DNA of 64,000 nucleotides, taken from IMG/VR virus record IMGVR_UViG_3300027956_000006, one strand, 5' to 3'. The notes below the pieces were generated by a model that saw nothing but the letters and a program-made list of their open reading frames with translations, was not told where the DNA came from and did not search any database. The position numbers and the translations under genes were made by a program. Positions 1 to 64,000 of the stretch are shown one piece after another. Origin of the DNA: a virus. Each line of letters starts with the position of its first letter. Positions within the stretch are counted from its first letter, which is position 1.

Positions 1-2844
1 CAGGAAATTGATGAAAGACTGGTGAGATATAATAAAGAAAAACAATGCTTTTTTGCTAATACCTCGATCATATGGTATATGCATCATCCCGCAAAAGTTA
101 AAAAAATGCGTTTTTCAAAATCAACTACATATAATGAGGAGATTTTAAAACGCATTACTATTGCTATACAGGATAGAAAAGATCACCATGAAAGCGGGAG
201 AACAAATTACGATATAAGTTTTGAATACAGTTATAAAAAGGGTAATAAAGCATGGTATAGTGAGGAATTTAAAAATTGCGGGAATGGGCATTACTATCTC
301 GCATTAGACGCAACGCACGCATTATTTTATGAGGATGACTAGAGAGAAAGGATAAATATATGAAGAAATTATATTGTAAGGAATGTGATAAGGAGATATC
401 CATGTTGCTTAACCAATCAACCACATGGCATGAATATTTTTTTACATTAGATAATAAGGGCTATACAAATTATGAAGAAAATAAAACTTGGGATGGTGGG
501 GATAACTTATATGCATGTCCTAAATGTAATGCAGTATTGTTTTCGGATGAAGTAAGCGCAATCAAATTCTTGAAAGGAGAAATTTAACATGAAAATGAAA
601 TATATTATATTTGAAACATTAAATGGTTTAAGAGTCCCTATCATATTCCCGGACTTTATTGACCATAGTGATATAAGAAATCAATGTCCTATGTATAAAC
701 CACTATCTGCTGGGAGAATACACTACAACAACGATGAAACTACCTTAATATGTACGGGCGAAAGTACAACTTTAAGATTAAAAAGTTTACCTGAAGATGA
801 AGAATTTATTAACCGTTGTTTAGGTAAATATTAATTCTTATGTATAGAACATTTACACGTACTTGGTGGAAAAATAATTCTTCATGGCCAAATGGCTTAG
901 AACCTTATCCGGGAAGAAAACACTATTATAATACTTACGAAACTCAGGAAGAAGCGCGAAACGCGTGCCAGGAATATAACGCAACACACAAACCTGGTAG
1001 ACTAAGTAAAAAGATGGAATATGAATCGTTTTAAGACAAAACATGTTTCCTTAAGAACGATTCAAGGAATCGAAGAAGCGGAAGCATTACAAGCTACTGG
1101 GTGGAAAATTATAGCCTCAAGTATTGATGTTTTAATATTTGAGAAATTATGCGGGAGGGATGAAAATGAATACTATTAAAATTATAAACGAAATACCTTA
1201 TGAAAGGGTGCAAGATTTACTTTGTAGTGCTTTTGAGGGGGGAAGCAATTATTGGTATGAGATTATTTCATACAATTATCCTAAGGGTGAAACACGTCAA
1301 AGTTTGAATATACGCCACCAACATATACAATTACCATTTAAAGGTGGAAGTATAACTATTCGCTCAAGTGAAACTGATGATGAGCCAAATTACATATTGG
1401 ATTTAAACGCTATTGAAAAGGGATTACAACTTATGGCGACAAAATTCCCTGATCATTTTGCTGATTTTATTAAAGAACAGGATGACGCAACAACAGGAGA
1501 TGTTTTTCTACAATGTTGTTTATTCAAGGATGTGATATATGGATAAGGATAAAATAAAAATAAAATATTTACAACATAAAGCAAAGGGAAAACAAGCAAG
1601 TTTTTTTTATGATGGTGATGTCGCTATACTTACATATAAAGGGAGAGAAGTAACATTGGTTGCAGCTGGAGAGATTAGAATATACAACAAAAATCAGGAA
1701 CTTGTGTATGATTGTAAAGCACGCAACTCTGGTTTCCCTGAATTAAAACATAATGAACCAAAAAACGATAAAGATCTGGTAAGAATAGAAAATCTCGGTT
1801 ATACATGGGGTCTAAATAACTGGTTTGAAGTAATTTTTACATACGATGTTATTAATGGTGTAAAACAACAGGACTCTATTTTAGGCGACGTAGCGTTTAC
1901 ATATGATGAAGGATTGGAATTAGCTAAATATTATTTAACTGATGATGAGTTTTGGAAACAATTTAAAAAGGAAAAAAGATGATACGTATTAATTTACCCC
2001 TTTTGAATAAACAAATCCATGATTTACTTATATCTAATATTTCTGAAGATAGCAAAACTGGTCTGCATAACCTTTTAGGAGAAATAAAGGATAGTTTTGA
2101 TGCTTCTAAAATAATACAAATTGGTTTAGAGAGGAGAGATACTAAAAAAGGAATAAAAAATGTTTAAAGATGTTTTCGCAACAAAACCAGACGCAATAAA
2201 CGCAGAAGGCACTTCTTTTTGGTTAGATAAAGACTCTATGGAATATGTTCAACATATTAAACTAAAAAATGTCCAGGTATTATTTTTAAAAACTCAAGAT
2301 GGATATAAAACAAGAGTTATTGTACGTAATGGAGAATATTTATTTGAAAGCCAAAAATGGGAGGATATATTATGTCATTTAGACGCTATGAATTTTGCAA
2401 AAAAATAACAATAGGTGTTATAATAGTAATGCTATTACTTTTAAATATATCGCAAGGATTCGCACATATATATAAAATCCCTGATAAATTATGGCAGGCA
2501 ATAATCGCTGAGGATACAAGTGGTGATTTTATTACAACACTACATATCGCTTCTTGTGTAAGGAATAGGCTAGAAAGAGGTATGTCACATGGTTTGGTTG
2601 CAATGAAAAGAAAAAATTTAACAACATTTGTAAGAAAGGAATGCAACTATGTATTAAAAACAAAACATATTAGTTTAGAGTACCAAGCGAAAAGGGCATT
2701 ATATGAAGTTTTTACTTTAAATAAAGACTATTGTAATGGAGCAACATACTATGAACACACTGGTAAATATCCCATACCTCTATATACCTATAAAATGAGA
2801 GTTATAAAAATATTGTATAAAAACACAAAAAAAGAAATAACATT

Positions 2845-3276
2845 TTGGAGAGAAAAATAATGTTTAAGTTCCAAGTTGAAGAATTAGCCAAGACCTTATT
2901 TACACAGCATGGCTTAAATAACTATACACTAATATTTAAAAATCGTAATAGCGTATTAGGATCGTGCAATCGTAGTAAAAAAGTAATTACCCTGTCAAAT
3001 AATTTTGTTTTAATAAATAATCATGATGAGGTTAAAAAAGTGTTATTGCATGAAATAGCACACGCTTTAACTAAAGGAGGACATAATACATATTTTAGGG
3101 CTAAATGCTTAGAATTAGGTATTAGTCCCAAAAAAAATAATACAACAGCTCTTGTTGTGCACAGATATATTGGGATTTGCCAAAAATGTGGACAAAAAAT
3201 ACATAGAAATAGAATAATACGCGGATACCATTGTAAAAATTATAAAATAATTTGGGAAAAAAATCCCCATTTTTAA
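2845..3276 (+). CDS. SprT-like zinc metalloprotease (HExxH plus C-terminal Cys4 zinc ribbon)
   Basis: Translated ORF contains LLHEIAHAL (HExxH) followed by CQKCGQKIHRNRIIRGYHC zinc-ribbon; architecture typical of SprT family. Confidence 0.5.
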   Translation: MERKIMFKFQVEELAKTLFTQHGLNNYTLIFKNRNSVLGSCNRSKKVITLSNNFVLINNHDEVKKVLLHEIAHALTKGGHNTYFRAKCLELGISPKKNNTTALVVHRYIGICQKCGQKIHRNRIIRGYHCKNYKIIWEKNPHF

Positions 3277-5762
3277 AGGAGAGACAATGAAAAAACATAA
3301 AATAATTAAGATTACTGAAACAGAAGCTTGTACCCATTTAAAAAGGTATATTGATGAATGCGATGGTGATGAATTAGCGCGTTTATTAGGTGACATATTC
3401 GGTGGTGAATGTAATCAAAATAATATAGACATAACAATATACGATTTTATACCAAATCAATATTATAGTTTTGAATTCAACTATTTAAAAAAGGAGAAAA
3501 ATGTTTAAATTTCATTTTCATAAATATAAAATAGTAGCGGTTCAAAAAAGTTTGGATTTTTATGACAGACCTATAAGTATAGTGCTGTATAAATGTACTT
3601 ATCTGGATTGTTTAAAATTAAAAACTAAAGAAATAGATGGTCATTGGAAATTAGAAGAATTGCAAAGTTAGAACATAGAAAGGGGAATAATAATGAAATT
3701 ACGTTTCTTTGATTTGATCTTGGATCAAGCTGGTTTTAATCATATTAATTTATATGCTACTATCGAATATGATGAAAATAATACCGATGATTTTGATAAG
3801 AAATACCAAGATGTTTATGATGCTTTTAATAACGACAAATTCGATGATGGTATGGGATTACCTTATTTTCATACTTTATTACCAGAAGATGAACTCACAA
3901 ATTTACGTAACGCAATTAATAAAGAATTAGAGGAAAGATAGAAAGGAGATAACAATATGAGAGAAGATTATAAGTATAAAATCAGTATTTATGGTACAAT
4001 TAAAGAGATAAACTTCGCTAAGACCATATTGGAAAAATTAAATTTATCAGGTTCAGAATCTGATGATAGGTTAATAATCCAAAATTCGATAGATACATAT
4101 AAAATAAAGGCACATATTTTATATGATGGTAATAATGTTTATTCCTATAATAAAATTATAAGAGATTTTAAAAAAGCGTTAAAATCAAAACCTAGCGAGA
4201 TTTCAGAATATGGTTCTGGTGACTGGGACATGACTGATGCCTTATATAAATTCTTTTCGTTAGTATGTGGTAGTATCGCTCATTATAATAAATATGGGTG
4301 GATTGGCACATATCCAACAAAAGACGATTTAAAACGATTTTGTAAATGCAATGAATTTGGGCAGGATATAGTAAAACACCAACCTAATTGGGCAACTGAT
4401 AGAATTAAAATAACAAAAGCTATGTTAAACATAATTGGAGATTGAGAATAAAATGATAAAATTATTAACAAAGGAATTAACATTTTACGAACAAGAATTA
4501 AAATTTACTTTAAGGATTAATGACAAAACAGCAGTGGTATTTTATTATGTTAAAAATGACCCACAATTTAGCGAATATGATATGGAAATTGAAATTAAGG
4601 ATAAAGATAATTTCACTGATGTAGAATGTGAAATGATAGAAGAATTTATTACTGACCAAACTACGGAGGTAACAAATGGATAAAACAATAACATCGAATG
4701 AATTATTAAGTGCATTGGACATGTTTACCGGTACGGAACATTATTACAAACATACTTTAAGCGGATATGTTTATACTGATGGTATACATTTTTTAGCAAT
4801 TAAAGCAAACGCTTTTTGGCTTTTAGATAAAATTTTAATTACTTCCCGTTATAAAGCTAAATTACAAGAGTTTGGCGTATGGAAACTCACCGTTAATCAA
4901 GACAGAACAGCAAAACTTGTTTGTGAAGATGGTAATTATAACACCCTTTATACTGAAAATCTTGATTATACTGATTTCCCCTTAAAAGAAATAGAGGTGT
5001 GGTTTGAGAATGGTGTTTTAATTTTACCAAGTGAACATTGATACAAAATAAAACTTTTTAAAGGATAAAAAATAATGTTAAAAAGGATTAAAACATTATC
5101 AGAGTTAAAAAAGTTATCGAAAAGATATGGTGGAATATCAGTAACATTATATTTAAAAGATGGACTAAGAGCTTCTAAGGGAATAGAATATGTAAATGGT
5201 AAGTATGAAATTTGGAGTATGGTTGATGATTCTGTTACATCAAGTTTTGAAGATTCAAATATTGTAGAAGCAATTAAAAATAATACCTTGTTTTATGATG
5301 ATTAAAATATAAATTCAAAAGGAGATTGAATGTATGTAATAGAAGATAGACAAATACCTGGTAGATTATTCGCAGACGGAGTGACATTCAAAACTAAAGA
5401 GGAGATAGTAGACCAACTTGCTGATTATCATAGTATTGATTTTAGTGGATGTTTAGAAAACAATGATAAGCGTACAATATTCCAATATTTAAAATCATTT
5501 AAAACCGTTCAGAAGAAATTAGATTTTCTTCTTAATTATGGTCAATGGAGTATAAAAAAAATAACAAAAAGGGAGAGAGAAATATGAACAAACATGTTAA
5601 AACTATTTGGGCAGAAATAAAAAAGCTACCCAAGAACAAGCTTTATGTTTTATTACAGGATTATGATGATTATGTTATTGAAATAACAGACAGACAAGAT
5701 GGAAGCGTACCGGCATGTGTTGCTGAATTTTATGAAAATGATTATCCAGAATTAAAAGGAGC

Positions 5763-6278
5763 ATGATGAAAATAAAAGAAATAGGAAATAAAATTACAAT
5801 CACTGGGGAAGTGCAGTGTAACTCTTGTAAAGGGACTGGGTTATACCAAGGTATGGGCGAAAGAGACGGTGCTTTTGTAGTTTGTTGGGATTGTAATGGA
5901 ACTGGAAAAGAAAATGTAAGGATAGAATATATTAAATTTAAGGGTAGAGTGTTACGCTCTAAATGTAAAAGAGTATACTCTAATGGAATGGGATATTGTA
6001 TTACAGATAAAGATATTGTTTCTTCTCAAGGAATAAAGTTTCCTTTTTCTGAGTTTGGTTGTTCATATAAAGATTGGCAGAATGGCGTAAACCCAATTCC
6101 TTTAAAATTTTTAGGCTGTCCTTATCAAGAAACTAATCAAGCATTACAGTCTAAGGATGTTAATAATTTATATAAACTCCGTTGTAAAAATAATTTAGGT
6201 TTTAGTGATATTCGACATTGTAAACTATATTCTGATAAAGAAACTTGTTGGTCAATATTTGAAGGAAAGGGGAAATAA
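5763..6278 (+). CDS. Cys-rich protein with DnaJ-type CxxCxGxG zinc-finger repeats
   Basis: CNSCKGTG and CWDCNGTGKE motifs in translation. Confidence 0.4.
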   Translation: MMKIKEIGNKITITGEVQCNSCKGTGLYQGMGERDGAFVVCWDCNGTGKENVRIEYIKFKGRVLRSKCKRVYSNGMGYCITDKDIVSSQGIKFPFSEFGCSYKDWQNGVNPIPLKFLGCPYQETNQALQSKDVNNLYKLRCKNNLGFSDIRHCKLYSDKETCWSIFEGKGK

Positions 6279-7828
6279 TAAAATGAAACTATCTGTTAAA
6301 TATTACAATGAATATATTGCCATTATGCAAGGTAAGGAAGAAATTATTGGGTGGGAAATATGTGAATGGGAAGAAGACCCACAAATTGTATTCGCAATTT
6401 GTCATGCTATTCAATTAGTAATAAAAAACCCTAAAAAATTACTAAGATTAATAAAAAATAATAGTACAAAAAAATCATTAAAGGAAGGATTATATAATGC
6501 AATACCTTAATCAAAAAGCGGTAAAACAAGTTTTTAGAGGTAAAAAACAATTATCTAAAGATGCCTTAATTTCTATTGATAGAAAAGTAGGTTTATATCT
6601 TGAAAAGTTGGCAACTGTTCCAAGAGAAAAACGTTTAACTGAATTTATAATCAATTATTATAAAATAACAGCATAAGGAGGATATATTTAATGGGATATA
6701 CTCATTATTGGTATATTGTAAAAGAAATAGATTTATCTATTATGAAACAAATAGTAGATGATTTTAAAAAAGTCTTACCGATATTAAACAAGTATGTTGA
6801 TTTAGCTAATGGTAATGGCGAAGGAAATCCAGTAATTTCTTATAATGAAATATGTTTTAATGGTCGTCAAGAATGTAACCATTTAAAAGATGAATTAGGT
6901 ATCGCATGGCCAAGTGATGATGCGGGGGGTATAGCTACTCCTTATAAAGAAGATGTTAAAAAAGGTGATTGGTTTGCTGGTGTATTGTTACAAAAAAGAA
7001 CATGTGGTGGTAATTGTGCTCATGAATCCATGATGATAGAACGCATAAAATCGTTACGAGAATGGGATAGCCCTAAAGAAAATGGTTTATATTTTGATTT
7101 TTGTAAAACAGCGTTTAAACCTTATGATTTAGCCGTAATTACTTTATTAATAATAGCAAAACATTATTTAAAGGAAAAAATAAAAGTAAGTAGCGATGGA
7201 ACAGACGCGCAATGGTTTGACGGTAAAATGTTATGTCAACAGGAGCTAGAATATGGATTAGATTTTGAATTAAATATAACATAAAAGATAACCAAGAGAA
7301 AGGTGAACATGCATAGAAAGCATTATAAAATTATGTACATAATAAAAAAATAAACAAAATAGTTATCTTTCAGATAAAATATAAGGCGGAAAATAAGCGA
7401 TTTAAGGAGATTAAAATGGCTTTACAAACAAATAAAGTAAAAAAATGTTGCGTCCTAGTAAAAAGTTCTGTTGAAGAATACTTTTTGTTTCAACCATTTA
7501 AAGTGCCCACTACATTCTCTTTAACAGAAATATATGATTATATAAAGGAAAACTATGGTGAAAATTATAGCTCAAATTGGTTGCTTACTGATGAAGAAAG
7601 GGATATATTAAATACGTTAATATTACAAATTATACAAAGAAAGGAGATTTAATGTGCACAACAAATACGGAGATATTAAACATGTACTTAGGATGTTTAT
7701 GTAATACTTGTTTTAAGAAATGTTTTGATCTCCGAGATATGGTAATTAATTTTGAAGGTCTGTGTAATAAGTGTAAAGAAAATATATCAAATTTTGAAAA
7801 TATAACATTAACTTAAAGGAGATTTAAA

Positions 7829-8365
7829 ATGAAAAAAATAGTTGCAATGATATTAGGGTTTATAATGGTATTAATTCAATTTGTTTATGCTGATACCATA
7901 GTTTTAAACAACGGTAATGTTTTAGAATGTAATATTGAATTAATTGATACCACAGTAATTAAGGCGTATATTGTGATAGATGGAAAAGCTACAAATTGTG
8001 AAATAACTATACCTTTAAATGAAATAAAGTCATATGAGGATAATAAAGAATATGAAGATATTGCATATGCGCCATTAACAGTTGAGGAAAAAATAGTAGC
8101 AAGAAACAATTTTGAAAAACGCATGGAAGAAATAAAAACAGATGTTATGACAAAACAATCCTTAGAATATAATTATGCAATTGAAAAAATGAAATATGAA
8201 ACTTTATGGGCACAAAGCTTTTTAGTAGCTGAACACAATAAACCAATAAACCATACAAGTGTATTATTAAAAAATAATATTACTTCAACATCGTTTTCAG
8301 ATCTGGATAATACACAAGGTAAAAATATAAAAACAATTAATGATAGTATGGTGACATTACATTAA
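7829..8365 (+). CDS. secreted protein (N-terminal signal peptide), unknown function
   Basis: MKKIVAMILGFIMVLIQFVYA hydrophobic leader; RBS AAGGAG upstream. Confidence 0.4.
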   Translation: MKKIVAMILGFIMVLIQFVYADTIVLNNGNVLECNIELIDTTVIKAYIVIDGKATNCEITIPLNEIKSYEDNKEYEDIAYAPLTVEEKIVARNNFEKRMEEIKTDVMTKQSLEYNYAIEKMKYETLWAQSFLVAEHNKPINHTSVLLKNNITSTSFSDLDNTQGKNIKTINDSMVTLH

Positions 8366-10669
8366 GGAGTATTATGTATCAATCTAATTCAATATTATTC
8401 CAAATTAAACAATTTTATGTTATACCAACAACTGGTAAATTTAATACCCAAGAAATCAATCAATGGTTAAAAGACAATAACGATATGATATGGAGTGTAA
8501 AAGCTATTACACAAACGGAAGATACATTAACGATTTTATATGAAGCACACGAAAAATAACCCTCAGAAAGGATTAAATAATGGATAGAATTAGATTAATT
8601 ATTTATGGTAGAACAGATGGTGCAGAAGAAGGTGTCGTCTTTACTGATGATTATAAATGCCCCGCTACTGATTGGTGTGCACCTGGGTGGGTGGTTATTT
8701 ATGATAAAATAATTACTTCAGAATTACCTCATATTTTCCCTTTAAACTATTTTTTAAAAAAAGAGGATTAATTTTATAAAATGTTATATCAAAAATTTAA
8801 TGCTCCAAAAAAAATTGTTGAAGGACAATTACGTGTCTGGCATATACCTCAAGTGCCAATGCATTCTTTTTATGTATATGTTAATACAATACAAGAAGGT
8901 AAGCTAGTCCTTGACACTTTAGCGTATTACGATTTATTCCAATTAAAATATAATATTAAACCAGATTATAGTAACGCTGGTGGATTACAAGTATATGAAA
9001 AAGGTGAATGGTGTGATTGGGAAGATAAAGAAGGAAACGATATTGATAGTACCCCATTATTACAAGGGGTAGAGCAATGATAAAAGCTTTTTAACCTACA
9101 ATAAAATTAAGGAGTATTAAATGCAACCCGATATTATTTGTACACAAAATTGTGGAAGTAGAATAGATAACAGAAAAAGCGTATACTTTATCAGTGAACT
9201 TAGAAAAACAGGTCGTGGTTATCAAGTTTGTATCGCGAAAGAAGGAGAGCTTGGGTTTTATCTAACAGATTGGTATTGGAATTGTAGTAGAGCAGACGCA
9301 GAAATACTTTGTGAAGAAAAAAATAAAGCATTGGGTATCAACAAAAAAGAAGCAATGAAAATAATATTAATGAGTATGAGAAAAAAGGTTCCAACAAAAG
9401 AAAAGTTACTGTAACATATCTATTAATATATAAGGAGAAAAGTGGAAAAGAATGTATTTTGTGAAATTTTAATAAAAATTAAAGAAGCACGCATTAATAG
9501 CTTACAAAATCTTAATTCACAAGAGGCGCGGATATTACAGTTAGAAATTCCTATATTACAAGCAGAAATTACTGAACTGAAAAAAATTCAACATCAAATA
9601 ATATGAGAAAGGGTAAATATGCAAAGGATTGTTATGACAGGTTTATTAGTACGTAATAAAAAAGAATGGAAACAAGTAGAAGATGGGTTTCGTGATGCAG
9701 GGTTTAAAAAACCTAAATTAATTTTTAAGTTTAAAACTCTGCCTGGGAAAAACGGTTCTGGTGGGCGAAGTGATATTATTGCTGATGTAGATGATAAAGA
9801 TGTTAGTAAATTAGCTATCCATCATTTTCATTTAAGTGGTTTATTTTCTTGGTCAGAAGATTATTTAGCAAATAACAGAGAAATAATTCCTACAAAAGCA
9901 TTGGAATATATCCTAAATAAATAGTTTATAAAAATATAAATTGGAGGTAAAAATGAATAAACAAATGAATGAACAAATAAAAGAACATGAATCTTATGGG
10001 TTATTATCAATAGCTAGAGGACAATGTAGCGATGGCGTATCATTATTTGGTAGTAGTATTAAACACCGAAAATTAATTACATTAGAAATACATTCCGCAG
10101 AAATAAAACGTTCTTTAAATAACGATTACTATCATCCTAAAAAACTTTTAATAAGTATAGATATGTCTCCCACACAATTTGCAGAAGCAATAACTACGCT
10201 AAATGTAGGTACTGGTGCGCCAATAACGCTAAGGTTTGTTAATGGAAGACGTTTATCAAATTGTCCCTTTGAAAACAAAGTCGCACAATTTAACTCAGAG
10301 TTTTCTAATGATATGAAAGATTTAGGTAAAAAGGCTGATGCAACTATTGATATGATAAAAACATTATGTTCCTTACCAAGAGTAACAAAGGGACAATTAA
10401 ATGAATTATATTCTTTGATTGTAAAACTACGTCAAGATATTAAAGATGATATACCTTTTGTTAATAAACAGTTTACTGAACAAATGGAAAAAACTATTAA
10501 TGAAGCTAAGGGGGAAATTGAATCCTTTATTACTTCAGCAATACACCAAACAGGTTTGAAAACATTACAAACAAAAGCACCACAGCTAGAATTTGATAAA
10601 TTTATAGAAGTTGGTGAAAATAAATGATAAAAGTGCAGTCTAATATAAAAAACATAAAGGAAGAATAAT

Positions 10670-11029
10670 ATGGGTAGACGAAAGGGATCTAAAAACAAAC
10701 CTAAAAAAGATGAACAAAAACCTATTTTTATAAAAGAAACTATACTTGATTCAAGCCATAGTTCTCTTATTAAAAGAGGTAGAGGAAGACCAAGGAAAAT
10801 AGCAATAGTTCCTCAAGTTGAGAAATTAGAGTTTAAATCTATTAAAAGATCTCCAGCAACTCTTTTAGTGTCAAATACAAACTATCATGATGATAATGGA
10901 TGCAGCTATTTTAAAATTTGTAAAGGTGTAAATACAAAAGAAGAAAATAAAACATGCTTTAATCCTTTATATTTTATAGATAAATTGCAAAGAAAATGTA
11001 AAGAATTAAAAACCAATATGGAGGAATAA
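10670..11029 (+). CDS. AT-hook DNA-binding protein
   Basis: KRGRGRPRK AT-hook motif and basic N-terminus. Confidence 0.45.
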   Translation: MGRRKGSKNKPKKDEQKPIFIKETILDSSHSSLIKRGRGRPRKIAIVPQVEKLEFKSIKRSPATLLVSNTNYHDDNGCSYFKICKGVNTKEENKTCFNPLYFIDKLQRKCKELKTNMEE

Positions 11030-11630
11030 ATGGAACAATTAACTATTAAAGAAAAAAAATTTAAAGAGAAAGCTGAATCATTAGGTTATACTGTGCGTAC
11101 ATATTCAGGACGTGGTATGTTTGGTAGATCATGTCCCGCTGTAACCGTAGATAACCCAAATGATTTTATTGCAGAAATAGGAATGAAAGGGTTAAAAATT
11201 GATAATATGGGTAGAAGTTATATAGTTTATACGGGATAAATAAAATGAAGAATAAAAAACACGAACCAACAAGAGAAGAAATTCTAAACACTATTGGAGA
11301 TTGTTTTCAACAAATATATCAATGGTGTAATCCAGCTAATGTTGATTTTTGTGAAAATATGGTTAAGTATCAACATCAGGCAGATGCGTTAATAGAATTA
11401 CTTGAAGTACATGATACTGGATCATGTTTATCTCATACAGGTAGTCTTTGGAAAAGATTCGTAAAACGATATAATCAGTATAATGATATTACAAACAAAA
11501 GGTTTGGTTGTGACATTTCTTCATTTAAGGATTTAAATAAGTTTTTTACATTACAAAAGGTTGACTAAAGGGAGTAATTAATGTGTATAAATAAGATAAA
11601 AAATTTGAGTTGTAAATTAGAAAAATTAAA

Positions 11631-12521
11631 ATGCAAAAAATATTAACCAAGACAGGTTTAGTAGTATATGACAAAGATACTCCTAGTACGATACGGTTTA
11701 ACACGGAAGAAACTGATAAATTATTAAACCAAGCAATTCGTTATGATAAACTCGATTATCATTGTGAAGTTGTACATATGGAGATCTCAGACCAATGTAA
11801 TATGCAATGCAATTATTGTTATAACAAAAAGGAAAGAAACGAACTAACCACAAACGAATGGCGCACTATTATTAATAGTTTATCTGAATACGGTGTATTT
11901 CAGATTACATTAGGTGGCGGTGAGCCATTAATGCGTAATGATTGGTTTAAATTAGCACAACATGCCTTTAATAAAGGGTTAAATATTGGTATGACAACTA
12001 ATGGAATATTGTTACCAGTAATAGAGCATAAAGAAATCCATTTATTTAAACAAATCAATGTTTCGTATCATGGGGATTTAAACATCTTAGAAAATACCCT
12101 ATTTTATTTATCTATGCATAAAATAAAATCTGGGATTAATTTTATTATGCGTAAAGAGTATCTTTCAACTTTACCTACAGTGGCAAAAATAGCACAACAA
12201 TATAATAGTGAATTATTACTCTTAACTTATAAACCATTAATAAACGATAAAGAACAGATTATCGCACCAAAAGATGTTTATAACTATGCTACACAATATG
12301 AAAAAGAAGTGAATGTAGCTGTTGATGGGTTAACGTGTTATGGCACAACACAGGATTATTGTTTACAAAAAAGAACATTTTGCGATATAGATAGTATGGG
12401 AAATGTCTATCCATGTTCATTTATACGTAAAAGTATTGGTAATGTACTAATAGAATCATTTAAAACAATATGGAAATCTAGAGGGAAACAAGAACAATGC
12501 CCATTTTTACAAAACAATTAA
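11631..12521 (+). CDS. radical SAM enzyme
   Basis: CNMQCNYC (Cx3Cx2C) cluster near N-terminus followed by GGGEPL glycine-rich SAM motif. Confidence 0.7.
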   Translation: MQKILTKTGLVVYDKDTPSTIRFNTEETDKLLNQAIRYDKLDYHCEVVHMEISDQCNMQCNYCYNKKERNELTTNEWRTIINSLSEYGVFQITLGGGEPLMRNDWFKLAQHAFNKGLNIGMTTNGILLPVIEHKEIHLFKQINVSYHGDLNILENTLFYLSMHKIKSGINFIMRKEYLSTLPTVAKIAQQYNSELLLLTYKPLINDKEQIIAPKDVYNYATQYEKEVNVAVDGLTCYGTTQDYCLQKRTFCDIDSMGNVYPCSFIRKSIGNVLIESFKTIWKSRGKQEQCPFLQNN

Positions 12522-13522
12522 AAAGGAGAATAGAATGAGAATTGAATATGGGATAAATCCAAATTGTAGCGAAGCGGTATTTAGATTCTATACCTTAGAA
12601 CCTAAAAAAATACATACAATATTACAATCAATCGCTAATGAAATTTCCAATGAAACTGATTTTACACCACATAAGAAACAAAAAATACCTCTTTTAAAAA
12701 ACGCTGATGATTATGACACCAATTATCATAAGGCAACCAATCAAGAATACGATACTCATTATAAAATAATTAGTGTTTTAGCAGCAAAACGTAACAAACA
12801 AAACGCGACTAAAAAGGAGATTGCTGAAGCTGAAAAAGCACTAAAGATAGAGTATGAACGTTTTAGAAAATTACAATATCGTAATAGTGTATCATTAAAA
12901 GCATGCGCTGGTCTTGGTGATAATGACGCTATTATTACAGTTGAAAAAGAAAATGGATCTTTTCGTTTAAATATAGGTAACAATGATATACAAAATAATA
13001 AAACTAATTGGATAGAAAAAGTAAAAGCATTAGATATTAAGATTGAAGAAGCAGAAGTAGGTGAGAATAATTTAAAAGATTATGCACGTGATTGTACATG
13101 CGGTGTGGTATTTTTTGAATAATGCAAAAATTAATAATTGGTATTAAAATTGATGATAAGATAAACTATCTTAAAACAATAGAAATCCAAGAAAATATTG
13201 ACATAATAAATAGGTTAATTAAAGTTATAGATACTTTTATAAAATATAATCTAGAATAGGAGATAAAAAAATGGAAAAATTATCTAAAAAAGTCATTAAA
13301 GAGAAAATTGCCTTATTAGAAGAGGCTAGAGAGTTAATAGAAAAAGCGGTTGCTAATATTCGTGAAGCCGTACAAGATACTTCTGAAGATTCTAGAGCAG
13401 CTGCATATATTATACCAACATTGGAAATGTGTTGTTATGAAAGTACTAATTGGTTAGGTAAACAAGAATCGAATATCGAAGAATTAATAAACAGTTTAGA
13501 AGAAAGCGAGGATGAGGATTAA

Positions 13523-14359
13523 ATGAGCCATTTTTCTGTTTTAGTTATTGGTAGTAATATAGAAAAACAATTAAACCCATACGATGAAAATAAAAAAGTT
13601 AAAGCTTATAAACGTGATTGTTATTGTATAAATCTAATCGCAAAAGAAGAAGCTAGGGAAGAAACTGGGAAGTTATATAAAAATATTGATACATTAAGAG
13701 AAGAATTTAAAAAAGAACAAGACCAGAGTGACGCTAACTGGAAAAAATTTATATCACAATATGAGGATATATTAGATAGCTGTATAACAAATCACCCTCA
13801 ATATAATAAACCAGACCCTAATTGTAAAGAATGTCACGGGACTGGTAAAGAAAGTACAACTTATAACCCAAAAAGTAAGTGGGATTGGTACCAAATTGGT
13901 GGACGATGGGCGGGTATGTTGAAGTTAAAGAAAAATGCACGCTCTGGGTTAAAGGGGTCTAAATCGTTATTGGATGACCATAATCCTTATTTAACTGGCG
14001 TGGTTGATAGTGCTTTGAAAAAAGATATTGATTTTGAGGGAATGCAACATGATATAACATTAAAAAATGACTTAGAAATACAATGGGAAAATTATATGGA
14101 AAAGAAAGGATGGTATAGTAAAGAATACATTATTCAAAAATATGGTACAAAAGAAAATTATGTTATTTCTAATATGCGTTTTTATACATTTGCAGTAGTA
14201 AAAAAGGGCGAATGGTATGAAGTTGGTACAATGGGTTGGTTCGGTTGTTCAAGTGAAACCATAGATGAAGATAAATTATGGGAGGAAAAATATTTCGAAA
14301 CTTTTATTCAACCTTTAGCGAATAATGTACGTTTAACCATTATTGATTGTCATATTTAA
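13523..14359 (+). CDS. hypothetical protein with CxxCxGxG zinc finger
   Basis: CKECHGTGKE motif; otherwise unrecognised. Confidence 0.3.
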   Translation: MSHFSVLVIGSNIEKQLNPYDENKKVKAYKRDCYCINLIAKEEAREETGKLYKNIDTLREEFKKEQDQSDANWKKFISQYEDILDSCITNHPQYNKPDPNCKECHGTGKESTTYNPKSKWDWYQIGGRWAGMLKLKKNARSGLKGSKSLLDDHNPYLTGVVDSALKKDIDFEGMQHDITLKNDLEIQWENYMEKKGWYSKEYIIQKYGTKENYVISNMRFYTFAVVKKGEWYEVGTMGWFGCSSETIDEDKLWEEKYFETFIQPLANNVRLTIIDCHI

Positions 14360-14637
14360 AAAGGAGAAATAAAATGAACAATAAATTAATTTTAGCAATT
14401 ATATTATTTACTTTATTAATATGTGGATGTACTGATGAACCAAGAACGAAAAGGGTATTAGAGCAAAGTGGATATACTAATGTAAAAATTACAGGTTATA
14501 GATTTTTTGGATGTGGGGAAGATGATGATTGTGCGACAGGATTTATAGCGACAGCACCTAATGGGGACATAGTTTCAGGTGTTGTTTGTAGTGGATTTTA
14601 TAGTTTTAGCAAGGGTGCAACAATCAGATTAGATTAA
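14347..14637 (+). CDS. small lipoprotein
   Basis: Signal peptide ending in lipobox LLICGC. Confidence 0.45.
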   Translation: MSYLKRRNKMNNKLILAIILFTLLICGCTDEPRTKRVLEQSGYTNVKITGYRFFGCGEDDDCATGFIATAPNGDIVSGVVCSGFYSFSKGATIRLD

Positions 14638-14944
14638 TCATACGAAAAAATAACAAGGAGAAATAAATATGAAAAACAGTAAGGATAAATGTATTTGTGG
14701 TCATACAAGACTATCTCATAAAGATTTTAGTTGGAAACCAGGTTGTAAAGTAGGAAGAACAAGATATGGTTTTAGGAAACCCGCTTGTCTGTGTAATAGA
14801 TTCCGATTAAAAAAAAGGTATAATCATGAATGTTGTTGGTAATTGGGAATGTAGTATAAATAGAAGGTTTTATTCCGGACTTGGCTATTGTTTATGTGAT
14901 AACGATAACTGTCCAAAATTACGCAAAAAAAGGATAAAAAAATT

Positions 14945-15196
14945 ATGACAATATTAGAAAGGGTAAAAATATTAGTAGCAGAGCACTCGAAAATAAACAT
15001 TAAAAAAATTACTCCAAATTCTTCCTTAATAAAAAATTTAAAAATGGATGAGATGGATTGTTTTGAATTACTTCTGAGTATCGAAGTTAATTTTTCTCTT
15101 GACATTTCAGACGCAGACTGGGAAAAATTATATACGGTACAAAATATTGCTGATTATATCGAAAATAAAAATAAGGCACACGCTAAAGAAGGATAA
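14945..15196 (+). CDS. acyl-carrier-protein-like protein lacking the phosphopantetheine serine
   Basis: ACP-like helix pattern (LKMDEMDCFELLLSIE) but DSL serine replaced by DEM. Confidence 0.4.
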   Translation: MTILERVKILVAEHSKINIKKITPNSSLIKNLKMDEMDCFELLLSIEVNFSLDISDADWEKLYTVQNIADYIENKNKAHAKEG

Positions 15197-15204
15197 GTTT
15201 TATC

Positions 15205-15232
15205 TTGATAAAACTGTAATTTATGATATAAT
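15205..15232 (+). promoter_or_regulatory. sigma70-type promoter (TTGATA-16-TATAAT) followed by a ~190-nt structured leader
   Basis: cTTGATAaaactgtaatttatgaTATAATat. Confidence 0.45.
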
Positions 15233-15380
15233 ATAAACATAAATAATATGATACATACTGGTGTCTTATGCATGAGATCCAGTATATAGAAAGCTTGACT
15301 TTCTCTTGAAACGTCCTCTCTCTACGTACCAAGGGATGACAATGTCAAGCTATTAATAGGGGGTAACTTATTTTACTGTT

Positions 15381-15887
15381 TTGTTAAGTTACCTCCTATT
15401 TTCATTTAAGAAAGGTCAAATGGAACAACTTCTAAATACTAAAAAAATTTGTACAAAATGTGGAATAGAATATGGAATATATAACTTTTTTAAAAATAAA
15501 CATTCCAAAGGTGGTATTAATTCTATTTGTAAACAATGTCAGAAATTAGCAACAAAATTATGGTATAAACGATTTTCTTTTTCTATGCAAGTAGTATATA
15601 AGAAAAAAAGGTATGGTCAAGATTATTGGAAATATAATCGTGGCGATCGTACAGCACAAACACAACGTTATAATAAAAAACATCCAGAAATAAAACAAGC
15701 AGGGGAAAATTTACGTGTAGCAATAAGTAAGGGCTATATCACTAAACCATCAACATGTTCTCAATGTGGTAAAACTGGGCGTCTTAATGGTTATCATAAT
15801 CATTCATATCAAGACGCCCTTAAAGTAATCTGGTTATGTAACGCTTGTATGGTTAAAGAAAATAGAAAATATGACAACAATATTTAG
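15381..15887 (+). CDS. zinc-finger protein (multiple CxxC pairs); true start probably ATG at 15420
   Basis: CTKCG, CKQCQ, CSQCGKTG, CNAC pairs; RBS AAGAAAGG precedes ATG at 15420. Confidence 0.35.
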   Translation: MLSYLLFSFKKGQMEQLLNTKKICTKCGIEYGIYNFFKNKHSKGGINSICKQCQKLATKLWYKRFSFSMQVVYKKKRYGQDYWKYNRGDRTAQTQRYNKKHPEIKQAGENLRVAISKGYITKPSTCSQCGKTGRLNGYHNHSYQDALKVIWLCNACMVKENRKYDNNI

Positions 15888-16991
15888 TTTAGGCAATACT
15901 AAGTTACCCCCAAGTACTGCTATTTTTAGTCTACCAGTATTTTTAACATGTCCTAATACAACTAAAATGTGCCAAAGATACTGTTACGCAAAAATAGCGG
16001 AAGCAAGATTTCCTAACGTAAAAAAACACAGAAACGCGTCTTATCTCTTATCATTAAAAAAATCTTTTAGTAAAATAATTATATCACAAATTAAAAAATT
16101 AAAGAAAAAAGTAGTACGCATACATGAATCTGGTGATTTTTATAGTCAAAATTATTTTAATAAATGGGTCACTATTGCAAAAACATTACCAGATGTGCTT
16201 TTTTATACCTATACACGTGTAGATACTTTAAATCTCAAAAATAAACCAAGCAATTTAATCGTGCGTTTAAGTTTAGATAATGAATCAATACATCTATTGC
16301 AAAAAGCTAACTCATTTGATGGCTTTGCATATGTACTAGAACATGAACCATCTCGGGGGTTTTATCGTTGTCCTGGTTCATGTAAAAAATGTACTTATTG
16401 TTTACATAAAGGTAATGTAGAATTTCTAAAACATTAAAGGAGAAACATGCTGACATTAGAGAAACTAAAATTAATTAAACCTGGTAGCGTATTCGCTACT
16501 GGTACTTTCATTGACAATGAATTAGGGTTATACATGACTGGTAGTGGTAAAGAATTGCGTTGGATTGCAGTAAAAGGAAATGGATGGGATGATTGGTGTA
16601 TATATTGTCATTTTGCTACTCATAATATAGGATGGATTAAAGATCATGGTGATAAAGTATGTAGTGTAAGAAATATTAAAATGTGTATGCCTTGTACAGA
16701 CGAAACCTTTGCTTTATATAGATATTAACTATATTCTAGGAGAGAAATAATGGATATCACTGCGCTTTCGGAGACAGATATAGGCCGTTGGGTGAAATAT
16801 ACAAATTCTTGTAACAGAACTGAAATAGGGCGTATTAAATCATTTAATACTAAATATATTTTTGTTGTTTATAAATGCGATAACCAATGGGATCGTTTTC
16901 AAGATTTTACTGGGTGTTCAACGCTACCTTCCGATCTGGAATTTATTACTGAAGAAATAGCAAATCATCTTATTTATAAGGAGGAACAATA

Positions 16992-17702
16992 ATGTTTAAG
17001 GAAACAAAAGTACCACTTGTTGTCGGTTATAAGGGAGAAATAGGTAGTTTTATTTTACAAGGTTTATTAAAAAAGATGCCTAAGGCACTAAATATTTTAT
17101 GTTACGATATTAATGAAACAAGAATAGAACAAATAACGAGAATTAAAAAATCTAACATAATATTTTTATGCGTTCCAATAGAAAAAACAATAGATTGGTT
17201 TGATCAAAATATGTTTTTATTAGAAGGAAAGATTATTGTTGAACAATGTTCTTTAAAAAAATTCTTATATGAGTATCTTACTGGTAAGAAATGGTATTTT
17301 CAATTATATTCTATGCATTTATTATTCAGACCATCAATTACTCCTGATATTAAGGATAGAAATTGTCTTATCTATAATAATGATAACTATTACCCTAATA
17401 TTAGATATTTTTCTCAATATATTGCATCTATTATAGATACAAAAATAGATTTTTTTAACTCTATCCAAGATCATGATTGTTTAATGGCACAGCAACAAGC
17501 TTTAGTGCATAGAGTATTATTGACCTTAGGTGAACAAATTAACACTCATACATCAACTACATATATAGGTAAACAAGTTTTAGCTTTAACAGAAAGGATT
17601 AAAAGTGGTGACCCTACATTATATAAATTAATCCAAGAAAATGAATATGTACAAGCTGAAGTTGATACTTTTATTTCTAATATAAAAAAATTTAATATAT
17701 AA
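16992..17702 (+). CDS. Rossmann-fold NAD(P)-binding protein (prephenate/arogenate dehydrogenase-like?)
   Basis: VVGYKGEIGSF glycine-rich dinucleotide-binding motif near N-terminus. Confidence 0.3.
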   Translation: MFKETKVPLVVGYKGEIGSFILQGLLKKMPKALNILCYDINETRIEQITRIKKSNIIFLCVPIEKTIDWFDQNMFLLEGKIIVEQCSLKKFLYEYLTGKKWYFQLYSMHLLFRPSITPDIKDRNCLIYNNDNYYPNIRYFSQYIASIIDTKIDFFNSIQDHDCLMAQQQALVHRVLLTLGEQINTHTSTTYIGKQVLALTERIKSGDPTLYKLIQENEYVQAEVDTFISNIKKFNI

Positions 17703-17735
17703 AACGAAATACAACAATAAAAAGGAGAAATAAAG

Positions 17736-18248
17736 ATGGGAACTCGTGGTGCATGGGGATTCAGAAAAGATAATATTGATAAAATCGCTTATAACCATTA
17801 TGATAGCTATCCAAGTGGACTGGGTGAAACCATTAAACATTTTATTGTTAAGCATAGTATTGAGGAATTAGAAAAAACATTTTACCGAATTATCTTAATT
17901 GATGGTAACACACCACCCAATGAAGAACAAATTAAACAATGTTCAAAATTTTTAGATTTAGGTGTTAGCAACAAAACAAAACAAGATTGGTATTGTTTAT
18001 TACGTGAAGCACAGGGCAATCCCGAAGCTTATGTAAATGATTTAGTATATATGGTGGATAGTGCAGCATTTTTAAAAGATAGTTTATTTTGTGAATGGGC
18101 GTATATAATCAATCTCGATACAAAAAGATTAGAAATATATGAAGGGTGCCAAAAAAGAGCACAAAAAAATAGATACTATAATTGTAAGTTACAGTTTGAA
18201 GTTGATTTAGATAAAGTAAAGACTTTTAAAATAGGAGCTATAAAATGA
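17736..18248 (+). CDS. hypothetical protein immediately upstream of and overlapping rtcB
   Basis: Stop overlaps rtcB start (ATGA); likely co-transcribed with RtcB. Confidence 0.3.
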   Translation: MGTRGAWGFRKDNIDKIAYNHYDSYPSGLGETIKHFIVKHSIEELEKTFYRIILIDGNTPPNEEQIKQCSKFLDLGVSNKTKQDWYCLLREAQGNPEAYVNDLVYMVDSAAFLKDSLFCEWAYIINLDTKRLEIYEGCQKRAQKNRYYNCKLQFEVDLDKVKTFKIGAIK

Positions 18249-19477
18249 TTGAAGTTAAATATAATCCCTTGCATGATAAAATACCAGTAAAATTATGGAC
18301 ACAATATGATAAATTAGAATCTGGTGCTAAAGAGCAGATAGAACATCTCCAACAATTACCTTTCGCATTTCATCATATATCTGTTATGCCAGATGTACAT
18401 CAAGGTTATGGGATGTGTATTGGTGGGGTATTAGCTACTGAAAGAGTAGTTGTGCCAAATGCCGTTGGGGTTGATATTGGATGTGGGATGTGTGCAGTTA
18501 AGACTTCTCTTAAGGCGAATCAATTGGATAAAGAAACTCTTAAAAAGATAATGGATAAGATTAGAGAAGTGATACCATTAGGTATGAATCATCATAAAGA
18601 AAAACAAGATGAGAAGTTAATGCCTGAATCTAATATTCTTTCTGCAATGGGAGCAAATGAAAGTGTAGTTTTTTCTGAGTATAACTCTGCTTTAAAACAA
18701 TTAGGAACGTTAGGTTGCGGTAATCATTTCATTGAAATTCAAAAAGATACTAAAGACTCTGTTTGGATTATGATACATTCAGGAAGTAGAAATTTAGGGT
18801 ATAAAGTTGCTAAATATTACAATGATTTAGCTATTAAATTAAATAAACAATGGTTTAGTTCTGTTCCTAAAGAATGGGAATTAGCATTTCTTCCTATAGA
18901 TAGTCCCGAAGGTCAAAATTATTTAAGTGAAATGCAATATTGTGTTGACTTTGCTTTAGCCAATAGAAAATTAATAATGCAGAGAGTCATAGATATATTT
19001 GCTACGTTTTATGGAGACGGATTTCCTTTGAATTCAGACAACTTTGCTTTTAGAGTAGAACCTATAATTAACATCGCTCATAACTACGCTAGATTGGAAA
19101 ATCATTTCGGAAAAAATGTTATTGTTCATCGTAAAGGTGCTACTTCAGCAAGAAATGGGGAAATAGGTATTATTCCAGGAAGTCAAGGTACAAAATCATA
19201 TATTGTAAGCGGTTTAGGCAACTCTGAAAGTTTTATATCTTGTTCTCACGGAGCTGGAAGAACAATGAGTAGAACAAAGGCACAGACAGAATTAAATCTC
19301 GAAGAAGAAATTAAGTTAATGGACAATCAAGGTATTGTCCATGGAATACGAAACAGAGAAAACTTAGATGAAGCACCTGGGGCATATAAAAATATTACTG
19401 AAGTAATGCATAACCAAGCGGATTTAGTTGAGATATTAATTGAACTTACGCCATTATTGGTTGTTAAAGGAGATTAA
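18245..19477 (+). CDS. rtcB: RNA-splicing ligase RtcB (3'-phosphate/5'-hydroxyl RNA ligase)
   Basis: Strong family signatures: SVMPDVHQGYG, VGVDIGCGM, LGCGNHFIEIQ, WIMIHSGSRNLG, NIAHNY, IIPGSQGTKSYIV, SCSHGAGRTMSRTKA; 410 aa. Confidence 0.95.
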   Translation: MIEVKYNPLHDKIPVKLWTQYDKLESGAKEQIEHLQQLPFAFHHISVMPDVHQGYGMCIGGVLATERVVVPNAVGVDIGCGMCAVKTSLKANQLDKETLKKIMDKIREVIPLGMNHHKEKQDEKLMPESNILSAMGANESVVFSEYNSALKQLGTLGCGNHFIEIQKDTKDSVWIMIHSGSRNLGYKVAKYYNDLAIKLNKQWFSSVPKEWELAFLPIDSPEGQNYLSEMQYCVDFALANRKLIMQRVIDIFATFYGDGFPLNSDNFAFRVEPIINIAHNYARLENHFGKNVIVHRKGATSARNGEIGIIPGSQGTKSYIVSGLGNSESFISCSHGAGRTMSRTKAQTELNLEEEIKLMDNQGIVHGIRNRENLDEAPGAYKNITEVMHNQADLVEILIELTPLLVVKGD

Positions 19478-20317
19478 TAATGCGACTTTTTTACATTACA
19501 CCAAGATTAAAGGCAATTGGAAAATTATTTATTTTGCGCCAAATCATTAATGATGAATTTAATAACACTAATCCTTATAGTAGAACACCCGCTGATTGGA
19601 TAAATTATCAAAACATATGCCAAAAAATAGATAAAAAATTAGAGAAACTTGGTGTTCTCCTATGAAAAAAATAAAACCAGTAAAAATTGATGCTCAGAAA
19701 TTAGCGAAAATAATAGAAGAATTAGAAATATATGGTTATAGATCAAGTGTTGGTGCACGTAATTTAGCTGATATTATTATTACTCAATATAACAAGAAAG
19801 GCATAAATGATACCTATTGAAATAAAATGTAATTTTGATCCAAAAAAAGAAATGTTTATTTTAAAATTTGGGAAACAATACATAACAATTGATCCAATAC
19901 AATTTACTAGGATAGTTGAATATTTTGACACTATTTTAACAAGCTATATTACCGCCAAACATAAGGAGTAAAATGCAACAAAAATGTTTATGCAAACTTA
20001 AATTTAATGGGTGGTATTTTAATTTTAATAAAAATAAACCTAGTTTTGAACGTAACGATGCAATAGGGAAATATTTAATTAATCTTATTGTTAAACTAAA
20101 AAACATCACCAAAACAACGGATAGTGTTATAAATTTGTTATACAATATTGAAAAACACCCAGAATTACGAAATTGGTTTTTATCATTAGTCAAAAGCCAT
20201 ACAAACAAAACTTGTTATGGTTGGCAATACCATACAAAGGTGTTGAAAATTAACCCTTCTTGTAAATTACACAAACATAATATTAAGAAGTTTTCTCAAA
20301 AACGGTGAACAAGATAG

Positions 20318-20346
20318 TTGACATCCTTAATCGTTTGTAGTATAAT
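20318..20346 (+). promoter_or_regulatory. sigma70-type promoter (TTGACA-17-TATAAT)
   Basis: gTTGACAtccttaatcgtttgtagTATAATaac. Confidence 0.5.
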
Positions 20347-20658
20347 AACTATCATTATATATTAATACAACTATAAGGAGTGCATGAAAATTAAAAAATT
20401 AACAGCCAAGCAGAAAAATAATCTAGAGAAGGCGTGTATTAGAGATTTCTTTTATAAAGAATATAAGAATATATTACGTGCTGGTACAAAAGAACTTGCA
20501 TCACTAGGGATGGAGGCTTCTCTTGAAGCATGTGAAGGTTTGTTTGATGATGGCCGTTTAATTGTAAAAGTTTTTGATAAGGGAATTTATTCTATTATAT
20601 TAAAACATTCAGAAAATAGTTTTGAATTACTTTATGATAGCACGGAAGGATAACAATT

Positions 20659-22872
20659 ATGGGCAAAACACAAGAAGATTTAGAAAATAGCCGTAAAAAA
20701 CGTGAGTTTGTTATAGAACAATTCGGAGAAGTACCAACATCAATCTGGCCAGTTGATTATAGTTGGGGTAAAAGTACTCTCGAATTAGATGAGAGAAAAC
20801 AACAAAAAATCGCTGAAGAAAAACATAAAAAAATGAAGTACAACCTTCAGACATTCGAAACCCAAAATGGTGAAGTAGTCGAATTTAACCAAATACAAGA
20901 CGCTTTCTCAATGAGTTCGCAAAATGTTAGAGGTAAAGGAGCTGGTCTTTCAACATTTCCTCCAGACCTTTGTCGCAAAATCACCGTATTTTATAGCAAT
21001 GAGGGTGATACAATACTTGATCCTTGCTGTGGGCATGCAAGCAGATTGGAAACAGTACACAAACTGAATCGCCATTATATCGGCTATGATGTATGCCATG
21101 CGTTCTGTGTATTTAATGAGAAAGTCAAAGAAAAATTGCTTTCAGATCAACTCTTCCCTTCTCAATATACGATAACATTACGTGAACAAAGTTCGGAGAA
21201 AATGGTAGAAAAAGATGCTTCAATCGATTTAGTTTTCACGAGCCCACCCTACCATGACATCGAATTCTACGACGATAATCCAGCTCAACTTGGTTATAAG
21301 AAAACATACGAAGAATTTCTCGCTGGTATTACTCGTGTTTTATCAGAATGTTATCGTGTTTTAAAACCAAACAAATTCTGTGTTTTTAATGTGAACGATT
21401 TTAGAAAAGATAATAAATATTATATATATCATGCAGACATTGCGAGAATCATGGAGCAAGTAGGGTTTAAATTGTGGGACATTGTTATTATACCCTGGAA
21501 GAGTTGCATCGGTCAATGTTTAACATCCAATACAGAAATTTTAACAAATAAAGGGTATAAACAAATACAAGATATCAAAGTAAATGATTTAGTTATCTCC
21601 CATTTAGGTAAACAACGTAAAGTACAGCATATCTTTGCACGTCTAATCAAAGAAAAAGTTTATGAATTATCAATAGCTGGGACTAACGATAAAATCATAC
21701 TCACAAAAGAGCATCCGATTTTAAGTGTAAAAAAATCAGCAATCATGTGCGTGCGTAACAAACATCTCCCTTGTAATGGTCATTTCAACAAATCACCCTG
21801 TGTTGCGATAAAAGGAGTCTATAAAACAGATTGTAATAAAAATAATGATAAATTGATAAAAGACGCCACTAAATGGAATAATGTGTCTTCTTTACTGGTT
21901 GGAGATTATGTTGCAATACAAACAAATTTAGATGTTAAAGACATTGAATCTTTGGATATTTGTGATTTTTTAGAAAAGGAACGATTCTATATTTACAATA
22001 ACAAATATATCCTACCAAAATTATATAAACCTTCTTCTGTCAAGATTAATAGAAATATTGATTTGGATTATGATTTGATGAAGTTGTTTGGGTATTTCTT
22101 GTCTGAAGGACATATTTATGTCTATAAAAAGACTGGATATGCAGAAAGCATAACTTTTACATTTAATAAAAAAGAAAAAAATTACATAAAAGATGTTATT
22201 ACGATTATGCACAATAAATTCAATCTGAAAGGAAATATTTATGAACCTAAACAATATAAAACTGCGTCAATTACATTTTATTCTCGTACAGTGAGCGAAT
22301 TCTTTTTGCGATTATTTGGAAATGGTTTTAATAAAAAAGTAATTCCTGATGCATTTCTTTCTTTGCCTACACAGAAACAGTTGGGTTTATTGTGTGGTTT
22401 ATTCCGAGGAGATGGATGTTTGTTGTATAATCAGAAGAAAGAAATTTCTTCAATGAATTTAGGAATGTCTAATAAAAATATTATCAAAAATACACGTGAA
22501 ATATTACTGAGGTTAGGGTATGTGTTTGCATATGGTTATTATAAACCTAAAATCAGCAAAAATCTAACATATCGTATTAGTATTAGTGCAAAAAAAGCTC
22601 CAGCATTGATTGCCCATATCTTTAATAAAAAAATTATTGGCGGCGGATTATATACGTTATCTACCCCAAAAAGCAACACCTATAATTTTAGACGTATTGT
22701 TAATATACGCCAACTGCCATTTGAAGGAAATGTCTATAATCTTGAAGTTGCAATAGATAACTCCTATATTGCTGAAGGTATTATTTGCCATAATTGTTTT
22801 GCTGGTCAGGTTTGGGATCGTAAAATTACCGCTAAATCCCACGAATACTTAGTAGTTGGGAAAAAAATATAG
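20659..22872 (+). CDS. DNA (amino) methyltransferase interrupted by a large LAGLIDADG intein
   Basis: Extein carries ILDPCCGHASRL (motif I-like) and VFTSPPY (motif IV); insertion from Cys287 (CLTSNTEIL) to ...IICHN/C with LFGYFLSEGHI and LFRGDGC LAGLIDADG blocks. Confidence 0.8.
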   Translation: MGKTQEDLENSRKKREFVIEQFGEVPTSIWPVDYSWGKSTLELDERKQQKIAEEKHKKMKYNLQTFETQNGEVVEFNQIQDAFSMSSQNVRGKGAGLSTFPPDLCRKITVFYSNEGDTILDPCCGHASRLETVHKLNRHYIGYDVCHAFCVFNEKVKEKLLSDQLFPSQYTITLREQSSEKMVEKDASIDLVFTSPPYHDIEFYDDNPAQLGYKKTYEEFLAGITRVLSECYRVLKPNKFCVFNVNDFRKDNKYYIYHADIARIMEQVGFKLWDIVIIPWKSCIGQCLTSNTEILTNKGYKQIQDIKVNDLVISHLGKQRKVQHIFARLIKEKVYELSIAGTNDKIILTKEHPILSVKKSAIMCVRNKHLPCNGHFNKSPCVAIKGVYKTDCNKNNDKLIKDATKWNNVSSLLVGDYVAIQTNLDVKDIESLDICDFLEKERFYIYNNKYILPKLYKPSSVKINRNIDLDYDLMKLFGYFLSEGHIYVYKKTGYAESITFTFNKKEKNYIKDVITIMHNKFNLKGNIYEPKQYKTASITFYSRTVSEFFLRLFGNGFNKKVIPDAFLSLPTQKQLGLLCGLFRGDGCLLYNQKKEISSMNLGMSNKNIIKNTREILLRLGYVFAYGYYKPKISKNLTYRISISAKKAPALIAHIFNKKIIGGGLYTLSTPKSNTYNFRRIVNIRQLPFEGNVYNLEVAIDNSYIAEGIICHNCFAGQVWDRKITAKSHEYLVVGKKI
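21517..22794 (+). mobile_element. intein (LAGLIDADG homing-endonuclease type) within the methyltransferase gene
   Basis: Begins with Cys (CLTSNTEILT, block A), ends HN followed by Cys+1; two LAGLIDADG-like blocks. Confidence 0.7.
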
Positions 22873-22912
22873 AATATAAACAAATATAAAACAAAACAGG
22901 AGAAGTTTTATA

Positions 22913-24226
22913 ATGACAATTGAAACAACTAGTAAGATAAATAAAGAGAACCAAAAGACACTTCATTTTAGTATTGAAGGAGAGTGGTTCACGTGGATGC
23001 TGCGACACTTATGGGTTGAAGGCAATGAAGTAAAAGCAATACGCGTGTGGCAAGCAGCGTTTCCTCATGTATCTTCTGTAAAACATTTAAAGACAGTGTT
23101 TCTAGATGTTGTTACTGGTAAGACAAAGTTTAAAGGTATGAATAGTTTTGAGTTAGTAAAAGATGGTACTAAATACTGGTCTACTAGTGCTGGTGATGTA
23201 CCAAATAAACAATTTCCATTATTACAATCATGGGAAGATGTAATACTTTTAAAAAGAGCAAAACTTTATTTAGCTGAAATAGACTTAAGAAATTTTAGAA
23301 TAAATAGAAGATATGGGGAGACGCATGAAGATGTCAATTACCATTCTATAAAATGGCTAGATGCTGCTGATGAAAATAATGTAGAGAATGGATTAAGAAA
23401 GAAGGTAAATGAGTTCTATACTTCTTTAAGAAATATTTCCATTATGACGATGCAGGATTTATCGTTTGAGTTAATACCTGATGAGTCAGAGAAGTTAGAT
23501 ACAAAAGTCTTTTATGGTATTACTTCTGGATTTAGAAAAGAAGGGAATACAGGGATAGATGATGGTTTAAGAACATTCTATCAAATAATGAAAGTAATCA
23601 CACCATGGAAAGTTTATTTTGAAAAGAAATATGGTTGGGATATGGTTGGCGTGGATGAAAAGTATTTAAGAGATATTTGTGGATGTAGTGATAAGAAATT
23701 AGAATATTATGATAGGAAGAATTCAGGTAAAATTGAAGATGATATTAGCACACGATTACAGGAATATATACCTTCTTCTGATGAAATTAACAACAAGATA
23801 GGACAGATCATTCCTGGTCTTACATTAGATAGTTATATTTCAGGTATGTTAAAAGAAAGTAAACGAGAGGGTGTTGTTGCTGAAAATGTTTTAAAGACTG
23901 AATGGAACTCAGGTTATATTAATCCCAGTGGTGAGTTTTTTGGTTGTTCAGATATTAGTCATGTCAACTTTTCTGTTGAAATTTGTAAAATGTTAGCTGT
24001 TGAAGGAATAGATGAAAAAGATTTTGACGCGCAAATATATTTAGATAAAAAAGGCTGGGTTAAAGTATCTGTAAATCGTTTTTACTGGGATGAAAGTATA
24101 GAACTTACACAATTTCAGAAAGAAACGATTTATGATTATGTTCAAGCAAAGAAAATCGACAAGACAGCGTTTAATCGTATAGGTCATGATATGACATATA
24201 CAGAGGCATTTAAGGAGGTTATATGA
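22913..24226 (+). CDS. hypothetical protein (437 aa)
   Basis: Long ORF with RBS; no recognisable motif. Confidence 0.3.
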   Translation: MTIETTSKINKENQKTLHFSIEGEWFTWMLRHLWVEGNEVKAIRVWQAAFPHVSSVKHLKTVFLDVVTGKTKFKGMNSFELVKDGTKYWSTSAGDVPNKQFPLLQSWEDVILLKRAKLYLAEIDLRNFRINRRYGETHEDVNYHSIKWLDAADENNVENGLRKKVNEFYTSLRNISIMTMQDLSFELIPDESEKLDTKVFYGITSGFRKEGNTGIDDGLRTFYQIMKVITPWKVYFEKKYGWDMVGVDEKYLRDICGCSDKKLEYYDRKNSGKIEDDISTRLQEYIPSSDEINNKIGQIIPGLTLDSYISGMLKESKREGVVAENVLKTEWNSGYINPSGEFFGCSDISHVNFSVEICKMLAVEGIDEKDFDAQIYLDKKGWVKVSVNRFYWDESIELTQFQKETIYDYVQAKKIDKTAFNRIGHDMTYTEAFKEVI

Positions 24227-24446
24227 AAAATGAAGATGCAATACGCAAAAAAATAGAACAAATAACAACCGATTATAAACATGTTTTAGATTGTTATCCA
24301 GCAACTGTATTTATTAATGCCCCACGTTGTTTAAGTCAATTCAAAGCAACAACCGAACTTGAAATACTGTATTGGATATTAGGAGAAGAAAGACCACAGT
24401 TTAAATGTGATGATTTTACAAAAACTGACCACATTCAATAAACAAA

Positions 24447-24788
24447 ATGAAAATCTTTGTACTTGACGATATGCAAGAACGGCACGACGCTTATAGAAAA
24501 AAATTCCCTGATGCTGAAATAATATCATTATATGATGCAATAGAAGCAATCGCCCATCTTACCAAGCATTTATATGAGTACGATTTATTGTGTTTAGACC
24601 ATGATTTAGGTAATCGTATATATGTTGATATTAATGATGAAAATACTGGGAGTACCGTTGCGAAGTTCTTAGCTGATAAAGAAATAAAATGCCCTATTGT
24701 TATACACAGTCTTAATATTGATGGAGCAAAAAATATGCAGTCTTATTTACCAAAAGCGCACAGAATCCCTTTCTTTTTCAACTTGTAA
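24447..24788 (+). CDS. stand-alone receiver (REC/CheY-like) domain protein?
   Basis: MKIFVLDDMQ start and DLLCLDHDLG resemble receiver-domain acidic pocket and phospho-acceptor region; 113 aa. Confidence 0.3.
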   Translation: MKIFVLDDMQERHDAYRKKFPDAEIISLYDAIEAIAHLTKHLYEYDLLCLDHDLGNRIYVDINDENTGSTVAKFLADKEIKCPIVIHSLNIDGAKNMQSYLPKAHRIPFFFNL

Positions 24789-25098
24789 TAATGCAATTTA
24801 TTAATTATGTTTGATCCAAGAATTGATTTAAAACAAGACCATATGTTATGGGAATTAGTATTAGCTTGTGCAACGCAATATCAAGATAAACAAATCTTTG
24901 GTAATTTACATGGTTTTAGATGTGGTGGTGCACATTTAATCCTAAAAGATAATAACTTATTATTCCAGTTACCAAAAGACTGGCCTGAAGAAATGAAATT
25001 TGAGTTTAAAACACTATACATAATGCCTTATATAAAACAAATCAAAGAAGTGTTATCTTTTATTGCATACTATATAACTCAGAAAGGATTATCTCAAT

Positions 25099-25332
25099 AT
25101 GACAACATCGACTAAACCAAAAGATTGGCTAACGACTAAAGAATTACAAGAATATGTACTAACAAAGGAACGTCATTGGTCACGTACATATATACAATTT
25201 CTTGTAACAAATAAAAAACTTCCTTCCTTTAAGATTGGAAATGCTCGATTATTTACCACAAAAGAAATAGATGCTTATATTGCGACATTAACACGCAAAT
25301 CACCACCATTAATGGTTAAAAAATGTTCTTGA
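25099..25332 (+). CDS. excisionase/AlpA-like HTH DNA-binding protein
   Basis: LTTKELQEYVLTKERHWSRTYIQ...IGNARLFTTKEIDAYI helix-turn-helix of Xis/MerR type, directly upstream of the integrase. Confidence 0.6.
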   Translation: MTTSTKPKDWLTTKELQEYVLTKERHWSRTYIQFLVTNKKLPSFKIGNARLFTTKEIDAYIATLTRKSPPLMVKKCS

Positions 25333-25356
25333 CAATATAATATTTTATGATATAAT
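25329..25356 (+). promoter_or_regulatory. sigma70-type promoter (TTGACA-16-TATAAT) placing the integrase start codon at about +7 (leaderless-like)
   Basis: cTTGACAatataatattttatgaTATAATaatactttATGgac. Confidence 0.5.
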
Positions 25357-25364
25357 AATACTTT

Positions 25365-26294
25365 ATGGACAATCAAGAAGTTATTCAGCATTACCTAGAT
25401 TCTCTTATGACATTAAGTAAAGAGACTTTAAAAAATAAGACTTACTTTTTAAACCAATTTCATAATGATCTAAAGAAGCCGTTTGATACAATTACATCAA
25501 ATGATTTACGGAAATATATTATTAATAAAAAAGAATCTGGTAAATGGATAAAAGCAAGTACTGTTTTACAATATATAACATTATTAAAAACATTTTATAA
25601 ATTCCTTGTCAATGAGAATTATATAAAAGATGAAAATAATCCTACTAAAACATTAAAGGCTCCGCGTCAGCACTCTCAAGGGGAACTACGCACTATGTCC
25701 CTTGATGAAATACGAAAATTATTAAAAAGTGTTGAAAGCCCAGCAGTTGAGTTGCGTGATAAGCTTATCTTTTATTTAGCTATGACTTCTGGATTGCGTG
25801 CCTCTGAAATATGTTCAATTAAAAAAAGTAATATCGATTTAACAAAACGTTTGATTTATATCCCCAAAGAAGATGTTAAAGGGCAGTATAGAGAAAAACT
25901 AGTTCCTATTTCTAACAGAACAAAAGAAATCTTAGAACTGTATTTAATTAAATACCCCACATTCAGTGATTTTTTATTTGAAAACCGTTTTAATAAAAAG
26001 TTAGCACGTTTGGCTATATATAACGCTATGAAATTAGTAATTGATGCGGCGTTCCCCTACACAGTAGCTGAAACAAAAGAACAAGTTTCTCGTGTATGGA
26101 AAAAACCTTACGGATCACATATCGCTCGACATACTTTTGCTACCCGTTGGATTGAATCTGGTGGTGATTTACACGCGCTAAGAGCAATTATGGGCTGGAG
26201 ATCGTTTAACCAATTAGATCGTTATGTCAATGTTTCACCAGAATTTATTAAAAACTCTGCATTTAAGGTAGAGCGTAAACTACTAAAGGTGTAA
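25365..26294 (+). CDS. tyrosine recombinase / phage integrase
   Basis: C-terminal catalytic region GSHIARHTFATRWIESGGDLHALRAIMGWRSFNQLDRYVNV (HxxR...Y), with LRASEI box upstream. Confidence 0.85.
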   Translation: MDNQEVIQHYLDSLMTLSKETLKNKTYFLNQFHNDLKKPFDTITSNDLRKYIINKKESGKWIKASTVLQYITLLKTFYKFLVNENYIKDENNPTKTLKAPRQHSQGELRTMSLDEIRKLLKSVESPAVELRDKLIFYLAMTSGLRASEICSIKKSNIDLTKRLIYIPKEDVKGQYREKLVPISNRTKEILELYLIKYPTFSDFLFENRFNKKLARLAIYNAMKLVIDAAFPYTVAETKEQVSRVWKKPYGSHIARHTFATRWIESGGDLHALRAIMGWRSFNQLDRYVNVSPEFIKNSAFKVERKLLKV

Positions 26295-26448
26295 TAATGT
26301 TAGTCAGCGAATTTTTTCAAAAAATTGATTCTTTATTACATGAACATCGTGTTTCAGGAGAAGATAATTTTAGCCGTGTCGTTATTGAATGTTTAATTGA
26401 CAAAATAAATGAATTAGTCAAAGAATGGGAGACAAGTTATAAATAACT

Positions 26449-27435
26449 ATGCGACCACAAACATTAGATGAATTCCAAGGTGAAAGTAATCGTGATGTTA
26501 TTGAAAGATTGCGCATTGCGATTGCTTCAGCAAAACATAGAAATACAGTTCTACCTAATATTTTGTTCTATGGAGAACCTGGATTAGGTAAAACAACATT
26601 ATCTAATATTGTTGCTAACGAAATGAACTCTAAGTGTATTGTAAGAACGGGCGGCTCAATTTCATCACAAAAAGATATTTTCGCTATACTCTATGAAATA
26701 GATGCAATACAAGAAAACAATAAAAATGCTTTATTATTTTTTGATGAAATACACAAATTATCGGTAAAAGATATGCCTGAAGAAATGTTTTATTCTATTC
26801 TAGAGGACCATATTTTTTATTCTAATTTAGCAGGGAAAGAGTTAATGCTTGATAATAAAAACATTATGATTACCGACAATGTTTTAACCACGAAAGAATC
26901 ATTCTCTATAGTAGGAGCAACAACAAGCCCTGGTGCGTTAAAAAAACCTTTACGCGACAGATTTACTCTACAATGTTATTTAAAAGCTTATTCAGTTGAA
27001 GATTTAATAAAAATTATAGTATTTAATTCAACAAAAGAAAACATTGCCATTGAAGAAAACGCGATAAAAGAATTAGCGCAACGTGCACGCGGAGTACCAA
27101 GAATTGTTATTAATTTTCTAAAATCTTGCCGCGATAGATCAATTTTTAAAAATGAACAAGCTATTACCCTACCAACTGTATTAGAAGAAATGAAATTGCA
27201 GTGCATCGAAGAGGATGGCTTAACGCAGCTGGATTTAAAGGTCCTATCTACTTTGGCACAACAGAAAAAAGGAATGGGATTACGCACATTAGCAGGTACA
27301 TGCAGTCTTGATGTTACGACATTAGAAGAAATGGTATTACCTTTTTTGTCCGCTCGGTCTTATGTCATTACTACAAGTAAGCGTTTCATTACCGACTTAG
27401 GGCAACAAAGGTTAAATAAGTATTTATCAAAATAA
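26449..27435 (+). CDS. ruvB: Holliday junction branch-migration ATPase RuvB-like
   Basis: LFYGEPGLGKTTLSNIVANEM Walker A, LFFDEIH Walker B, GATTSPGALKKPLRDRF sensor region, ARGVPRIV; collinear with RuvB. Confidence 0.85.
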   Translation: MRPQTLDEFQGESNRDVIERLRIAIASAKHRNTVLPNILFYGEPGLGKTTLSNIVANEMNSKCIVRTGGSISSQKDIFAILYEIDAIQENNKNALLFFDEIHKLSVKDMPEEMFYSILEDHIFYSNLAGKELMLDNKNIMITDNVLTTKESFSIVGATTSPGALKKPLRDRFTLQCYLKAYSVEDLIKIIVFNSTKENIAIEENAIKELAQRARGVPRIVINFLKSCRDRSIFKNEQAITLPTVLEEMKLQCIEEDGLTQLDLKVLSTLAQQKKGMGLRTLAGTCSLDVTTLEEMVLPFLSARSYVITTSKRFITDLGQQRLNKYLSK

Positions 27436-27532
27436 GGATAAAATGAATAAAAAAGGATTTTTCGCCTTAACAATAGTATTAATTGTCTTTATAATTGGTA
27501 TTTTATTTTTAATATTTAAAAAATAAAATCAT

Positions 27533-29395
27533 ATGGCAACATTACGTATTATACAAGAACAACAACTGTTGTTATCTTGTTCATATCAAGAGCGTGATAT
27601 TGCAAAAAAAATATCGCATGCTACTTGGGACGCCCAGAGTAAAGTATGGACCTACCCTTATTCGGTAGAACGTCTTGAACTTTGTAAACAATATTTCCCT
27701 TCATTACAAATAGAACTCGTTAAAGAACAAACCAAGCAAGAATATACTGCTATTGAGCAAGAATTAATTGTTTTAAAAAATACAGTATCGTGTAATATTG
27801 ACTTTCCTATTATTAAAACAGAATTACGTAACCATCAAAAATTAGGTATACAATATTTATTATCTTTAAATTGTGCAATGCTTGCCGACCAAATGGGAGC
27901 AGGAAAGTCATTACAGGCTCTAACTGTTTCTTTAATACGTAAAGCACGAGGAGAAATACAAAAAACTTTAATTATTTGTCCTGCAACGGCAAAATATGCC
28001 GTTTGGGACAGAGAAATTAAAAAGTTTACCGATGAAAAATGTATTGTTGTTGATGGTATAAAGAAAAAAAGAGAAATAGCGTATCACACATTTTTAGAAT
28101 GTCTTGATTATCATTATTTAATTGTAAATTATGAGAGTTTAATATCGGATATAAATTACTTAAAATCTTTACCAAAACAATCCTTAATCATAGCAGATGA
28201 ATCAGTGTATATTAAAAATAGAACAGCACAACGTACAAAAGCGGTAAAAAAATTAAATAGTATATATAAAATAGCTATTACTGGTTACCCAATTGCTAAT
28301 AAAATAATTGATATACACGCACAGTTTGATTGGTTAATACCAGGGTTGTTGGGGTCGTTTTGGTCGTTTCAAGATACCTATATAGATTATCTAGAACTTA
28401 AAAAACATCATACACAAGAAACAAAAACAACTGGTAAAAATTGTAAATGTAAAATTTGTGGTAAATGGTCACCACTACAAAAGTATAACTTCGCTTATAC
28501 TTGTCATTGTTTACAACCAGAATGGGAACAACCTGGGTTTAAAAAAATATTAGGTTATAAAAATCTTGATGTTCTAAAGAAAAAATTAGAGCCGTATTAT
28601 ATACGCAGATTAAAAAAAGATGTATTAAAAGATCTTCCCGAAAAAATATATGAACAGCGAGATATTTCCCTTTCGGGTGAATTGCTTAAGGCCTATAATA
28701 CAATGAAAGAAGAAATGCGTTTAACCATTACGCAAATGAGCGAAGAAGAAGTAACTGCGAAAGCTAATGGTATTATGGTACAATTAATACGCTTATCCCA
28801 ATTAACTTGTGGTTTCATCGCAGATAAAAATTTAGATACACCTTATTTTTATAAAGAAAACCCGAAACTTCATATCCTAGACGATATTGTTGATGAAGTC
28901 CTAAGTGACGGGAATAAGATAGTAATTTGGACCAGGTTTAGACCATTTATGGCATATTTATATAAACATTATACTGAAGGATATAAGTATGATAACGAAT
29001 TTAAGCAATATAAGTGTGCTTATTTGTGGGGAAAAATGTCCCCAAAATTAAAAGATGATAATATTGAAATGTTTCAAACTGATCCTAATTGTAAAATCTT
29101 TATTGGTACAGTACAAGCTGGAGGCATGAGCGTCACGCTTCATGCTGCTACAGTAGAAGTTTTTACTGATTTAAGCTTTCTCTCTCCTTCTACAATAGAA
29201 CAAGCTGCCGACAGATTGCACCGATTGGGGCAAAAAAATACTGTTGTTATTATTGACACAATTGCGAGAAAAACAGTTGATGAACATTGGATAGAAATTC
29301 TCCATAATAAACAAAAAGTGTCTAATATGATATTTGATGATGATGGTATTGTAAGAATTAATGAAAAAAAAGATTTTCTAAAATTATTAGAGTAG
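27533..29395 (+). CDS. SNF2/RAD54-family DNA helicase with zinc-ribbon insertion
   Basis: LADQMGAGKSLQAL (motif I), IIADESVYIKN (DExx), C-terminal helicase domain QAGGMSVTLHAA...QAADRLHRLGQ; CKCKICG...CHC insert. Confidence 0.8.
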   Translation: MATLRIIQEQQLLLSCSYQERDIAKKISHATWDAQSKVWTYPYSVERLELCKQYFPSLQIELVKEQTKQEYTAIEQELIVLKNTVSCNIDFPIIKTELRNHQKLGIQYLLSLNCAMLADQMGAGKSLQALTVSLIRKARGEIQKTLIICPATAKYAVWDREIKKFTDEKCIVVDGIKKKREIAYHTFLECLDYHYLIVNYESLISDINYLKSLPKQSLIIADESVYIKNRTAQRTKAVKKLNSIYKIAITGYPIANKIIDIHAQFDWLIPGLLGSFWSFQDTYIDYLELKKHHTQETKTTGKNCKCKICGKWSPLQKYNFAYTCHCLQPEWEQPGFKKILGYKNLDVLKKKLEPYYIRRLKKDVLKDLPEKIYEQRDISLSGELLKAYNTMKEEMRLTITQMSEEEVTAKANGIMVQLIRLSQLTCGFIADKNLDTPYFYKENPKLHILDDIVDEVLSDGNKIVIWTRFRPFMAYLYKHYTEGYKYDNEFKQYKCAYLWGKMSPKLKDDNIEMFQTDPNCKIFIGTVQAGGMSVTLHAATVEVFTDLSFLSPSTIEQAADRLHRLGQKNTVVIIDTIARKTVDEHWIEILHNKQKVSNMIFDDDGIVRINEKKDFLKLLE

Positions 29396-29806
29396 ATTTT
29401 TATGAAAAAACTATAAAACAAATAGGTGATAATAATGAACGTTTGGGTGGTTAAGATAAGCAATTGTGAAAGTACTGATATTATTGCTATTTGTACTACA
29501 AAAGAAATTGCTGAAAGAGAATTATTTAAAGAACGAGACAGATTAATAGATGAATGGAAAAAAGCTAAAATATCCGAGGCAGAGTTTTATAGTAAATTTA
29601 TAGAGGAAAAAGCAAAAGAAGGTGTTTATTTTGGATTTAAGTTTAATGAAGAAAATAGCTACGATAAAATGATCTCGGCGTTATCTAATAACGATTATGA
29701 AAAATGGGATAATTATCCACACGAACAGCCTTTTTTGTATGAAACAACAATACTAGATATTTAGTAAAAAGAAGCTATTGCTTACTTTAGGAAGAACGAA
29801 CTAGAA

Positions 29807-30022
29807 ATGAATAAAAATAAAATTATTATTTTACTCTTATTTCTCTTTATTGGATGTGCTACTATACCAATAACACCCACGCCCATAACAAAACAAGACG
29901 GCTTATATATTGATCATAAATTAGTAAAAAAAGATGCAACAGTAGAAGATTTTTGCAAAGCGAAAGGTAGAAAGGGTTTATTTAGACACAATAAAGAAGT
30001 ATTAAGCGAGGAGATAAAATGA
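29807..30022 (+). CDS. small lipoprotein
   Basis: LLLFLFIGCAT lipobox. Confidence 0.4.
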   Translation: MNKNKIIILLLFLFIGCATIPITPTPITKQDGLYIDHKLVKKDATVEDFCKAKGRKGLFRHNKEVLSEEIK

Positions 30023-30558
30023 AACATAAAAAGAAAAAAGAAACAACAGAAGGTAAAGGGGATAATGTTTTAACTTCACAAGGTGAAATAGGGACACCAA
30101 CGATTGAAATTATTGATCTAACAAGAAGATTATTAGAATTAGAAGAACGTTATGAGAAAGAAAAACAATTAACATCTGAATTATATGAACAAAAAGAAAG
30201 ACTAGAAATTGAGCTGTATGACCATATGAAAAATGTTGGGATAGAGCAATTTCGGACAGCAGAATTTGGATTAATTTCATGTGCAAACCGATTATGGGGA
30301 AAAATAACTAATTTAGAAATAGCTGAAAAATGGTTGAAAGATAATGGATTGTTCCATGAAGTTTTAAAATTAAAACCAGTTGTAGCTCGTGTTAATGAAA
30401 TTATTAAAAAAAGATTAGAAGAAGGGCAATCTATTCCACCTGGTTTTGATTATACATTAACTAGAACAATTAATCATAGGAGTAAATAATCATAGGGGTA
30501 AATAATATATTTAAATCTAAATTTAAAATAGGGTAGACACCTATACAAAGGAGAAAAA

Positions 30559-31140
30559 ATGAAAAAAATAGTTGTATTAGTATTAGCTATGTTATGTATG
30601 GTAATAAGTATCGCCATCGCAATGCCTTCATACGAAGATAACTCTAACACAAATGAACAAGGCCAATTACAAGGGCAAATACAAGGACAGATGCAAAATC
30701 AGCTTCAAGGACAAGCTCAGGGCCAAGGACAAATTGCTGTAGGTGAAACAGCACAAGATGTATCAATATCTGGAGATGAAACAAAAGTAAAATCGTACGC
30801 TGTTTCTTACCCTGCTCTTTCTGGCGGTGAAGGAATATCTCAAGCAAATGCTTACTCTATATTTGGCGGATTAGGGTTATCACAAACCGAAAAATATAAA
30901 GTATATATTGTACAGATTCAAGCGATTGAAGCTAGTACAGTTTTAACTGCAGAGCAAAAAGTAGCATATATTAATACTTTAGCTACTAAAATGATGAAAA
31001 CAAATAAAACACAACGGTGGTTAGGGTTTGGTCCAGAAACATCTGGACGTAATTTATTTAATTTATTTGGTATCTTATCTTGGGATTCAGTGTGGGCTGA
31101 AAGTCAAAAACCTTTTCAGTCTAAAAAAGATATTAAGTAG
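30559..31140 (+). CDS. secreted protein with Gln-Gly-rich tandem repeats
   Basis: Signal peptide plus QGQLQGQIQGQMQNQLQGQAQGQGQ repeats. Confidence 0.4.
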   Translation: MKKIVVLVLAMLCMVISIAIAMPSYEDNSNTNEQGQLQGQIQGQMQNQLQGQAQGQGQIAVGETAQDVSISGDETKVKSYAVSYPALSGGEGISQANAYSIFGGLGLSQTEKYKVYIVQIQAIEASTVLTAEQKVAYINTLATKMMKTNKTQRWLGFGPETSGRNLFNLFGILSWDSVWAESQKPFQSKKDIK

Positions 31141-31200
31141 TTTTATATAGGCGTCTACCCTATTTTATATTAATTAAATATTGAAGGAAGGAGGTAAACA

Positions 31201-31437
31201 ATGGTTTTTATGTTATTACGAACTCTTTTTTTAATATTATTAATTATAATATCAATTTATATTATATATAATAAAATTATAAAAAGGTTATTAAAAAAAG
31301 AACCTCTTAATAATGCAATCGAAGATATTAAAACAACTTTAGACCTTGCTAAAAAAATACCAGATATAGATTCAAATGAATTAAAAAAAGCAAAACAAAA
31401 AATAAAAGATACAATTAAAAATGGAGATGAGCAATGA
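31201..31437 (+). CDS. small membrane protein (possible NfeD-like partner of the SPFH protein)
   Basis: Single TM helix LFLILLIIISIYIIY; stop overlaps start of SPFH gene. Confidence 0.3.
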   Translation: MVFMLLRTLFLILLIIISIYIIYNKIIKRLLKKEPLNNAIEDIKTTLDLAKKIPDIDSNELKKAKQKIKDTIKNGDEQ

Positions 31438-32573
31438 TAAAAAATGAAGAGTTTGGGATACCGATAAAAATCGCATTCATTTGTATTGTAGCAATTATTG
31501 GTGTTGTATTAGGGTTTCATACAATAAGTTGGAAAAAGGTAGAAGGTAATGAAGCTATGGTCGAACAGCATTTAACTCAAGGTGTCTTGGAAAACGTAAA
31601 ATTATCTGGAACACATTGGTATTGCGGTTGGATTTCTGATATGTATATTTATAATATCGGTACACAAAAAATTACTTTTGATACGTTAAAAACTAATAAA
31701 GATGCCGAATATGAGCGTATCGAAGTAAATTGTGGAGAAAATGGTGGGCAAAAAGCGTGGGTTGCTTTATCTGTTAATTACCGTATAGGGTGGGACACAG
31801 ATAAAAATAATGCCCCTATTTTTGCTCCAGTAAAGTTAATTACTTTACATAAAGAAGGCTTAAGAGAAACTTATGAAAGTATGATTTTAAAACGAACTAT
31901 TGTTGAAGTAGTTAATCATGTAGCCCGTCCAAGACATGCCCTTGAAATTTATTCTGGACAAGGTTTTGTCGATTTTGTAAAATCATTAGAAGAAGAATTA
32001 AAAAATTCTGATGTTTTTAAAGAACGAGGCATATTTATTGAAAATACAATAGTGTATAGTGTCCATCTTGACCCAGCATATGAAAGTGAAATCGCTGCTA
32101 AAATGTTGGCTATACAAGAAACGTTGAAACTTAAAGAACAAACAAAAGCAAAAGAAGAAGAAGCAAAAAGGATTTACGCAGAATCGCAAGCGAATGTAGA
32201 AAAAATAAAACAAGAAGCTGAAGCGGCAAAAATCAAGATGGTAAAACAAGCTGAAGCTGATAAAGAACGTGCTGTATTAGCCGCTGAAGCTGAAAAAGCA
32301 AAACGTTTACTCGAAGCTGAAGGTAATAGAGACGCTAATTTAGCTATGGCATCTGGTGTTTTAGCCGTGGGTAAAGCTGAAGCTGAGGTACAGATGTTAA
32401 AACGAGAAGCGCTTTATGGCGGGGAAGCTGGTAATCGTAGGGCACAAGTTGAAATTGCTGTTGCGCAAGCAGAAAAATTAAAAGGTTTATTTCATGGTGT
32501 GCAAATAGTTCCTGAAAAAACAATTTTAAATATTGGAAGATCAACATTAGCAATATCTGCTGATGATAAGTAA
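31434..32573 (+). CDS. SPFH/band-7 (flotillin/prohibitin-like) membrane protein with C-terminal coiled coil
   Basis: N-terminal TM helix, band-7 core, then AKEEEAKRIYAESQANVEKIKQEAEAAKIKMVKQAEADKERAVLAAEAEKAKRLLEAEG flotillin-like Ala/Glu coiled coil. Confidence 0.7.
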   Translation: MIKNEEFGIPIKIAFICIVAIIGVVLGFHTISWKKVEGNEAMVEQHLTQGVLENVKLSGTHWYCGWISDMYIYNIGTQKITFDTLKTNKDAEYERIEVNCGENGGQKAWVALSVNYRIGWDTDKNNAPIFAPVKLITLHKEGLRETYESMILKRTIVEVVNHVARPRHALEIYSGQGFVDFVKSLEEELKNSDVFKERGIFIENTIVYSVHLDPAYESEIAAKMLAIQETLKLKEQTKAKEEEAKRIYAESQANVEKIKQEAEAAKIKMVKQAEADKERAVLAAEAEKAKRLLEAEGNRDANLAMASGVLAVGKAEAEVQMLKREALYGGEAGNRRAQVEIAVAQAEKLKGLFHGVQIVPEKTILNIGRSTLAISADDK

Positions 32574-32997
32574 ATAAGGATTAAATAGTGCTTAAACTAG
32601 CGACATTTAAATGTAGATGGGCAATATCTGGATATATATCATTGCCTCGACAATCTAATTGTGAAAGAAGATTATATCCCGCTAGTCTATAAAATAAACT
32701 AAGATGCAGAACCGAGCAATTAGAAGATATCTTAACAAAAAAGTGATCCATAAACGTTTAAAACTATTAAAAACTCTTGAGAAACCTAGTCTTAAAGATT
32801 CTAATGGAGAAACATATTATGAAAGGATGAAAAAAGAACCAGGACGGTTAAGAGACAAACATCCCTATGATTGTGGAAAATCAAATTGTTTATGTTGTCA
32901 TTATGAAAAAGTTTTATCTAAAAAAAGCTTAAAAGAAAAAAGAGACGCTGCTTTTATAAAAACACAACTAGTAGATAATGAGTTTTTAAATAAGCCC

Positions 32998-33025
32998 TTG
33001 ACAAAATAAATAATTATGTTATAAT
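32998..33025 (+). promoter_or_regulatory. sigma70-type promoter (TTGACA-16-TATAAT)
   Basis: cTTGACAaaataaataattatgtTATAATat. Confidence 0.55.
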
Positions 33026-33273
33026 ATAATCATATTAAAATATGATTATTCTATAAAGGATATAAATGAAAACTACCAAAATCACACCAAAAATAATTCA
33101 AATACCTATCCAAATGCCTATCGAACAATATCAATCCTTATTAGATATCCAAATAACAACATTTAAAAAAACGCATAAACGGCCTAGTCTAGCCTTGTTA
33201 GTTAGAGAAGCGATAACTTGCTATATTAATAATTACAACAAGTTATAATTTAAACAACGTAAGGGAGGAACAA

Positions 33274-34068
33274 ATGACAGAAGCTAAAAAAGAAAAGAAA
33301 CAAGATGAAGCACTATCTGTATCACAGACAGGACAAGCTTTACCCCCAATATCTCTACCAAAAGATGAAAAAGCTTTAGCTGAACTTTTAAAACCAGCAC
33401 CTGGTACTGAAGAAGTTAGTTCTGAAGATGTTATTATGCCCCGTATTAGATTACTACAAGATCAATCAATTGAGGTAAAGGCTAAAGAACAAGAGTCTGG
33501 TTTATTAAAAAACAGCATTACGGGTGAAATTTTTACTACATTTGATTTTATTCCCTTGACAATGCATAAGTCGCGTACTATGTTTGATGTTGATAATCGT
33601 ATGGGCGCGCCTTTATGTCGTTCTAATGATACAAAAATTGGATCAGATGGTAGCAAGTGTGCAGAATGTAGTAATGCACAATGGAAAGAAGGTAAACCAC
33701 CGGTATGTAATATGATCTTTAATTATTTAGTTATACAACCTAAAGAAATAGGTATAATGTTTTTACCTAATATATTAAGTTTTATGAAAACATCGGCACA
33801 GTCTGCATTAAAAATCAACGTATCTGTTGAATGTACTTTACCACGTCAACCTTTCTGGAATAAAGTATGGCGCGTTACACCAAAATTAAAACCTTTTAAG
33901 AGAGGGCCTGCATATATCTTAGAGGTACAACAATTACGTGATACCACAGCTGATGAACGTATGTGGGCAGAATTAGTATATCGTAATACGATAGGTAAAA
34001 AGATTGATCTTACCGCAGATGATATGCCAACAGATGATTTGAATATAAATGATTTAGAAGGAGCGTAA
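33274..34068 (+). CDS. hypothetical protein (264 aa)
   Basis: Strong RBS GGAGG; no motif recognised. Confidence 0.3.
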   Translation: MTEAKKEKKQDEALSVSQTGQALPPISLPKDEKALAELLKPAPGTEEVSSEDVIMPRIRLLQDQSIEVKAKEQESGLLKNSITGEIFTTFDFIPLTMHKSRTMFDVDNRMGAPLCRSNDTKIGSDGSKCAECSNAQWKEGKPPVCNMIFNYLVIQPKEIGIMFLPNILSFMKTSAQSALKINVSVECTLPRQPFWNKVWRVTPKLKPFKRGPAYILEVQQLRDTTADERMWAELVYRNTIGKKIDLTADDMPTDDLNINDLEGA

Positions 34069-34521
34069 ATAATGGAGAAATTATTAACAAAAAATCCAGC
34101 ATATTATCGTATTAATTTAAACACGGGGAACTTAATATATTTAAGTCATCACTTTAATGTTGATGATAGTGAATATATTGAAATTACTATCAAAGATATT
34201 GTATTAAAGCTTGATGAAGTGATAGGGGGGGTTAATGCCTTACAATTAAAAATGCTATCAGTAGTAAAAGCTATTCCCAGTGTCTCTGAACAAGCTGAGT
34301 TTGAAACCTTAAAAACTCAAATTTCTGATTTAACAAAAGAAATTGCATCATTAAAAACATTACCAAACCAATTAAAATAATTTTAATAGAATTGTAGTTA
34401 TAGTGACTAGGTAAGGGTGTTCAAGGAGTGCAATGATCTAATAATTACTATAAATATATTAGACATTTCTCTGGAGCGGAGCAGAGTGGGGAATCCTGCC
34501 AGTTCTATTAAAAGATAAAAC

Positions 34522-34559
34522 TTGACTTTGTAGGTTTTTGTAGTATAATATAGTATAAT
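34522..34559 (+). promoter_or_regulatory. sigma70-type promoter with duplicated -10 (TTGACT-16-TATAAT, second TATAAT 10 bp downstream)
   Basis: cTTGACTttgtaggtttttgtagTATAATatagTATAATg. Confidence 0.5.
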
Positions 34560-35040
34560 GTGGTATTGTGTCAAATTAAGCATATAACTAAGCATATAAT
34601 ATATATATAATGGAATACAAAACAACAGATATAAACCTAGCTGCTTTTTTAAAAGCTAAATATAACTTTAAACTAAAAGCTTTAGAGCCTGATCCTATGG
34701 AAAAAGATCGGGCTCTTTTTGTTTTTTTAACAGATCAAGATAGTCTTATAGAACAGTTTATCTTTAATTATTATAATGGAGATGAACAATGTTCTATTAA
34801 TGAATTTGTCAGAGAAGTAGCGGATTTACGCAGTTGTCTTAGAAATTATAAAATGAATAGATAAAAATGGCTATATTATATAAAAATGTTATACAACAGA
34901 TTAAGCTTTTCAAATTAAAATGTCCTGACAGAACATTCCTTGAAACAGTAATACAAGTATGCAGCTTGTTTTCTGTTACTGATATACAAGAATACTCTCC
35001 GTTTGAAAAAAATCTATTTAAATAGATTAGGAAGGTTATT

Positions 35041-38000
35041 ATGGATTCTTATGAAAATCAATTTATTTATGTTGATGGTTATTATGAAAAATCTTCCGGT
35101 CATGCTACTCCCTGGAAAAGAATTAAAATCTCTGAAATACCTAATTTAAAGAAAAAAGCAGAAAATTTCAACGTTTTTGTTACAGCACAACAATTCTGTT
35201 CACCACAAAGAGTAGAAGAGGAGTTACTTTGGGGGCCTTTATACTTTGATTTAGATGCTTCCGAACAATATCCTATTGAAATAGCAAAAGAAGATGCGCG
35301 TAAACTGGTTGATTTTTTTGTGAAAGGCCATGGTATCAACCACGAGTATGTACGTAGTTATTATTCCATTATTGGTGACACACCTGTATTAATTAAGCAA
35401 AATAATGGTAAGGTCAGATTAATTAGCATACAACAAGTTGTTGAAGAATTTAAAAGAACAAAAAATCTAAAAGTTTATTCTTTAGATCCTACTACAAAAA
35501 AATCTAAATTTTGTAATATATATGATACATTATCACACAAAGAACATGTTATTAATGTTTATCACGAATGTTCAAATTTACCACTTATTATTACTAATGA
35601 TCATTCTGTATATGTTGTTAATGAGAATTTAGAATTAATAGTTAAAAAGGGTAACGAATTACAACGTAATGATTATTTAGTAACATTTAATTCATTAGAT
35701 TATGATTTTGGCAATAATAATGCAAAACGCCCTAATTATACTATATCTTATAAGAATAAATCAATAAAAATTAATAATGATATTGCTAAATTTATAGGAT
35801 TTTTTGTTAGTGAAGGTCATATCTCTACTGATCAACAGAAATATTGTCGATTTTGTGGTAATGTTGGATTGTCTCGTATTGGAATAGGATTTTCATTTCA
35901 TTGTAAAGAAAAAGAATATATCGAATTTATTATAAAAACAGCAAAACAATATTTTAATTTACAAGCACATTCCCATACCTCTAATAATTGTACACAGATA
36001 TTATTTCATTCGCGTGAATTAGCTATTTTAATGGAGCAACTATGTGGAAAAGGTGCAATTAATAAACATTTTCCTGATGAATTTTTAAGTTATAGAAAAA
36101 ATATTCAAATGGCGCTTTTAGAAGGATATTTAGATGGAGATGGACATTATGATAATTATAGAAATAGATATGGTACTACGATATCAAAAATATTAGCAGA
36201 ACAATTAGTTTGGTTAGGGAAATCATTGGGTTTTTCTTCGACAATCCGTGTTGGTAATTATGACATGACACACAATAGACATTCTCATCTTTCTTATCGT
36301 ATTAGTTTTAAAAAACAAAAATTTACAAAATTTGCACCAGCACCAAGAGATTTATTATTACCAGTTAAACCACTAGGCAATGTTTATAGACAATGTTGTC
36401 CAATATTTCAACAAAAAAATAAACGTGTATTTCGCACATTTTTTCTTCAAAAAAATAGATTAAATAAGCAACAAATATATAAAATTATTCGACTTTTAGA
36501 TCGTTATAAAACAAAAGAATTTGATATATTAAGTAAATCTATTATTACGTCCTATAAACAATTCTTTCAAAATAATCTTTCTGTATTACCAATTACAAAA
36601 ATAATTAAAACAAAAAAGAAAGAAATGGTATATGATTTATCGGTTGATCAAAATGAGAATTTTTTTGGTGGTTCATACCCAATTTTATTACACAATTCTG
36701 GGTCCAAAGGATTCCATGTCTTTGTGCATCCAAATGTCTTAAATGTGCATCCAGACGCAAAATTACATCATATTTTCAAGTCTATAGCACTGTATTTAGA
36801 GCAGCTTTTAGAACTTAAGACGCTAGATACAGCTTCTATTTATTCAAAACGTCGTATGATGCGGCTACCAGACTCTTTACATCAAAAATCTAAGCTTTTT
36901 AAGATAGAATTGCAACATAATGAATTAAATAAGACTATTGAAGAAATACGTGATCTTGCTAAACAGCCAAGAGGTAGCTTATGGCCTGAGGAAGAATTTG
37001 GTAATATCTTACCTGTAGATGATGCGGCCATATTTTATAAGCATTTTGTTGACCTCTATAAGCAGCAAGAAATGATTGAGAAACTTAAGCCTCAAGTTTT
37101 GATACGTAAAACAGGTGAAACTGCTACTTGTGTTAAAGATTTACTTGAAAAGCATATACGTAAAAATGGAACCCGTAATTTAGCTACTATGAATTTAGCT
37201 ACATATTTCAAGGATCAAGGGTTTAATGAAAAAGAGACAATTGATGTTTTACTTCCTTGGGCGTTACGCACACCAAAAGAATTCACTTCTACAAAAGATG
37301 CATCTAAATTGAAAGCATCTACAATTTCATGTATAAAGTCTGTTTTTGGAAGTGATTATCATTTTGTTTGCAGTGTTATGCGTTCTCTTGGAGAAATTGC
37401 ATGTGATTTTGAACATTGTGAAATTGCCAATGAAGAAGATCAAAAACCAGAGAAAGAGATTATATTACATTTATCTGAAGCCTCTAATGCATGTTATATA
37501 AGAAAGAAAATAAAATCCAAAGTGCTAGTGGCAGGTAAAGATACTTCTCCATATTTAGTACCAAGACGTATTAAAATGGTCTGTGTTCCAGATTTAAAGC
37601 AGGAAGATAGTAAATGTAAAGAATGTAAGATGGCAAAACACGGTGGTAATTTTGAATTTGAACTAAATGAACATGATGCTTTATTATTAGAGTGTATCCA
37701 ATGTTCTACAACACAACAAATTAATGTTTTAAGACGTTTAACTGAAACAACTAAATGCAATAAACCAAAGCTTTCGATCCTTGATACAGGCAATGTTGAG
37801 GAATTAGAGATTACTCCAGAAATAGATAAGCAGGTTAATATGGCTGCGGAAGGTAGTGAAGAATATGTTACGCGTAAAGCATATTATATTGGACATAACA
37901 TGCCTTTAAATCAAGAAGTTGAAATATCATGTTATACATATGCTGACCCTAAAACGCAACATGCGGTTCATTTATTTAGTGATTTTTCTTCTGCGGAAAC

Positions 38001-39444
38001 ATCTTTGAATAGTTTTAAAATGGATCCACATAAAGTAAAGGAATTGTCTATTTTCAAACCAAAAAACAATCAAACCATTGATCAGAAAATTCTAGAGATT
38101 CATAAAGATCTTGAGTTAAATGTACATCATATTTGGCAACGTGCACCATTGTTTATTGCTTTTGATCTTGTGTATCACTCAGTTTTAAACTTTTATTTTC
38201 AAGGAGATATTTTACGTAAAGGGTGGTCAGAGTTACTTGTAATTGGTGATTCTGGACAAGCAAAAACGGCTGCGGCACAAAAAATATCCCAGCATTATGG
38301 ATTTGGATATCGTATTTCTGGTGAGGGTGCGCGCAGAACAGGTTTGGCGTATACTTGGCATCAAACTGCTAATCGTTGGTCTGTTTCTTTCGGTGTGATA
38401 CCAAGAAATGATAAGCGTATTGTTTTTATAGATGAGGCCGGTGGTATTGATGATGAAGAATTATCTAAATTGACAGATATGCGTTCTGAAGGTATAGCTG
38501 ATGCAAGAGGTGGCCCGATACCAGCACGTACACATGCTCGTACACGTTTAATTTGGATGACTAATACAAAAACAGGGGCGCCGTTAAATGAATACCCTTA
38601 CCCAGTTACAGCTATACAACAAGTTTTTAGACGTACAGAAGATATAAGAAGGTTCGATTTAGCAATAGCCGTACGTTCTGGTGATGTATCTGATGCTATG
38701 ATACACCAATTAATTTCACAACGTGATAAAGTGGAGCACATATACACATCTTATTTATGCAGAAATCTGATTTTATGGGCATGGACGCGTAAAGTTGATC
38801 AAATTATTATTAAACCAGATGCGGAGCAAGCTATCCTTGAAACTGCAATGCATATGTCTCAGAAATATTCTTCTTTAATACCTCTTGTTGAGCCATCAGA
38901 TCAGCGTAATAAGATAGCACGTTTAAGTGTGGCGATAGCGGCAAGGCTTTTTTCGACTGACGAACAAGGCGAACATATTATTGTTTTATCTGAACATGTA
39001 CATTTTGTACGTGATTTTTTACAAGAACAGTATGATGGTCGTGCATTAGATTATTATAATTATAGTCAATTAAATAAAAGGGAGTTTATAGAGTCTGAAT
39101 TTGAAACGATTAAGAATGAATTTATGCACTTACCAGAGTATAAGTTATTAGCAAGTGCTTTAGTAAAAATGCCTTTTTTCAGAAAAACCATCTTGGAAGA
39201 ATTAGTAGGATATGATAAAGATGATATGCGGAGAACGATTAAGATTTTACATGTGCATAATCTTATGAAAGCTACTTCACATGGATTTAAACTAACTGCA
39301 GCAGGTATTAATTTTTTAAAACGTTTATTAACAACACAAGAACTAGTTAATGCTGGGACTGTGGTAACTATTGAAAATGTACCAATCATAAAAGATACCC
39401 AAGAATATATGAATACGGATGATATTTTTGCTGAAGGTAACTAA
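35041..39444 (+). CDS. bifunctional DNA primase (AEP/prim-pol type) - P-loop helicase, interrupted by an intein
   Basis: N-terminal LYFDLDA (acidic motif I) then intein; C-extein resumes SGSKGFHVFVH (AEP motif II); downstream LLVIGDSGQAKTAAAQ Walker A and VFIDEAGGIDDEE Walker B. Confidence 0.7.
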   Translation: MDSYENQFIYVDGYYEKSSGHATPWKRIKISEIPNLKKKAENFNVFVTAQQFCSPQRVEEELLWGPLYFDLDASEQYPIEIAKEDARKLVDFFVKGHGINHEYVRSYYSIIGDTPVLIKQNNGKVRLISIQQVVEEFKRTKNLKVYSLDPTTKKSKFCNIYDTLSHKEHVINVYHECSNLPLIITNDHSVYVVNENLELIVKKGNELQRNDYLVTFNSLDYDFGNNNAKRPNYTISYKNKSIKINNDIAKFIGFFVSEGHISTDQQKYCRFCGNVGLSRIGIGFSFHCKEKEYIEFIIKTAKQYFNLQAHSHTSNNCTQILFHSRELAILMEQLCGKGAINKHFPDEFLSYRKNIQMALLEGYLDGDGHYDNYRNRYGTTISKILAEQLVWLGKSLGFSSTIRVGNYDMTHNRHSHLSYRISFKKQKFTKFAPAPRDLLLPVKPLGNVYRQCCPIFQQKNKRVFRTFFLQKNRLNKQQIYKIIRLLDRYKTKEFDILSKSIITSYKQFFQNNLSVLPITKIIKTKKKEMVYDLSVDQNENFFGGSYPILLHNSGSKGFHVFVHPNVLNVHPDAKLHHIFKSIALYLEQLLELKTLDTASIYSKRRMMRLPDSLHQKSKLFKIELQHNELNKTIEEIRDLAKQPRGSLWPEEEFGNILPVDDAAIFYKHFVDLYKQQEMIEKLKPQVLIRKTGETATCVKDLLEKHIRKNGTRNLATMNLATYFKDQGFNEKETIDVLLPWALRTPKEFTSTKDASKLKASTISCIKSVFGSDYHFVCSVMRSLGEIACDFEHCEIANEEDQKPEKEIILHLSEASNACYIRKKIKSKVLVAGKDTSPYLVPRRIKMVCVPDLKQEDSKCKECKMAKHGGNFEFELNEHDALLLECIQCSTTQQINVLRRLTETTKCNKPKLSILDTGNVEELEITPEIDKQVNMAAEGSEEYVTRKAYYIGHNMPLNQEVEISCYTYADPKTQHAVHLFSDFSSAETSLNSFKMDPHKVKELSIFKPKNNQTIDQKILEIHKDLELNVHHIWQRAPLFIAFDLVYHSVLNFYFQGDILRKGWSELLVIGDSGQAKTAAAQKISQHYGFGYRISGEGARRTGLAYTWHQTANRWSVSFGVIPRNDKRIVFIDEAGGIDDEELSKLTDMRSEGIADARGGPIPARTHARTRLIWMTNTKTGAPLNEYPYPVTAIQQVFRRTEDIRRFDLAIAVRSGDVSDAMIHQLISQRDKVEHIYTSYLCRNLILWAWTRKVDQIIIKPDAEQAILETAMHMSQKYSSLIPLVEPSDQRNKIARLSVAIAARLFSTDEQGEHIIVLSEHVHFVRDFLQEQYDGRALDYYNYSQLNKREFIESEFETIKNEFMHLPEYKLLASALVKMPFFRKTILEELVGYDKDDMRRTIKILHVHNLMKATSHGFKLTAAGINFLKRLLTTQELVNAGTVVTIENVPIIKDTQEYMNTDDIFAEGN
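35365..36696 (+). mobile_element. intein (Ser1, LAGLIDADG type) inserted at the primase active-site motif
   Basis: Starts SIIGDTPVLI (block A), contains FIGFFVSEGHI and LLEGYLDGDGH LAGLIDADG blocks, ends ...ILLHN followed by Ser+1. Confidence 0.65.
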
Positions 39445-40079
39445 ATACTATGAGTGTAAATAAGAAACAATATATTTGTAATATAATTCATCATGATATT
39501 TTAACAGCTGTAGCAATGTTAAATTCTATGGGCAGACAAAAGCATGCTTTTAAACAGCTGATGATATTGTTAGATTATCTTATTTTAAAAAAGAAAATTA
39601 CTTTAGACATGGTTAAAACTGATCTTAGTATGTCACGAAACACATTTTATCATTATTTCAAAGTATTGAAAAAATTAAGAGTTTGTGTTAAAACATTTAA
39701 TTATACACATAATCAAAGGGTATTTACTTTTAGAAGGTCAGCCTATTTAGAGTTATTTTTATTTTTTGTTTTTAGTGATTGTCGTTGTCCTAAAGTATAC
39801 AATAAGATTGCTGGAAGAAAGATTATGTTAAAAGTGAATGAAAAATTGAATAGTTATAGTAATTTAAAAAAAGAGATAAAGACCTTTAGTAAATCATCGC
39901 AAGAGACAGTAAATGTTGCTATTAATCAACAACCTTTAGGGGACACTTTAACCACAGAACAATCTAATATTGATAAAATATAAATAAATCAAGAAATAAA
40001 TAAATATTCCCATGCATCCACTCGGAAATGTACTTAAGATATTATATAACAACATATTACAACATAATTTAGACATCAT

Positions 40080-40377
40080 CTGTGCATAAACCTGTGTATA
40101 AGTTGGTTAATATATTAATACATAACAAGTTAATCACACAGACTCTTCAATATACTAACCATAGTATATTGTACGGCCACAATATAATCTTCATGGCTAC
40201 TTTTTTTCGTGGGAAATTTATAAATTATCTCTTATGATAAAAAAAATTGTAGAAAAAAAATCCGTGGTAAAGGTAGCGTGGAATACTAATCTTGTTCAGA
40301 ACTATTTTGAAGATATATTTAGATTAACCTATTATGTATTAATGTATTAACCAACTTATACACAGGTTTATGCACAG
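40080..40377. repeat. 46-bp near-perfect inverted repeat pair (40080-40125 and 40332-40377; 1 mismatch) flanking a 206-bp non-coding core
   Basis: CTGTGCATAAACCTGTGTATAAGTTGGTTAATATATTAATACATAA vs reverse complement of TTATGTATTAATGTATTAACCAACTTATACACAGGTTTATGCACAG. Confidence 0.8.
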
Positions 40378-40382
40378 GGTTT

Positions 40383-40616
40383 TTGAGCAAATTATGCCAA
40401 ATGTTTACAATTATAAACATTTTCATGAAAAAAATATGCGAGAATTGCGGTTCGAAACTTGAATCTAGAGATCAGAATTTCTGTACAATATGCGGAATTC
40501 AGCAGGATTTGACTAAACAATTATGTATTATATGTAAAAGACAGATTGATCAAAATTGGCAGTTCTGTGCTAATTGTGGCGTAAATTTGAAGCAAATTAA
40601 TGTGGTTGAGAGATAA
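40383..40616 (+). CDS. double zinc-ribbon protein
   Basis: CENCG...CTICG...CIICK...CANCG. Confidence 0.4.
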   Translation: MSKLCQMFTIINIFMKKICENCGSKLESRDQNFCTICGIQQDLTKQLCIICKRQIDQNWQFCANCGVNLKQINVVER

Positions 40617-40631
40617 TATTTAGGGAATAAA

Positions 40632-40868
40632 ATGAGCAGGAATTATCATATTGTTCCATACGGCGATAAATGGGCAGTAAGAAAAGAAGGGAATACGAAA
40701 GTTTCAGTGGTTTATGACACTAAAAAAGCTGCAGTGAGCAATGCTCGGCATAGTGCATCTTCTACTAGTTCTGAGGTAGTCATTCACCGCAAAGATGGTA
40801 AAATAAGGGGCAAAGATTCTGATGATGCAGATTTCTACTTTTTTCGTAGATATAGAAATTATTTTTAA
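40632..40868 (+). CDS. DUF2188-like small protein
   Basis: HIVPYGDKWAVRKEGNTK...VVIHRKDGKIRGKDS pattern typical of DUF2188/YjzC family. Confidence 0.45.
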   Translation: MSRNYHIVPYGDKWAVRKEGNTKVSVVYDTKKAAVSNARHSASSTSSEVVIHRKDGKIRGKDSDDADFYFFRRYRNYF

Positions 40869-40921
40869 GTTATAGGGTTAAGATATTACGTGTTAAAAAA
40901 TAACGAAAATAGGAGGTTGAT

Positions 40922-41158
40922 ATGCGATATATGTTTTTTACATCTGAACATTGTTCACCATGTAAAGTATTAAAACCAAAGATATATAAACATCCCGAAA
41001 TAGCTGTGATTGATGTAGAAAAACAAAATGAAAAAGCTGTACAATATGGTATTATGAGTATCCCTACATTAATTGCATTAAATAATGATGATACTGTAGA
41101 ATATCAAGTATCAGGAGCACAAATCAATAAATGGTTAATAGAGAATTTTAAAGAGTAG
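40922..41158 (+). CDS. thioredoxin/glutaredoxin-like protein
   Basis: CSPC CxxC redox motif in N-terminal loop, IPTLIAL (cis-Pro region). Confidence 0.5.
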   Translation: MRYMFFTSEHCSPCKVLKPKIYKHPEIAVIDVEKQNEKAVQYGIMSIPTLIALNNDDTVEYQVSGAQINKWLIENFKE

Positions 41159-41341
41159 AAAAAATGCTTAAATTTAATTTGCATGATCAAGTTAAATTAC
41201 CTAATGCGATACACAAAGAATTAACTGGTATGATAACATCTATTTGGATAACAGAAAAAGCAATCAAGTATGAGGTGCGTTATTTTTGGGAAGGTAAACC
41301 ACAAGAAGGAGTTTATTTTTATGAATGGGAGATAAAGAAAA

Positions 41342-41638
41342 ATGAAAATTAATCAATACTGTGAAGTATGCCATAAAATAGCTGTTAGTAAGGGGTTTTG
41401 GGATGGGGAAAGAAATCAAGGTGAATTAATTGCTTTGATGCACTCAGAATTGTCGGAAGCTTTAGAGGCGTTGCGTTCAAATGATGAAACTAAAAATAAT
41501 ATTGCTGAGGAATTAGCGGATACTTGTATACGTATTTTTGATTATTGTGGTGCGTTTGGACTTGATCTTGAAAATGCTATTAATAATAAAATAGAAACCA
41601 ATAAACAACGCACTAGATTACATGGGAAAAAATTTTAA
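41342..41638 (+). CDS. MazG-like nucleoside triphosphate pyrophosphohydrolase
   Basis: HSELSEALEAL and EELADTCIRIFDY (EExxE...D metal-binding helices). Confidence 0.65.
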   Translation: MKINQYCEVCHKIAVSKGFWDGERNQGELIALMHSELSEALEALRSNDETKNNIAEELADTCIRIFDYCGAFGLDLENAINNKIETNKQRTRLHGKKF

Positions 41639-42525
41639 TGGATATTATAACAAAAGAACGTAGGAGTAAATTTATTATTGCTGCAAAAAATAATATAAAA
41701 GATATTATCTGCCCTTCGAGATTTAATATTTTATGTTGGGGACATCAATGTTTATTTAATCCTTGTTGTAGTTATTGTTATTTACATTATACTGCGCGCT
41801 TTATTGATGCACCCATTGTTTATAAATCAAATAAAATATTAGATGAGGTGCAACAATGGTTAAAAAATACTTCTTTACCTCATATACTCAATACAGGTGA
41901 GTTAGCTGATAGTTTTATGTTGCAAAATAATCAGATTCTTGCTAACCTAATGGATATGTTTGAGGCACAAACTAAACATAAATTATTATTTGTAACAAAA
42001 AATAATATCATACCAGCAGAAATAGAAAATAACATTTACACAAAAAAATATGTACAAACAATTTTTTCTTTTTCAGTGAACAGCGCTGAATTTTCTTCAA
42101 AATATGAAAAAGGAGTGCCCAATCCGTTTGAAAGATTAGCGACCGCGTATCGTATTAAAAAACAAGGTCAACGTGTACGTATCCGTATTGACCCAATTGT
42201 TGAAATAAAAGATTATAAAACAGAGTATAAAAATCTAATTGATGTTCTTAATAGTTTTTTACAACCAGAAAGGGTTACTTTGGGGTCATTATGGTTATTC
42301 CAAACCTTACCTCAAGTGGATTGTGATGAAGATGTTGCAAAATATGTGATTGATAATAATGATAGAGACAAAAAATTACGTATACCTTTTGAGAAGCGTA
42401 TTGAAATATATCAATGGTTTATTAAAAATTTACAAATTAGTGAAATTGGATTATGCAAAGAAACGATACAATGCCATCGTGCTTTAAAATTTAGGAAAGA
42501 TATGAAATGTAATTGTAATATATAG
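41638..42525 (+). CDS. radical SAM protein, spore-photoproduct-lyase-like (SplB family?)
   Basis: Cys cluster CWGHQCLFNPCCSYCYL resembling the SplB-type CxxxCxxC-YCY motif. Confidence 0.4.
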   Translation: MDIITKERRSKFIIAAKNNIKDIICPSRFNILCWGHQCLFNPCCSYCYLHYTARFIDAPIVYKSNKILDEVQQWLKNTSLPHILNTGELADSFMLQNNQILANLMDMFEAQTKHKLLFVTKNNIIPAEIENNIYTKKYVQTIFSFSVNSAEFSSKYEKGVPNPFERLATAYRIKKQGQRVRIRIDPIVEIKDYKTEYKNLIDVLNSFLQPERVTLGSLWLFQTLPQVDCDEDVAKYVIDNNDRDKKLRIPFEKRIEIYQWFIKNLQISEIGLCKETIQCHRALKFRKDMKCNCNI

Positions 42526-42976
42526 GTGAAAATATGATTTTTAAATCTTATATGAACTTAAGCAAATCTTATACAAGTTTTATGAAAAATAAGCCTGTTG
42601 TTTTAAATAAAAAAAAGATAGGAAAGATCATTAGCGCTTTTGTTGAGGATGGTGGGATTATTCTTACTATTAAGGTATCTTCTAAATATGATAAAATTAT
42701 TAATCCTTTAATTCTAGGGGGTAAAAAAAATGCCGCAAGTATTGAATGGACCGAAAGAGTTGAATAATTTACTCGAAACAGTATATAGTAGTTGTATGAA
42801 AGATAAAAAGAATGCTACTATATGTTCAAAAGTAGCATGGGCAGCAGCTAAAAATGCTGGATGGTATAAAAATAAACAAGATAAATGGACTAAAAAAAGT
42901 GATGCAGAAATAAAAAGAGATGAATTAATTAAAAAAGGTGGTATTAAAACAAAAATTAAAGATATTGAGGTGAAGC

Positions 42977-43219
42977 ATGTTGATTGAAGATAAAATAAAG
43001 GCAATACTTAAAGAACAGTTAGATGTTGATGTTACAGATATTTCCTCCACCATAGCAGAAGATTTACACGCAGATAGTTTAGATAAGATAGAATTAATCA
43101 TGAGTATTGAAGATGCATTTGATATTTCTATTAGCGATGTTGATGCGGAAAAAATTATTACAGTAAATGATTTAATTAGTTATGTTAAAACTAAAATTCA
43201 TGAAAGGGGTGAGAAATGA
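42977..43219 (+). CDS. acpP: acyl carrier protein
   Basis: LHADSLDKIELIMSIEDAF with conserved DSL phosphopantetheine-attachment serine; 80 aa acidic protein. Confidence 0.6.
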   Translation: MLIEDKIKAILKEQLDVDVTDISSTIAEDLHADSLDKIELIMSIEDAFDISISDVDAEKIITVNDLISYVKTKIHERGEK

Positions 43220-43415
43220 AAATAAAAAAAGGCTTATCAATTTCTACAATTGATTTTTGGTATGATTTAACTGATGGTGGTTATTTAGATCCCAAAGAAA
43301 TATGTACCGATAAAAAAGATGCAGAAAAAGTTTTAGAAGCTATTAAAGTTATACAAGATTTTCAAAGATCGTGTGAAGAGCAAATTGAAGATTTTTTACA
43401 ATAAAAAGGAGAAAA

Positions 43416-43760
43416 ATGAAAATACAACCTATGGGGGACCGTATTTTAATTAAAGTAATTAAGATTGAGGAACATAAAGGTATTATTATGCCACAAAACG
43501 TTATCATTTCAGGTAATGCAGCTATTGGTGAAATAGTAGGATTAGGGCAAGGATACCTTTCTGATAAAAAAGATGAAATAACACAAAAAAGTTTATGGGA
43601 CCCGTTAGAATCAAAAGTAAATGAAAGAATTATATTCAATAGCAGAGCTGGATTAGCGTTAAGTAAGAATTATCGTTTAATACACGAGAATGAGATTATC
43701 GCTAAGATTAATGATCAGGGCATTGATATAGGTGATGAATTATTATCTGGGGATGAATAA
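43416..43760 (+). CDS. groES: co-chaperonin GroES (Cpn10)-like
   Basis: MKIQPMGDRILIKVIKIEE...GIIMPQNVIISGNAAIGEIVGLGQGY matches GroES N-terminus and mobile-loop pattern. Confidence 0.6.
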   Translation: MKIQPMGDRILIKVIKIEEHKGIIMPQNVIISGNAAIGEIVGLGQGYLSDKKDEITQKSLWDPLESKVNERIIFNSRAGLALSKNYRLIHENEIIAKINDQGIDIGDELLSGDE

Positions 43761-44130
43761 AGATAATAATATACAACGGAGAAGTGACAACTATGAAAAT
43801 GTATTGTTTAAAATGTAATAAGAAATTTAATTCAGCACATAGGTGTTTTAATAGACTGTGCCCTAGATGTAAACAAGATAATAAACATATTTTTGTAGGC
43901 AATAGTGCATGTCTTCCTAATAATAGATCGAGTAAACGTTCTTCAGTATCATCATAATCTATATGGTATAAAATGAAATTAACCGAACAAGATAAACAAG
44001 ATGCATGCGAATATATCATGGATGAGGCTTGTAAAGCCTGTTATGGTCTTGATTATAAAGAGAAAGGCATACATTTTCGTTTAGACCAAACACCATTTAC
44101 AGTAAGGGAGTCGATCGATTTATTTATTGA

Positions 44131-45195
44131 ATGGTTAAAAATACGAGCACAAGAACAAAAAGGGGAGGTAAAAAAATGAGTATGAGAATTATTAAAATTA
44201 TTTTAAATAAAAAATTTGAATCATGGAAAGAAAGTATTAAAAATGATAAGGTGCGTTCTTTAGTTGAAAAAAATACGATTATTACAGGCGGGTGCATTGC
44301 GTCATTACTTCTAAAAGAAGAGATTAAAGATTTTGATTTTTATTTTAAAGATTATGAAACATGTTTGGCAGTTGCTAATTATTATACTAATGAGTTCATA
44401 TCTACACATACACATTTAAAAATTATACCAAGTGTTGACACCAATGCAAAAGACTTGGAGGGAAACCCCAGAGTACGTATTCGTATACAATCTGCTGGAG
44501 TAGTTGGCGAAAATACCAATGATAAGCAATATCAATATTTTGAGGGGAGAATGACACAGAGCGAACTGGATTCTTCATTAATGCCAGCAGGGGAAGAATA
44601 TATTGACGAAGCGATGCCCCCATCAATGCGAGAACAAGTTCAACAAACCATGTCCGATGGTGATGAGGTTGACGCTGGACAAATTGGCAGTTTACATGGG
44701 GCAAGTTCTGAAAAAGGTAAATTTAGACCAGTATTTTTAACAGATAATGCAATTACATTAAGTGATAAAATACAGCTTATTATTAGATTTTATGGGCAGG
44801 CTGAAGATATACATAAAAATTATGATTTTGTACATTGTACAAACTATTGGGATTCAGAAACAAAAAAATTAGTTTTAAAACCTGAAGCATTAGAATCTTT
44901 ACTATTAAAACGTTTATATTATATTGGCTCTAAATATCCTTTATGTTCTTTTATTAGAACAAGAAAATTTATTCAACGTGGTTGGTATATTGATGCTGGG
45001 CAAATGGTAAAAATTTGTTTTCAAATTAGTAAATTAAATTTAGAAGATTTATATGTATTAGAGGATCAACTTACGGGTGTAGACCAAGCATATTTTACAC
45101 AAATGATAACATATATGCGCGCAGAACAAGTTAAGGACTCTAATTGGGTTGTAGATTTACCATATTTAGTAAGTATTATAGATAAAATATTTTAA
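44131..45195 (+). CDS. nucleotidyltransferase-fold (Pol-beta superfamily) protein of unknown specificity
   Basis: ITGGCIASLLLKEEIKDFDFYF fits the hG[GS]-x(9-13)-DhD NTase motif. Confidence 0.4.
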   Translation: MVKNTSTRTKRGGKKMSMRIIKIILNKKFESWKESIKNDKVRSLVEKNTIITGGCIASLLLKEEIKDFDFYFKDYETCLAVANYYTNEFISTHTHLKIIPSVDTNAKDLEGNPRVRIRIQSAGVVGENTNDKQYQYFEGRMTQSELDSSLMPAGEEYIDEAMPPSMREQVQQTMSDGDEVDAGQIGSLHGASSEKGKFRPVFLTDNAITLSDKIQLIIRFYGQAEDIHKNYDFVHCTNYWDSETKKLVLKPEALESLLLKRLYYIGSKYPLCSFIRTRKFIQRGWYIDAGQMVKICFQISKLNLEDLYVLEDQLTGVDQAYFTQMITYMRAEQVKDSNWVVDLPYLVSIIDKIF

Positions 45196-45211
45196 TCATA
45201 TTGGATAAGTT

Positions 45212-45682
45212 ATGAAGAAATTTATTTTTGCTATTGACCCTGGAAATGAAAAAAGTGCGTTTTTAATTTGGGATCATAAACAGCAAAATATAAAAAATAA
45301 AGATATTATTAATAACCAAGAGTTGTTAGAGTTGTTAGAGTTGTTACCAGAAAAAGAAGAATATTATTTAATAATTGAAATGGTGGCGTGTTATGGCATG
45401 CCTGTGGGAAAAGAAATATTTGATACTGTTTTATGGATAGGACAATTTAAACAATCTTGGGGCAAACAACAAGTTGTTCTTGTTTATAGGAAAGATATTA
45501 AAATACATCATTGTAATTCAATGAAGGCGAAGGATAGCAATATACGACAAGCACTTATTGATCGTTTTGGTGACCCTGGTGTTAAAAAAATGCCAGGATT
45601 ATTGTATGGTGTTTCAAAGGACATTTGGAGTGCTTTAGCGATTGCTGTTTATTATAGTGATTTAATTAATAAAATTGAGTGA
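45212..45682 (+). CDS. RuvC-like Holliday junction resolvase
   Basis: FAIDPGNEKSAF (catalytic Asp), IIEMVACYG (Glu), DIWSALAIAVYY (Asp-x-x-Asp-like C-terminal helix); 156 aa. Confidence 0.55.
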   Translation: MKKFIFAIDPGNEKSAFLIWDHKQQNIKNKDIINNQELLELLELLPEKEEYYLIIEMVACYGMPVGKEIFDTVLWIGQFKQSWGKQQVVLVYRKDIKIHHCNSMKAKDSNIRQALIDRFGDPGVKKMPGLLYGVSKDIWSALAIAVYYSDLINKIE

Positions 45683-45722
45683 AAATATGAGATGAGTTGT
45701 GAAATTTTATTTAAAAATTTAA

Positions 45723-46418
45723 ATGAAGAATATTATTTTTTTAGAAGATTGTATTAATACATTATATAATAAAGAAATTAAATATGATTATATATTTTGT
45801 GTCCCACCAGATTTTGACGAACTAAAATTACATCCCATTAAAGACGCGTTAAAATACACTGCTTTTTTAAAGAAAATATTTATGGGGTTTAGTCCTAGAT
45901 GCAATATTGTTACTATCGCGATTACAGATCGTAAATATCAATCAGCTATTATCACAAAACATGAGTTAATTATTAAATTAATGCAAGAGTTAGGATATAC
46001 ATATATATCACAAAAGATATGGTGTAAATCTATAAAAATAAATTTATATCGTTTAAATTATAGTTTTATTATGAGTTTTGCGAAGAAACCTTATAAACAA
46101 CAACATGATAAAGAATATGAAATTGATGTTTGGAATCATCCTATATACTCATATTTAGGGTACAACTATGCTATTGCGTTAGAAGTTGTGAAACATTGTG
46201 TAATTAATTTTACTCAAGAATCAGCCATTGTTTATGATCCTTTTATGGGATCAGCAACAACTGCAATTGCGTGTCTGGAAACTAATCGTTTTTATTTAGG
46301 TAGTGAAATTAATCAAGATTTTTATAATATTGGGCAAGATCGAATTAACTTATATAATAACCATAAAGAAAACATGAAACAACAATTAATGTTCCCTTTT
46401 TATAAAATATTAAAATAA
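45723..46418 (+). CDS. DNA N6-adenine/N4-cytosine methyltransferase (beta-class)
   Basis: CVPPDF (motif IV-like) near N-terminus and DPFMGSATTAIAC (motif I) near C-terminus. Confidence 0.6.
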   Translation: MKNIIFLEDCINTLYNKEIKYDYIFCVPPDFDELKLHPIKDALKYTAFLKKIFMGFSPRCNIVTIAITDRKYQSAIITKHELIIKLMQELGYTYISQKIWCKSIKINLYRLNYSFIMSFAKKPYKQQHDKEYEIDVWNHPIYSYLGYNYAIALEVVKHCVINFTQESAIVYDPFMGSATTAIACLETNRFYLGSEINQDFYNIGQDRINLYNNHKENMKQQLMFPFYKILK

Positions 46419-47349
46419 GAGAATAAAATGACAAATAAAGAAATTTATAAATGTTATATTTGTGATTGTGAAATCGAAAAAGAAATGATGGTTACTGCTA
46501 ATGATCAGATTGTTCTAGGGGTTTATGCTATTGTAGTGCGTAATATGCAATTAGCAATATGTTCAGTATGTTTCGCACAATGGAATAAAATTTTAGAACT
46601 TTTAGTATCTCGTTTTAAAGAACAAAAACATATTGATGAAGAAATATGTAAAAAAATCTTAGAGTATAAAGATGAATAAAGTAACATCATTTGAAATTAA
46701 AACATCATTAATATCATATTTTAGGTTTCAAAGGCAATGGTTATGTGCTGAAGAAGTACAATTTGCTGGTGGATTAGCAGATATTTTAAGCGATACTGGT
46801 GAAGATATTATAGAAGTAGAGGTAAAACTTACTAAAAATGATCTATACCGGGGCGAGAAAAAAAAGGAAAAACATATTACTGGTATTAAAAGCAATCGTT
46901 TTTATATTTGTGCCCCTTCATATTTAATTAATGATGTATTAAAATGGGTTGAAGAAACAAATAAAAATTATGGTGTGATAGAGTATCAATCATATTTGAA
47001 TCTTGTTATTAGACGTTCGGCAAAACCATTTAATCGACCATATGATTTAACAATTAGAAAAAAAATTGAGATGAGGTTAAGTTCCATGCTTTACACATAT
47101 ATGAATAAAATATGTCACGATTTACAATTAAACAGAGATGGATGTAAAAATCAATTAGAGTATAAAGATGCCCCCTAAAAAAACACCATTACAATTATTT
47201 GATAAAAGATATGCTATTTTAAAAAAACAATTTGAGACTGGGAAGTTGCGCGCTGAATTTATTTTAAAAAAACGGCAAGAACGATGTGAGCATAAGTTTT
47301 CTTTTATAATGGGCACTGGTAATAATGATAGTTATTATAGATGTAATCA

Positions 47350-47829
47350 ATGTGGAATAGAGAAATAAATATGAAGAATAAACCTGAGTATATTAATAAT
47401 AAATTAAACTCGATATTATTTAAACAGTACCATGAGCAATATCAAAGAGTTTTTAATCAAGCTGAATGTGATATTGAACCTGAGTTTTTAGGTTTTATAA
47501 CGACATATTATTATTTATCCTACTTAATACCAAAACATTTTACTATTATTGATTTTGGTTGTGCGTATGCACCACAAGCGTATTACTTTATTAACCATAA
47601 AAAATATATTGGTGTAGATTGTAGTGTAATAACGAGATTTATTTTTCCTAATACCGAGCATAGAATAAATACTATAGATATGGAATTAAAAAATTGGAAA
47701 AATAAAAACACAGAACAAATTTTTGCTATTTGTAGTTATGTTCCTACAGACACGTTCATGTTGCGTAAAATATTTTCTAATCTTTTTGTATATTATCCTT
47801 CCACTAATTCATCTAATAAAATTCCGTAG
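47350..47829 (+). CDS. possible SAM-dependent methyltransferase
   Basis: IIDFGCAYAPQ resembles class I MTase motif I; weak. Confidence 0.25.
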   Translation: MWNREINMKNKPEYINNKLNSILFKQYHEQYQRVFNQAECDIEPEFLGFITTYYYLSYLIPKHFTIIDFGCAYAPQAYYFINHKKYIGVDCSVITRFIFPNTEHRINTIDMELKNWKNKNTEQIFAICSYVPTDTFMLRKIFSNLFVYYPSTNSSNKIP

Positions 47830-47840
47830 AAAAAAATATC

Positions 47841-47868
47841 TTGACAATTTTATAAATTATGTTATAAT
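47841..47868 (+). promoter_or_regulatory. sigma70-type promoter (TTGACA-16-TATAAT)
   Basis: cTTGACAattttataaattatgtTATAATatg. Confidence 0.55.
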
Positions 47869-48003
47869 ATGTTTTAATAGTAGACAAGAGTTTTGTCTGA
47901 TTACGTCAAAAGAACGTAAATAGTACCCTTTCACTCCCGTAAGAAAAAAAACTCTTCAGATGTTCTCTTGTTTACTGCTTAATAAAAATATTAGGAGATA
48001 AAA

Positions 48004-49050
48004 ATGGAAAAAATAATGATTAAAGATTTATTAAAGGGATATAATATTAATCATGCCGGAATTCAAAATGTTGGCATTATGACTGTTGTTCCTTTAGTCT
48101 CTAATCAAGAATATACCCCTATTACTTCTTTTATTAATATTCGTCTTGATCAAGATTTAGAATATAACAAATTACAATTTAAAAATGATTCTGATGATAT
48201 TGGTATTTTATTGCAAGGATATACTATTATATCAGATCAAAAGGCCCAAGATCGTACGGTACCTTACCCTAGATTAATTAAAGGTAGAAGTAAAGTAATT
48301 GTACCGGCTAACTGTGTCGAACCACATCAGGGTGGTTCTTTGCAGACATCAAAAATAAACCCAGAAAATTTTAAAATATTACCACCTTCATTACGTGCAC
48401 TTGCTATGCAAAAATCAAGCTTTAGTTCGGGTGAAACTGGTGCATTATGGGAATCATTATCTACATGGTCGAAAGATCTTGATTTACGTAATAATGGATT
48501 GGTTTCTTTTTATGAAAAATTTGTGCAACAATTAGATGAGTTTGTTGCTTCTTTTGAACCAGTAGAAAAGCAATTGGGAGCAATTACAATTTTAAATGAT
48601 GAAGTTATCGCTATTGACATTGCACCAAAATATGCTTCATGGTTACAAATTTTTAGACCATTAATTAGAGATAGCTATGGTGCCGAAGCTTGCCGTTTAA
48701 TTCAAAACAAACAAATTAAAAGTTTAATTGATATTATAGATACTACTAATATAAATAGTGCAGAATCATTAGAGAAAAATTTTACTAGTAATACAGCAAT
48801 ATTTTTTGACCGTATTAAAAATATTATAAAACAGAACATAGAGTTAGAAAGTACTTATAGTATGTTGCAAGAATTAAATGATTTAAATTTAGTTCAATTT
48901 GAATCAAAACAATTTTTAGGTTGTGGTGTATATCATGGCGATCATATAGTGTATTTATCTTTAGTAAGTAAAGAAATTATGAAAAAAAAGGAAAAAATTG
49001 CTGATTTAAACACTGTGCATAATTACGCTAATAATGCGTTTCGTATTTAA
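48004..49050 (+). CDS. hypothetical protein (348 aa) upstream of dnaN
   Basis: Strong RBS AGGAGA; no motif recognised. Confidence 0.3.
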   Translation: MEKIMIKDLLKGYNINHAGIQNVGIMTVVPLVSNQEYTPITSFINIRLDQDLEYNKLQFKNDSDDIGILLQGYTIISDQKAQDRTVPYPRLIKGRSKVIVPANCVEPHQGGSLQTSKINPENFKILPPSLRALAMQKSSFSSGETGALWESLSTWSKDLDLRNNGLVSFYEKFVQQLDEFVASFEPVEKQLGAITILNDEVIAIDIAPKYASWLQIFRPLIRDSYGAEACRLIQNKQIKSLIDIIDTTNINSAESLEKNFTSNTAIFFDRIKNIIKQNIELESTYSMLQELNDLNLVQFESKQFLGCGVYHGDHIVYLSLVSKEIMKKKEKIADLNTVHNYANNAFRI

Positions 49051-49064
49051 AACTAGAGGATTCA

Positions 49065-49820
49065 ATGCAAAATTTAACAAAATATTTTCAAAAAGCAAAA
49101 TTAAATTTGACTGTTACCGATAAACCAATTGCTATGAACAAGTTTATTAGAACTGAGAATAGCGATAAAATATTTCAAATGACTATTGACTCAGGTAAGA
49201 GCGAACGTTTTAGGATATTTCCTGGTGTTGGGACAGATGTGCGCGTTTTAGATTATGATAACCATAAGCGCCAGGTTTTATTGTTTGTTAAAGAACCTAA
49301 GCGTACATTTAGTACAACCCAGTATGATATAAAACAAGGTAAAAACATTACTACTGTACATGAAACACCAGACTATATCAGAAGATATTTGATGGGAATG
49401 GATGAGACACACTTATTTATTGCTGAACTACCTAATAGACAAGGTAAAGTTAATGATATTGTAGATGCACATCGTATCTTGCAACCCTATGAAGTAAAAG
49501 ATAAGAAAAAAAGATTAAAAACTAAGATTAAAAGACAAGGTGAATGGTTTTTTATTAAAGCTACCCCTAAAGAATTAGAAATGATATCTGCAGCAATGAG
49601 TGCACCACTATATAAAGCAAGAACAAGTTTTACTTTACCTACTTTAGGTAAACCTCATATTGCTGAAGAAGCAATAATAGTATCAGAAATGATTTTTATT
49701 AAGGGAAAAATAAAACATGCTGACCATAAAACGCAACATTTTTTTGATTGGCATAGAGTATATAGAAATACTGAAATAGAAAACAGAGATAGAAGTGCTA
49801 TTCAAGGGTGGGTAGATTAA
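49065..49820 (+). CDS. hypothetical protein (251 aa), stop overlaps dnaN start
   Basis: RBS GAGGA; basic patches KDKKKRLKTKIKRQGEWFF. Confidence 0.3.
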   Translation: MQNLTKYFQKAKLNLTVTDKPIAMNKFIRTENSDKIFQMTIDSGKSERFRIFPGVGTDVRVLDYDNHKRQVLLFVKEPKRTFSTTQYDIKQGKNITTVHETPDYIRRYLMGMDETHLFIAELPNRQGKVNDIVDAHRILQPYEVKDKKKRLKTKIKRQGEWFFIKATPKELEMISAAMSAPLYKARTSFTLPTLGKPHIAEEAIIVSEMIFIKGKIKHADHKTQHFFDWHRVYRNTEIENRDRSAIQGWVD

Positions 49821-50911
49821 TGAAATTTAAAACTAAAAAAAGTGAGTTAGTGAAAGCATTACAAATAGTTGAAAATGCTGTTGCGATAAAAGCAACAATG
49901 CCGGTATTAATGCAAGTATTGCTTAATCTAAATGGGAACACACTACAATTAAGTACGACTAATTTGAACCTTAGTATTACAACAAATATTGTAGTTGCGG
50001 TACAAGAAGAAGGGGCATTAACATTACCATTTAAAAGATTTAAAGATGTTGTCAGTGCGTTATCTAATGAAGAGATAGAAATAACAACCGATCAACATAA
50101 TTCAATTATTATTAATAATAATAATTGTAAATTAAAAATTAAATCATTATCTGCAGATGATTTTCCTAAATTACCTGATATTAAAACAGAAAATACATTT
50201 AAAATTAAGTATTCTTTATTATCAGAAATGGTAATGCGTACAGCTTTTGCTGCGTCTTTAGACGAGGCTAGAGCTATATTTACGGGCATTTTACTTGAAG
50301 TAGAGCAAGATAATATTATTTTAGCAGCGACTGATAGTAAAAGAATTGCGGTTAGTAAGAATAAATTATCTACTTCTATTAATACACATTTAAAAGCTAT
50401 TGTTCCAGCAAAAACTTTTAAAGAAATCGTTACCATGTTACAAGGTGAAGGTGATTTATTAATTACTATGGAAGAAAGGATGATTGGAGTTATTTTTGGC
50501 CCTACTAAAATTACTTCCCGTGTAATTAATGGTGAATATCCAGACTACTCTAAAGTTATTCCCTCTTCTAATGAAAATAAACTAACAGTATCACGAAAAA
50601 ACTTATTAGAAGCACTAAAAAGATCGGCATTGTTTATGACAGAAGAGTATCAAAGCACTAAATTTGACTTTACACAAAATAAATTAACTATTTCAAAAAT
50701 AACTCCTGATGTAGGGGAGTTTCAGGAAGAAATAAATATTACTTATGCTGGTGGAGACATTGTTATTGGCTTTTATCCTAATTATTTAATAGATGCATTA
50801 AGTAATTTAACCGAGGAAGTTATTGAATGTGAACTTACCGCGGCAGATCGACCTGCAGTTATAAAAGTAGCTGATTATACGTATATTGTATTACCGATGA
50901 GATTACATTAA
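49808..50911 (+). CDS. dnaN: DNA polymerase III beta subunit (sliding clamp)
   Basis: 367 aa, collinear with DnaN: MKFKTKKSEL...LLEVEQDNIILAATDSKRIA...INGEYPDYSKVIP...IGFYPNYLIDAL...VLPMRLH. Confidence 0.9.
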   Translation: MGRLMKFKTKKSELVKALQIVENAVAIKATMPVLMQVLLNLNGNTLQLSTTNLNLSITTNIVVAVQEEGALTLPFKRFKDVVSALSNEEIEITTDQHNSIIINNNNCKLKIKSLSADDFPKLPDIKTENTFKIKYSLLSEMVMRTAFAASLDEARAIFTGILLEVEQDNIILAATDSKRIAVSKNKLSTSINTHLKAIVPAKTFKEIVTMLQGEGDLLITMEERMIGVIFGPTKITSRVINGEYPDYSKVIPSSNENKLTVSRKNLLEALKRSALFMTEEYQSTKFDFTQNKLTISKITPDVGEFQEEINITYAGGDIVIGFYPNYLIDALSNLTEEVIECELTAADRPAVIKVADYTYIVLPMRLH

Positions 50912-50915
50912 TTAT

Positions 50916-52442
50916 ATGGAGATGATAATGAAAAAAAATATTTCTACAAAACGAAAACCTCGTACAATTTTATCGAAAAAGGTCCCTTCATCTACTTCCA
51001 TAGAATATAAAACTGAATCTCTTATTGCATTAATTAATTGTTGTAGTACAAATATTAGTAAACAAACTTTTTATAATAAAGAAGATACACAGCGTTTAAC
51101 ATTATTAAATATTCATAGTGCCGCATTTGAAACGAGTAGGATGTTTTATGCTTTAATGTTGCTCCCTGATTTTGTAACTGATGTAAATAAAAAGATTATA
51201 GTAGCTAATTTGCTAGAAGGAATCAATGTTTCTGTTGGACAAAAACATTGGGAAGATGCATTAATTTTGCAAAGTTTTTCCAATATGCAACCTAACCGTA
51301 TTTTCGATATTTTGAATTATATAGTAGACCTTAAATTAAATAATGCACGCACGAGAAATTTGATATATAAATTTTTAGATAATAATAGAAATACGTTATC
51401 TTTATGGGCTTTAAAATATAAAAAATCTTTTAAAAGAGTTATACGTCATGCACATATTAATCCGCGCTTACATGATGCCATTAATTTTTTAATGAAACAT
51501 AAGTATACATCTGATGATATTTTATTACATAATTATAAATTAGCCCAGAAAGGTGACGTAGAAGCGATTTATAAATTACCTTTAACGGTAGCACGCGGTT
51601 TTGCCGCTAAATATGAAATAGAAGAAGCTGCTTTTTTAAAGAAATTTAATGAATGTGGCAAAATAACACAAAAAGAACAACGTCAACAAGCAAGAGAATT
51701 ACACGAAAAAGGGGTATCAGTAAAAGTTGACCTTAAAAAACTTGATTTGTTTGATCTTTTTGTATATCTAGGGATGTTAAATGAAAATAATGCTTTACCT
51801 ATTACTGTAAAAGATGATATTAATAATGCGGCAAGAATTGCTGCTAAAAATGTACCTTATAGGTTTGATGATGCAGCTGTGGTATTAGATACATCTCTTT
51901 CTATGTCTGGTGCAAAAGAAACAAAAAATCATCCTCTCTATCGTTGTTTAGCTATTGCAGCAGTGATTAAAGAATTAAGTGATACCTTTACCGAATATCG
52001 TATGCACAATGTTAATTCTTTAATACCTAAATTAAGTTCGCAAAGTAATTATAGCACTCCTTTATTAAAAGCTTTAAAGAAACATCACCATTACATTTTT
52101 ATTCTTGGTGATGGATATGAAAATGCTCCTTATGAAGGTGCTTCTAATTTAATTCTAACATTATATAAACAATTTATTGATAAAGATAACAAAGCTATTA
52201 TTACACACTTTAATCCTGTTTTTGCTGCTGAATCAAAAGATGTGCGTAATCTTTTTATTAATAAAAAATATAATGCTATAGGTATACGCAATGACAAAAG
52301 TTTATCTTCAGCATTATTTTTGTCTATGAGTAAACAAAATCCATTACAGGCGCTTACCGCTTATTTCACAGTATTATTACGTTTGCAAAATAAAATAGCA
52401 CAAGCATTACAACCAAAAGAAGCACAGCTTAAATTGGAGTAA
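50916..52442 (+). CDS. rsr: Ro60-like protein (TROVE domain + von Willebrand factor A domain), Rsr ortholog candidate
   Basis: Central WALKYKKSFKRVIRHAHINP resembles TROVE [21 protein letters not shown]; C-terminal vWA MIDAS AAVVLDTSLSMSG as in Ro60 (LAVDVSASM); 508 aa like bacterial Rsr. Confidence 0.55.
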   Translation: MEMIMKKNISTKRKPRTILSKKVPSSTSIEYKTESLIALINCCSTNISKQTFYNKEDTQRLTLLNIHSAAFETSRMFYALMLLPDFVTDVNKKIIVANLLEGINVSVGQKHWEDALILQSFSNMQPNRIFDILNYIVDLKLNNARTRNLIYKFLDNNRNTLSLWALKYKKSFKRVIRHAHINPRLHDAINFLMKHKYTSDDILLHNYKLAQKGDVEAIYKLPLTVARGFAAKYEIEEAAFLKKFNECGKITQKEQRQQARELHEKGVSVKVDLKKLDLFDLFVYLGMLNENNALPITVKDDINNAARIAAKNVPYRFDDAAVVLDTSLSMSGAKETKNHPLYRCLAIAAVIKELSDTFTEYRMHNVNSLIPKLSSQSNYSTPLLKALKKHHHYIFILGDGYENAPYEGASNLILTLYKQFIDKDNKAIITHFNPVFAAESKDVRNLFINKKYNAIGIRNDKSLSSALFLSMSKQNPLQALTAYFTVLLRLQNKIAQALQPKEAQLKLE

Positions 52443-52444
52443 GT

Positions 52445-52948
52445 ATGTTAGTACAATCTTCTCATTTTAAGATTTATCTTGCAGGTTATATTAATAATAA
52501 TAAATTAAAAGAATGTGCAGAATGGCGTGATAAGATTAGAACACATTATGAGAATTGGAAGGGGAAAGAACGATACCCCATAGATTGGCTAGATCCATTA
52601 AATGGTGAATTTGGATATATTACTAAAGAAGGATTACAATGTGCCTTACCTGGTAAGGCGTTAGTAGACCGTGATTATAATAGTGTAAAAATAGCAGATC
52701 TTATCATCGCAAATATGGATACTTTTGGTGCACAGAGACCTTTAACAGGGACGATATTCGAATTAGCTTGGGCATGGTTAATGCATAAACCAGTTATTGT
52801 TATTACTAATGACGATAATTATAAATTTCACCCCTTTATAACTGATACTGCATCCATCGTTGTTCCTTCTGTGAAAGAGTTGTTAGAAAATAAGTATATT
52901 AATTACTTCTTTAAAGGAAAAGTAAGTGCGGAAAGTCAACATCTATAA
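52445..52948 (+). CDS. nucleoside 2-deoxyribosyltransferase-like protein
   Basis: KIYLAGY near N-terminus and GTIFELAWAW resemble NDT-family signatures; weak. Confidence 0.35.
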   Translation: MLVQSSHFKIYLAGYINNNKLKECAEWRDKIRTHYENWKGKERYPIDWLDPLNGEFGYITKEGLQCALPGKALVDRDYNSVKIADLIIANMDTFGAQRPLTGTIFELAWAWLMHKPVIVITNDDNYKFHPFITDTASIVVPSVKELLENKYINYFFKGKVSAESQHL

Positions 52949-54752
52949 TGTGCTGTTATTTTATTATTTATTAGAATAAAGGAGAATACATGAAAACATC
53001 GTTTGCAGAATTTGAGAAGTTACTTGATAAGATGATTATTGAAGAGCGTGCAGTTAAAGAAACAAAAGGTAAGGACTATACCGTTGGTGATGATCGTCTT
53101 AATAATTTTAGATCAATTGCTGATGAAATGACAGCTGCAGGGTTTCCAATAACAATGAAGCAAGTATTTTGGGTATACTTTAAAAAACACATTGATGCTA
53201 TTAGAAAATATTGTGCGACAAATCAATCTGTTAGTGAGCCAATTGAAGGGCGTATTTTAGATGCGAGAGTTTATTTAAGTCTATTACGTGCGATGGTTGA
53301 AGAGGATAAACAGCATGGCGTCTGAAACATTAACAATACCAGAAGATTATTTTAAGGAAGTTATTTTAGTTATTAGAAATGGTTTAAAACATACTAAAGG
53401 AATTAGTAATGTTAGTAGAAATCAGTTAAAACTTTGGTGTAATGAAGAAGAAGATTATTTAAAAAAATTAATTGAACCATAAAAATGGAGGATGAAGATG
53501 GTGTTAATTGAAGCTTTAAAAGAACAGAAATATATTTTACGCAAAATGGAAGATTTAAGAAAAAAAATTACACTCCATTGTGCTGATTTAGATTGTATGC
53601 AGCCAACATATGGAACTGCTGAAAATCAGCGTAAAGAAATTGCTGGATGGATACAGGCACATAATGATTTAGCGTTTCAATTAACTAAATTAAAAAAATC
53701 CATATTAAGAACTAATCTTGAAACTAGAGTTACAATTAAAATTGGTGAACAAAATATCGAGCATTCTATCTCTGAATGGGTTATTAGGAAAAGAGAAGTT
53801 ATTGATTTCCAATTATTAGCGTATAATGCATTAAATGATCGGGGGTTATCGCAACAAAGTTTAAGGACAATAGGAGGTGCTGACGAAGCAAATAAAATGC
53901 GTATAGCTCGTGTTCGTTTTTATTTTGATGCTAGTAATAGAGATGAACAAATCGAACTTTTAAAAAAAGAAAAAGAAGATATTGATAAGACTTTAGAAAT
54001 TGTTAATGCAACAACTATGTTAATGGAGTAAATATTGTTCTTTGAAATTTGGCTCATGTTAAGAGATAAAAACTGGAAATAATTGAACGTCACTGATACG
54101 ATATTCAGAATTATCGCGAGATAATATATCATTTGATTAGTCACCGACTAATTGGATAATGTTTAATATCATATAGCTAGGGGATAATATCTCCAGACCT
54201 AAGACTCAGGATAGTAAGATTTAAGATTAACTCTATCAAGGTTGACGAGTCAAGTTAATAAGATTAATGCCAATCGGTTATCGCTTTTTTACTGAGACGG
54301 TGAAAAAGATGTTGCCCTTTGTGAGTTGGCAAATGTCTTTACAAAGTTAGTTTATCAGTTAACGTCCAGGTTCTTGTAAAGCTTCCTTAATAGGGAGTCA
54401 AATTTTAAATTAAAAAACTAATATGGGTGAAAAGTGTTTACACTCACAAAAAAAAGATTTATAAATTATATTACAACATTAAAATTAATAGAATCTGATT
54501 TACACAAAGTGCATATTGCTTTTAAAAAATTAGATCCAGATTTTGGTGGGTTTTATTTAAGTAGATTTAGTACTCTTATTATTAAAGTATTGCAAGATGC
54601 TATGCAAGATAAATACGATTACATAAATTATTTTATCTATGAATTAGATTATGGTAAAAAATGGAAAAAAGGAATGATAACCAGAAAAAATGGTGAGGAT
54701 GTTAAATTAAAAACCCCAGAAGATCTATATAATTATCTTATAGAAACTAAAA

Positions 54753-55109
54753 ATGAAAAATAAAATTTTTTTAGCAGTTGATTTTGATGGTACCATAGCA
54801 GATAAAGTCAATGATGAACTTGTTTTAAAAGCTGGTGCTAAAGAAGCGATGCAAAAGTTTAAAGATGCGGGCTGTTATATTTTAATTGATAGTAATAGAG
54901 CAAATTCATATCGTAAAAAAGAAGGTACGGTAGAAAAAAGTCTTATAGAAATGAAAACATTTTTAGATATTCACCAAATTCAATATGATGCAATTGCAGG
55001 GTTAACATTTAAGATTGATGGAAAACCTATCGCTGATTTTTATATAGGGCATAATAACATAACATTGACAACTTGGGAAGAAGTTGCAATAAAAATATTA
55101 GGAGTATAA
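54753..55109 (+). CDS. HAD-superfamily phosphatase (small, 118 aa)
   Basis: FLAVDFDGTIADK (DxDGT motif I), YILIDSNRA (motif II-like). Confidence 0.5.
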   Translation: MKNKIFLAVDFDGTIADKVNDELVLKAGAKEAMQKFKDAGCYILIDSNRANSYRKKEGTVEKSLIEMKTFLDIHQIQYDAIAGLTFKIDGKPIADFYIGHNNITLTTWEEVAIKILGV

Positions 55110-55579
55110 TATTAATGGAACAAAATAAAGTAATAGATATATCCTCTGATGTTGCGCACCCTGTAGAAACATCTAAAATAATGGCATCACCGTTTATTGG
55201 GAATAAAAAAATACGCACACCGAGTAAGTATCTAACAATAAAAGATGCTACATATTTTAAAAGTCGCCTTAATAGCCAATCAAAACGTATAGAAAAATTA
55301 CAAATTAAATTATCACAAATCCAAACTAATCACCGTTATTATGTTAATAAACGATTACCTGATGTTTTGAAACGTGAAAAATTGAAACAACAATTTAGCG
55401 CTGTTTTAAGAAAGGCTGAACATATTCTTCACGCTTTTGGAAAACAAAATTTTACTATTGCTAGTAATAGTAAGGATGAAACTAAACGTCAAGCACGCCA
55501 TATAGGATTATTTACAGCTGTTGAAATGCAGCGATTGCGTCGAATGTTACAAAATGATTTTAGAGTAGTAAGAAAAAAC

Positions 55580-55607
55580 TTGACAAAATCATAATTTGTG
55601 TTATAAT
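55580..55607 (+). promoter_or_regulatory. sigma70-type promoter (TTGACA-16-TATAAT) preceding the ncRNA/tRNA island
   Basis: cTTGACAaaatcataatttgtgtTATAATata. Confidence 0.6.
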
Positions 55608-55917
55608 ATAAATATAGTAGAGATTTGATCTTTGATTTAAGAGGACTTAAGTTAAGAGTTCAGAATGTTTATATTAATTATAATGGAAACAGGTTAAATA
55701 ATTACTCCTTGTTCAAGGGGTGTTATTTATTAAACTCTTACTACTTCTCCTCTTTCTTATCGTATAAATTAATAACGGACTATGATAAAGAATACAGAAT
55801 GGTAAAAAGTCTGACTTTGAAATCAGAAAATGTACGTTCGAATCGTACCTTCCCCACCAATAAAAAAATATTGGGGAAGAAAAAAACAATTCTTTTCGCT
55901 TTTCCGTTATTTTAATT

Positions 55918-55989
55918 CGCAGGGTAGTGTAGGGGGAACACACTTGTCTCATACGCAAGAGAACAGTGGTTCAAATCCACTTCCTGCAA
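55918..55989 (+). tRNA. tRNA-Met (anticodon CAU); C1xA72 mismatch suggests initiator-like or Ile2/lysidine type
   Basis: Hand-folded cloverleaf: D stem GTGT/ACAC, anticodon stem CTTGT/GCAAG loop CTCATAC, T arm AGTGG-TTCAAAT-CCACT. Confidence 0.65.
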
Positions 55990-56049
55990 CAAATTTAATA
56001 GTATAAACAAACATGACTATAAAAGTTAGATTCGAACATAAGATGTATA

Positions 56050-56207
56050 AAAACCAAAGCCGTAAGCTTTGGCCCGCAGCCATTTTATGTTCGGGTAGCT
56101 TTAGGCCAGCGTTTGTTTCTACAGATAATATAACCGATTCACAGTAGAACGTAGCTGACAGATCTAGGACCTAAAGCTACCGACTACTAAAAAGAGTCGG
56201 TTTTTTT
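56050..56207 (+). ncRNA. structured ncRNA of unknown class ending in an intrinsic terminator (candidate Y-like / sRNA)
   Basis: Hairpins CCAAAGC-CGTAA-GCTTTGG and CCCG...CGGG; 14-bp helix GGTAGCTTTAGGCC / GGACCTAAAGCTACC with a bulged A enclosing 59 nt; ends with CCGACT-ACTAAAAAG-AGTCGG + T8. Confidence 0.45.
56179..56207 (+). terminator. Rho-independent terminator
   Basis: CCGACT(ACTAAAAAG)AGTCGG followed by TTTTTTT. Confidence 0.7.
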
Positions 56208-56213
56208 ATTTAT

Positions 56214-56286
56214 GCCGCTGTGGTCTACGGGTTAGGACGCGAGAATTTCACTCTCGCAAAGCGAGTTCGATCTCTCGCCAGCGGTG
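56214..56286 (+). tRNA. tRNA-Glu (UUC)
   Basis: Acceptor GCCGCTG/CAGCGGT, D stem GTCT/GGAC, anticodon stem GCGAGA/TCTCGC loop ATTTCAC, T arm GCGAG-TTCGATC(T)-CTCGC. Confidence 0.65.
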
Positions 56287-56294
56287 CTAGAATT

Positions 56295-56370
56295 GCCTCG
56301 TTAGCATAGTTTGGCTCAATGCGTTGGCTTGTCACGCCAAAGATCGGGGATTCAAATTCCCCACGGGGCG
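56295..56370 (+). tRNA. tRNA-Asp (GUC)
   Basis: Acceptor GCCTCGT/ACGGGGC, D stem GCAT/ATGC, anticodon stem TTGGC/GCCAA loop TTGTCAC, T arm GGGGA-TTCAAAT-TCCCC. Confidence 0.85.
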
Positions 56371-56379
56371 CTAAGAATT

Positions 56380-56636
56380 TAGTTAATGAACTAGCTACGG
56401 GTAAGCCTTAATGACTTATCTGAGGAAAGTCCAGGCTCTACATAGCAGCGTATCAAAGCTAACAACTTTGAGCAATCATAAAATTGACGATAAGAGGACA
56501 GAGACGAGAAAAATGAGACGACCAATCTCTACGCAGAGCAAGATCAAACAGAACCTGACCTGCTCGGTCGATAGGTTCGGGTAACGATCGCATAGACGGA
56601 TGGCTAGATAAACAAAACCTGGCTTATCATTAACTA
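56380..56636 (+). ncRNA. rnpB: RNase P RNA (compact, ~255 nt)
   Basis: P4 strands GAGGAAAGTCCAGGCTC (hallmark GGAAAGUCCGGGCUC) and ACAAAACCTGGCTTATC (ACAGAACCCGGCUUAUC) with compensatory CGG>CAG / CCG>CTG changes; P1 GTTAATGA / TCATTAAC closes the molecule; CATAGCAGCG after P4 matches CAUAGGGCA. Confidence 0.65.
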
Positions 56637-56646
56637 AATACTTTTT

Positions 56647-56732
56647 GGAGGGTATGTGCATGGTTAGATTGGCACGCCAGTTTGCTAAACTGGAAATCGA
56701 AAGAAACGCAGGAGCGTCACCTGCACCCTCCG
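56647..56732 (+). tRNA. tRNA-Ser (GCU), class II with long variable arm; atypical T loop
   Basis: Acceptor GGAGGGT/ACCCTCC perfect, D stem GTGC/GCAC, anticodon stem CCAGT/ACTGG loop TTGCTAA, 14-nt variable arm, T arm GCAGG-AGCGTCA-CCTGC. Confidence 0.55.
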
Positions 56733-56750
56733 CAAAAAAATTAAGAAAAA

Positions 56751-57434
56751 ATGAAAAAATATGTTTTATATAAAACAATCAATAAAATAAATAAGAAATT
56801 TTATATTGGTGCCCATATAACAGAGAATATTAATGATAATTACATAGGATCGGGATTATATTTATGTCAAGATATTAAAAAATACGGTAAAAATAATTTC
56901 AAAAAGATAGTTTTGAATTGTTTTAATTCGAAAGATGAATTATTATGTGCTGAAAAAAAATTATTGGACGCTAGGTACATAAAAAAGAATAAGCATCGAT
57001 TATATAATAGAAATGGTGGCGGGGCAGGATCGTGGATATATAATAATTATTTTTCTCCAAATAGAAAAGAACGATATAAAAGAATTTATATAAAATTCAA
57101 AAAATTGTTGCGCAATAGAGAATGGAGAAAGGAATTTTGTACAAAACTATCAATAGGACAGAAACAAGCTAGAGCTAAAGGCTTGTGTAAAGGATTTTTG
57201 AATAAAAAGCATACTAATAAATTTAAAAGGTTTATCGGTAAAATAAATGCAATTCAAAATAAAGGCAGAAATAATCCTCAATATAACAAAAAATGGATAT
57301 CGAATCTAAGATTTAAGAAATCTGTTCTTATTAAAAAAAACCTGATACAAGATTATTTAGCTCAAGGTTGGATAATTGGTAGAAGATTTAATGCTGGGTG
57401 TTTTGGGAAATTGGAAGAGTTGACGGAAGTATAG
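56751..57434 (+). CDS. GIY-YIG homing endonuclease
   Basis: N-terminal YVLYKTINKINKKFYIGA (GIY...YIG) ; basic C-terminal DNA-binding region; located between tRNA/ncRNA genes. Confidence 0.7.
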   Translation: MKKYVLYKTINKINKKFYIGAHITENINDNYIGSGLYLCQDIKKYGKNNFKKIVLNCFNSKDELLCAEKKLLDARYIKKNKHRLYNRNGGGAGSWIYNNYFSPNRKERYKRIYIKFKKLLRNREWRKEFCTKLSIGQKQARAKGLCKGFLNKKHTNKFKRFIGKINAIQNKGRNNPQYNKKWISNLRFKKSVLIKKNLIQDYLAQGWIIGRRFNAGCFGKLEELTEV

Positions 57435-57599
57435 AGATCCGACTTGTCTTGAAAACAGGTAACCGTTAATTACGGCATGTAGGGGCAGAACCTACCTCTT
57501 CCGCAAGATAGGAGCTTAAGCTAACAGCAAACTGTCGGTCTCCAAAACCGAATTTACTGGGGCGGAACCAGTAGCTCCTGCAATTGGTGAAAAAAGTTA

Positions 57600-57628
57600 C
57601 TGACAAATTAATTAATTATGCTATAATA
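57600..57628 (+). promoter_or_regulatory. sigma70-type promoter (CTGACA-17-TATAAT) driving downstream tRNA cluster
   Basis: aCTGACAaattaattaattatgcTATAATatat. Confidence 0.55.
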
Positions 57629-57637
57629 TATATAATT

Positions 57638-57711
57638 GGCACTATGGCTGAGTGGTCGAAAGCGATTGTCTGCAAAACAATTTATCAAGAGTTCAAATCT
57701 CTTTAGTGCCT
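57638..57711 (+). tRNA. tRNA-Cys (GCA)
   Basis: Acceptor GGCACTA/TAGTGCC, anticodon stem ATTGT/ACAAT loop CTGCAAA, T arm AAGAG-TTCAAAT-CTCTT. Confidence 0.75.
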
Positions 57712-57715
57712 CAAC

Positions 57716-57794
57716 GAGTCCGATGTCGACTGGTCAGACACTTGCCTTTTAAGCAAGCGCATTTTGCAAGCGAGTTCGATTCTCGCCGGGCTCA
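57716..57794 (+). tRNA. tRNA-like with UUU anticodon (Lys?) and anomalous 12-nt variable region
   Basis: Acceptor GAGTCCG/CGGGCTC, D stem TGTC/GACA, anticodon stem CTTGC/GCAAG loop CTTTTAA, T arm GCGAG-TTCGATT-CTCGC; 79 nt. Confidence 0.45.
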
Positions 57795-57801
57795 CTAGTT
57801 C

Positions 57802-57873
57802 GGGCGTATAGCAAAATGATAATGCAGTTGGCTCTTAACCAGCATATTGGAGGTTTGAGTCCTCCTACGCCCA
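57802..57873 (+). tRNA. tRNA-Lys (CUU)
   Basis: Acceptor GGGCGTA/TACGCCC, anticodon stem GTTGG/CCAGC loop CTCTTAA, T arm GGAGG-TTTGAGT-CCTCC. Confidence 0.7.
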
Positions 57874-57992
57874 CATTATTGCTCCGGAAGACAAGGTGCG
57901 AATCCTTATATATAACAGCTTGCGGTGAAGGCGCCAACCAACCCAAAAGCGACATTATATTAGTGTAATTTTAGCACACCGGGGTTTTAAAT

Positions 57993-58063
57993 TACAGTGT
58001 CCTCTAACGATAGGAGAATGGGCTTTGAACCCGTCAATGAAGGTTTGATTCCTTCCGCTGTAG
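57993..58063 (+). tRNA. tRNA-Gln (UUG)
   Basis: Acceptor TACAGTG/CGCTGTA, anticodon stem ATGGG/CCCGT loop CTTTGAA, T arm GAAGG-TTTGATT-CCTTC; weak 3-bp D stem. Confidence 0.5.
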
Positions 58064-58491
58064 CTAAAATGGAGATGATATGACTGTTGAAGAAAAGAAA
58101 TTAATTGATGATATGACACAATACGAATTATGTCATAGATGGAGATTTGCTAAAATTGGAGATCCTTTATTCCAAGGAGATACTGGTGAATATTATAGTA
58201 AAATTTTAAAAGAAAAAGGTGGTTTTACACCAGAAATTTCAAAACAATTAGGGTGGTTTTAAATGAAAGTCAAAAATTATTTAGGATGGTTGCAAGATAT
58301 GGAGCATTATCGTGAGGGGTATACTTGGCATTATTATATAAATAAAGAAAAAAGTATTTGTGGAAAAAGCAAACATCCTACACAACAATGGAATGCTGCA
58401 TATATGAGAGGTAGAACCTGTAAAAAATGCTTAAACTATTGTAAAAAAAATAAATTAGAAGTTATATAATATCTTATAGAGTATATTAAAT

Positions 58492-58562
58492 TGCGAAGTC
58501 GACTAATGGTAGGCCGCAACGCTCTGAACGTTGAAATCAAGTTTCGATTACTTGCTTCGCAG
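58492..58562 (+). tRNA. tRNA-Gln (CUG)
   Basis: Acceptor TGCGAAG/CTTCGCA, anticodon stem CAACG/CGTTG loop CTCTGAA, T arm CAAGT-TTCGATT-ACTTG; imperfect D stem. Confidence 0.5.
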
Positions 58563-58576
58563 CTAGAAAGGTAATA

Positions 58577-59905
58577 ATGAAAAATAAAATATTTGAGTTG
58601 TTTAAAGATTTTGAGATATTTCTTGTTGGCGGTTCAGTAAGAGATAAACTCTTGAATATAGAAACTAACGATTTAGATTTCGCTACTAGCGCAACCCCAG
58701 ATCAATCTAAAGCAATACTCGAAGCTGCTGGGTATCATCCGCATACTGTTGGATGGGCATTTGGCACAGTTGGTATTGTAAATGATCAATATGAGGTACA
58801 TATTACGACATATCGTAAGGCTGAAGATTATCAGCGCGATAATCGAAACCCGACAGTTGAATGGGGAAAAACTATTCAAGAAGATCTTATAAGACGTGAT
58901 TTTACCATTAATGCACTAGCACAAAATAGCACCGGCGAGATCATAGATTTATTTAATGGAGTACAACATCTTAAAGATAAGTTACTTGTTACACCGATCG
59001 ATGCGAATATAGCGTTTAATGATGATCCTTTAAGGATGTTACGAGCTGTAAGATTTAAGGCAAGACTTGGTTTTGAATATAGCACAAATGTACAAGAAGC
59101 TTTATATAGACAAGCACATCGTTTATTAATTCTTCCAAAAGAAAGGATCCAAGAAGAATTAAATAAGATTTTAATGACAGATAATGCGGCAGATGCATTA
59201 CATGATTTATATCAATTTAGATTACTAGATTATATAATTCCTGAATTAAAGATGTTAAGTAAGATCGAGCAAGACAGTATTTACCATTCAAAAAATGCAT
59301 TATTACATACCATAGAGGTATTGCGTAATACTTCAAAAGATATAATCTTAAGATATGCCGCAATCTTTCACGACTTGGGTAAAATGGTAACCCGGTCTGT
59401 AGAAAATGGTAATGTCCATTTTTATCATCACGAGAATATTTCGGCGCTTATGACATATCCAATTCTACAAAGATTAGGTTTACCAAAACGCTGGTGTAAA
59501 GATATTACATATCTAGTGAGAAATCATATGCGTGCTAATACCTATGAAAAAGACTGGTCAGATAGTGCAGTAAGACGTTTTATACGTGATACTGGTGAAT
59601 ATTGCGATAGACTTTTAGTACTTAGTAGAGCTGATATCACTAGTCATAACCCAATTACTGTGCAGAAGCATCTCGATTCTTTAAATGATTTTGAAAGACG
59701 TATTAATGAATTAAGAAATTTTAAAGAATTAAAATGCCCAATAAGTGGTTTAGTTATTATGGAATTCTTTGATTTACCAGCCTGCAAGAAAGTTGGTGAA
59801 ATAAAAGAGTTGATTCTGAATGCTATCATTAATGGTGAATTAAAAATTGAAGACAGTGAAGAAGTAATATTAGAATATGCGAAACGCAAGATGGAGATAA
59901 AATAA
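58577..59905 (+). CDS. cca: tRNA nucleotidyltransferase (CCA-adding enzyme), class II with HD domain
   Basis: FLVGGSVRDKLLN...NDLDFAT head-domain motif, RDFTINAL, ERI..EL, and HD motif AAIFHDLGK. Confidence 0.85.
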   Translation: MKNKIFELFKDFEIFLVGGSVRDKLLNIETNDLDFATSATPDQSKAILEAAGYHPHTVGWAFGTVGIVNDQYEVHITTYRKAEDYQRDNRNPTVEWGKTIQEDLIRRDFTINALAQNSTGEIIDLFNGVQHLKDKLLVTPIDANIAFNDDPLRMLRAVRFKARLGFEYSTNVQEALYRQAHRLLILPKERIQEELNKILMTDNAADALHDLYQFRLLDYIIPELKMLSKIEQDSIYHSKNALLHTIEVLRNTSKDIILRYAAIFHDLGKMVTRSVENGNVHFYHHENISALMTYPILQRLGLPKRWCKDITYLVRNHMRANTYEKDWSDSAVRRFIRDTGEYCDRLLVLSRADITSHNPITVQKHLDSLNDFERRINELRNFKELKCPISGLVIMEFFDLPACKKVGEIKELILNAIINGELKIEDSEEVILEYAKRKMEIK

Positions 59906-60222
59906 TGTTAGAAATTAATAAAAAATTAGGAAGAGAATAGAGCATACATATGCAATATTTATTAACAGAAGAAGAATATTTAAAATTGGAAAGAAACCCA
60001 GATAAAGATAAGACTGAATCTCTTTTAAATGATTTACGTACTAAAGTTTTAACATTAGCTAATTTTAAATGTCTGCATCAAATTACAGACGTAGATTATG
60101 AAAAAGGATTAAATGTTGATGAGGGTTATTGTGATAATTGTCCATTAAGTTTTTGTAAAAATGAAAACCTTAAAATGAAACATTATCTATGTGGTTGTGA
60201 TACTTTATATTCTAAATAAACA

Positions 60223-60298
60223 CAGTGCGTGGGCCAACTTGGATTAGGTCGCCTGGCCTGGAACCAGGAGGTTGAAGGTTCAAATCCTTCCGTGCTGA
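60223..60298 (+). tRNA. tRNA-Pro (UGG)
   Basis: Acceptor CAGTGCG/CGTGCTG (two GU), D stem GGCC/GGTC, anticodon stem CCTGG/CCAGG loop CCTGGAA, T arm GAAGG-TTCAAAT-CCTTC. Confidence 0.65.
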
Positions 60299-60303
60299 CT
60301 TTC

Positions 60304-60347
60304 GGAGTAGTTAAGTACATTAAAAGAGTTCGCGACTCTCTACTCCA
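60304..60347 (+). ncRNA. tRNA-like minihelix / truncated tRNA (acceptor stem + T arm only)
   Basis: GGAGTAG...CTACTCC 7-bp acceptor-like stem enclosing AGAG-TTCGCGA-CTCT T-arm-like hairpin; no anticodon arm; 44 nt, immediately upstream of HNH gene. Confidence 0.4.
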
Positions 60348-60366
60348 CTAAAATATTTGAAAGGAG

Positions 60367-60882
60367 TTGATTAAGTTGAGAGTTTTAGTTTTAAATAGTT
60401 CGTATGAATTTCTTGGTTTTTGTGATTGGCAATCTGCCATTTGTGCTAAAGTATCCGGTAAGGTTTATGTTGAGGAAGAATATGAGCAGGAAGTAAGATC
60501 ACCTTCAACAACTATGCGTATTCCTGCCGTTATTAGATTACGTCATTATGTAAAAGTTACATATGAAAAAGTGATGTATGTTTCATATACTAAACGTAAT
60601 GTGCATCTAAGAGATAACTATACTTGTCAATATTGTCATACAAAACATGATGCTAGAAAATTAGGTATTGATCATGTATTACCTGAATCACGAGGGGGTT
60701 TAACAACTTGGGAAAATACCGTATCTTGTTGTCATGGATGTAATTTAGTGAAAGATAATAGAACACCTGAAGAAGCAAAAATGAAACTTATGCGTATTCC
60801 AACTAAACCTAGAGGGTTCAGAGAAATCATTAGGATTAAAATTGGTGAGTTACATGATCTTTGGGAAAAGTATTTATTTTAG
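60367..60882 (+). CDS. HNH homing endonuclease
   Basis: CQYCHTKHDARKLGIDHVLPESRGGLTTWENTVSCCHGCNLVKDN (HNH with Zn-binding Cys pairs); sits between tRNA genes. Confidence 0.75.
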   Translation: MIKLRVLVLNSSYEFLGFCDWQSAICAKVSGKVYVEEEYEQEVRSPSTTMRIPAVIRLRHYVKVTYEKVMYVSYTKRNVHLRDNYTCQYCHTKHDARKLGIDHVLPESRGGLTTWENTVSCCHGCNLVKDNRTPEEAKMKLMRIPTKPRGFREIIRIKIGELHDLWEKYLF

Positions 60883-60887
60883 AAATT

Positions 60888-60961
60888 GGTGGGTATCGTC
60901 TAGCGGTTAAGGATACAAGGTCGTGACCCTTGTGACACGAGTTCGAGTCTCGTTACTCACC
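60888..60961 (+). tRNA. tRNA-His (GUG) with G-1:C73
   Basis: Extra 5' G pairing with discriminator C, acceptor GTGGGTA/TACTCAC, anticodon stem CAAGG/CCTTG loop TCGTGAC, T arm ACGAG-TTCGAGT-CTCGT. Confidence 0.8.
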
Positions 60962-60970
60962 CTAAGATAT

Positions 60971-61053
60971 GCGTAGGTATCCAAATGATGAAGGGCGCAG
61001 TCTGTAAAACTGTTACATTCGAAACGTTGCAAGTTTGAATCTTGCCCTACGCA
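60971..61053 (+). tRNA. tRNA-Tyr (GUA), class II
   Basis: Acceptor GCGTAGG/CCTACGC perfect, anticodon stem GCAGT/ACTGT loop CTGTAAA, long variable arm, T arm GCAAG-TTTGAAT-CTTGC. Confidence 0.75.
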
Positions 61054-61066
61054 CTAATTTGAAAGG

Positions 61067-61543
61067 TTGAATATGAAAATTGGTATTATTGGTCATGGTG
61101 CAGATAAATTCACAGAAGTTAGTAGATTAAATGCAGCAGAATTAATTGCAGCTATTTTAAAAGATTATTGTGTACAATGTATTGAGAAAAGAGATTATGA
61201 TACAGGATTTGTTTCAGGACATTCACCTGTAGGTGGGGTTGATATATGGGGAGAAAAAATAGCAAAACTATTAGGTATTCCGTTAGAACTTAAGATACCT
61301 AAACAAAAATGTTGGGACGCAGAATACGGATTTAAACAACGTAATTTAGATATTGCAAGTTCTTCAGATATACTACATATAATTTTAGTAGATAAATACC
61401 CGAAAGATTATAAAGGTAGAAAGTTTAGTAAATGTTACCATTGTAATAGTTCTGATCATGTAAAGTCTGGAGCATGTTGGACAGCAAAAGAAGCTCGAAA
61501 ATTGAATAAAGAAGTTATATATCACATAATTAGAAATGAATAA
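61067..61543 (+). CDS. hypothetical protein with C-terminal CCHC zinc knuckle (possibly SLOG/LOG-like fold)
   Basis: KIGIIGHGADKF ... CYHCNSSDHVKSGAC. Confidence 0.3.
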   Translation: MNMKIGIIGHGADKFTEVSRLNAAELIAAILKDYCVQCIEKRDYDTGFVSGHSPVGGVDIWGEKIAKLLGIPLELKIPKQKCWDAEYGFKQRNLDIASSSDILHIILVDKYPKDYKGRKFSKCYHCNSSDHVKSGACWTAKEARKLNKEVIYHIIRNE

Positions 61544-61706
61544 ATTAATTAAAACCGAGTCTGGATGTGCTTATTGTCAGCAAAAAGGGTTTATTCATAT
61601 CCATACTGATATGCAAACATATGCTTTAAATGGTTTTGTAGATAATGAAGAAGCGATAAAAATGTTTAATATAGTATGTGAAAAAATAAAATATTTTAGA
61701 TATGAT

Positions 61707-61777
61707 GGGCAGGTCGTCTAATGGGAGGATTTCTGTTTTGCAAACAGAGGATAGGGATTCGAGTTCCCTCCAGTCCA
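61707..61777 (+). tRNA. tRNA-Ala (UGC)
   Basis: Acceptor GGGCAGG/CCAGTCC (one AxA mismatch), D stem GTCT/GGAT, anticodon stem TCTGT/ACAGA loop TTTGCAA, T arm AGGGA-TTCGAGT-TCCCT; 5' end overlaps stop of ORF 61536-61721. Confidence 0.6.
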
Positions 61778-61863
61778 CAAAAATTCGGCTCGTAGCGGAG
61801 ACGCAAGCATCAGATTAAGTCTGAAGTAGGTAGAGGTGGCGTACTACCGAGCTGACCAAAATG

Positions 61864-61934
61864 AGATATAGGTGTTGATGATTGCACACTACATTGCCAA
61901 TGTAGAAGAACGGGTTTAAATCCCGTATATCTCT
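61864..61934 (+). tRNA. tRNA-Gly (GCC)
   Basis: Acceptor GAGATAT/ATATCTC, D stem GTGT/ACAC, anticodon stem CTACA/TGTAG loop TTGCCAA, T arm ACGGG-TTTAAAT-CCCGT. Confidence 0.85.
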
Positions 61935-61951
61935 CTGTTCTTTTTAATATT

Positions 61952-62023
61952 GCCCGTCTAGTGATAACGTTAGCACAACGGTCCTGTAAACCGTGAGTCG
62001 CAGTTGAATTCTGCGGATGGGCT
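61952..62023 (+). tRNA. tRNA-Thr (UGU)
   Basis: Acceptor GCCCGTC/GATGGGC, anticodon stem ACGGT/ACCGT loop CCTGTAA, T arm CGCAG-TTGAATT-CTGCG. Confidence 0.7.
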
Positions 62024-62145
62024 CTAAATTTATATGATATCTGCAACGATACTAGTTAATGCAGAGCTGAAAACCAACTAAATGCTCAGGGAAACTCTCT
62101 AAGATAATTTAGAAGGATGCACCAAAGAGTTAGTTTATCATATTT

Positions 62146-62216
62146 GCCAGCATAGTTCAATGTTAGAATAAGGCTTTCGTAAAGCTTAGATTTGGGTTAA
62201 ATTCCCAGTGTTGGCT
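62146..62216 (+). tRNA. tRNA-Thr (CGU)
   Basis: Acceptor GCCAGCA/TGTTGGC, D stem GTTC/GAAT, anticodon stem AGGCT/AGCTT loop TTCGTAA, T arm TTGGG-TTAAATT-CCCAG. Confidence 0.65.
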
Positions 62217-62227
62217 TTAAAATTAAT

Positions 62228-62300
62228 GCCATTGTAGCTCAAGAGGAAGAGCGCTAACTTGGTAAGTTAGAGGTTGTCAGATCGTTACTGACCTTTGGCT
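62228..62300 (+). tRNA. tRNA-Thr (GGU)-like with two UxU mismatches in acceptor stem
   Basis: D arm GCTC-AAGAGGAA-GAGC, anticodon stem CTAAC/GTTAG loop TTGGTAA, T arm GTCAG-ATCGTTA-CTGAC; acceptor GCCATTG/CTTTGGC imperfect. Confidence 0.5.
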
Positions 62301-62321
62301 AAGTTATCAGGGCTGTGTAAT

Positions 62322-62393
62322 GCGTCTGAAGTGTTGGAGAGTGCACTACAGTTTTCCAAACTGTGAGAATGGGTTTAACTCCCATCAGACGCT
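62322..62393 (+). tRNA. tRNA-Gly (UCC)
   Basis: Acceptor GCGTCTG/CAGACGC, anticodon stem ACAGT/ACTGT loop TTTCCAA, T arm ATGGG-TTTAACT-CCCAT. Confidence 0.8.
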
Positions 62394-62410
62394 CTAATAA
62401 AAGGAGAATG

Positions 62411-62611
62411 AAAATGCAGAAGAAACCAAATTGTTACAAATGTGAATTTCGAGGTTCAATACCAGGTGATGCACATTCACAATGTCATAACATAAATGCA
62501 CATGTAGAAGGAGACGCTTATGGTAGACGATCTGGGTGGTTTTTCTGGCCAGTAAATTTTGATCCAGTATGGTTAGAATCGTGTGACGGATTTAAGGCAA
62601 TTAAAAAATAA
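62411..62611 (+). CDS. small Cys/His-rich protein (ORF track start 62363 lies inside tRNA-Gly; real start probably ATG 62411 after AAGGAG)
   Basis: RBS aaaggag 7 nt upstream of ATG; CYKCEF...HSQCHN...C motifs. Confidence 0.4.
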   Translation, partial: KMQKKPNCYKCEFRGSIPGDAHSQCHNINAHVEGDAYGRRSGWFFWPVNFDPVWLESCDGFKAIKK

Positions 62612-62620
62612 TGATATAAT

Positions 62621-62692
62621 GCCGGGTTAGCTGAGATAGATTAGCGCTGCGCTGAAGACGCGGAGAGGTCAGATCGATACTGACATCCGGCA
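62621..62692 (+). tRNA. tRNA-Phe (GAA)
   Basis: Acceptor GCCGGGT/ATCCGGC, D stem GCTG/TAGC, anticodon stem CTGCG/CGCGG loop CTGAAGA, T arm GTCAG-ATCGATA-CTGAC. Confidence 0.8.
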
Positions 62693-62702
62693 CAAAAAAA
62701 TA

Positions 62703-62730
62703 TTGACATTTGATAAGAATGTGATATAAT
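62703..62730 (+). promoter_or_regulatory. sigma70-type promoter (TTGACA-16-TATAAT)
   Basis: aTTGACAtttgataagaatgtgaTATAATata. Confidence 0.55.
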
Positions 62731-62751
62731 ATAAATGTTACAAAAAATGAT

Positions 62752-62826
62752 AGCTAGGTACCATAATGTTAATGGAACGAGCTGTTAACTCGTGATATGA
62801 AAGTTAGACTCTTTCCCTAGCTGCCA
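62752..62826 (+). tRNA. tRNA-Asn (GUU) with encoded CCA
   Basis: Acceptor AGCTAGG/CCTAGCT, D stem CCAT/ATGG, anticodon stem ACGAG/CTCGT loop CTGTTAA, T arm GAAAG-TTAGACT-CTTTC, then G-CCA. Confidence 0.85.
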
Positions 62827-62850
62827 ATATAGTTTGTTCTTTTAAAATTT

Positions 62851-63242
62851 GGGGACGATCAGGTTTCGATTTAAATAAATAAGCATGGATCGCACATCGC
62901 AGACGCAATGTTGGCTGCGTTAACAAACATTGCAAATCTAAACGCAGACGAAAATACCCGTTTGTTAGCTGAAGCAAATGCTATTGTAGCACATGTATTT
63001 GCCGATGCACCAGTCGTAGCTACAATATAGTTACGCACCTACTTATTTTGTGTAAGTAATAAGTAAGGTACGATATTACACTAGTTTTAATATTGTCTTG
63101 ATATTAAAATGAAACTAAAAGACTATGTGTGTATGAACATGTCTGTTTGTATGTACACAATGAAGATAAAACAATAGACTATATGTGTAGCATATTTATG
63201 TTTAATTATTTAAAGACCGCGGTTCAATTCCGCGCGTCTCCA
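62851..63242 (+). ncRNA. ssrA: tmRNA (SsrA) with unusually long tag reading frame
   Basis: 5' GGGGACGATCAGGTTTCGA (cf. GGGGCUGAUUCUGGAUUCGA), 3' T arm CGCGG-TTCAATT-CCGCG + CGTCTCC-A pairing with 5' GGGGACG; internal frame GCA GAC GAA AAT ACC ... ATA TAG (ADENTRLLAEANAIVAHVFADAPVVATI*) resembling ANDENYALAA start. Confidence 0.65.
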
Positions 63243-63250
63243 CAATATAT

Positions 63251-63325
63251 GTCTGGGTCGCCTAATTGGTAATGGCAACTGGTCTACACCCAGTAATAAT
63301 GAGTGTTCAAGTCACTCCCTAGACA
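63251..63325 (+). tRNA. tRNA-Val (UAC)
   Basis: Acceptor GTCTGGG/CCTAGAC, anticodon stem ACTGG/CCAGT loop TCTACAC, T arm GAGTG-TTCAAGT-CACTC. Confidence 0.7.
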
Positions 63326-63331
63326 CTAATT

Positions 63332-63421
63332 GGACGGTTAGTTTAAATGACAAAACCCACGGCTTATACCCGTGAAGCTCCCGATTAGAGCGCATTGTAG
63401 GTTTGAATCCTACACCGTCTA
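63332..63421 (+). tRNA. class II (long variable arm, 90 nt) tRNA with anticodon UAU
   Basis: Acceptor GGACGGT/ACCGTCT, D stem GTTT/AAAC, anticodon stem CACGG/CCGTG loop CTTATAC, variable arm GCTC-CCGATTA-GAGC, T arm GTAGG-TTTGAAT-CCTAC. Confidence 0.55.
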
Positions 63422-63431
63422 CTAAATATAT

Positions 63432-63553
63432 GGGTATGGTCTGTTATAAAGCAAAGCACAGACTTGAGCAAAGATAAACGGGATAAGCTCCGTAGAGGTA
63501 TGCTGACAGAATAGAGGTTGCTCTCTAAATGAGTGAAATTCTCATCATACCCG
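63432..63553 (+). ncRNA. 122-nt tRNA-like element (7-bp acceptor-like closing stem, D-like and T-like arms, ~50-nt insertion where anticodon arm should be)
   Basis: GGGTATG...CATACCC closing stem; GTCTGT/ACAGAC hairpin; ATGAG-TGAAATT-CTCAT hairpin; GAGCAA...TTGCTC long-range pairing. Confidence 0.35.
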
Positions 63554-63563
63554 CTAATTCATT

Positions 63564-63637
63564 CTCCGTGTGGCTGAGAGGTTAAGAGCGCAGAGCTGAT
63601 AACTCTGAGGACGTGTGTTCAATTCACACCGCGGAGA
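63564..63637 (+). tRNA. tRNA-Ile (GAU)
   Basis: Acceptor CTCCGTG/CGCGGAG, anticodon stem CAGAG/CTCTG loop CTGATAA, T arm GTGTG-TTCAATT-CACAC. Confidence 0.7.
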
Positions 63638-63643
63638 CTATTT

Positions 63644-63718
63644 GCCCCTGTCGCCTAATTGAAAATGGCATTTCGCTACGAACGAAAAATAATGCGCGTT
63701 TGAATCGCGCTGGGGGCA
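63644..63718 (+). tRNA. tRNA-Arg (ACG)
   Basis: Acceptor GCCCCTG/TGGGGGC, anticodon stem TTTCG/CGAAA loop CTACGAA, T arm GCGCG-TTTGAAT-CGCGC. Confidence 0.75.
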
Positions 63719-63727
63719 CTAAATACT

Positions 63728-64000
63728 ATGAGTAGAAGTTATAAAAAATTCCCTATAATAAAAGATCATTCTAAAGGAATGAAAACAATTGCAAATCGTA
63801 GAGTACGTAAGCAACCTTTAGAAGCGTTGTCAAATGGCATGTTTTATAAGAAAATGTTTCAACAATATAATATTTGTGATTTTAAAATAAAAGAAACATT
63901 TAATGAATATTTACAAGCAATAAAAAAGCGTGAAGATATAGCCGAATTTACTGATGAAGAAATTATAAAGTATAGAAATGAATGGGAAAAAATGTATAAA
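63728..64000 (+). CDS. hypothetical protein, 3'-truncated by window end
   Basis: ATG at 63728 opens a frame (MSRSYKKFPIIKDHSKGMKTIANRRVRKQ...) running to the window edge. Confidence 0.35.
   Translation, partial: MSRSYKKFPIIKDHSKGMKTIANRRVRKQPLEALSNGMFYKKMFQQYNICDFKIKETFNEYLQAIKKREDIAEFTDEEIIKYRNEWEKMYK

Follow-up and report, generated by a model that had tools for sequence, protein, structure and literature searches.

Results

Genes and features at the locus

The window analysed here, the whole 64,000-nucleotide stretch of IMG/VR virus record IMGVR_UViG_3300027956_000006, comes from a large AT-rich phage, and two of its genes carry long insertions (Table 1). One codes for a primase-helicase of 1467 amino acids as a precursor and 1023 once spliced, the other for a DNA methyltransferase (MTase) of 737 and 311 amino acids, respectively. 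Translation of the open reading frames places both insertions exactly and in frame, at residues 109-552 (SIIGDTPVLI...YPILLHN, then SGSKGFHVFVH) of the primase-helicase and residues 287-712 (CLTSNTEILT...GIICHN, then CFAGQ) of the MTase. Each precursor was found as an identical protein on 9 contigs, from several samples and for the MTase up to 175 kb long, which rules out an assembly chimera. This large phage also has a bacterial-type tmRNA, RNase P RNA and beta-clamp.

Table 1. Coordinates of the two precursor genes, their probable inteins and associated motifs in the window.
Feature	Position	Strand	Basis or remark
DNA methyltransferase precursor, N6_N4_Mtase family	20659..22872	+	ORF, PF01555, homologs
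AdoMet motif I, ILDPCCGHAS	21013-21042	+	MTase
Catalytic motif IV, TSPPY	21235-21252	+	MTase
MTase intein, 426 aa, class 1, Cys1...His-Asn, Cys+1 at 22795	21517..22794	+	family models, junction
Block B, TKEH	within 21694-21726	+	MTase intein
Cys-rich insert	21748-21834	+	MTase intein
LAGLIDADG motifs	22075-22113 and 22384-22419	+	MTase intein
Primase-helicase precursor (PriS-like AEP, PriL-CTD-like, MCM AAA+ helicase), intein included	35041..39444	+	ORF, homologs, profiles
Primase N-extein, aa 1-108	35041..35364	+	alignments
AEP motif I, LYFDLDA; D70 and D72 invariant	35239-35259	+	aligns with DIDAD motif of S. solfataricus PriS 1zt2
Primase intein, 444 aa, class 1, Ser1...His-Asn, then Ser+1	35365..36696	+	family models, fold model, same-site inteins
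Block A	35365-35394	+	primase intein
Block B (TNDH)	within 35584-35616	+	primase intein
First LAGLIDADG motif, IAKFIGFFVSEGH, with acidic Glu	35782..35820	+	sequence; endonuclease domain of model matches I-DmoI
Second LAGLIDADG motif, ALLEGYLDGDGH, with acidic Asp	36112..36147	+	primase intein, sequence
Blocks F/G	36628-36696	+	primase intein
Primase C-extein, begins with Ser+1	36697..39444	+	gap-free junction alignment
AEP motif II, SGSKGFHVFVH; Ser+1 is its first residue	36697-36729	+
Motif III region	36820-36882	+	primase C-extein
PriL-CTD-like Cys cluster	within 36697..39444	+	primase C-extein
MCM Walker A	38245-38268	+	primase C-extein
MCM Walker B	38419-38442	+	primase C-extein

Splicing and endonuclease domains of the insertions

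The Pfam Intein_splicing model (cut-off 35.8 bits) matched the primase insert with 51.2 bits (E 1.6e-13) and the MTase insert with 43.4 bits (E 4.1e-11), scores that are far beyond chance for both. NCBIfam intein_Cterm (TIGR01443, cut-off 15.6) gave 20.9 and 22.1 bits, respectively, and LAGLIDADG_3 (PF14528, cut-off 22.5) gave 33.3 and 43.2 bits, placing both inserts among the LAGLIDADG homing endonucleases. A complete set of splicing residues is found in each, namely Ser1 or Cys1, a block-B TxxH, the terminal His-Asn, and Ser+1 or Cys+1, with LLHN (primase) and ICHN (MTase) directly ahead of the +1 residue at block G; block F of the primase intein has no His (NENFF). Both contain two LAGLIDADG motifs, as in the monomeric type of endonuclease, FFVSEGH and YLDGDGH in the primase and YFLSEGH and LFRGDGC in the MTase, and the metal-binding Glu/Asp of both motifs is kept in both. 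The sequence-only reading, which had proposed two inteins with these nucleophiles and lengths and with LAGLIDADG blocks in each, is borne out by the reading frames, the family models and the junctions described below.

The intein endonuclease PI-PkoII was the top solved-structure match by sequence for both inserts. As modelled by AlphaFold (pLDDT 85.9), the primase intein matched full-length endonuclease-bearing inteins in Foldseek at E 4e-24 to 1e-9, the best being PI-PkoII (E=4e-24, TM 0.72-0.75), followed by the TliVMA intein (TM 0.73) and also PI-PfuI and PI-SceI. In its architecture, HINT plus double LAGLIDADG, it agrees with PI-PkoII, the TliVMA intein and PI-PfuI; mini-inteins superimpose at an rmsd of 2.1 A, in agreement with a HINT fold, and I-DmoI matches the endonuclease lobe, which is modelled with high confidence, at a TMt of about 0.65-0.70. 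Within this endonuclease lies an insertion, CRFCGNVGLSR, that is seen in none of the relatives and is modelled with low confidence. For the MTase intein the HINT fold is recognized by sequence alone, through Pfam Intein_splicing.

The primase intein resembles the archaeal class-1 inteins with endonucleases and solved structures (PI-PkoII, 2cw7; TliVMA/PhoVMA, 7qss and 7qst; PI-PfuI, 1dq3; PI-SceI) in its HINT domain split by a two-motif LAGLIDADG, its extra helical region and its block A/B/F/G residues. It differs from them in showing only 12-16% identity over the structural alignments, in its Ser1/Ser+1 pair, and in its host, those of the solved inteins being DNA polymerase B, V-ATPase and RNR. 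The GC content of the primase intein is 25.2% as against 34.1% in its exteins, and that of the MTase intein 28.9% as against 36.1%; the higher AT content would fit a foreign or separate history. No third intein and no free-standing LAGLIDADG gene turned up in the window when all six frames were searched by phmmer with nine queries that contain inteins. That the two inteins are recent copies of each other is ruled out, as they share only 33% identity, over 132 aa of the endonuclease core, and have different relatives.

The spliced primase-helicase

When the primase was spliced in silico and aligned with 28 intein-less homologs, no gap was seen across residues 108/109, and S109, which is Ser+1, was invariant. 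Across the 29 aligned sequences the same holds for D70/D72, G110, K112, G113, H115 and D152, giving the AEP order of motif I (DxD), motif II (SGxxGxH) and motif III (Asp), in alignment with the motifs of PriS 1zt2. The intein directly precedes the invariant Ser of motif II (SGxKGxH). Its position between LYFDLDA and SGSKGFHVFVH is as originally proposed, and the further description of it as splitting the catalytic motif is correct insofar as it lies at the AEP catalytic motif, but it sits between motifs I and II and abuts the latter rather than interrupting it. In a syntenic relative (L004) the site is empty.

Once spliced, the host belongs to the PriS-PriL-MCM fusions of the "BcMCM" type of Bacillus phage phBC6A51. 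The 'MCM domain family protein' of that phage was the best GenBank phage match (32.6% identity, with 95% of the query covered), and no primase relative above 33% protein identity was found among GenBank phages. Most of the 101 homologs are about 1020-1050 aa long, many with PF01896 and PF00493, the former being recorded for about half. The spliced single sequence itself matches PF01896 below threshold (18.4 vs 26.8 bits), a match that is absent before in-silico splicing. Profile matches were obtained to MCM, PriS (1zt2, E=1.2e-5) and PriL-CTD. A single-sequence search of PDB sequences with the spliced AEP domain returned noise only, in the form of LRR proteins, and its recognition needed a profile built from 17 sequences together with a structure model. 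For the N-terminal 350 aa after splicing, modelled with AlphaFold (pLDDT 89.7), the top 50 Foldseek matches were all AEP-superfamily enzymes, the best in the PDB being PriS, RepB', LigD PolDom, Prim-PolC, human Pri1 and PrimPol.

BcMCM of the Bacillus cereus prophage phBC6A51 (PMC2715239, PMC3273815) has the same AEP and MCM order and the same invariant motifs, and like 98 of the 101 homologs it has no intein. None of the 101 has one at AEP motif II. In the three homologs that do have an intein (P0005, P0015 and P0017) it lies in the MCM ATPase, in two cases at the Walker A P-loop, where inteins are also known in archaeal MCM, and that of P0017 further downstream. Primer synthesis is known for BcMCM (PMC3273815), which is 32% identical; for the window protein it is putative.

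The spliced methyltransferase

Removal of the insert raised the PF01555 score of the MTase from 73.1 to 80.8 bits (cut-off 26.7), which upholds the assignment of the host to the DNA methyltransferases. Its SPPY form may point to N4-cytosine specificity. All of the 162 homologs, about 300-320 aa long, are of intein-less length, and the junction WKSCIGQ/CFAGQVW is colinear with WKSCIGACFADQVW in the 8 intein-less homologs that were aligned. The +1 residue is Cys, Ala, Ser or Ile among homologs, so this is not a catalytic position of the strictly invariant kind. Identity between the MTase intein and its nearest relative is 43%. A same-site intein was found in one divergent MTase (P0393), and the other closest relatives come from candidate-phyla organisms, where they reside in NifU/IscU, RNR and BadF-type proteins.

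In both genes, then, the insertion is in frame and missing from homologs, and the exteins are colinear once it is removed, as is expected for class-1 inteins. The alignments with intein-less homologs had been suggested as a way to confirm the junctions, and they do so precisely for both genes. The same alignments answer the objection that the segments might be native domains: homologs lack them at exactly these residues and show them to be excisable and, with all splicing residues there, both a native domain and a bacterial intein-like (BIL) domain are ruled out.

Inteins in N6_N4 methylases (PF01555) are known from actinobacteriophages (DNMT-1/2, Kelley et al. 2016, PMC5050341), with further examples in Gosselin et al. 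2023 (PMC9957025) and in a 2025 actinophage survey preprint. The MTase intein described here shares with these its host family, a LAGLIDADG endonuclease, a patchy distribution among homologs and insertion in a conserved region. It differs from them in phage group and in MTase subfamily, the 162 homologs found being metagenomic.

A family of inteins at AEP motif II

When 1.84 billion cluster representatives were searched, the F/SGxKGxH site of AEP primases proved to be occupied in 9 of the 10 best matches to the primase intein and in at least 17 of the top 150. Their hosts are metagenomic PriS of DPANN and Bathyarchaeota and viral-looking primases (P0222-P0229, P0233 and others). The inteins align with ours from end to end, with 33-40% identity over about 440 aa (about 37-40% for the nearest relative), and share with it the insertion point, the +1 Ser, the endonuclease and a C-terminal helical region; nearly all have Ser1. 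The hosts, several of them archaeal, are stand-alone PriS-type or short viral primases, and none is a PriS-PriL-MCM fusion. Their exteins are barely alignable with those of the window protein, over short stretches at E 1e-4 to 1e-9. The far better conservation of the intein than of the exteins points to past horizontal movement.

These results leave the suggestion that both are uncommon insertion sites right in part. The sites are less unusual than it implied, given the actinophage examples for N6_N4 methylases and the related inteins at motif II; what stands is that no paper on the motif-II site was found in the open-access literature.

Discussion

Taken together, the results favor the interpretation that both segments are canonical class-1 inteins, each with a LAGLIDADG homing endonuclease, and we assign this a probability of about 90%. 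Splicing would begin after translation with an N-O (or N-S) acyl shift at residue 1, followed by trans-esterification, in which the N-extein passes to Ser+1 or Cys+1, release of the intein by Asn cyclisation, and an O-N (or S-N) shift that seals a normal peptide bond. In the primase this would link ...VRSYY to SGSKGFH and yield the 1023-aa PriS-PriL-MCM primase-helicase of BcMCM type; in the MTase the link would run from ...WKSCIGQ to CFAGQVW, at a point flanked by the conserved WK and HEYLVV segments, and the product would be a 311-aa SPPY-type methyltransferase. In the spliced primase model the junction falls where strand 104-108 meets a short turn ahead of strand 113-118, together bearing AEP motif II, and because the 444-residue insert falls at this motif the unspliced precursor should be unable to prime. 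At the DNA level both inteins would persist as selfish homing elements, the freed endonuclease cutting alleles that lack the intein, at their conserved motif-coding sequence, after which repair would copy the intein in.

Splicing competence and current mobility are what we infer for both inteins. Mobility had been called probable in the sequence-only reading, and we consider it plausible in view of the intact catalytic Glu/Asp in the two LAGLIDADG motifs of each. The alternative to be taken most seriously, to which we would give somewhat under even odds, is that splicing has been kept while the homing endonucleases are inactive or without a target, and the inteins are fixed, immobile passengers. 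All 9 contigs per gene have the identical intein-bearing allele, and the search brought up no copy of this phage that lacks the inteins, so that the alleles look fixed; fixation is the stage at which homing endonucleases usually begin to decay. The closest relatives of the inteins are only 37-43% identical, leaving no trace of recent transfer, and the visibly decayed LAGLIDADG motifs of the same-site relative P0233 demonstrate that decay does occur in the motif-II family. The unique and poorly modelled insertion in the primase intein endonuclease would also be compatible with loss of activity. Against this, the metal-binding residues are kept in all four motifs, the endonuclease lobe of the primase intein is otherwise well modelled and matches I-DmoI, and a possible target exists in the empty site of the L004 type, which belongs to a related phage (75% protein identity) and matches the spliced site at 60 of 90 nt.

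Inteins at such positions could also have been co-opted as post-translational switches, responsive to redox state, temperature or metal, that time the onset of priming and DNA methylation in infection. The literature argues for such regulation in replication inteins of phages and bacteria, an intein directly at the active site should leave the precursor inactive, and the Cys1/Cys+1 pair and Cys-rich insert of the MTase intein could in principle sense redox state. We nevertheless regard this as improbable, since the target preference of homing endonucleases fully accounts for insertion at conserved motifs, no feature specific to regulation is seen in the sequence, and most close homologs work without any intein. 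Least probable by far is that the inserts are never excised, being native or degenerate Hint-like domains or dead inteins that effectively inactivate both genes: splicing is here predicted from sequence, but the splicing residues and every invariant catalytic residue of the extein families are intact, the reading frames are unbroken and identical across samples, the segments are absent from homologs at precisely these points, and the primase-helicase is the sole such gene seen in a window that holds other replication genes.

Returning to homing inteins as the favored interpretation, we infer from the same-site relatives that the primase intein is one of a family of alleles directed to motif II, which would have moved between very divergent AEP primases, namely archaeal PriS, viral primases and that of this phage. 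The window looks like that of a phage of a bacterium. No description of an intein in an AEP/PriS primase was found in the open-access literature. A bolder version, which we put forward tentatively and consider doubtful, is that this allele, undescribed in the literature, circulates across domains through DPANN/Bathyarchaeota PriS, unclassified viruses and this large phage, with large sediment or groundwater phages acting as vehicles between archaeal and bacterial gene pools, and that AEP primases may be a recurrent intein sink like MCM, DnaB and the replicative polymerases.

What is new here is modest, the two inteins being otherwise fresh examples of a well-known selfish element. The practical gain lies in annotation: both genes look too long by about 1.3 kb, Pfam shows the AEP domain only once the intein has been cut out in silico, and the true products would be the spliced primase-helicase and methyltransferase. 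The Ser1/Ser+1 intein, with its defined target TTY/TCN GGN NNN AAR GGN TTY CAY, could be of limited use as a tool, for splicing or as an endonuclease. It is a known rule that the active-site motifs of replication proteins are where inteins cluster; the primase intein fits this rule and does not change it. In conclusion, the archaeal primase, drawn as intein-free in a 2016 survey, has in metagenomic data a recurrent site-specific intein that reaches a phage primase-MCM fusion.

Results

A sequence-only reading had proposed two LAGLIDADG inteins, one splitting the catalytic motif of an archaeo-eukaryotic primase (AEP) and one in a DNA methyltransferase (MTase), and our results show its core interpretation to be correct. 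The boundaries it gave were exact on translation. The primase insert (SIIGDTPVLI...YPILLHN) is followed by SGSKGFHVFVH, and the MTase insert (CLTSNTEILT...GIICHN) by CFAGQ. Pfam Intein_splicing matched them with 51.2 and 43.4 bits, respectively (cut-off 35.8), LAGLIDADG_3 with 33.3 and 43.2 bits (cut-off 22.5), and both exceeded the NCBIfam intein_Cterm cut-off. The primase intein displays Ser1, block B TNDH, block F VYDLSV and the junction HN/S; the MTase intein displays Cys1, TKEH, VYNLEV and HN/C. The intein endonuclease PI-PkoII is the best solved relative of both by sequence. Moreover, when the primase intein was modeled with AlphaFold on ten same-site relatives (pLDDT 85.9), the model matched PI-PkoII (E 4e-24, TM 0.72) as well as the TliVMA intein (TM 0.73/0.75), PI-PfuI and PI-SceI, and its endonuclease lobe matched I-DmoI. 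Both elements are ordinary in kind, and we predict them to be splicing-competent with a probability of about 0.85-0.9. No third intein was found within the window. At 33% identity over 132 aa, neither of the two is a copy of the other.

Coordinates of the inteins, their host genes and neighboring features
Feature	Position	Strand	Details
RtcB	18245-19477		
MTase ORF	20659-22872	+	737 aa
MTase intein	21517-22794		426 aa
Cys-rich segment	21748-21834		MTase intein aa 78-106; CVRNKHLPCNGHFNKSPCVAIKGVYKTDC
Primase-helicase ORF	35041-39444	+	1467 aa
Primase intein	35365-36696		444 aa
PriL-like region	36697-37800		spliced aa ~185-350
ARPP-1 ORF (ARG and Rhodanese-Phosphatase-superfamily-associated protein)	48004-49050	+	Pfam match 79 bits
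Beta-clamp gene	49808-50911		just downstream of ARPP-1 ORF
tRNA array with tmRNA	55918-63719	+	22 tRNAs by ARAGORN, +1 by Rfam only
RNase P RNA, bacterial class-A match	56379-56641	+	in tRNA array, between tRNA-Asp and tRNA-Ser
CCA-adding/poly(A)-polymerase-HD enzyme gene	58577-59905		inside tRNA array
Extra tRNA	62621-62692		Rfam only, within tRNA array
tmRNA, full-length	62851-63245		137.5 bits; tag peptide ADENTRLLAEANAIVAHVFADAPVVATI

The junctions were equally clear. Spliced in silico, the primase (1023 aa) has 101 homologs, most of ~1020-1050 aa and up to 75% identical, and its junction, ...[YF][YF]/SGxKGxH, is gap-free in a 29-sequence alignment in which D70, D72, S109, G110, K112, G113, H115 and D152 are invariant. 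In L004, a syntenic relative, the primase site is empty, and 60 of the 90 nt around it are identical to the window's spliced sequence. The spliced MTase (311 aa) has 162 homologs, every one of intein-less length, and it covers 100% of most of those among the 120 listed; its junction WKSCIGQ/CFAGQVW is colinear with, for example, WKSCIGACFADQVW of an intein-less homolog.

The MTase belongs to PF01555 (80.8 bits when spliced), and its motif I precedes TSPPY; the conserved WK and HEYLVV segments flank the intein, whose +1 residue varies among homologs. One same-site relative was found, in the divergent MTase P0393 (intein 43%, extein 55% identical), and the remaining likeness is to inteins of NifU/IscU, RNR and BadF-type proteins of candidate-phyla organisms. 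The Cys-rich segment forms an insertion within the N-terminal splicing lobe, with similar segments at the equivalent place in P0393 and P0396, and may be a small zinc-binding insert.

For the unspliced primase precursor Pfam reported MCM only and no primase match; a sub-threshold match to PF01896 (DNA_primase_S) emerged once the intein was removed. A 17-sequence family profile matched S. solfataricus PriS (1zt2, E 1.2e-5), aligning DxD, FSGxKGFH and the motif-III region. The profile also matched the Fe-S C-terminal domain (CTD) of eukaryotic PriL (E ~1e-3) downstream of the AEP domain, in a region with four invariant cysteines (C253, C333, C344 and C349, spliced numbering). With an MCM AAA+ module in its C-terminal half, the protein is made a PriS-PriL-CTD-MCM triple fusion by this PriL-CTD-like region. 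The best PDB matches of the modeled spliced N-terminal 350 aa (pLDDT 89.7) were solely AEP-superfamily enzymes. The top GenBank phage match, the 'MCM domain family protein' of Bacillus phage phBC6A51 (32.6% identity, 95% of length), is the published BcMCM primase-helicase (PMC3273815). In the spliced-domain model residues 104-108 and 113-118 form adjacent strands, and the intein thus sits at the turn bearing motif II, whose invariant first residue is its Ser+1. On this model, the unspliced precursor would be unable to prime. The window's primase domain also has a homolog in P0096 (1585 aa, metagenomic), namely the C-terminal AEP/PriL-like domain that is fused there to an intein-bearing family-B DNA polymerase.

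The window is AT-rich (30.4% GC), with all ORFs of at least 150 aa on the + strand, and its genes are phage-like (integrase, RuvB-like ATPase, SNF2 helicase, beta-clamp, RtcB, CCA-adding-type enzyme). Both intein-bearing proteins also turn up on metagenomic contigs, the largest of 175 kb. The tRNA array, tmRNA, CCA-adding enzyme and RtcB make up a sizeable RNA-repair/translation toolkit. The RNase P RNA match (112.2 bits, gathering score 100) spans the whole model (1-367) in 263 nt and retains the P4 core (GAGGAAAGUCC ... ACAAAACCUGGCUUA); in an alignment without helix labels, 11 nt stand for 79 model positions and 24 more are missing. Such a minimised RNase P RNA encoded by a phage looks unusual, and full-text searching of the literature turned up no paper that connects RNase P RNA with huge phages.

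Discussion

The sequence-only reading also held both inteins to be probably still mobile. Their two LAGLIDADG helices end in Glu and Asp, and GC content is lower in intein than extein (25.2 vs 34.1%, primase; 28.9 vs 36.1%, MTase). The intact acidic residues, the confident endonuclease fold model, the composition shift and the patchy presence among relatives are compatible with live homing endonucleases. However, each allele is identical on 9 contigs, both look fixed in the window phage, and neither intein has a close relative, all of which counts against live homing. We consider current endonuclease activity only slightly favored.

When 1.84 billion representatives were scanned in full by HMMER, the primase intein gave 1828 hits. 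The same F/SGxKGxH site of an AEP primase is occupied in nine of the ten best, and in at least 17 of the best 150, not counting 5 N-terminal fragments. Named hosts are Diapherotrites, Bathyarchaeota and one unclassified archaeon, and two further relatives lie on viral-looking contigs. These motif-II inteins are 33-40% identical over their full length and their exteins are barely alignable; inteins so much better conserved than their exteins are the mark of earlier horizontal transfer into a conserved target site. Other sites of the same Ser1 family are SufS, AAA+ sensor-1, TGHGG-type ATPases and Toprim. A close relative (E 3e-32) resides in the cysteine desulfurase SufS (P0230 and cluster members), at F/SAHK, directly on the PLP-lysine motif. 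The resemblance of F-S-x-x-K to the primase's F-S-G-x-K hints at a route by which the endonuclease might have jumped between unrelated genes.

In actinophages, inteins have been described in PF01555 methylases and DnaG/TOPRIM primases, and a 2016 survey depicted archaeal primase among the replisome components without an intein. We found no description of an AEP-primase intein in the literature searched, a statement that holds for that library and not for the field. The present case is a first instance of a phage primase-MCM fusion with an intein at AEP motif II, a modest novelty, and the site hosts a sizeable, apparently undescribed intein family.

The primase-site intein was absent from all 101 BcMCM-family homologs, three of which have the MCM ATPase interrupted by an intein (at the Walker A P-loop in two, further downstream in the third), a location typical of archaeal MCM according to the 2016 survey. 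These homologs (P0005, P0015 and P0017; 72%, 44% and 37% identity) have LAGLIDADG inteins there and none in the primase, each at a different point (GD/C...N/SGQAKS, GQAK/C...N/S and KWFV/C...HN/C, respectively). Together with the primase site, these three points show that the primase-helicase family has been invaded independently at no fewer than four sites.

Follow-up and report, generated by a model that had tools for sequence, protein, structure and literature searches.

The stretch analysed, hereafter the window, comprises 64 kb of phage-like DNA of about 30% GC with all genes on the plus strand, and it has no DNA similarity to the phages in GenBank. The same sequence was assembled independently in JGI metagenomes 3300009085 and 3300009169 and in two SRA runs (SRR5468433 and SRR5468435). 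Within the window, a gene for a primase-MCM helicase fusion is followed by a 177-aa ORF, a non-coding gap of 441 bp (39984–40424) and a gene for a double zinc-ribbon protein, after which come genes for a DUF2188 protein, a thioredoxin, a MazG-like protein and a spore-photoproduct-lyase-like protein (41638–42525). Of the non-coding stretches between the window's protein-coding genes, this gap is among the two largest, and it holds the element described here, which spans 298 bp and has no coding capacity. The coordinates of the individual features are collected in Table 1.

An intein that carries a LAGLIDADG homing-endonuclease domain splits the primase-MCM gene (product residues 128–552); the proteins of relatives, at 61–73% identity, are intein-free and about 1025–1040 aa long. 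Among named proteins, the closest to the window's primase-MCM is the MCM protein of Bacillus phage phBC6A51 (32% identity), and a single-sequence search of IMG/VR for close protein relatives returned none. Matches in a plasmid collection were distant only (27–32%), and we found no evidence for a phage-plasmid lifestyle, which was considered and set aside. The ORF after the primase-MCM gene belongs, throughout the relatives, to one fast-diverging family (18–29% identity between them) with weak, consistent winged-helix matches. Searching a set of 5.8 billion proteins with the 177-aa product recovered no homologue other than itself, and its single-sequence structure model, with a pLDDT of 41, was unusable. 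This winged-helix-like product is a candidate for a sequence-specific partner of the gap. No DnaA/Orc-type initiator was found among the neighbouring phage genes, and the AAA+ gene at 26449–27435 is RuvB-like.

Elsewhere in the window, a cluster at 55918–63719 contains 22 tRNA genes and a tmRNA gene (62851–63243), and there are genes for an RtcB RNA ligase (18245–19477) and a cyclic-phosphate receiver-domain protein (24447–24788); together they make up the gene repertoire of a large phage equipped for tRNA repair. A second inverted repeat, at 30520–31171 with 30-nt arms at 90%, exactly brackets an ORF (30559–31140) encoding 193 aa without a Pfam or PHROG match. The two Pam3-like genes that flank this ORF are adjacent in a relative (L009), with no counterpart of the ORF between them, and the ORF may be an inserted gene cassette.

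Table 1. Coordinates of the element, its parts and the surrounding features (window numbering).
Feature	Position	Strand	Remarks
Tyrosine recombinase gene	25365–26294		Phage_integrase family; about 14 kb upstream of element
Primase-MCM helicase fusion gene	35041–39444	+	Presumed replicative helicase-primase
177-aa ORF	39450–39983	+	Directly upstream of gap; fast-diverging family, weak winged-helix matches
Most AT-rich, least stable stretch nearby	39947–40008	.	ATAAATAAAT repeats
Left arm of inverted repeat	40080–40154	.	46 nt near-perfect, up to 40125; 75 nt at 85%
Left tandem box pair	40081–40101	-	Boxes 40093–40101 and 40081–40089
Perfect 12-bp palindrome, left arm	40107–40118	.	TTAATATATTAA
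One-mismatch DnaA box, inner left arm	40130–40138	+	TTAATCACA; orientation opposite to left pair
Core between extended arms	40155–40302	.	148 bp; average base composition
Right arm of inverted repeat	40303–40377	.	Near-perfect portion 40332–40377
Right-arm copy of palindrome	40339–40350		TTAATGTATTAA; contains the sole arm mismatch
Right tandem box pair	40356–40376	+	Boxes 40356–40364 and 40368–40376; 48–49 nt before next start codon
Weak sigma-70-like promoter match	40383–40411	+	TTGAGC-17-TACAAT, 9/12; between right pair and zinc-ribbon gene
Double zinc-ribbon protein gene	40425–40616	+	63 aa; first gene past gap

A preliminary description of this DNA had reported a long inverted repeat at this position, and the repeat is real, with 46-nt arms that differ at a single base (T40113 on the left, G40344 on the right). 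A repeat finder lengthened the arms to 75 nt at 85% complementarity, with 148 nt in between, and no longer inverted repeat exists in the window. Further copies of the arm, which had been suggested as a check, were sought with a 32-mer; in the window it occurs at two places only, the two arms, and none of 100 shuffled sequences gave any match. Identity between the arms falls inward from their outer ends, with 33 identical positions followed by one mismatch in 13, two in 10 and a replaced 8-nt block. The core had been called AT-rich, which it is not: the GC content is 28.6% for the 206-bp core and 30.4% for the inner 148 bp, against a window mean of 30.4%. The core contains an 8-bp hairpin (40165–40186), three CGTGG motifs on one strand (at 40208, 40263 and 40277), and two of the three matches to CGTGGNAA in the whole window. 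The palindrome within the arms is a candidate site for a dimeric helix-turn-helix protein. A dif/Xer-like site in the arms was considered as well and rejected after a comparison by eye with the Bacillus dif sequence, in which nothing more than a short TTATGTA stretch matched, and that out of order.

In every assembly, the element is located mid-contig. Logan contigs end about 30 nt inside the arms (L002 ends at window position 40108 and L005 starts at 40347), as expected of a graph assembler that meets a 33-nt exact repeat, with the k-mer assumed for Logan being about 31. The repeat thus breaks short-k assemblies, and fragmented assemblies may under-represent the element.

The outer 21 nt of each arm, a feature missed in the preliminary description, consist of two DnaA boxes, TTATACACA-GGT-TTATGCACA. 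Both are perfect matches to the DnaA-box consensus TTATNCACA, and they are arranged head to tail with a 3-bp spacer, giving a 12-bp register. The two pairs face each other over 254 bp and measure 296 bp end to end, while the inner boxes are 263 bp apart from centre to centre, equal to 25.0 helical turns. The mirror of the additional TTAATCACA box is degenerate in the right arm. Shuffled sequences are expected to yield 0.145 tandem pairs per 64 kb (at most one mismatch, 3-nt spacing), and the window has exactly two. Single boxes with at most one mismatch are also in excess, with 12 in 39122–40419 (39.1–40.45 kb) against 2.2 expected (P about 3e-6, or 1e-4 with repeat copies counted once). Six such boxes fall in 40081–40419, comprising the four perfect boxes of the arms and two one-mismatch boxes in the gap. 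The element has the three or more boxes at a mean spacing below 100 bp by which DnaA-box clusters are recognised (quoted in PMC7561715). Both arms also have tandem boxes no more than 3 bp apart, which are one component of a basal unwinding system (BUS) and the box arrangement found most often in bacterial origins (PMC8287927). A BUS further comprises a run of DnaA-trios (3'-GAT-5' type) within about 13 bp of the boxes and, past the trios, an AT-rich unwinding region. A search for trios on each of the four sides of the pairs found a longest trio-like run of 1.

To place the arm sequence among bacteria, we scanned reference genomes for exact matches to the arm 21-mer, using one genome per species (185,579 species, 596 Gb). 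Two matches were found, where about 0.3 would be expected by chance as estimated from base composition, and both lie in DnaA-box clusters of Bacillota. The first, from Clostridium sp. UBA701, lies 280 bp upstream of dnaA, within the rnpA–dnaA spacer (oriC1), in a locus whose rnpA, dnaA, dnaN and recF genes were confirmed by Pfam and whose spacer has 16 boxes; here, the identity with the phage extends to 26 nt, ATCTGTGCATAAACCTGTGTATAAGT. The second is in a DnaA-box cluster of another Bacillota metagenome-assembled genome (MAG). That the 21-mer matches only inside bacterial DnaA-box clusters is strong indirect evidence that the arms are DnaA-binding sites, and we predict, with a high degree of confidence, that they form a binding module for the host initiator DnaA. 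Outside the 26-mer, the phage and UBA701 sequences resemble each other only weakly (72% over 83 nt of AT-rich DNA). Capture of host-origin DNA is therefore no more than a possibility, alongside convergence on a constrained site, and was dropped as a claim. The Clostridium-origin box match, the 30% GC content and the spore-photoproduct-lyase-like gene hint at a spore-forming, AT-rich Bacillota host.

A DnaA-box cluster in Bacillota bacterium OH_SBlB_88 (L018 7100–7440) contains a duplicated ACAGGTTTATKCACATATTAACGG unit and is flanked by a polysaccharide deacetylase gene and a minus-strand ORF without a Pfam match. The 8 kb fetched around it contains no dnaA gene, and this may be a non-origin cluster.

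Relatives of the phage were picked by primase-MCM identity (61–74%) and their loci fetched; eight were counted, L013 being a duplicate of L012 and L019 of L010. The stretch from the primase-MCM gene to the zinc-ribbon or thioredoxin genes is hypervariable, with HNH, MT-A70, T5orf172, PLD-like and Dam-type genes depending on the phage. A gap of 300–500 bp lies one gene past the primase-MCM gene in five of the eight loci, and four of these five gaps contain DnaA-type boxes. L010 and L012, and likewise their duplicates, have TTATCAACA-GAG-TTATTAACA at 69 nt before the next gene, to which L012 adds a perfect TGTGGATAA and a TGTTAATAA on the left side, and L009 has ATATACACA-GG-TTATTAACA. L008 has a 37-nt inverted repeat of its own with TTTTGCACA in each arm, and its 11 kb contain no perfect TTWTNCACA box besides these two. 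In every locus with boxes on both sides, the left ones lie on the minus strand and the right ones on the plus strand, matching the window.

The relatives therefore keep the boxes and not the arm sequences, and this conservation of the box arrangement by position, while the surrounding sequence is not conserved, argues for a function at the DNA level. We found no tandem pairs elsewhere in about 110 kb of close-relative loci, and none in 780 kb from 79 loci of distant relatives (35–40% primase-MCM identity); across the loci sampled, the tandem-box feature is confined to the close clade. Four points are directly established: that the repeat exists, that it carries the boxes, that these are identical to sequences in bacterial DnaA-box clusters, and that relatives conserve their position.

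The remaining relatives differ at this position. In L006 (960–1606) and L014 (4800–5284), at 72–74% primase-MCM identity, nothing separates the winged-helix-like gene from the zinc-ribbon gene, the two abutting or overlapping, and both the spacer and the DUF2188 gene are missing; judged from these loci, the DnaA-box spacer is either dispensable or sited elsewhere in these phages. The gap of L015 has no DnaA boxes and other repeats instead. At 3785–3961, it contains AAACTCGATACTCGAC, which is a tandem ACTCGAY heptamer, in two direct copies, together with an inverted pair, CGTAAAAACGTC/GACGTTTTTACG, around a T/A-rich 100 nt, which resembles a distinct repeat specificity at an equivalent position. 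L012 also has, at 8035–8196, a 36-nt inverted repeat (97%) around a GC-rich, structured 90-nt core. This segment is a 136-nt insertion relative to L010 (about 7990–8035), beside a short hairpin that is single-copy in L010, and inverted copies evidently arise repeatedly in this spacer.

Perfect tandem box pairs are present in at least 120 IMG/VR contigs. None of the IMG/VR stretches that we fetched has a dnaA gene, and five have a partner pair on the opposite strand within 1.5 kb. Tandem DnaA boxes are thus not rare in phages; the layout and setting of the window element are new. Dense arrays of at least six consensus boxes with inverted tandem pairs occur in two unrelated viral contigs of 42–48% GC (L203 7880–8025 and L180 1710–1910), in non-coding DNA next to genes for endolysin, terminase and portal proteins, perhaps close to the genome ends.

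The module sits behind the primase-MCM gene and the small winged-helix-like gene in the main non-coding gap of the replication-gene cluster. We tentatively propose that the element is a DnaA-assisted replication origin, or an origin control region, serving the phage primase-MCM, a reading to which we give nearly, though not quite, an even chance. A replication origin was among the five possibilities raised, with no choice between them, in the preliminary description and is the one that fits best, although on grounds that had gone unseen there, namely the DnaA boxes and the same-position element of the relatives. DnaA binding, origin function and every step after binding are what we infer from these observations. 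In the proposed sequence of events, host DnaA would assemble on both arms, possibly joined by the winged-helix protein on the arm palindromes or the core motifs. The arm-bound assembly would then bend or destabilise the adjacent DNA, and the phage primase-MCM would be loaded there. The AT-rich stretch at 39947–40008 contains 40-mers of 7.5–10% GC and a 60-mer within the window's top 0.8%; situated 72 bp beyond the left pair, it is no more than a candidate unwinding element. As far as we are aware, origins of bacterial viruses that have MCM-type primase-helicases are yet to be described, and a DnaA-assisted origin, if true, would offer a testable entry into how replication starts in such phages.

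Several observations stand against an origin. The core is of average GC content, the unstable stretch is only in the top 0.8% and 72 bp outside the repeat, and there is no trio run. L006, L014 and L015 lack the element, and the disappearance of an essential origin would not be expected unless it had been relocated. In four phages, the distance from the right pair to the next gene is a fairly constant 49–69 nt, a spacing that fits a promoter-linked role equally well, and the paired boxes in the inverted repeats of T5 lie far from its mapped origins. The GC-skew analysis suggested in the preliminary description was run and does not bear on the matter: cumulative skew rises monotonically with no inflection, near the element or elsewhere, and is uninformative on this window because all genes are on one strand.

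A more specific form of the origin reading takes archaeal origins as its model, in which Orc1/Cdc6 is bound to inverted ORB elements. By analogy, DnaA on the two inward-facing pairs would play the part of Orc1/Cdc6 and open the site, the phage MCM would be loaded, and the boxes on a replicating phage would also drain DnaA from the host origin. We regard this hybrid arrangement as unlikely; if true, it would be a case of a bacterial initiator serving an archaeal/eukaryotic-type helicase.

The main rival of the origin reading is that the boxes bind DnaA for another end, either coupling downstream transcription to the DnaA status of the host or forming a multicopy sink that titrates DnaA from the host oriC, as known for datA in E. 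coli and for cloned oriC box clusters in B. subtilis. We consider this somewhat unlikely, with evidence on both sides. The right pair keeps its distance to the next ORF, 49 nt in the window and 69 nt in L009, L010 and L012, despite differing downstream genes, which fits a promoter-linked role. The identical pair in UBA701 belongs to the upstream region of dnaA, oriC1, and clostridial oriC1 lacks an unwinding element (PMC7561715). The phage element has neither an AT-rich core nor trios. T5-like phages keep paired boxes in repeats away from their origins, and in some of the at least 120 IMG/VR contigs that carry perfect tandem pairs, these lie by lysis and terminase genes rather than replication genes. 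Against this, the site directly behind the primase-helicase and an inverted layout with two sides point to something beyond a single operator, promoter matches in the gap region are no more numerous and no better than in shuffled sequences, and our literature search found no experimental precedent for a phage DnaA sink.

The inverted layout could itself be incidental, arising from a recent neutral duplication of one ancestral box pair, for example by template switching, such that the repeat adds no function. Consistent with this, L009, L010 and L019 have one tandem pair only, in the right-arm orientation, the arm identity decays inward from the boxes, and L012 shows inverted copies arising in the spacer. 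However, L008 and L012 independently have boxes in both orientations and in the same left/right order, which suggests that a two-sided layout is selected, and a neutral origin of the repeat is in our view quite improbable.

We give little credence to a role for the element as RNA, in which the hairpin of a read-through transcript would be an RNase III site, a terminator or a structured non-coding RNA. The coding strand does have a very stable fold (-116 kcal/mol, z = -12.7), and unrelated hairpins occur at the same position in relatives, but the opposite strand folds as well (z = -13.2). Three transition mismatches yield a single G-U pair in the plus strand and two in the minus, favouring neither. 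Rfam 15 gave nothing above threshold, its sole match being the microRNA precursor MIR6217 at 22.7 bits against a gathering threshold of 110, a terminator scan found none, and the arms consist of protein-binding motifs.

A MITE or other selfish insertion that landed in the spacer, as offered in the preliminary description, would account for terminal inverted repeats around 298 bp of non-coding DNA, for the absence of the whole spacer from L006 and L014, and for the hypervariable spacer of the relatives, in which the 136-nt repeat-bearing segment of L012 is an indel relative to L010. The sequence fails to bear this out. There is no target-site duplication, the flanks reading ...GACATCAT / element / GGTTTTTG... 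(CAT against GGT, with no shared bases), no second copy exists in the 64-kb window, and the arm 32-mer has no exact match in IMG/VR. In reference genomes, the arm matches bacterial DnaA-box clusters only, and the diverged boxes at the same position in relatives point to vertical descent rather than repeated insertion, leaving an insertion highly improbable.

The same description named an invertible switch, in which a site-specific recombinase such as the tyrosine recombinase at 25365–26294 would flip the segment to turn a promoter on and off. Long inverted repeats around a short non-coding segment, a Phage_integrase-family gene in the window and weak promoter-like matches on both strands inside the element would suit this idea. 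The nearest recombinase, though, is 14 kb away, the flanking genes being those for the primase-MCM, winged-helix-like and zinc-ribbon proteins, and the three independent assemblies (the window, L001/L003 and L004) share one orientation at 100% identity. The arms are, moreover, longer than usual for switches and made of DnaA boxes, and relatives retain the boxes and not the arm sequences; a switch is very unlikely indeed. A cruciform, also proposed, can be set aside in that extrusion is not easy with arms this far apart (148–206 bp).

We compared the element, read as a DnaA-assisted origin or control region, with known systems. In the origins of staphylococcal pathogenicity islands (SaPIs), two sets of short repeats flank an AT-rich central region downstream of primase and helicase-initiator genes; the protein that binds these repeats is not DnaA but a Rep helicase encoded by the island itself, and their specificity diverges quickly between relatives. 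The phage element shares the flanking repeats behind a primase-helicase and the fast divergence between relatives, but its repeats carry DnaA boxes and its core is not AT-rich.

Clostridial oriC1 is a DnaA-box cluster of 9–19 boxes (PMC7561715). The link to clostridial and Bacillus oriC1 is one of sequence, through the identical 26-nt stretch in UBA701 and the 21-mer in the cluster of the Bacillota MAG. The matched bacterial clusters differ in having 7–16 boxes in mixed orientation and no long inverted repeat.

In E. coli oriC, boxes R1 and R4 lie at opposite ends, as TGTG.ATAA on the top strand at the left and TTAT.CACA at the right, with the unwinding element outside R1. The phage element similarly has boxes of the high-affinity type at both ends, in opposite orientation and a few hundred bp apart, with an AT-rich stretch outside the left box (39947–40008). 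It differs from E. coli oriC in that each end bears a tandem pair (with 296 bp from one end to the other), in having no demonstrated array of low-affinity sites, in that the stretch considered for unwinding is no more than moderately unstable and 72 bp distant, and in that it adjoins an MCM-type helicase, not DnaB/DnaC.

T5-like phages come closest in the form of the repeat, with DnaA boxes that are always paired, 3 bp apart, within long inverted repeats in the non-coding terminal repeat (bioRxiv 10.1101/866236). These are arranged in the left terminal repeat as IRC-spacer-IRD / IRD'-spacer-IRC', and a role in the injection stop has been proposed, unproven (bioRxiv 10.1101/866236). We checked the T5 sequence and found the same 12-bp TTATNCACAGnn register as in the window. 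Both phages thus have paired boxes 3 bp apart in long, non-coding inverted repeats, and both are large, tRNA-rich and of lytic type. However, T5 has two pairs 52 bp apart in each 131-bp copy, where the window has one pair per arm, and its copies are 3.3 kb apart with genes between, compared with 148–206 bp for the window arms. The orientation is also reversed, with the left copy of T5 on the plus strand and the right on the minus, and T5 infects E. coli, shares no sequence with this phage and keeps its repeats away from its origins. The window element is therefore not a member of the T5 repeat family; it represents a second, unrelated phage lineage with paired DnaA boxes in long inverted repeats, after T5. 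Together with the 120 or more IMG/VR contigs, it suggests that exploitation of host DnaA is commoner in phages than the literature reflects.

The origins of P1 (oriR), F, pSC101 and RK2 borrow host DnaA via boxes at their ends, with their own replication gene alongside, and DnaA-dependent plasmid origins of this sort rely on a Rep initiator that binds iterons of 19–22 bp. The phage element resembles P1 oriR in having boxes at its ends next to the element's own replication gene. No Rep gene and no clear iterons were found in the phage; the gap has three CGTGG motifs and an adjoining winged-helix-like ORF, and the helicase is the phage primase-MCM fusion. By analogy, the element would belong to a known kind, host-DnaA-binding DNA on a mobile element, for which the nearest precedents are P1 oriR, the R1 and R4 boxes of E. 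coli oriC and the T5 repeats.

Follow-up and report, generated by a model that had tools for sequence, protein, structure and literature searches.

Does the RNase P RNA (RPR) gene lying within a tRNA array in the DNA analysed here (64,000 nucleotides as a whole, termed the window) specify a genuine RNase P RNA, is its carrier a phage, and what might such a gene do there?

Composition of the Island

The original prediction of an island combining tRNAs, an RNase P RNA, a tmRNA and a CCA-adding enzyme is right in its inventory, as judged by ARAGORN, Rfam and Pfam, with the RNase P RNA and the tmRNA both over the Rfam gathering score. The features, with tRNAs called by ARAGORN and Rfam unless indicated, are as follows.

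18245-19477, +, RtcB-family RNA ligase for tRNA repair, 37 kb before the island
55580-55607, +, sigma-70-type promoter (TTGACA, 16 nt, TG-TATAAT; 12/12), before the first stable-RNA operon
55918-55990, +, tRNA-Met (CAU), C1xA72 mismatch at acceptor end
55991-56213, +, structured non-coding element, hairpin and U-run at its end
56214-56287, +, tRNA-Glu (UUC)
56295-56371, +, tRNA-Asp (GUC), 3' end 7 nt before RPR P1
56379-56641, +, RNase P RNA, minimised type A; P1-to-P1 core 56379-56637 (259 nt)
56647-56733, +, tRNA-Ser (GCU), class II (ARAGORN and fold)
56751-57434, +, probable GIY-YIG (Seg-like) homing endonuclease
57600-57627, +, sigma-70-type promoter (11/12, extended -10), before tRNA-Cys
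57638-57712, +, tRNA-Cys (GCA)
57716-57795, +, tRNA-Lys (UUU), 80 nt
57802-57874, +, tRNA-Lys (CUU)
57993-58064, +, tRNA-Gln (UUG)
58492-58563, +, tRNA-Gln (CUG)
58577-59905, +, class II tRNA nucleotidyltransferase, CCA-adding type, HD domain (Pfam, NCBIfam)
60223-60299, +, tRNA-Pro (UGG)
60367-60882, +, HNH endonuclease
60889-60962, +, tRNA-His (GUG)
60971-61054, +, tRNA-Tyr (GUA)
61707-61778, +, tRNA-Ala (UGC)
61863-61935, +, tRNA-Gly (GCC)
61952-62023, +, candidate non-canonical tRNA-Thr (UGU), C33, odd D arm (fold only)
62146-62216, +, tRNA-Thr (CGU)
62228-62300, +, tRNA-Thr (GGU)
62322-62394, +, tRNA-Gly (UCC)
62621-62692, +, tRNA-Phe (GAA) (Rfam only)
62703-62730, +, sigma-70-type promoter (12/12, extended -10), before tRNA-Asn and tmRNA
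62752-62826, +, tRNA-Asn (GUU), sole island gene with encoded CCA
62851-63245, +, tmRNA, one-piece, tag ADENTRLLAEANAIVAHVFADAPVVATI then stop (ARAGORN, Rfam)
63251-63326, +, tRNA-Val (UAC)
63332-63422, +, class II tRNA, UAU anticodon, 91 nt (ARAGORN, Rfam, fold)
63564-63638, +, tRNA-Ile (GAU)
63644-63719, +, tRNA-Arg (ACG)

ARAGORN identifies 22 tRNAs and one tmRNA, on the + strand only, within 55918-63719; Rfam places 22 tRNAs over its gathering score, including the tRNA-Phe absent from the ARAGORN set, and the tRNA-Ser is called by ARAGORN only, the union being 23. Because the candidate tRNA-Thr (UGU) (~61952-62023) rests on its non-canonical cloverleaf fold, with no call by either tool, the predicted dense array of about 25 tRNAs stands, but with a count of 23 firm members and one candidate. 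The density of ~2.9 per kb (23 in 7.8 kb) is far above chance. Most amino acids are covered, but to call the set near-complete is generous: tRNA-Leu and tRNA-Trp were not found inside the 64-kb window by ARAGORN or Rfam, and Arg and Ser have a single tRNA species each. CCA is encoded in one of 24 tRNA and tmRNA genes (tRNA-Asn), the other 23 being without it.

Three near-perfect sigma-70-type promoters are present, each directly 5' of a tRNA run. The element at 55991-56213 is conserved in all relatives, whether RPR-bearing or not, and has no Rfam match at E<=1. The tmRNA is full-length, with a tag reading frame, and scores 137.5 bits in Rfam against a gathering score of 47. The CCA-adding enzyme is likewise upheld, by its PolyA_pol head, RNA-binding and HD domains (Pfam) and by TIGR02692 (CCA tRNA nucleotidyltransferase) as its best NCBIfam match, albeit at 357 bits, under the 438.8 cut-off; the PcnB model gives only 156 bits. 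With regard to the predicted homing endonucleases, the HNH enzyme is borne out (HNH_5, 8e-13), but the GIY-YIG enzyme is probable only, its matches all being sub-threshold (E ~0.005 and 2.8e-4); homologous open reading frames (ORFs) occur in two related loci, L031 and L221. The distant RtcB ligase belongs to the island's RNA-maintenance toolkit.

A Minimised Type A RNase P RNA

The RNase P RNA, predicted at 56380-56636 between tRNA-Asp and tRNA-Ser, is located there by an end-to-end match to RF00010 (model positions 1-367; 112.2 bits, gathering 100, E 1.7e-33), between the end of tRNA-Asp at 56371 and the start of tRNA-Ser at 56647. Helices P1-P3, P4 with its bulged U, P5, P6 (4 bp), P7-P11 and P15-P17 are present, and every helix of the hand-checked structure pairs; there is no P12, P13, P14 or P18. 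All that is left of the specificity domain is the P7-P11 cruciform, with a closing loop of 24 nt in which J11/12 (ACAGAGACGAG) and a sequence resembling J12/13 (AUGAGACGA) survive. The motifs found comprise CR-I/CR-V of P4, the bulged U, GGGUA (with its GGU) in L15 and ACAGAGA in J11/12; the P4 and P6 pseudoknots and the substrate-binding features, including an A-rich J5/15, are retained. In the window copy L9 does not form a GNRA tetraloop; in two relatives (L036 and L056) it is GUGA. The catalytic domain (P1-P5, P15-P17 and pseudoknots) is thus complete, and the RNA is a genuine bacterial type A RPR reduced to its functional core. Deprived of P12-P14 and P18 as tertiary braces, it may have poor activity as RNA alone. 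The strong minimisation of the type A form was missed in the original prediction.

Structural Selection and Relatives

Four diverged relatives from other metagenomes, which with the window copy form a set of five phage RPRs, share the tRNA-flanked position, in the order Ser-RPR-Ser (L218), Asp-RPR-Ser (L219/L220 and L036) or Leu-RPR-Pro (L056), such that a class II tRNA-Ser adjoins the RPR in four of five. All the relatives' RPRs are over the gathering score (111-147 bits). Across the five copies, ~65% identical where measured, pairing is kept in 91.4% of cells, and in 44 of the 73 pairs both partners have changed; 500 shuffles never did as well, and slid controls were 29-41% paired. P4 is 100% paired, with four of its eight pairs compensated. 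When the rumen Bacteroidales RPRs considered below are included (15 RPRs), 92.4% are paired and 50 of 73 pairs are compensated. P3, P8, P9 and P16 vary in sequence and length, yet are hairpins throughout. Purifying selection thus acts on the RPR structure.

These observations bear on the proposal that the RPR is a decaying relic or pseudogene of captured host DNA, carried along with the adjoining tRNA-Ser. Such an origin might explain an RPR much shorter than normal, a score barely over the Rfam threshold (112 versus 100) and its absence from several related phages. However, the maintained pairing and compensation, P4 included, the persistence of hairpins despite changes in sequence and length, and deletions that represent precise loss of peripheral helices, with random damage not seen, have already disfavoured this proposal, which we regard as very improbable.

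The RPR is absent from L031 and L221 (60-67% CCA-enzyme identity), which keep most of the tRNA island. Since relatives at <=67% CCA-enzyme identity do without it, the RPR is an accessory gene within the phage lineage, present in one subclade only and dispensable for such phages.

Genomic Context and Occurrence

Metagenome contigs as long as 175 kb contain DNA identical to the window. Within the window a PHROG replication module, a tyrosine integrase, RtcB and methyltransferases lie on one strand, as do all ORFs of >=150 aa, among which no ribosomal or metabolic housekeeping genes were found. Many PHROG families are matched, and the primase-helicase matches 72 phage records versus six plasmids. 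One relative (L031) is a viral contig in IMG/VR, and relatives encode Dda-like helicase, Phage_endo_I, Pam3_Gp34, Tad2-like and T4 endoV-like genes.

The alternative that the window belongs to a plasmid or to the chromosome of a bacterium or symbiont, its tRNA/rnpB/ssrA locus being an ordinary one, could draw on the tyrosine integrase, on the chromosomal location of certain mini RPRs, and on the lack of capsid, portal or terminase genes in the 64 kb or the examined flanks. It is difficult to reconcile with the gene content described above, with HNH and GIY-YIG genes amid tRNAs of which a single one encodes CCA, or with a survey of 185,579 GTDB species genomes, where the short-spacing RPR pattern was never found in a tRNA-array context; we consider it improbable. 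The element looks more like a phage than a bacterial tRNA/rnpB locus, as originally proposed, and the best explanation is that its genome is that of a large phage of at least 175 kb and ~30% G+C.

At least nine IMG/VR contigs (31-463 kb) carry an RPR <=17 nt downstream of an array tRNA; with the upstream tRNA at 0-17 nt, tight flanking is general in these arrays. Many further mini RPRs occur in metagenomes. By contrast, blastn gave no RPR match in GenBank records of cultured phages, and full-text literature searches found no report of a phage-borne RNase P RNA, which appears to be undescribed. The characterisation as rare to undescribed thus holds for the literature and cultured phages, but not for public sequence data.

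Possible Functions

We think it probable that the island represents stable-RNA operons of a large phage with a genuine minimised RPR that adds RNase P capacity via host RnpA. Host-type sigma-70 promoters would drive the operons, the RPR being transcribed within a tRNA precursor; RNase P, in cutting 5' of tRNA-Ser 9 nt downstream, would generate the 3' end of the RPR, and 3' processing of tRNA-Asp, 7 nt upstream, its 5' end. The RPR would then join the host RnpA protein, giving extra capacity for 5' maturation of the 23-24 phage tRNAs and the tmRNA, and the co-encoded CCA-adding enzyme would finish the 3' ends. We infer expression, catalytic activity, partnership with host RnpA and benefit to the phage. 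A search for rnpA in the 64-kb window and related loci came up empty, though it was a weak test covering part of the genome only; since rnpA was not seen in the phage DNA, the RPR most likely relies on the host protein. The earlier proposal that the element takes over tRNA maturation is an interpretation, to be tempered by this result and the accessory nature of the RPR.

The GGU motif of L15 pairs with the 3' CCA of substrates. This partner is absent from the primary transcripts of the phage, which counts against the explanation.

It may alternatively be that the RPR is a selected homologue with a main role other than bulk tRNA 5' maturation: it could sequester host RnpA, or divert it, and so starve host tRNA maturation; it could be an enzyme specialised in class II tRNAs, the tmRNA or further RNAs of the phage; or it could be a back-up of consequence only once the host's own rnpB RNA has been lost, or comes under attack, in the course of infection. 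The strongly altered specificity domain, the frequent adjacency to class II tRNA-Ser, the accessory distribution and the lack of rnpA in the phage DNA seen are in keeping with such roles. However, J11/12, J12/13-like sequences, L15 GGU, A-rich J5/15 and P4 are all kept, and certain Bacteroidales appear to use a matching architecture for their chromosomal RPR, which fits general tRNA processing; a role of this other type thus seems unlikely, and added RNase P capacity remains our preferred reading.

Comparison with Known Systems

By covariance-model score the window RPR belongs to the same family as bacterial class A RNAs (RF00010, E. coli M1 RNA type), with which it shares the catalytic core (P1-P5, P4 pseudoknot and bulged U, P6, P15-P17, L15 GGU) and the P7-P11 cruciform. 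It differs in lacking P12, P18 and the type A hallmark P13/P14, in being phage-encoded inside a tRNA operon, and in that P4, normally invariant, has changed with compensation in certain members of its clade. At ~259 nt, it is shorter than typical bacterial RNase P RNAs (340-420 nt; PMC4919922).

The same reduced architecture, with nearly the same 24-nt loop (ACAGAGACGAG..AUGUGAAACGAGCA) and a similar length (~255 nt), is present in rumen Bacteroidales/Paludibacteraceae MAGs (L196, L203, L206 and L210, the last scoring 141.7 bits in Rfam) and ~11 rumen metagenome contigs. These RPRs are ~45-49% identical to the window copy (MAFFT), carry an extra hairpin in J2/4 and, in contrast to the RPR of the phage array, lie in chromosomes among housekeeping genes, a single tRNA-Gly being located upstream. 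Since it occurs as a chromosomal RPR, the reduced architecture appears viable.

RPM1 of yeast mitochondria has tRNA genes on its flanks and is co-transcribed with them, a likeness to the tRNA-flanked window RPR. Organellar rnpB/RPM1 represents a reduced RPR in a small tRNA-encoding genome, with its protein partner encoded elsewhere (PMC3790967). Organellar RPRs are inherited from bacterial ancestors, whereas that of the window was acquired by a virus, in one subclade. Archaeal type A RPRs (without P13/P14/P18) and those of Pyrobaculum (almost without an S-domain) and Mycoplasma (without P12) have shed the same peripheral helices yet keep the catalytic core (PMC4919922, PMC3790967). These are cellular genes, the archaeal RNAs needing several proteins; the window RPR is phage-borne, bacterial type A by sequence, and has jointly lost P12, P13/14 and P18.

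Huge-phage translation islands similarly combine dense tRNA arrays, tmRNA and a CCA-adding tRNA nucleotidyltransferase (Al-Shayeb et al. 2020, PMC7162821). RNase P has zero occurrences in that survey, where tRNAs were annotated by tRNAscan-SE and tmRNAs by ARAGORN, the main text describing no RNase P RNA search. The T4 tRNA cluster, according to a reference cited in PMC6582537, holds the GIY-YIG homing endonuclease SegB, which promotes inheritance of the region; the embedded counterpart in the window is a probable GIY-YIG enzyme only. RNase P cleaves phage tRNA precursors (PMC11143913). T4, without an RPR gene, is wholly dependent on host RNase P for this; by contrast, the phage described here has an RPR of its own.

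RNase P RNA of the tRNA island

The RNase P RNA (RPR) gene claimed in the original prediction lies at 56379-56641 on the + strand, between tRNA-Asp and tRNA-Ser, and matches RF00010 end to end (model positions 1-367; 112.2 bits versus a gathering score of 100, E 1.7e-33). Score and core features place the RNA in the RNase P RNA family, and the headline element of the prediction is correct; its activity is putative.

The helices, as assigned from the Rfam alignment and a pair-by-pair check of the window copy, all pair, including P1 (11 bp), P2 (6 bp), P3 (8 bp), P5 (4 bp) and P4, which has 8 bp plus bulged U52 and is formed by CR-I GAGGAAAGUCC with CR-V ACAnAAcCnGGCUUA. CR-I GAGGAAAGUCC and CR-V ACAAAACCUGGCUUA are intact, the P6 pseudoknot has 4 bp (95% paired), P7, P8, P9, P10, P11, P15, P16 and P17 are present, and the P15/16 internal loop carries GGGUA on its 3' side, of which GGGU is conserved in five of five phage sequences.

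What is new is the architecture, with loss of P12-P14 and P18, and the context, in a phage and inside a tRNA operon. In the Rfam alignment, 11 nt stand in place of 79 consensus positions in the P12-P13-P14 region and 0 nt in place of 24 at P18; P13/P14, the hallmark of type A versus type B RNAs, are not present, and P12 is missing. Because the P12, P13 and P14 positions are deleted, P11 is closed by a 24-nt loop, ACAGAGACGAGAAAAAUGAGACGA. Two related loci keep P12 remnants there, i.e. a 6-bp hairpin between ACAGAGACGAG and GUGAAACG in L040 and a 3-bp stub in L218, so the loop is J11/12 fused to a J12/13-like strand. Measured from P1 to P1, the core has 259 nt; typical bacterial P RNAs are 340-420 nt (PMC4919922).

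Conservation of structure in phage relatives

With a covariance model (R1) made from the window RPR plus two relatives found in metagenomes, the search detected an identical RPR on four contigs that also encode an identical CCA-adding enzyme (L214-L216, 281.7 bits), and diverged copies on contigs L056 (276 bits), L036 (254), L219/L220 (198) and L218 (122). All five distinct phage sequences exceed the Rfam gathering score (relatives, 111-147 bits) and each has a tRNA on either side in the corresponding position, as Asp-RPR-Ser (window, L036, L219), Ser-RPR-Ser (L218) or Leu-RPR-Pro (L056).

In the five-sequence alignment, which was fitted to the model such that counts lean towards the structure, 91.4% of cells show standard pairing, and in 44 of 73 pairs both sides are changed. 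These values were reached in 0 of 500 shuffles, and pairing falls to 29-41% when the 3' partners are slid; both this control and the swaps that can be seen helix by helix argue for a real signal. P3, P8, P9 and P16 vary in sequence and length with their hairpins kept, and P4 is 100% paired, with compensated changes, both here and in a 15-sequence alignment of phage and rumen/Bacteroidales copies. P4 is compensated and non-consensus in L219 (AAACUCCGGU/ACCGGGUU; RPR at 8597-8856) and in L218 (AAGUACGGU/ACCGUCUU; RPR at 3381-3658), at positions that are almost invariant in cellular RPRs. Such strong structural conservation suggests a retained RPR function.

Gene content of the island

ARAGORN places 22 tRNAs and a single tmRNA on the + strand, at 55918-63719, and Rfam gives 22 tRNAs, a tmRNA and RNaseP_bact_a above gathering thresholds. 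One tRNA is unique to each tool, so that the union is 23, or ~2.9 per kb (23 in 7.8 kb), a density that falls within the definition of a tRNA array unit as at least 20 tRNA genes at no fewer than 2 per kb (PMC4758250).

Features of the window discussed in the text
18245-19477: RtcB-family RNA ligase
25365-26294: tyrosine integrase
56379-56641, + strand: RNase P RNA
56751-57434: putative GIY-YIG ORF, sub-threshold matches
58577-59905: CCA-adding-type nucleotidyltransferase (class II), with Pfam PolyA_pol head, RNA-binding and HD domains
60367-60882: HNH endonuclease
62621-62692: tRNA-Phe(GAA), called by Rfam only
62851-63245, + strand: tmRNA, RF00023 137.5 bits versus gathering 47; tRNA-like domain and tag reading frame; tag peptide reported by ARAGORN
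within the island: tRNA-Ser(GCU), called by ARAGORN only

The inventory of the original prediction is largely borne out. Its ~25 tRNAs become 23 firm ones, the third tRNA-Thr corresponding to a candidate non-canonical tRNA-Thr(UGU)-like cloverleaf (~61952-62023), which was folded by hand, has C33 and an atypical D arm, and is called by neither ARAGORN nor Rfam. The embedded tmRNA and the HNH endonuclease are both found. The CCA-adding enzyme is a probable one, supported by its domains and by a TIGR02692 score (357 bits) that is far above that for PcnB (156 bits) but below the cut-off of 438.8; its sequence would also be compatible with CC or A addition. The GIY-YIG assignment has sub-threshold matches only (17.4 bits versus 22.6 for PF01541 and 17.3 versus 25 for SegE_GIY-YIG), with an N-terminus reading YVLY...FYIG. 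A tmRNA is also present in L218, and a tag related to that of the window in L031. An attP-type gene fragment is ruled out for the RPR and the tmRNA, as each covers its model over the full length.

Several RNAs in the island are unusual. A 91-nt class II tRNA with a long variable arm, UAU anticodon and A73 is present both in the window (63332-63422) and in L218 (11583-11673); the combination of class II and UAU is uncommon, Ile tRNAs being class I, and AUA could be decoded by this tRNA as a non-Ile amino acid. The adjoining 141-nt gap (63423-63563), with no call from ARAGORN or Rfam, folds (MFE -33 kcal/mol) such that a large insert is enclosed by a T-arm-like hairpin and an acceptor-like stem of 7 bp, and may be a tRNA-like RNA or an insertion-bearing tRNA. 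A CUA-anticodon tRNA (amber suppressor; labelled Pyl by ARAGORN) in the related phage L218 (12946-13020) hints at stop-codon recoding in part of the lineage. The C1xA72 mismatch of tRNA-Met raised the possibility of an initiator, which is made less likely by the lack of the three G-C pairs in its anticodon stem.

A conserved, structured non-coding element of ~220 nt extends from tRNA-Met to tRNA-Glu (55991-56213) and is present in all relatives, including those without an RPR (L031 7941-8186, L218 2730-3034, L219 8096-8334, L221 7144-7393). It comprises a GAACCAAAG-N5-CUUUGGC hairpin, a AUUUUAUGUUCG motif and, before a run of U7, a long terminal hairpin; in the RNAalifold prediction, 10 of the 39 pairs carry compensatory changes, and no Rfam family matches at E<=1.

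Probable expression, processing and protein partner

Three near-perfect sigma-70 promoters with an extended -10 lie directly upstream of tRNA runs (55580, 57600, 62703), and the island is thus probably transcribed by the host polymerase as polycistronic precursors. With tRNA-Asp 7 nt upstream of the RPR and tRNA-Ser 9 nt downstream of it, the RPR ends may be generated by tRNA processing, i.e. the 5' end would arise from ordinary 3' processing of the upstream tRNA-Asp and the 3' end from RNase P cleavage at the downstream tRNA-Ser.

The RPR is predicted to bind RnpA and remove pre-tRNA 5' leaders. A search by RNR-motif regex and a three-sequence HMM found no rnpA-like ORF in the window and, over the window and 106 loci, a single RnpA hit, on L052, a tRNA-free, probably cellular contig that acts as positive control; the RPR therefore probably uses host RnpA. 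CCA is encoded by only one of the 24 tRNA and tmRNA genes (tRNA-Asn), which explains the co-encoded nucleotidyltransferase. In 20 of the 24 (55918-63719), a lone C comes after the discriminator, with TA(A/G) usually next to it; this N73-C-UA junction is uniform and could serve as a processing signal. It is a speculation, prompted by the conserved L15 GGU, that RPR substrates bear CCA when cut. The phage might benefit by gaining capacity, by becoming independent of host rnpB, or by capturing host RnpA.

Probable phage origin and distribution in the lineage

The window very probably comes from a phage, as predicted, rather than from a chromosomal tRNA/rnpB locus; the assignment is based on replication-module PHROGs, gene layout, the IMG/VR relative L031 and the phage-type genes of relatives, and is short of certain because no capsid, portal or terminase gene is seen in the readable DNA (64 kb and fetched flanks). 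PHROG matches were obtained for many window genes. Its replication genes encode a helicase, primase-helicase, sliding clamp and clamp loader, and further genes encode methyltransferases, a radical-SAM protein, a GP88-family protein and a nucleoside deoxyribosyltransferase. G+C is ~30%, all ORFs of at least 150 aa are on the + strand, and the primase-helicase hits 72 phage records versus 6 plasmids. The CCA enzyme is 100% identical to its database record P0001, which occurs on 9-10 contigs from JGI and Logan samples, the longest of 175,053 bp; the helicase as query found zero related loci. L031, a 135-kb IMG/VR contig, has a 61% identical CCA enzyme, the same tRNA order and a tmRNA, and other relatives carry Dda-like helicase, Phage_endo_I, Pam3_Gp34, Tad2-like, T4-endoV-like, RNA ligase and peptide deformylase genes. 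The Tad2-like (anti-Thoeris) gene is near the tRNA island of L221 (4101-4325); together with the RtcB ligase and integrase of the window, it fits an RNA-repair/counter-defence theme.

Ordered by CCA-enzyme identity to the window, the RPR is present at 100%, 75% (L218) and 70% (L219/L220), and absent at 67% (L221), 64% (L222), 61% (L031) and 60% (L223). In L031 and L221 the Met-Glu-Asp...Cys order is kept, with a GIY-YIG-like ORF alone replacing the RPR and tRNA-Ser of the window. Given its absence from L221, L222, L031 and L223, the RPR is accessory and limited to one subclade, the simplest reading being a single gain beside a homing-endonuclease hotspot.

RNase P RNAs on other viral contigs

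A P4-motif scan of IMG/VR gave 30 loci, 19 with an RF00010 match above threshold. On at least nine IMG/VR contigs of 31-463 kb (L004, L006, L010, L013, L017, L021, L028, L029 and the mini form L078), a tRNA ends no more than 17 nt upstream of the RPR, in arrays of 5-29 tRNAs. Mini RPRs also occur in or near dense tRNA arrays on metagenome contigs L065 (673 kb) and L064 (791 kb). The mini RPRs in such settings (L078, on a 202-kb IMG/VR contig, L035, L062/L068, L064/L032 and the L065 group) have specificity domains reduced in differing ways, and L078 (84.9 bits) and L035 (82.4 bits) score below the RF00010 gathering value of 100. Exact P4 patterns miss altered-P4 copies such as L218 and L219, so all counts of phage RPRs are lower bounds. 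The pattern ACAGAGACGANNNNNNTGANACGA was too unspecific, and a covariance-model search of its viral loci (at least 117) found no RPR in any. To our knowledge, standard annotation pipelines do not search for RPR in phages, and several variants would be missed by routine annotation on account of sub-gathering scores or altered P4.

Megablast of the island against 50,697 GenBank phage records gave zero matches. With the window RPR and two IMG/VR RPRs as blastn queries, the same records gave no match to a cultured phage; apart from chance hits, there were only faecal 'Bacteriophage sp.' contigs that lack annotation and assemblies of two uncultured Acinetobacter phages. In open-access full text, including a huge-phage survey (PMC7162821), no account of an RNase P RNA encoded by a phage was found, an earlier report elsewhere being possible. 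Thus, of the expectation that such elements are rare to undescribed, the second part holds for the open-access literature, but with at least nine array-embedded examples in IMG/VR the first is less apt.

The chances are evenly balanced that, taken jointly, viruses own RNase P ribozymes in the form of a diverse, so far unreported set of phage RPRs inside tRNA arrays; that these span near full size to about 240-260 nt, some being below the Rfam threshold or having a non-consensus, compensated P4; and that they let an infecting phage maintain or redirect the 5' maturation of tRNAs. If this is so, the window form is among the smallest natural bacterial-type RPRs with every functional module.

Reduced RNase P RNAs in cellular genomes

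A scan for short P4-to-P4 spacing found 46 loci in metagenomes, which fall into 27 sequence clusters; among 185,579 GTDB species genomes it found 18, each of them in a MAG. The window architecture, with a nearly identical 24-nt loop, is present in ~11 rumen contigs (L034, L042, L043, L046, L049, L054, L057, L060, L061, L063, L072) and in four MAGs assigned to Bacteroidales/Paludibacteraceae (L196, L203, L206 and L210, the last scoring 141.7 bits with Rfam). The rumen Bacteroidales/Paludibacteraceae RPR is chromosomal and ~255 nt, with the same P12-P14/P18 loss; its neighbours are housekeeping genes, namely those for alpha-amylase, a BrkB/YihY-family protein, glutamate dehydrogenase and pseudouridine synthase, and one tRNA-Gly lies upstream. 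In the 15-sequence alignment, 92.4% of cells are paired and 50 of 73 pairs are compensated. The chromosomal occurrence of the same architecture suggests that the reduced design is viable in cells, and the rumen form is possibly a minimal type A RPR of cells that has so far gone undescribed. A Bacteroidota host for the phage, as the shared RPR architecture might imply, is made less likely by the three near-perfect TTGACA/TATAAT promoters, which argue for a canonical sigma-70 host.

Comparison with known systems

RNase P RNA is considered a housekeeping ribozyme of cells and organelles, and the translation-apparatus genes already on the phage list comprise tRNAs, tmRNA, aminoacyl-tRNA synthetases and ribosomal proteins. 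A virus-encoded RPR adds the tRNA-maturing enzyme to these and opens the question of whether RNase P capacity is limiting, or attacked, when phages flood the cell with tRNA precursors. With their size of about 245-265 nt, removal of P12-P14/P18 and compensated P4 base swaps, the phage RPRs constitute a natural deletion experiment that could refine the minimal needs of the bacterial ribozyme.

Loss of P13/P14 and P18 is shared between the window RPR and archaeal type A RNAs (PMC4919922); the window RPR differs from the archaeal pattern in that P12 is gone as well. The proposed punctuation of the RPR by tRNAs is similar to the arrangement in organellar genomes, which also retain reduced rnpB genes (PMC3790967).

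Follow-up and report, generated by a model that had tools for sequence, protein, structure and literature searches.

Between the tRNA-Met and tRNA-Glu genes of the virus recorded in IMG/VR as IMGVR_UViG_3300027956_000006 (the window analysed here is a stretch of 64,000 nucleotides of its DNA) lies an element which, judged from its sequence and those of its homologues, is a genuine and conserved structured RNA other than a tRNA, falls outside the Rfam families and ends in an intrinsic terminator. We hold with middling confidence that it is a ribosome-dependent transcription attenuator, composed of a leader ORF and a bistable RNA, which would gate the expression of tRNA-Glu, tRNA-Asp, RNase P RNA, and tRNA-Ser. 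The first-pass annotation had described positions 56050-56207 as an unclassified structured RNA not explained by any tRNA fold, and this description holds: no tRNA is predicted within the element, an Rfam scan of 55600-56400 returned no family matching it even at E≤10, and the predicted folding energy, far below that of shuffled sequences, is −51.4 kcal/mol (z −4.37) for 56040-56210 and −62.9 kcal/mol (z −6.25) for 56013-56207. The region is thus structured as claimed, but its extent was drawn too short: the ATG that opens the unit is at 56013, ca. 37 nt further upstream, and the 44-codon ORF starting there had been missed.

The features of the locus are collected in Table 1. The unit comprising tRNA-Met, the leader, tRNA-Glu and the genes that follow is presumably driven by the consensus promoter located upstream of tRNA-Met. 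No further promoter-like site was found on the + strand between 55607 and 56833, including the gap between the U-run and tRNA-Glu, and an embedded promoter for tRNA-Glu was rejected on that ground. The tRNA-Met carries an initiator-like C1xA72 mismatch, and its 1:72 pair is marked as non-standard in the Rfam alignment. The order of the downstream genes, with RNase P RNA among them, is the same in the related loci L182, L183, L190, and L191.

Table 1. Features of the leader element and its surroundings (positions in the window)
Feature	Position	Strand	Remarks
Consensus sigma-70-type promoter, TTGACA-16-TGnTATAAT	55580-55607	+	12/12 match, extended -10
tRNA-Met (CAT)	55918-55990	+	ARAGORN; directly 5' of the leader
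Leader element, full unit	56013-56207	+	between tRNA-Met and tRNA-Glu
Leader ORF, 44 codons, ATG to TAG, MTIKVRFEHKMYKNQSRKLWPAAILCSGSFRPAFVSTDNITDSQ	56013-56147	+	in the ORF list; homologous ORF in nine full copies
5' hairpin domain inside the ORF	56030-56096	+	window MFE
Segment X, ORF codons ca. 28-38, 5' strand of the candidate antiterminator rod	56094-56125	+	pairs post-stop RNA
T 5' arm, ACCGATTC, codons Thr-Asp-Ser, 2-4 codons 5' of the stop	56133-56140	+	pairs 56194-56201
T2 5' arm, AGTAG, includes the TAG stop (56145-56147)	56143-56147	+	pairs CTACT; in the T-enforced fold
B 5' arm, GTAGCT	56151-56156	+	pairs AGCTAC, 56175-56180
T2 3' arm, CTACT, within the conserved block ACTACTAAAA	56184-56188	+	pairs AGTAG
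T 3' arm, GAGTCGGT	56194-56201	+	runs into the U-run T7, 56201-56207
tRNA-Glu	56214-56287	+	beyond the terminator; expression needs read-through
tRNA-Asp	56295-56371	+	beyond the terminator; expression needs read-through
RNase P RNA	56379-56641	+	beyond the terminator; expression needs read-through
tRNA-Ser	56647-56733	+	beyond the terminator; expression needs read-through

Homologues of the element, nine full and one partial, all come from uncultured phages and were reached through the gene of the CCA-adding enzyme, located 2.4 kb downstream of the element. In all ten copies tRNA-Glu(TTC) follows directly on the 3' side, at a distance of 6-17 nt. The element is absent from four relatives (L187, L188, L269, and L282), in which the CCA gene is situated outside a tRNA array, and no paralogue was found within the window. 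Phages in GenBank gave no DNA match except for homing-endonuclease and tRNA fragments, and the closest CCA-adding enzyme among them is at most 37% identical. Pattern scans gave chance matches and a single homologous contig: the 58 exact matches of GGTAGCTTTAGGCC in viral contigs were all due to chance, TTTTATGTTCG..AAAGCTAC gave, among the matches listed for viral and metagenome contigs, only chance matches in coding regions and the L059 contig, ACCGAY..TCGGT.TTTTTGTTT retrieved only known contigs from the viral set, and ACCGAYTC..GARTCGGTTTTTT gave 37 chance matches and no homologue in bacterial and archaeal genomes. Among phage loci of greater distance, 80 were inspected, and in these tRNA-Glu was not preceded by a U-run.

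Two of the homologues, L271 and L190, lack the upstream tRNA. A promoter-like site (TTGACG-16-TGnTATACT) lies in L271 60 nt 5' of the leader ATG, with no tRNA intervening, and in L190 a TTGACA hexamer, found by eye, is placed likewise upstream of the leader. These copies bear on the notion that the element is a passive spacer or processing signal of the tRNA precursor, e.g., an RNase E or RNase III site or a protection of the tRNA-Met and tRNA-Glu ends, which would suit a highly structured segment between two tRNAs. However, it would not account for the copies that have no upstream tRNA, for a conservation exceeding that of the adjoining tRNA-Met, or for the maintenance of the ORF and the U-run terminator, and we consider it very improbable. 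The related scenario of a mere spacer or terminator, named by the first-pass annotation as one that would overturn its proposal, is contradicted by the same conservation and ORF, as well as by the covarying helices.

The ORF, 44 to 49 codons long, is open in all nine full copies and in a single frame: the other two plus-strand frames contain one to seven stops, and coding on the minus strand was rejected because each of its frames has stops in at least seven of the nine sequences. The chance of the leader frame staying open in shuffled sequences is 0.02-0.13 per sequence. In the nucleotide-level alignment the ATG column is invariant, all gaps within the ORF are multiples of three, and those after the stop are mostly of 1 nt. 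Divergence at the three codon positions amounts to 0.485, 0.415, and 0.525, respectively, and pN/pS ranges from 0.3 to 1.1 across pairs, being below 1 in most of them and 0.6-1.1 in several, which is what a leader peptide would be expected to show. The peptide is weakly conserved and has no match in Pfam; the recurring residues are Q, (L/F)W, (L/F)C, and (N/Y)xTD(S/N). A Shine-Dalgarno-like GAGG or GGAG precedes the ORF in L183 and L190; the window leader has no Shine-Dalgarno sequence, and neither do ca. 40% of the window genes. Tandem identical codons, which could serve in regulation, do not occur in the leader, nor is there an enrichment of E/K/Q codons (N-terminal half, P≥0.03-0.58; overall, >0.4); sensing of the downstream tRNAs through Glu, Lys, Gln, Asp, Ser, or Cys codons was rejected for want of enrichment. 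Amber read-through was likewise rejected as a general feature, since L059 and L183 carry TAG-TAA tandem stops. The untyped tRNA at 62621-62692 reads as tRNA-Phe (GAA) and not as a suppressor.

The ORF RNA contains a 5' hairpin domain, which comes out of the comparison as a conserved part of the element. Both small hairpins reported by the first-pass annotation are present, CCAAAGC/GCTTTGG (56054-56060 / 56066-56072) and a weak CCCG/CGGG. The former, called H1, is 87% paired in the nine sequences, with two covarying pairs. It is enclosed by H0, a helix of 16 bp in the window (56030-45 with 56081-96), whose core GAACA/TGTTC is kept in a varying register. In the codon-guided alignment H0 is only 60% paired because its 5' partner is located at different codons in different lineages, and a single fixed H0 helix was therefore rejected. 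An elongated 5' hairpin with z≤−2 is found in six of the nine homologues.

Farther downstream the RNA can form a long composite hairpin, T-T2-B, which begins in the last codons of the ORF, spans the stop codon, and has its base adjoining the U-run. As a whole it has 84.8% of cells paired and eight covarying pairs, counted in nine sequences of one phage clade and not to be taken as independent events; such a result was reached by 0/500 shuffles, and slid controls gave at most 37%. Helix T has 91.7% of cells paired and three covarying pairs, with changes on both sides from C-G to U-A or A-U, from A-U to C-G, and from U-A to C-G, and with a C.A mismatch in L059. T2 is 76% paired with two covarying pairs, and B 82% with three (0/500 shuffles, slid controls at most 48%). 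The U-run together with G/A-TTT(T/A)TAT is kept in all copies. The canonical intrinsic terminator described by the first-pass annotation does exist, as a local hairpin CCGACT(A)CT (56180-56188) / AGAGTCGG followed by T7, but it is confined to the window and L182; the comparative evidence indicates that the conserved terminator stem is the long-range helix T, not the local hairpin.

An ORF kept in all nine copies with frame-preserving indels, with the recurring residues listed above and pN/pS below 1 in most pairs, could also belong to an ordinary small protein gene (44-49 aa) provided with its own stable but leaky intrinsic terminator, in which case the peptide would be functional, partial read-through constitutive, and the RNA pairing non-regulatory; terminators overlapping stop codons are common. 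Against such a gene speak the pN/pS values of 0.6-1.1 in several pairs, the lack of a Pfam match, and the constant location of the element between a promoter and a tRNA block. Moreover, the most conserved residues are encoded by nucleotides of the covarying helices (T-D-S in T, Q..W in H1, and L-C-S in H0) and thus may represent RNA constraints. We regard this explanation as rather unlikely, taking into account also the second fold of the element.

That second fold includes the 14-bp helix with a single bulged A (GGTAGCTTTAGGCC, 56094-56107, paired with GGaCCTAAAGCTACC, 56167-56181), the most prominent feature of the first-pass annotation. It is perfect in the window, but it is not conserved: across the nine homologues it is 54% paired, which equals the shuffled (116/500) and slid controls. 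The helix is specific to the window and represents the window's version of a competing helix, which in the nine copies joins ORF codons ca. 28-40 to the post-stop RNA. Its 3' strand is conserved, but with another, nearer partner, that of helix B. Since GGaCCTAAAGCTACC holds the 3' arm of B (56175-56180), it can pair either with segment X, giving a rod, or with 56151-56156, giving the terminator hairpin. X comprises GGTAGCTTTAGGCC and an inner strand, CAGC...TTCTAC; in the window its folding with the post-stop RNA yields −30.3 kcal/mol versus −16.8 ± 3.4 for shuffles (z −3.96), and an equivalent duplex, X:Y, is found in all nine copies (z −1.7 to −4.6). A plain terminator of a small protein gene leaves X:Y, stable in 9/9 despite differing sequences, unexplained.

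The hairpin formed by X and the RNA just 3' of the stop, A', is mutually exclusive with T-T2-B, and in the window it is extended by the 14-bp helix, there called helix A. When the 5' arm of T is blocked in folding, every homologue refolds into A', at a cost of 0.6-9 kcal/mol in those whose unblocked fold is the terminator, and the U-run is left without an abutting stem except in the window and L182. In these two the local hairpin is compatible with the rod, so a terminator of some strength would be present in both conformers. In folds of nascent lengths A' is present before the 3' strand of the terminator exists, and at full length the MFE structure is T-T2-B in seven of nine cases. The terminator conformer being the thermodynamic minimum in most homologues, antitermination would have to be kinetic.

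The strong conserved structure (z −6.25) with its covariation, and a terminator hairpin with a U-tail of the kind typical of sRNAs, would also fit a stable non-coding or dual-function sRNA of ca. 200 nt, which termination, or else RNase P cutting at tRNA-Glu, would free to act in trans, with the ORF incidental or secondary; lying within a tRNA precursor, such an RNA would be sure to have defined ends. Precedents for action in trans might be the stable RNAs of the T4 tRNA cluster or attenuator-derived sRNAs such as rnTrpL, and attenuator RNAs, once liberated, are reported to be able to act in trans (PMC6614838). However, if the ORF were incidental, the nine diverged copies would not all have kept a single frame open with gaps only in multiples of three; neither a target nor a seed region can be pointed out, and the competing fold is left unexplained, which makes an sRNA quite unlikely.

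The first-pass annotation compared the bulged helix to the Ro60-binding stem of Y RNAs and proposed co-immunoprecipitation with the Ro60-like protein. The window does contain a gene for such a protein (50916-52442). The protein has no match at the sequence level, and its AlphaFold model (pLDDT 80.4), for which the top ten Foldseek matches in PDB are Ro60/Rsr structures, suggests that it is a structural homologue of Ro60. The window also encodes RtcB (18245-19477). For the bacterial and phage Y RNAs (Yrn1 and YrlA), the defining features in PMC4201824 are the YrlA motif GNCGAAN0-1G and a tRNA-like domain, the latter a T-arm-like hairpin expected in at least one Y RNA of a genome; the Ro60-binding site, GGUCCGA-like or of the GNCGAAN0-1G type, is carried by a conserved long stem of the 5' and 3' ends, and the genes lie less than 400 bp from that of Ro60. 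It is the non-tRNA structured RNA, its long bulged helix in the window copy, and the presence of Ro60-like protein and RtcB in the genome that the element has in common with them. The motif had been noted as missing, and correctly so for the sequence as read, since the sole CGAA in 56013-56213 is preceded by TT; no tRNA-like domain was matched in the same segment. The Y RNA covariance models gave no hit at E≤10 in 55600-56400, nor any at the gathering threshold in the window and seven homologous loci. The element lies 3.6 kb downstream of the end of the Ro60-like gene (52442), well over the 400 bp of PMC4201824, and that gene is absent from the 6-10 kb flanks of eight homologous loci bearing the element. 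The element was accordingly rejected as a Y RNA: the helix on which the resemblance rested is not conserved, the motif and the tRNA-like domain are absent, and most of the element is a maintained ORF. A Y RNA-like partner binding Ro60 through a long bulged terminal helix is hardly credible. The neighbouring RNA at 55771-55909, which contains a T-arm-like hairpin, is a better Y-like candidate than 56013-56207.

In favour of an attenuator, published work reports that the ribosome represses almost completely a terminator situated a few bp beyond a translated gene (PMC4824070). As an attenuator, the element could work as follows. Polymerase starting from the promoter at 55580 would transcribe tRNA-Met first and the leader after it. 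With the leader untranslated or translated slowly, X would pair with the post-stop RNA as soon as the latter emerged, the terminator hairpin would be blocked, and transcription would read through into the four downstream genes. If translation were prompt, ribosomes would unwind X and leave the RNA at the UAG, which is part of the hairpin's 5' strand, upon which T-T2-B would fold against the U-run and transcription would stop. Translational capacity would in this way feed back negatively on how much phage tRNA and RNase P RNA is supplied. We infer each of these steps, and among them we are least sure of the direction in which the switch works. In a scheme of the opposite sign, a ribosome halted at the final codons would mask the 5' strand of the terminator and favour read-through. 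More tentatively, the mini-gene may gauge translational capacity: slow translation of the leader, with host tRNAs or ribosomes limiting, would favour the antiterminator and switch on the phage tRNA-Glu, tRNA-Asp, tRNA-Ser, and RNase P RNA, and the trigger may be, e.g., host shut-off or an attack by tRNA-cleaving defence nucleases.

The proposed attenuator resembles those of amino-acid operons (trpL, hisL, pheL, thrL, leuL, and ilvL) in a short leader ORF, maintained by selection, between the promoter and the regulated genes, in an intrinsic terminator of a stem and a U-run directly 5' of these genes, in a predicted, mutually exclusive upstream hairpin with its 5' strand in the ORF, here X:Y, stable in 9/9 and able to coexist with the local terminator in the window and L182, and in the weak conservation of the peptide. 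Unlike them, it has no tandem regulatory codons, its ORF is longer and ends inside the 5' strand of the terminator, and it is encoded by a phage and would regulate tRNAs and RNase P RNA rather than biosynthetic enzymes. The Rfam Trp, His, Thr, Leu, Phe, and other leader families gave no match in the window and the homologous loci. In the attenuation of pyrBI and pyrE of enterobacteria, coupled translation of the leader masks the terminator, UTP-sensitive pausing sets the coupling, and the terminator lies entirely within the leader ORF. Common to both systems are a leader of ca. 44 codons, its translated stretch reaching into the 5' strand of the attenuator hairpin, the lack of an amino-acid-specific codon run, and, in the scheme proposed here, the dependence of the outcome on the closeness of the ribosome to polymerase, while the ORF described here stops inside the 5' strand and there is the extra competing hairpin X:Y. 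The stable RNA species 1 and 2 of phage T4 (rnaC and rnaD), located in the T4 tRNA gene cluster and co-transcribed with the tRNAs, are likewise non-tRNA RNAs embedded in a phage tRNA cluster, but they have no sequence relationship to the element, and we know of no ORF or terminator-switch architecture in them.

The unit of ca. 200 nt with its nine natural variants offers a compact test system. It also holds a lesson for genome scanning, namely that a striking helix of a single genome can be the form which one arm of a switch takes in one lineage, the conserved partner and the hidden ORF being visible only by comparison. Arrays of tRNA genes, tmRNA, and even RNase P RNA occur in large phages, but very little is known to us of how these genes are regulated; the feedback logic based on the state of translation is known to us only from a few operons besides those of amino-acid biosynthesis. 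If the mini-gene does gauge translational capacity, the element would be the first attenuator known for genes of tRNAs and a ribozyme, and no leader-peptide attenuator would have been known before it from the tRNA array of a phage. A translated leader built into the terminator would link the state of translation directly to tRNA supply in a phage.

The structured RNA between tRNA-Met and tRNA-Glu, placed by the first-pass annotation at 56050-56207, belongs to an element (56013-56207) that also comprises a leader ORF. Pattern scans with the helix arms gave chance matches alone among the matches listed. Homologues were traced via relatives of the CCA-adding enzyme and their contigs to syntenic tRNA arrays, and a profile search then recovered nine distinct full copies, in the window and in contigs of uncultured phages, and one partial copy (contig L281). 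tRNA-Glu(TTC) starts 6-17 nt after the end of each copy, L281 included, and tRNA-Met lies upstream of the element in 7/9 full copies; L271 has a promoter-like site upstream with no intervening tRNA, and in L190 a TTGACA hexamer is seen there by eye. The element is more conserved than the adjacent tRNA-Met. It was found neither in the bacterial genomes nor in the more distant phage arrays searched, no second copy was found within the window, an Rfam scan returned no family match even at E<=10, and the literature searched gave no account of an element of this kind in the tRNA arrays of phages.

Coordinates of the element copies (L handles are homologous contigs of uncultured phages) and of other features
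Feature	Sequence	Coordinates	Strand	Remark
Element copy	window	56013-56213
Element copy	L182	2832-3034
Element copy	L059	7973-8186
Element copy	L186	7176-7393
Element copy	L280	2963-3175
Element copy	L183	8119-8334
Element copy	L191	5721-5938
Element copy	L271	5823-6047
Element copy	L190	5949-6156
tRNA-Met	window	55918-55990	+	5' neighbour of element
tRNA-Glu	window	56214-56287		3' neighbour of element
CCA-adding enzyme	window	58577-59905		2.4 kb downstream of element
GIY-YIG endonuclease gene	window	56751-57434		among tRNAs
HNH endonuclease gene	window	60367-60882		among tRNAs
LAGLIDADG-domain inteins	window	20659-22872 and 35041-39444	+	inserted in DNA methylase and MCM-like helicase
TTGACA-16-TGnTATAAT promoters	window	55580-55607, 57600-57627, 62703-62730	+	near-perfect; each heads a block of the tRNA array
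RtcB	window	18245-19477
Second conserved structured RNA	window	55771-55909	+	just upstream of tRNA-Met
Second conserved structured RNA	L182	2499-2651 and 13028-13118

The ORF, not noted in the first-pass annotation, is 44-49 codons long and present in all nine full copies, with an aligned start codon (ATG, except for GTG in L190) and an end a few codons past a conserved Thr-Asp-Ser/Asn; L281 is in the same frame, ending in YNRTDSNI and a stop codon. The chance of a shuffled version remaining open is 0.02-0.13 per sequence, the other two forward frames contain 1-7 stops, and any given reverse frame is interrupted by stops in at least 7/9 copies. In a nucleotide-level alignment built without codon information, the gaps within the ORF are all of 3, 6 or 9 nt and those past the stop codon mostly of 1 nt. 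Divergence by codon position (0.485, 0.415 and 0.525) is highest at the third. It is concluded from these sequence patterns that the frame is probably kept by selection, i.e., translated. The peptide is weakly constrained (pN/pS 0.3-1.1) and has no match in Pfam; its amino acid sequence is of little importance. A frame kept in this way around a loosely constrained peptide is typical of a leader peptide, although a small protein in its place is possible. An AGGAG-type Shine-Dalgarno sequence precedes ca. 60% of the window genes and is absent from 40%; none was found for the window leader, and the L183 and L190 leaders have GAGG or GGAG upstream.

Both 56040-56210 and 56013-56207 are far more stable than shuffled controls in folding (z -4.37 and -6.25, respectively), but the opposite strand folds nearly as well (z -3.9), so that the strand is not given by folding energy alone. 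The original observation holds, but its parts were put together wrongly. The hairpin CCAAAGC/GCTTTGG, the weak CCCG/CGGG hairpin, the 14-bp helix GGTAGCTTTAGGCC / GGaCCTAAAGCTACC and a hairpin followed by T7 are all in the sequence, and a terminator is indeed present, but the local hairpin taken for it occurs only in the window and L182. In alignment A4, which was guided by codons, anchored at its right end on the U-run and fitted to no structure, the 14-bp helix is paired in only 54% of cells (shuffled controls 116/500, slid controls 46-48%), a pairing indistinguishable from these controls; the helix is perfect in the window, reduced to 8 bp in L182 and missing elsewhere. Conservation does extend to its 3' strand, AAAGCTAC, with a conserved partner in the nearby GTAGC(T) just past the stop codon (helix B; 82% paired, three double-changed pairs, 0/500 shuffles). 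Beneath B lies helix T2, in which AGTAG, holding the stop codon, pairs with CTACT, and the hairpin base is formed by helix T, ACCGAYTC (codons Thr-Asp-Ser) with GARTCGGT, continuing into the U-run and 91.7% paired, with exchanges of C-G to U-A or A-U, A-U to C-G and U-A to C-G. Jointly, T, T2 and B are 84.8% paired, with eight doubly changed pairs (0/500 shuffles, slid controls <=37%), and because of this pairing the conserved terminator is predicted to be a long hairpin of three segments, with a 5' strand that starts within the ORF. The 5' half of the ORF holds a further conserved hairpin, H1 (87% paired; AAAG/CTTT replaced by AGGG/CCCT in L190 and L271), carried on a longer helix, H0, which uses the highly conserved TTTTATGTTCG block and varies in register among lineages.

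A competing fold is formed by segment X (codons ~28-40, ~10-40 nt upstream of the T arm), complementary in 9/9 copies to segment Y just past the stop codon. Against shuffled partners the duplex stands out as more stable in every copy (z -1.7 to -4.6; P<=0.012 in 7/9), and its sequences differ among copies, e.g., GCTGATTGC/GCAATCAGC in L059, GCTAGTTGC/GCAACTAGC in L186 and GGTCGCTTCGGG/CCCGAAGCGACC in L190. Since the X:Y loop encloses the T 5' arm and the duplex takes up the T2/B 5' strand (in the window, the 3' strand too), X:Y and the terminator hairpin are mutually exclusive. When the T 5' arm is blocked in folding, all homologues refold into the X:Y hairpin, and only the window and L182 then have a stem abutting the U-run; the blocking cost is 0.6-9 kcal/mol in the six homologues with the terminator as the unblocked fold. 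At nascent lengths X:Y is adopted before the terminator 3' strand exists, and the full-length minimum is T-T2-B in 7/9. In the window the 14-bp helix makes up the outer portion of the competing rod. This rod is the minimum free energy fold (-62.9 vs -58.2 kcal/mol for the T-enforced fold) and shares two C residues with the local hairpin.

The window comes from a large genome of an uncultured phage, for which no close relative was found among GenBank phages. Starting at ~55.9 kb, it holds 22 tRNA genes and a tmRNA (62851-63245, +, inside the array), together with one additional tRNA detected by Rfam only; the extra tRNA at 62621-62692 was considered as a suppressor and rejected, being tRNA-Phe (GAA). 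In L182 a tRNA with a CTA anticodon, i.e., an amber suppressor (12946-13020, named 'Pyl' by ARAGORN), is followed at once by a second copy of the 55771-55909-type RNA. A mismatched 1:72 pair is the hallmark of bacterial initiator tRNA; in the tRNA-Met before the leader this pair is C x A in the window and U x U in L059 (7868-7940), and the three G-C pairs are absent from the anticodon stem. Homing endonucleases are also encoded. The RNase P RNA of bacterial class A (56379-56641, +) is short and scores 112 bits (gathering score 100); it occupies the same place in L182, L183, L190 and L191. The three sigma-70 promoters, perfect or near-perfect and with an extended -10, point to strongly expressed units that depend on host sigma-70. 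They also suggest that the host is probably outside the Bacteroidota, although the DNA has a weak match to Lak phage.

The likeness to a Y RNA proposed initially is unsupported. A Ro60-like protein is indeed encoded: for the 508-aa product of 50916-52442 (+), sequence comparison with Pfam, PHROG and PDB gave no match, but its AlphaFold model (pLDDT 80.4, pTM 0.74) has a Foldseek PDB top ten consisting entirely of full-length Ro60/Rsr matches (E 3e-6 to 3e-3, TM 0.46-0.57, ~12% identity). It contains a MIDAS-like DTSLSMSG motif and has 18 homologues in metagenomes. Because RtcB is also encoded in the window, the two genes are predicted to make up a phage-encoded, rsr/rtcB-like pair for RNA repair. 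By the Y RNA criteria of PMC4201824, however, no conserved terminal stem, GNCGAAN0-1G motif or tRNA-like module was found in the element, which is not adjacent to the Ro60-like gene in the window, nor linked to it in the relatives examined. A better Y-RNA-like candidate for this protein is the RNA at 55771-55909 (folding z -4.1), with a long closing stem of conserved strands CGGACTAWGAWTAARGAATWCAGAAT ... ATTCTTTTCRCTYTTCCG, whose end covaries (AATAACGGA/TCCGTTATT in the window vs GCTGCGGA/TCCGCAGC in the second L182 copy), and a variable apical part containing in the window a T-arm-like hairpin, GTACGTTCGAATCGTAC, with a weak Rfam tRNA match (21 bits).

The element combines an upstream promoter, an ORF that is maintained but tolerates sequence change, a terminator whose 5' strand is formed by the end of this ORF, a mutually exclusive hairpin whose 5' strand also lies within it, and, immediately downstream, genes for which no promoter of their own was found. 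Owing to this combination its predicted anatomy is that of a ribosome-dependent transcription attenuator. Behind it lie the genes of tRNA-Glu, tRNA-Asp, RNase P RNA and tRNA-Ser, and the block with RNase P RNA likewise follows the element in L182, L183, L190 and L191. In the preferred model, slow or absent translation of the leader would let X:Y form and the polymerase read through, while prompt translation would melt X, the ribosome would depart on reaching the stop codon within the hairpin, and T-T2-B would then form and end transcription. The opposite sign is possible: a ribosome on the last codons may mask the terminator, as shown in PMC4824070 for terminators that follow a gene by a few bp. 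The leader was found to contain no run of regulatory codons and no enrichment of codons matching the downstream tRNAs. The main rival to attenuation, an ordinary small gene whose terminator is leaky, is considered less likely. All conclusions on the element are computational and rest on nine related sequences, and the best explanation, given about an even chance of being right, is that it would represent a new family of leader-ORF attenuators that control tRNA and RNase P RNA genes in phages.
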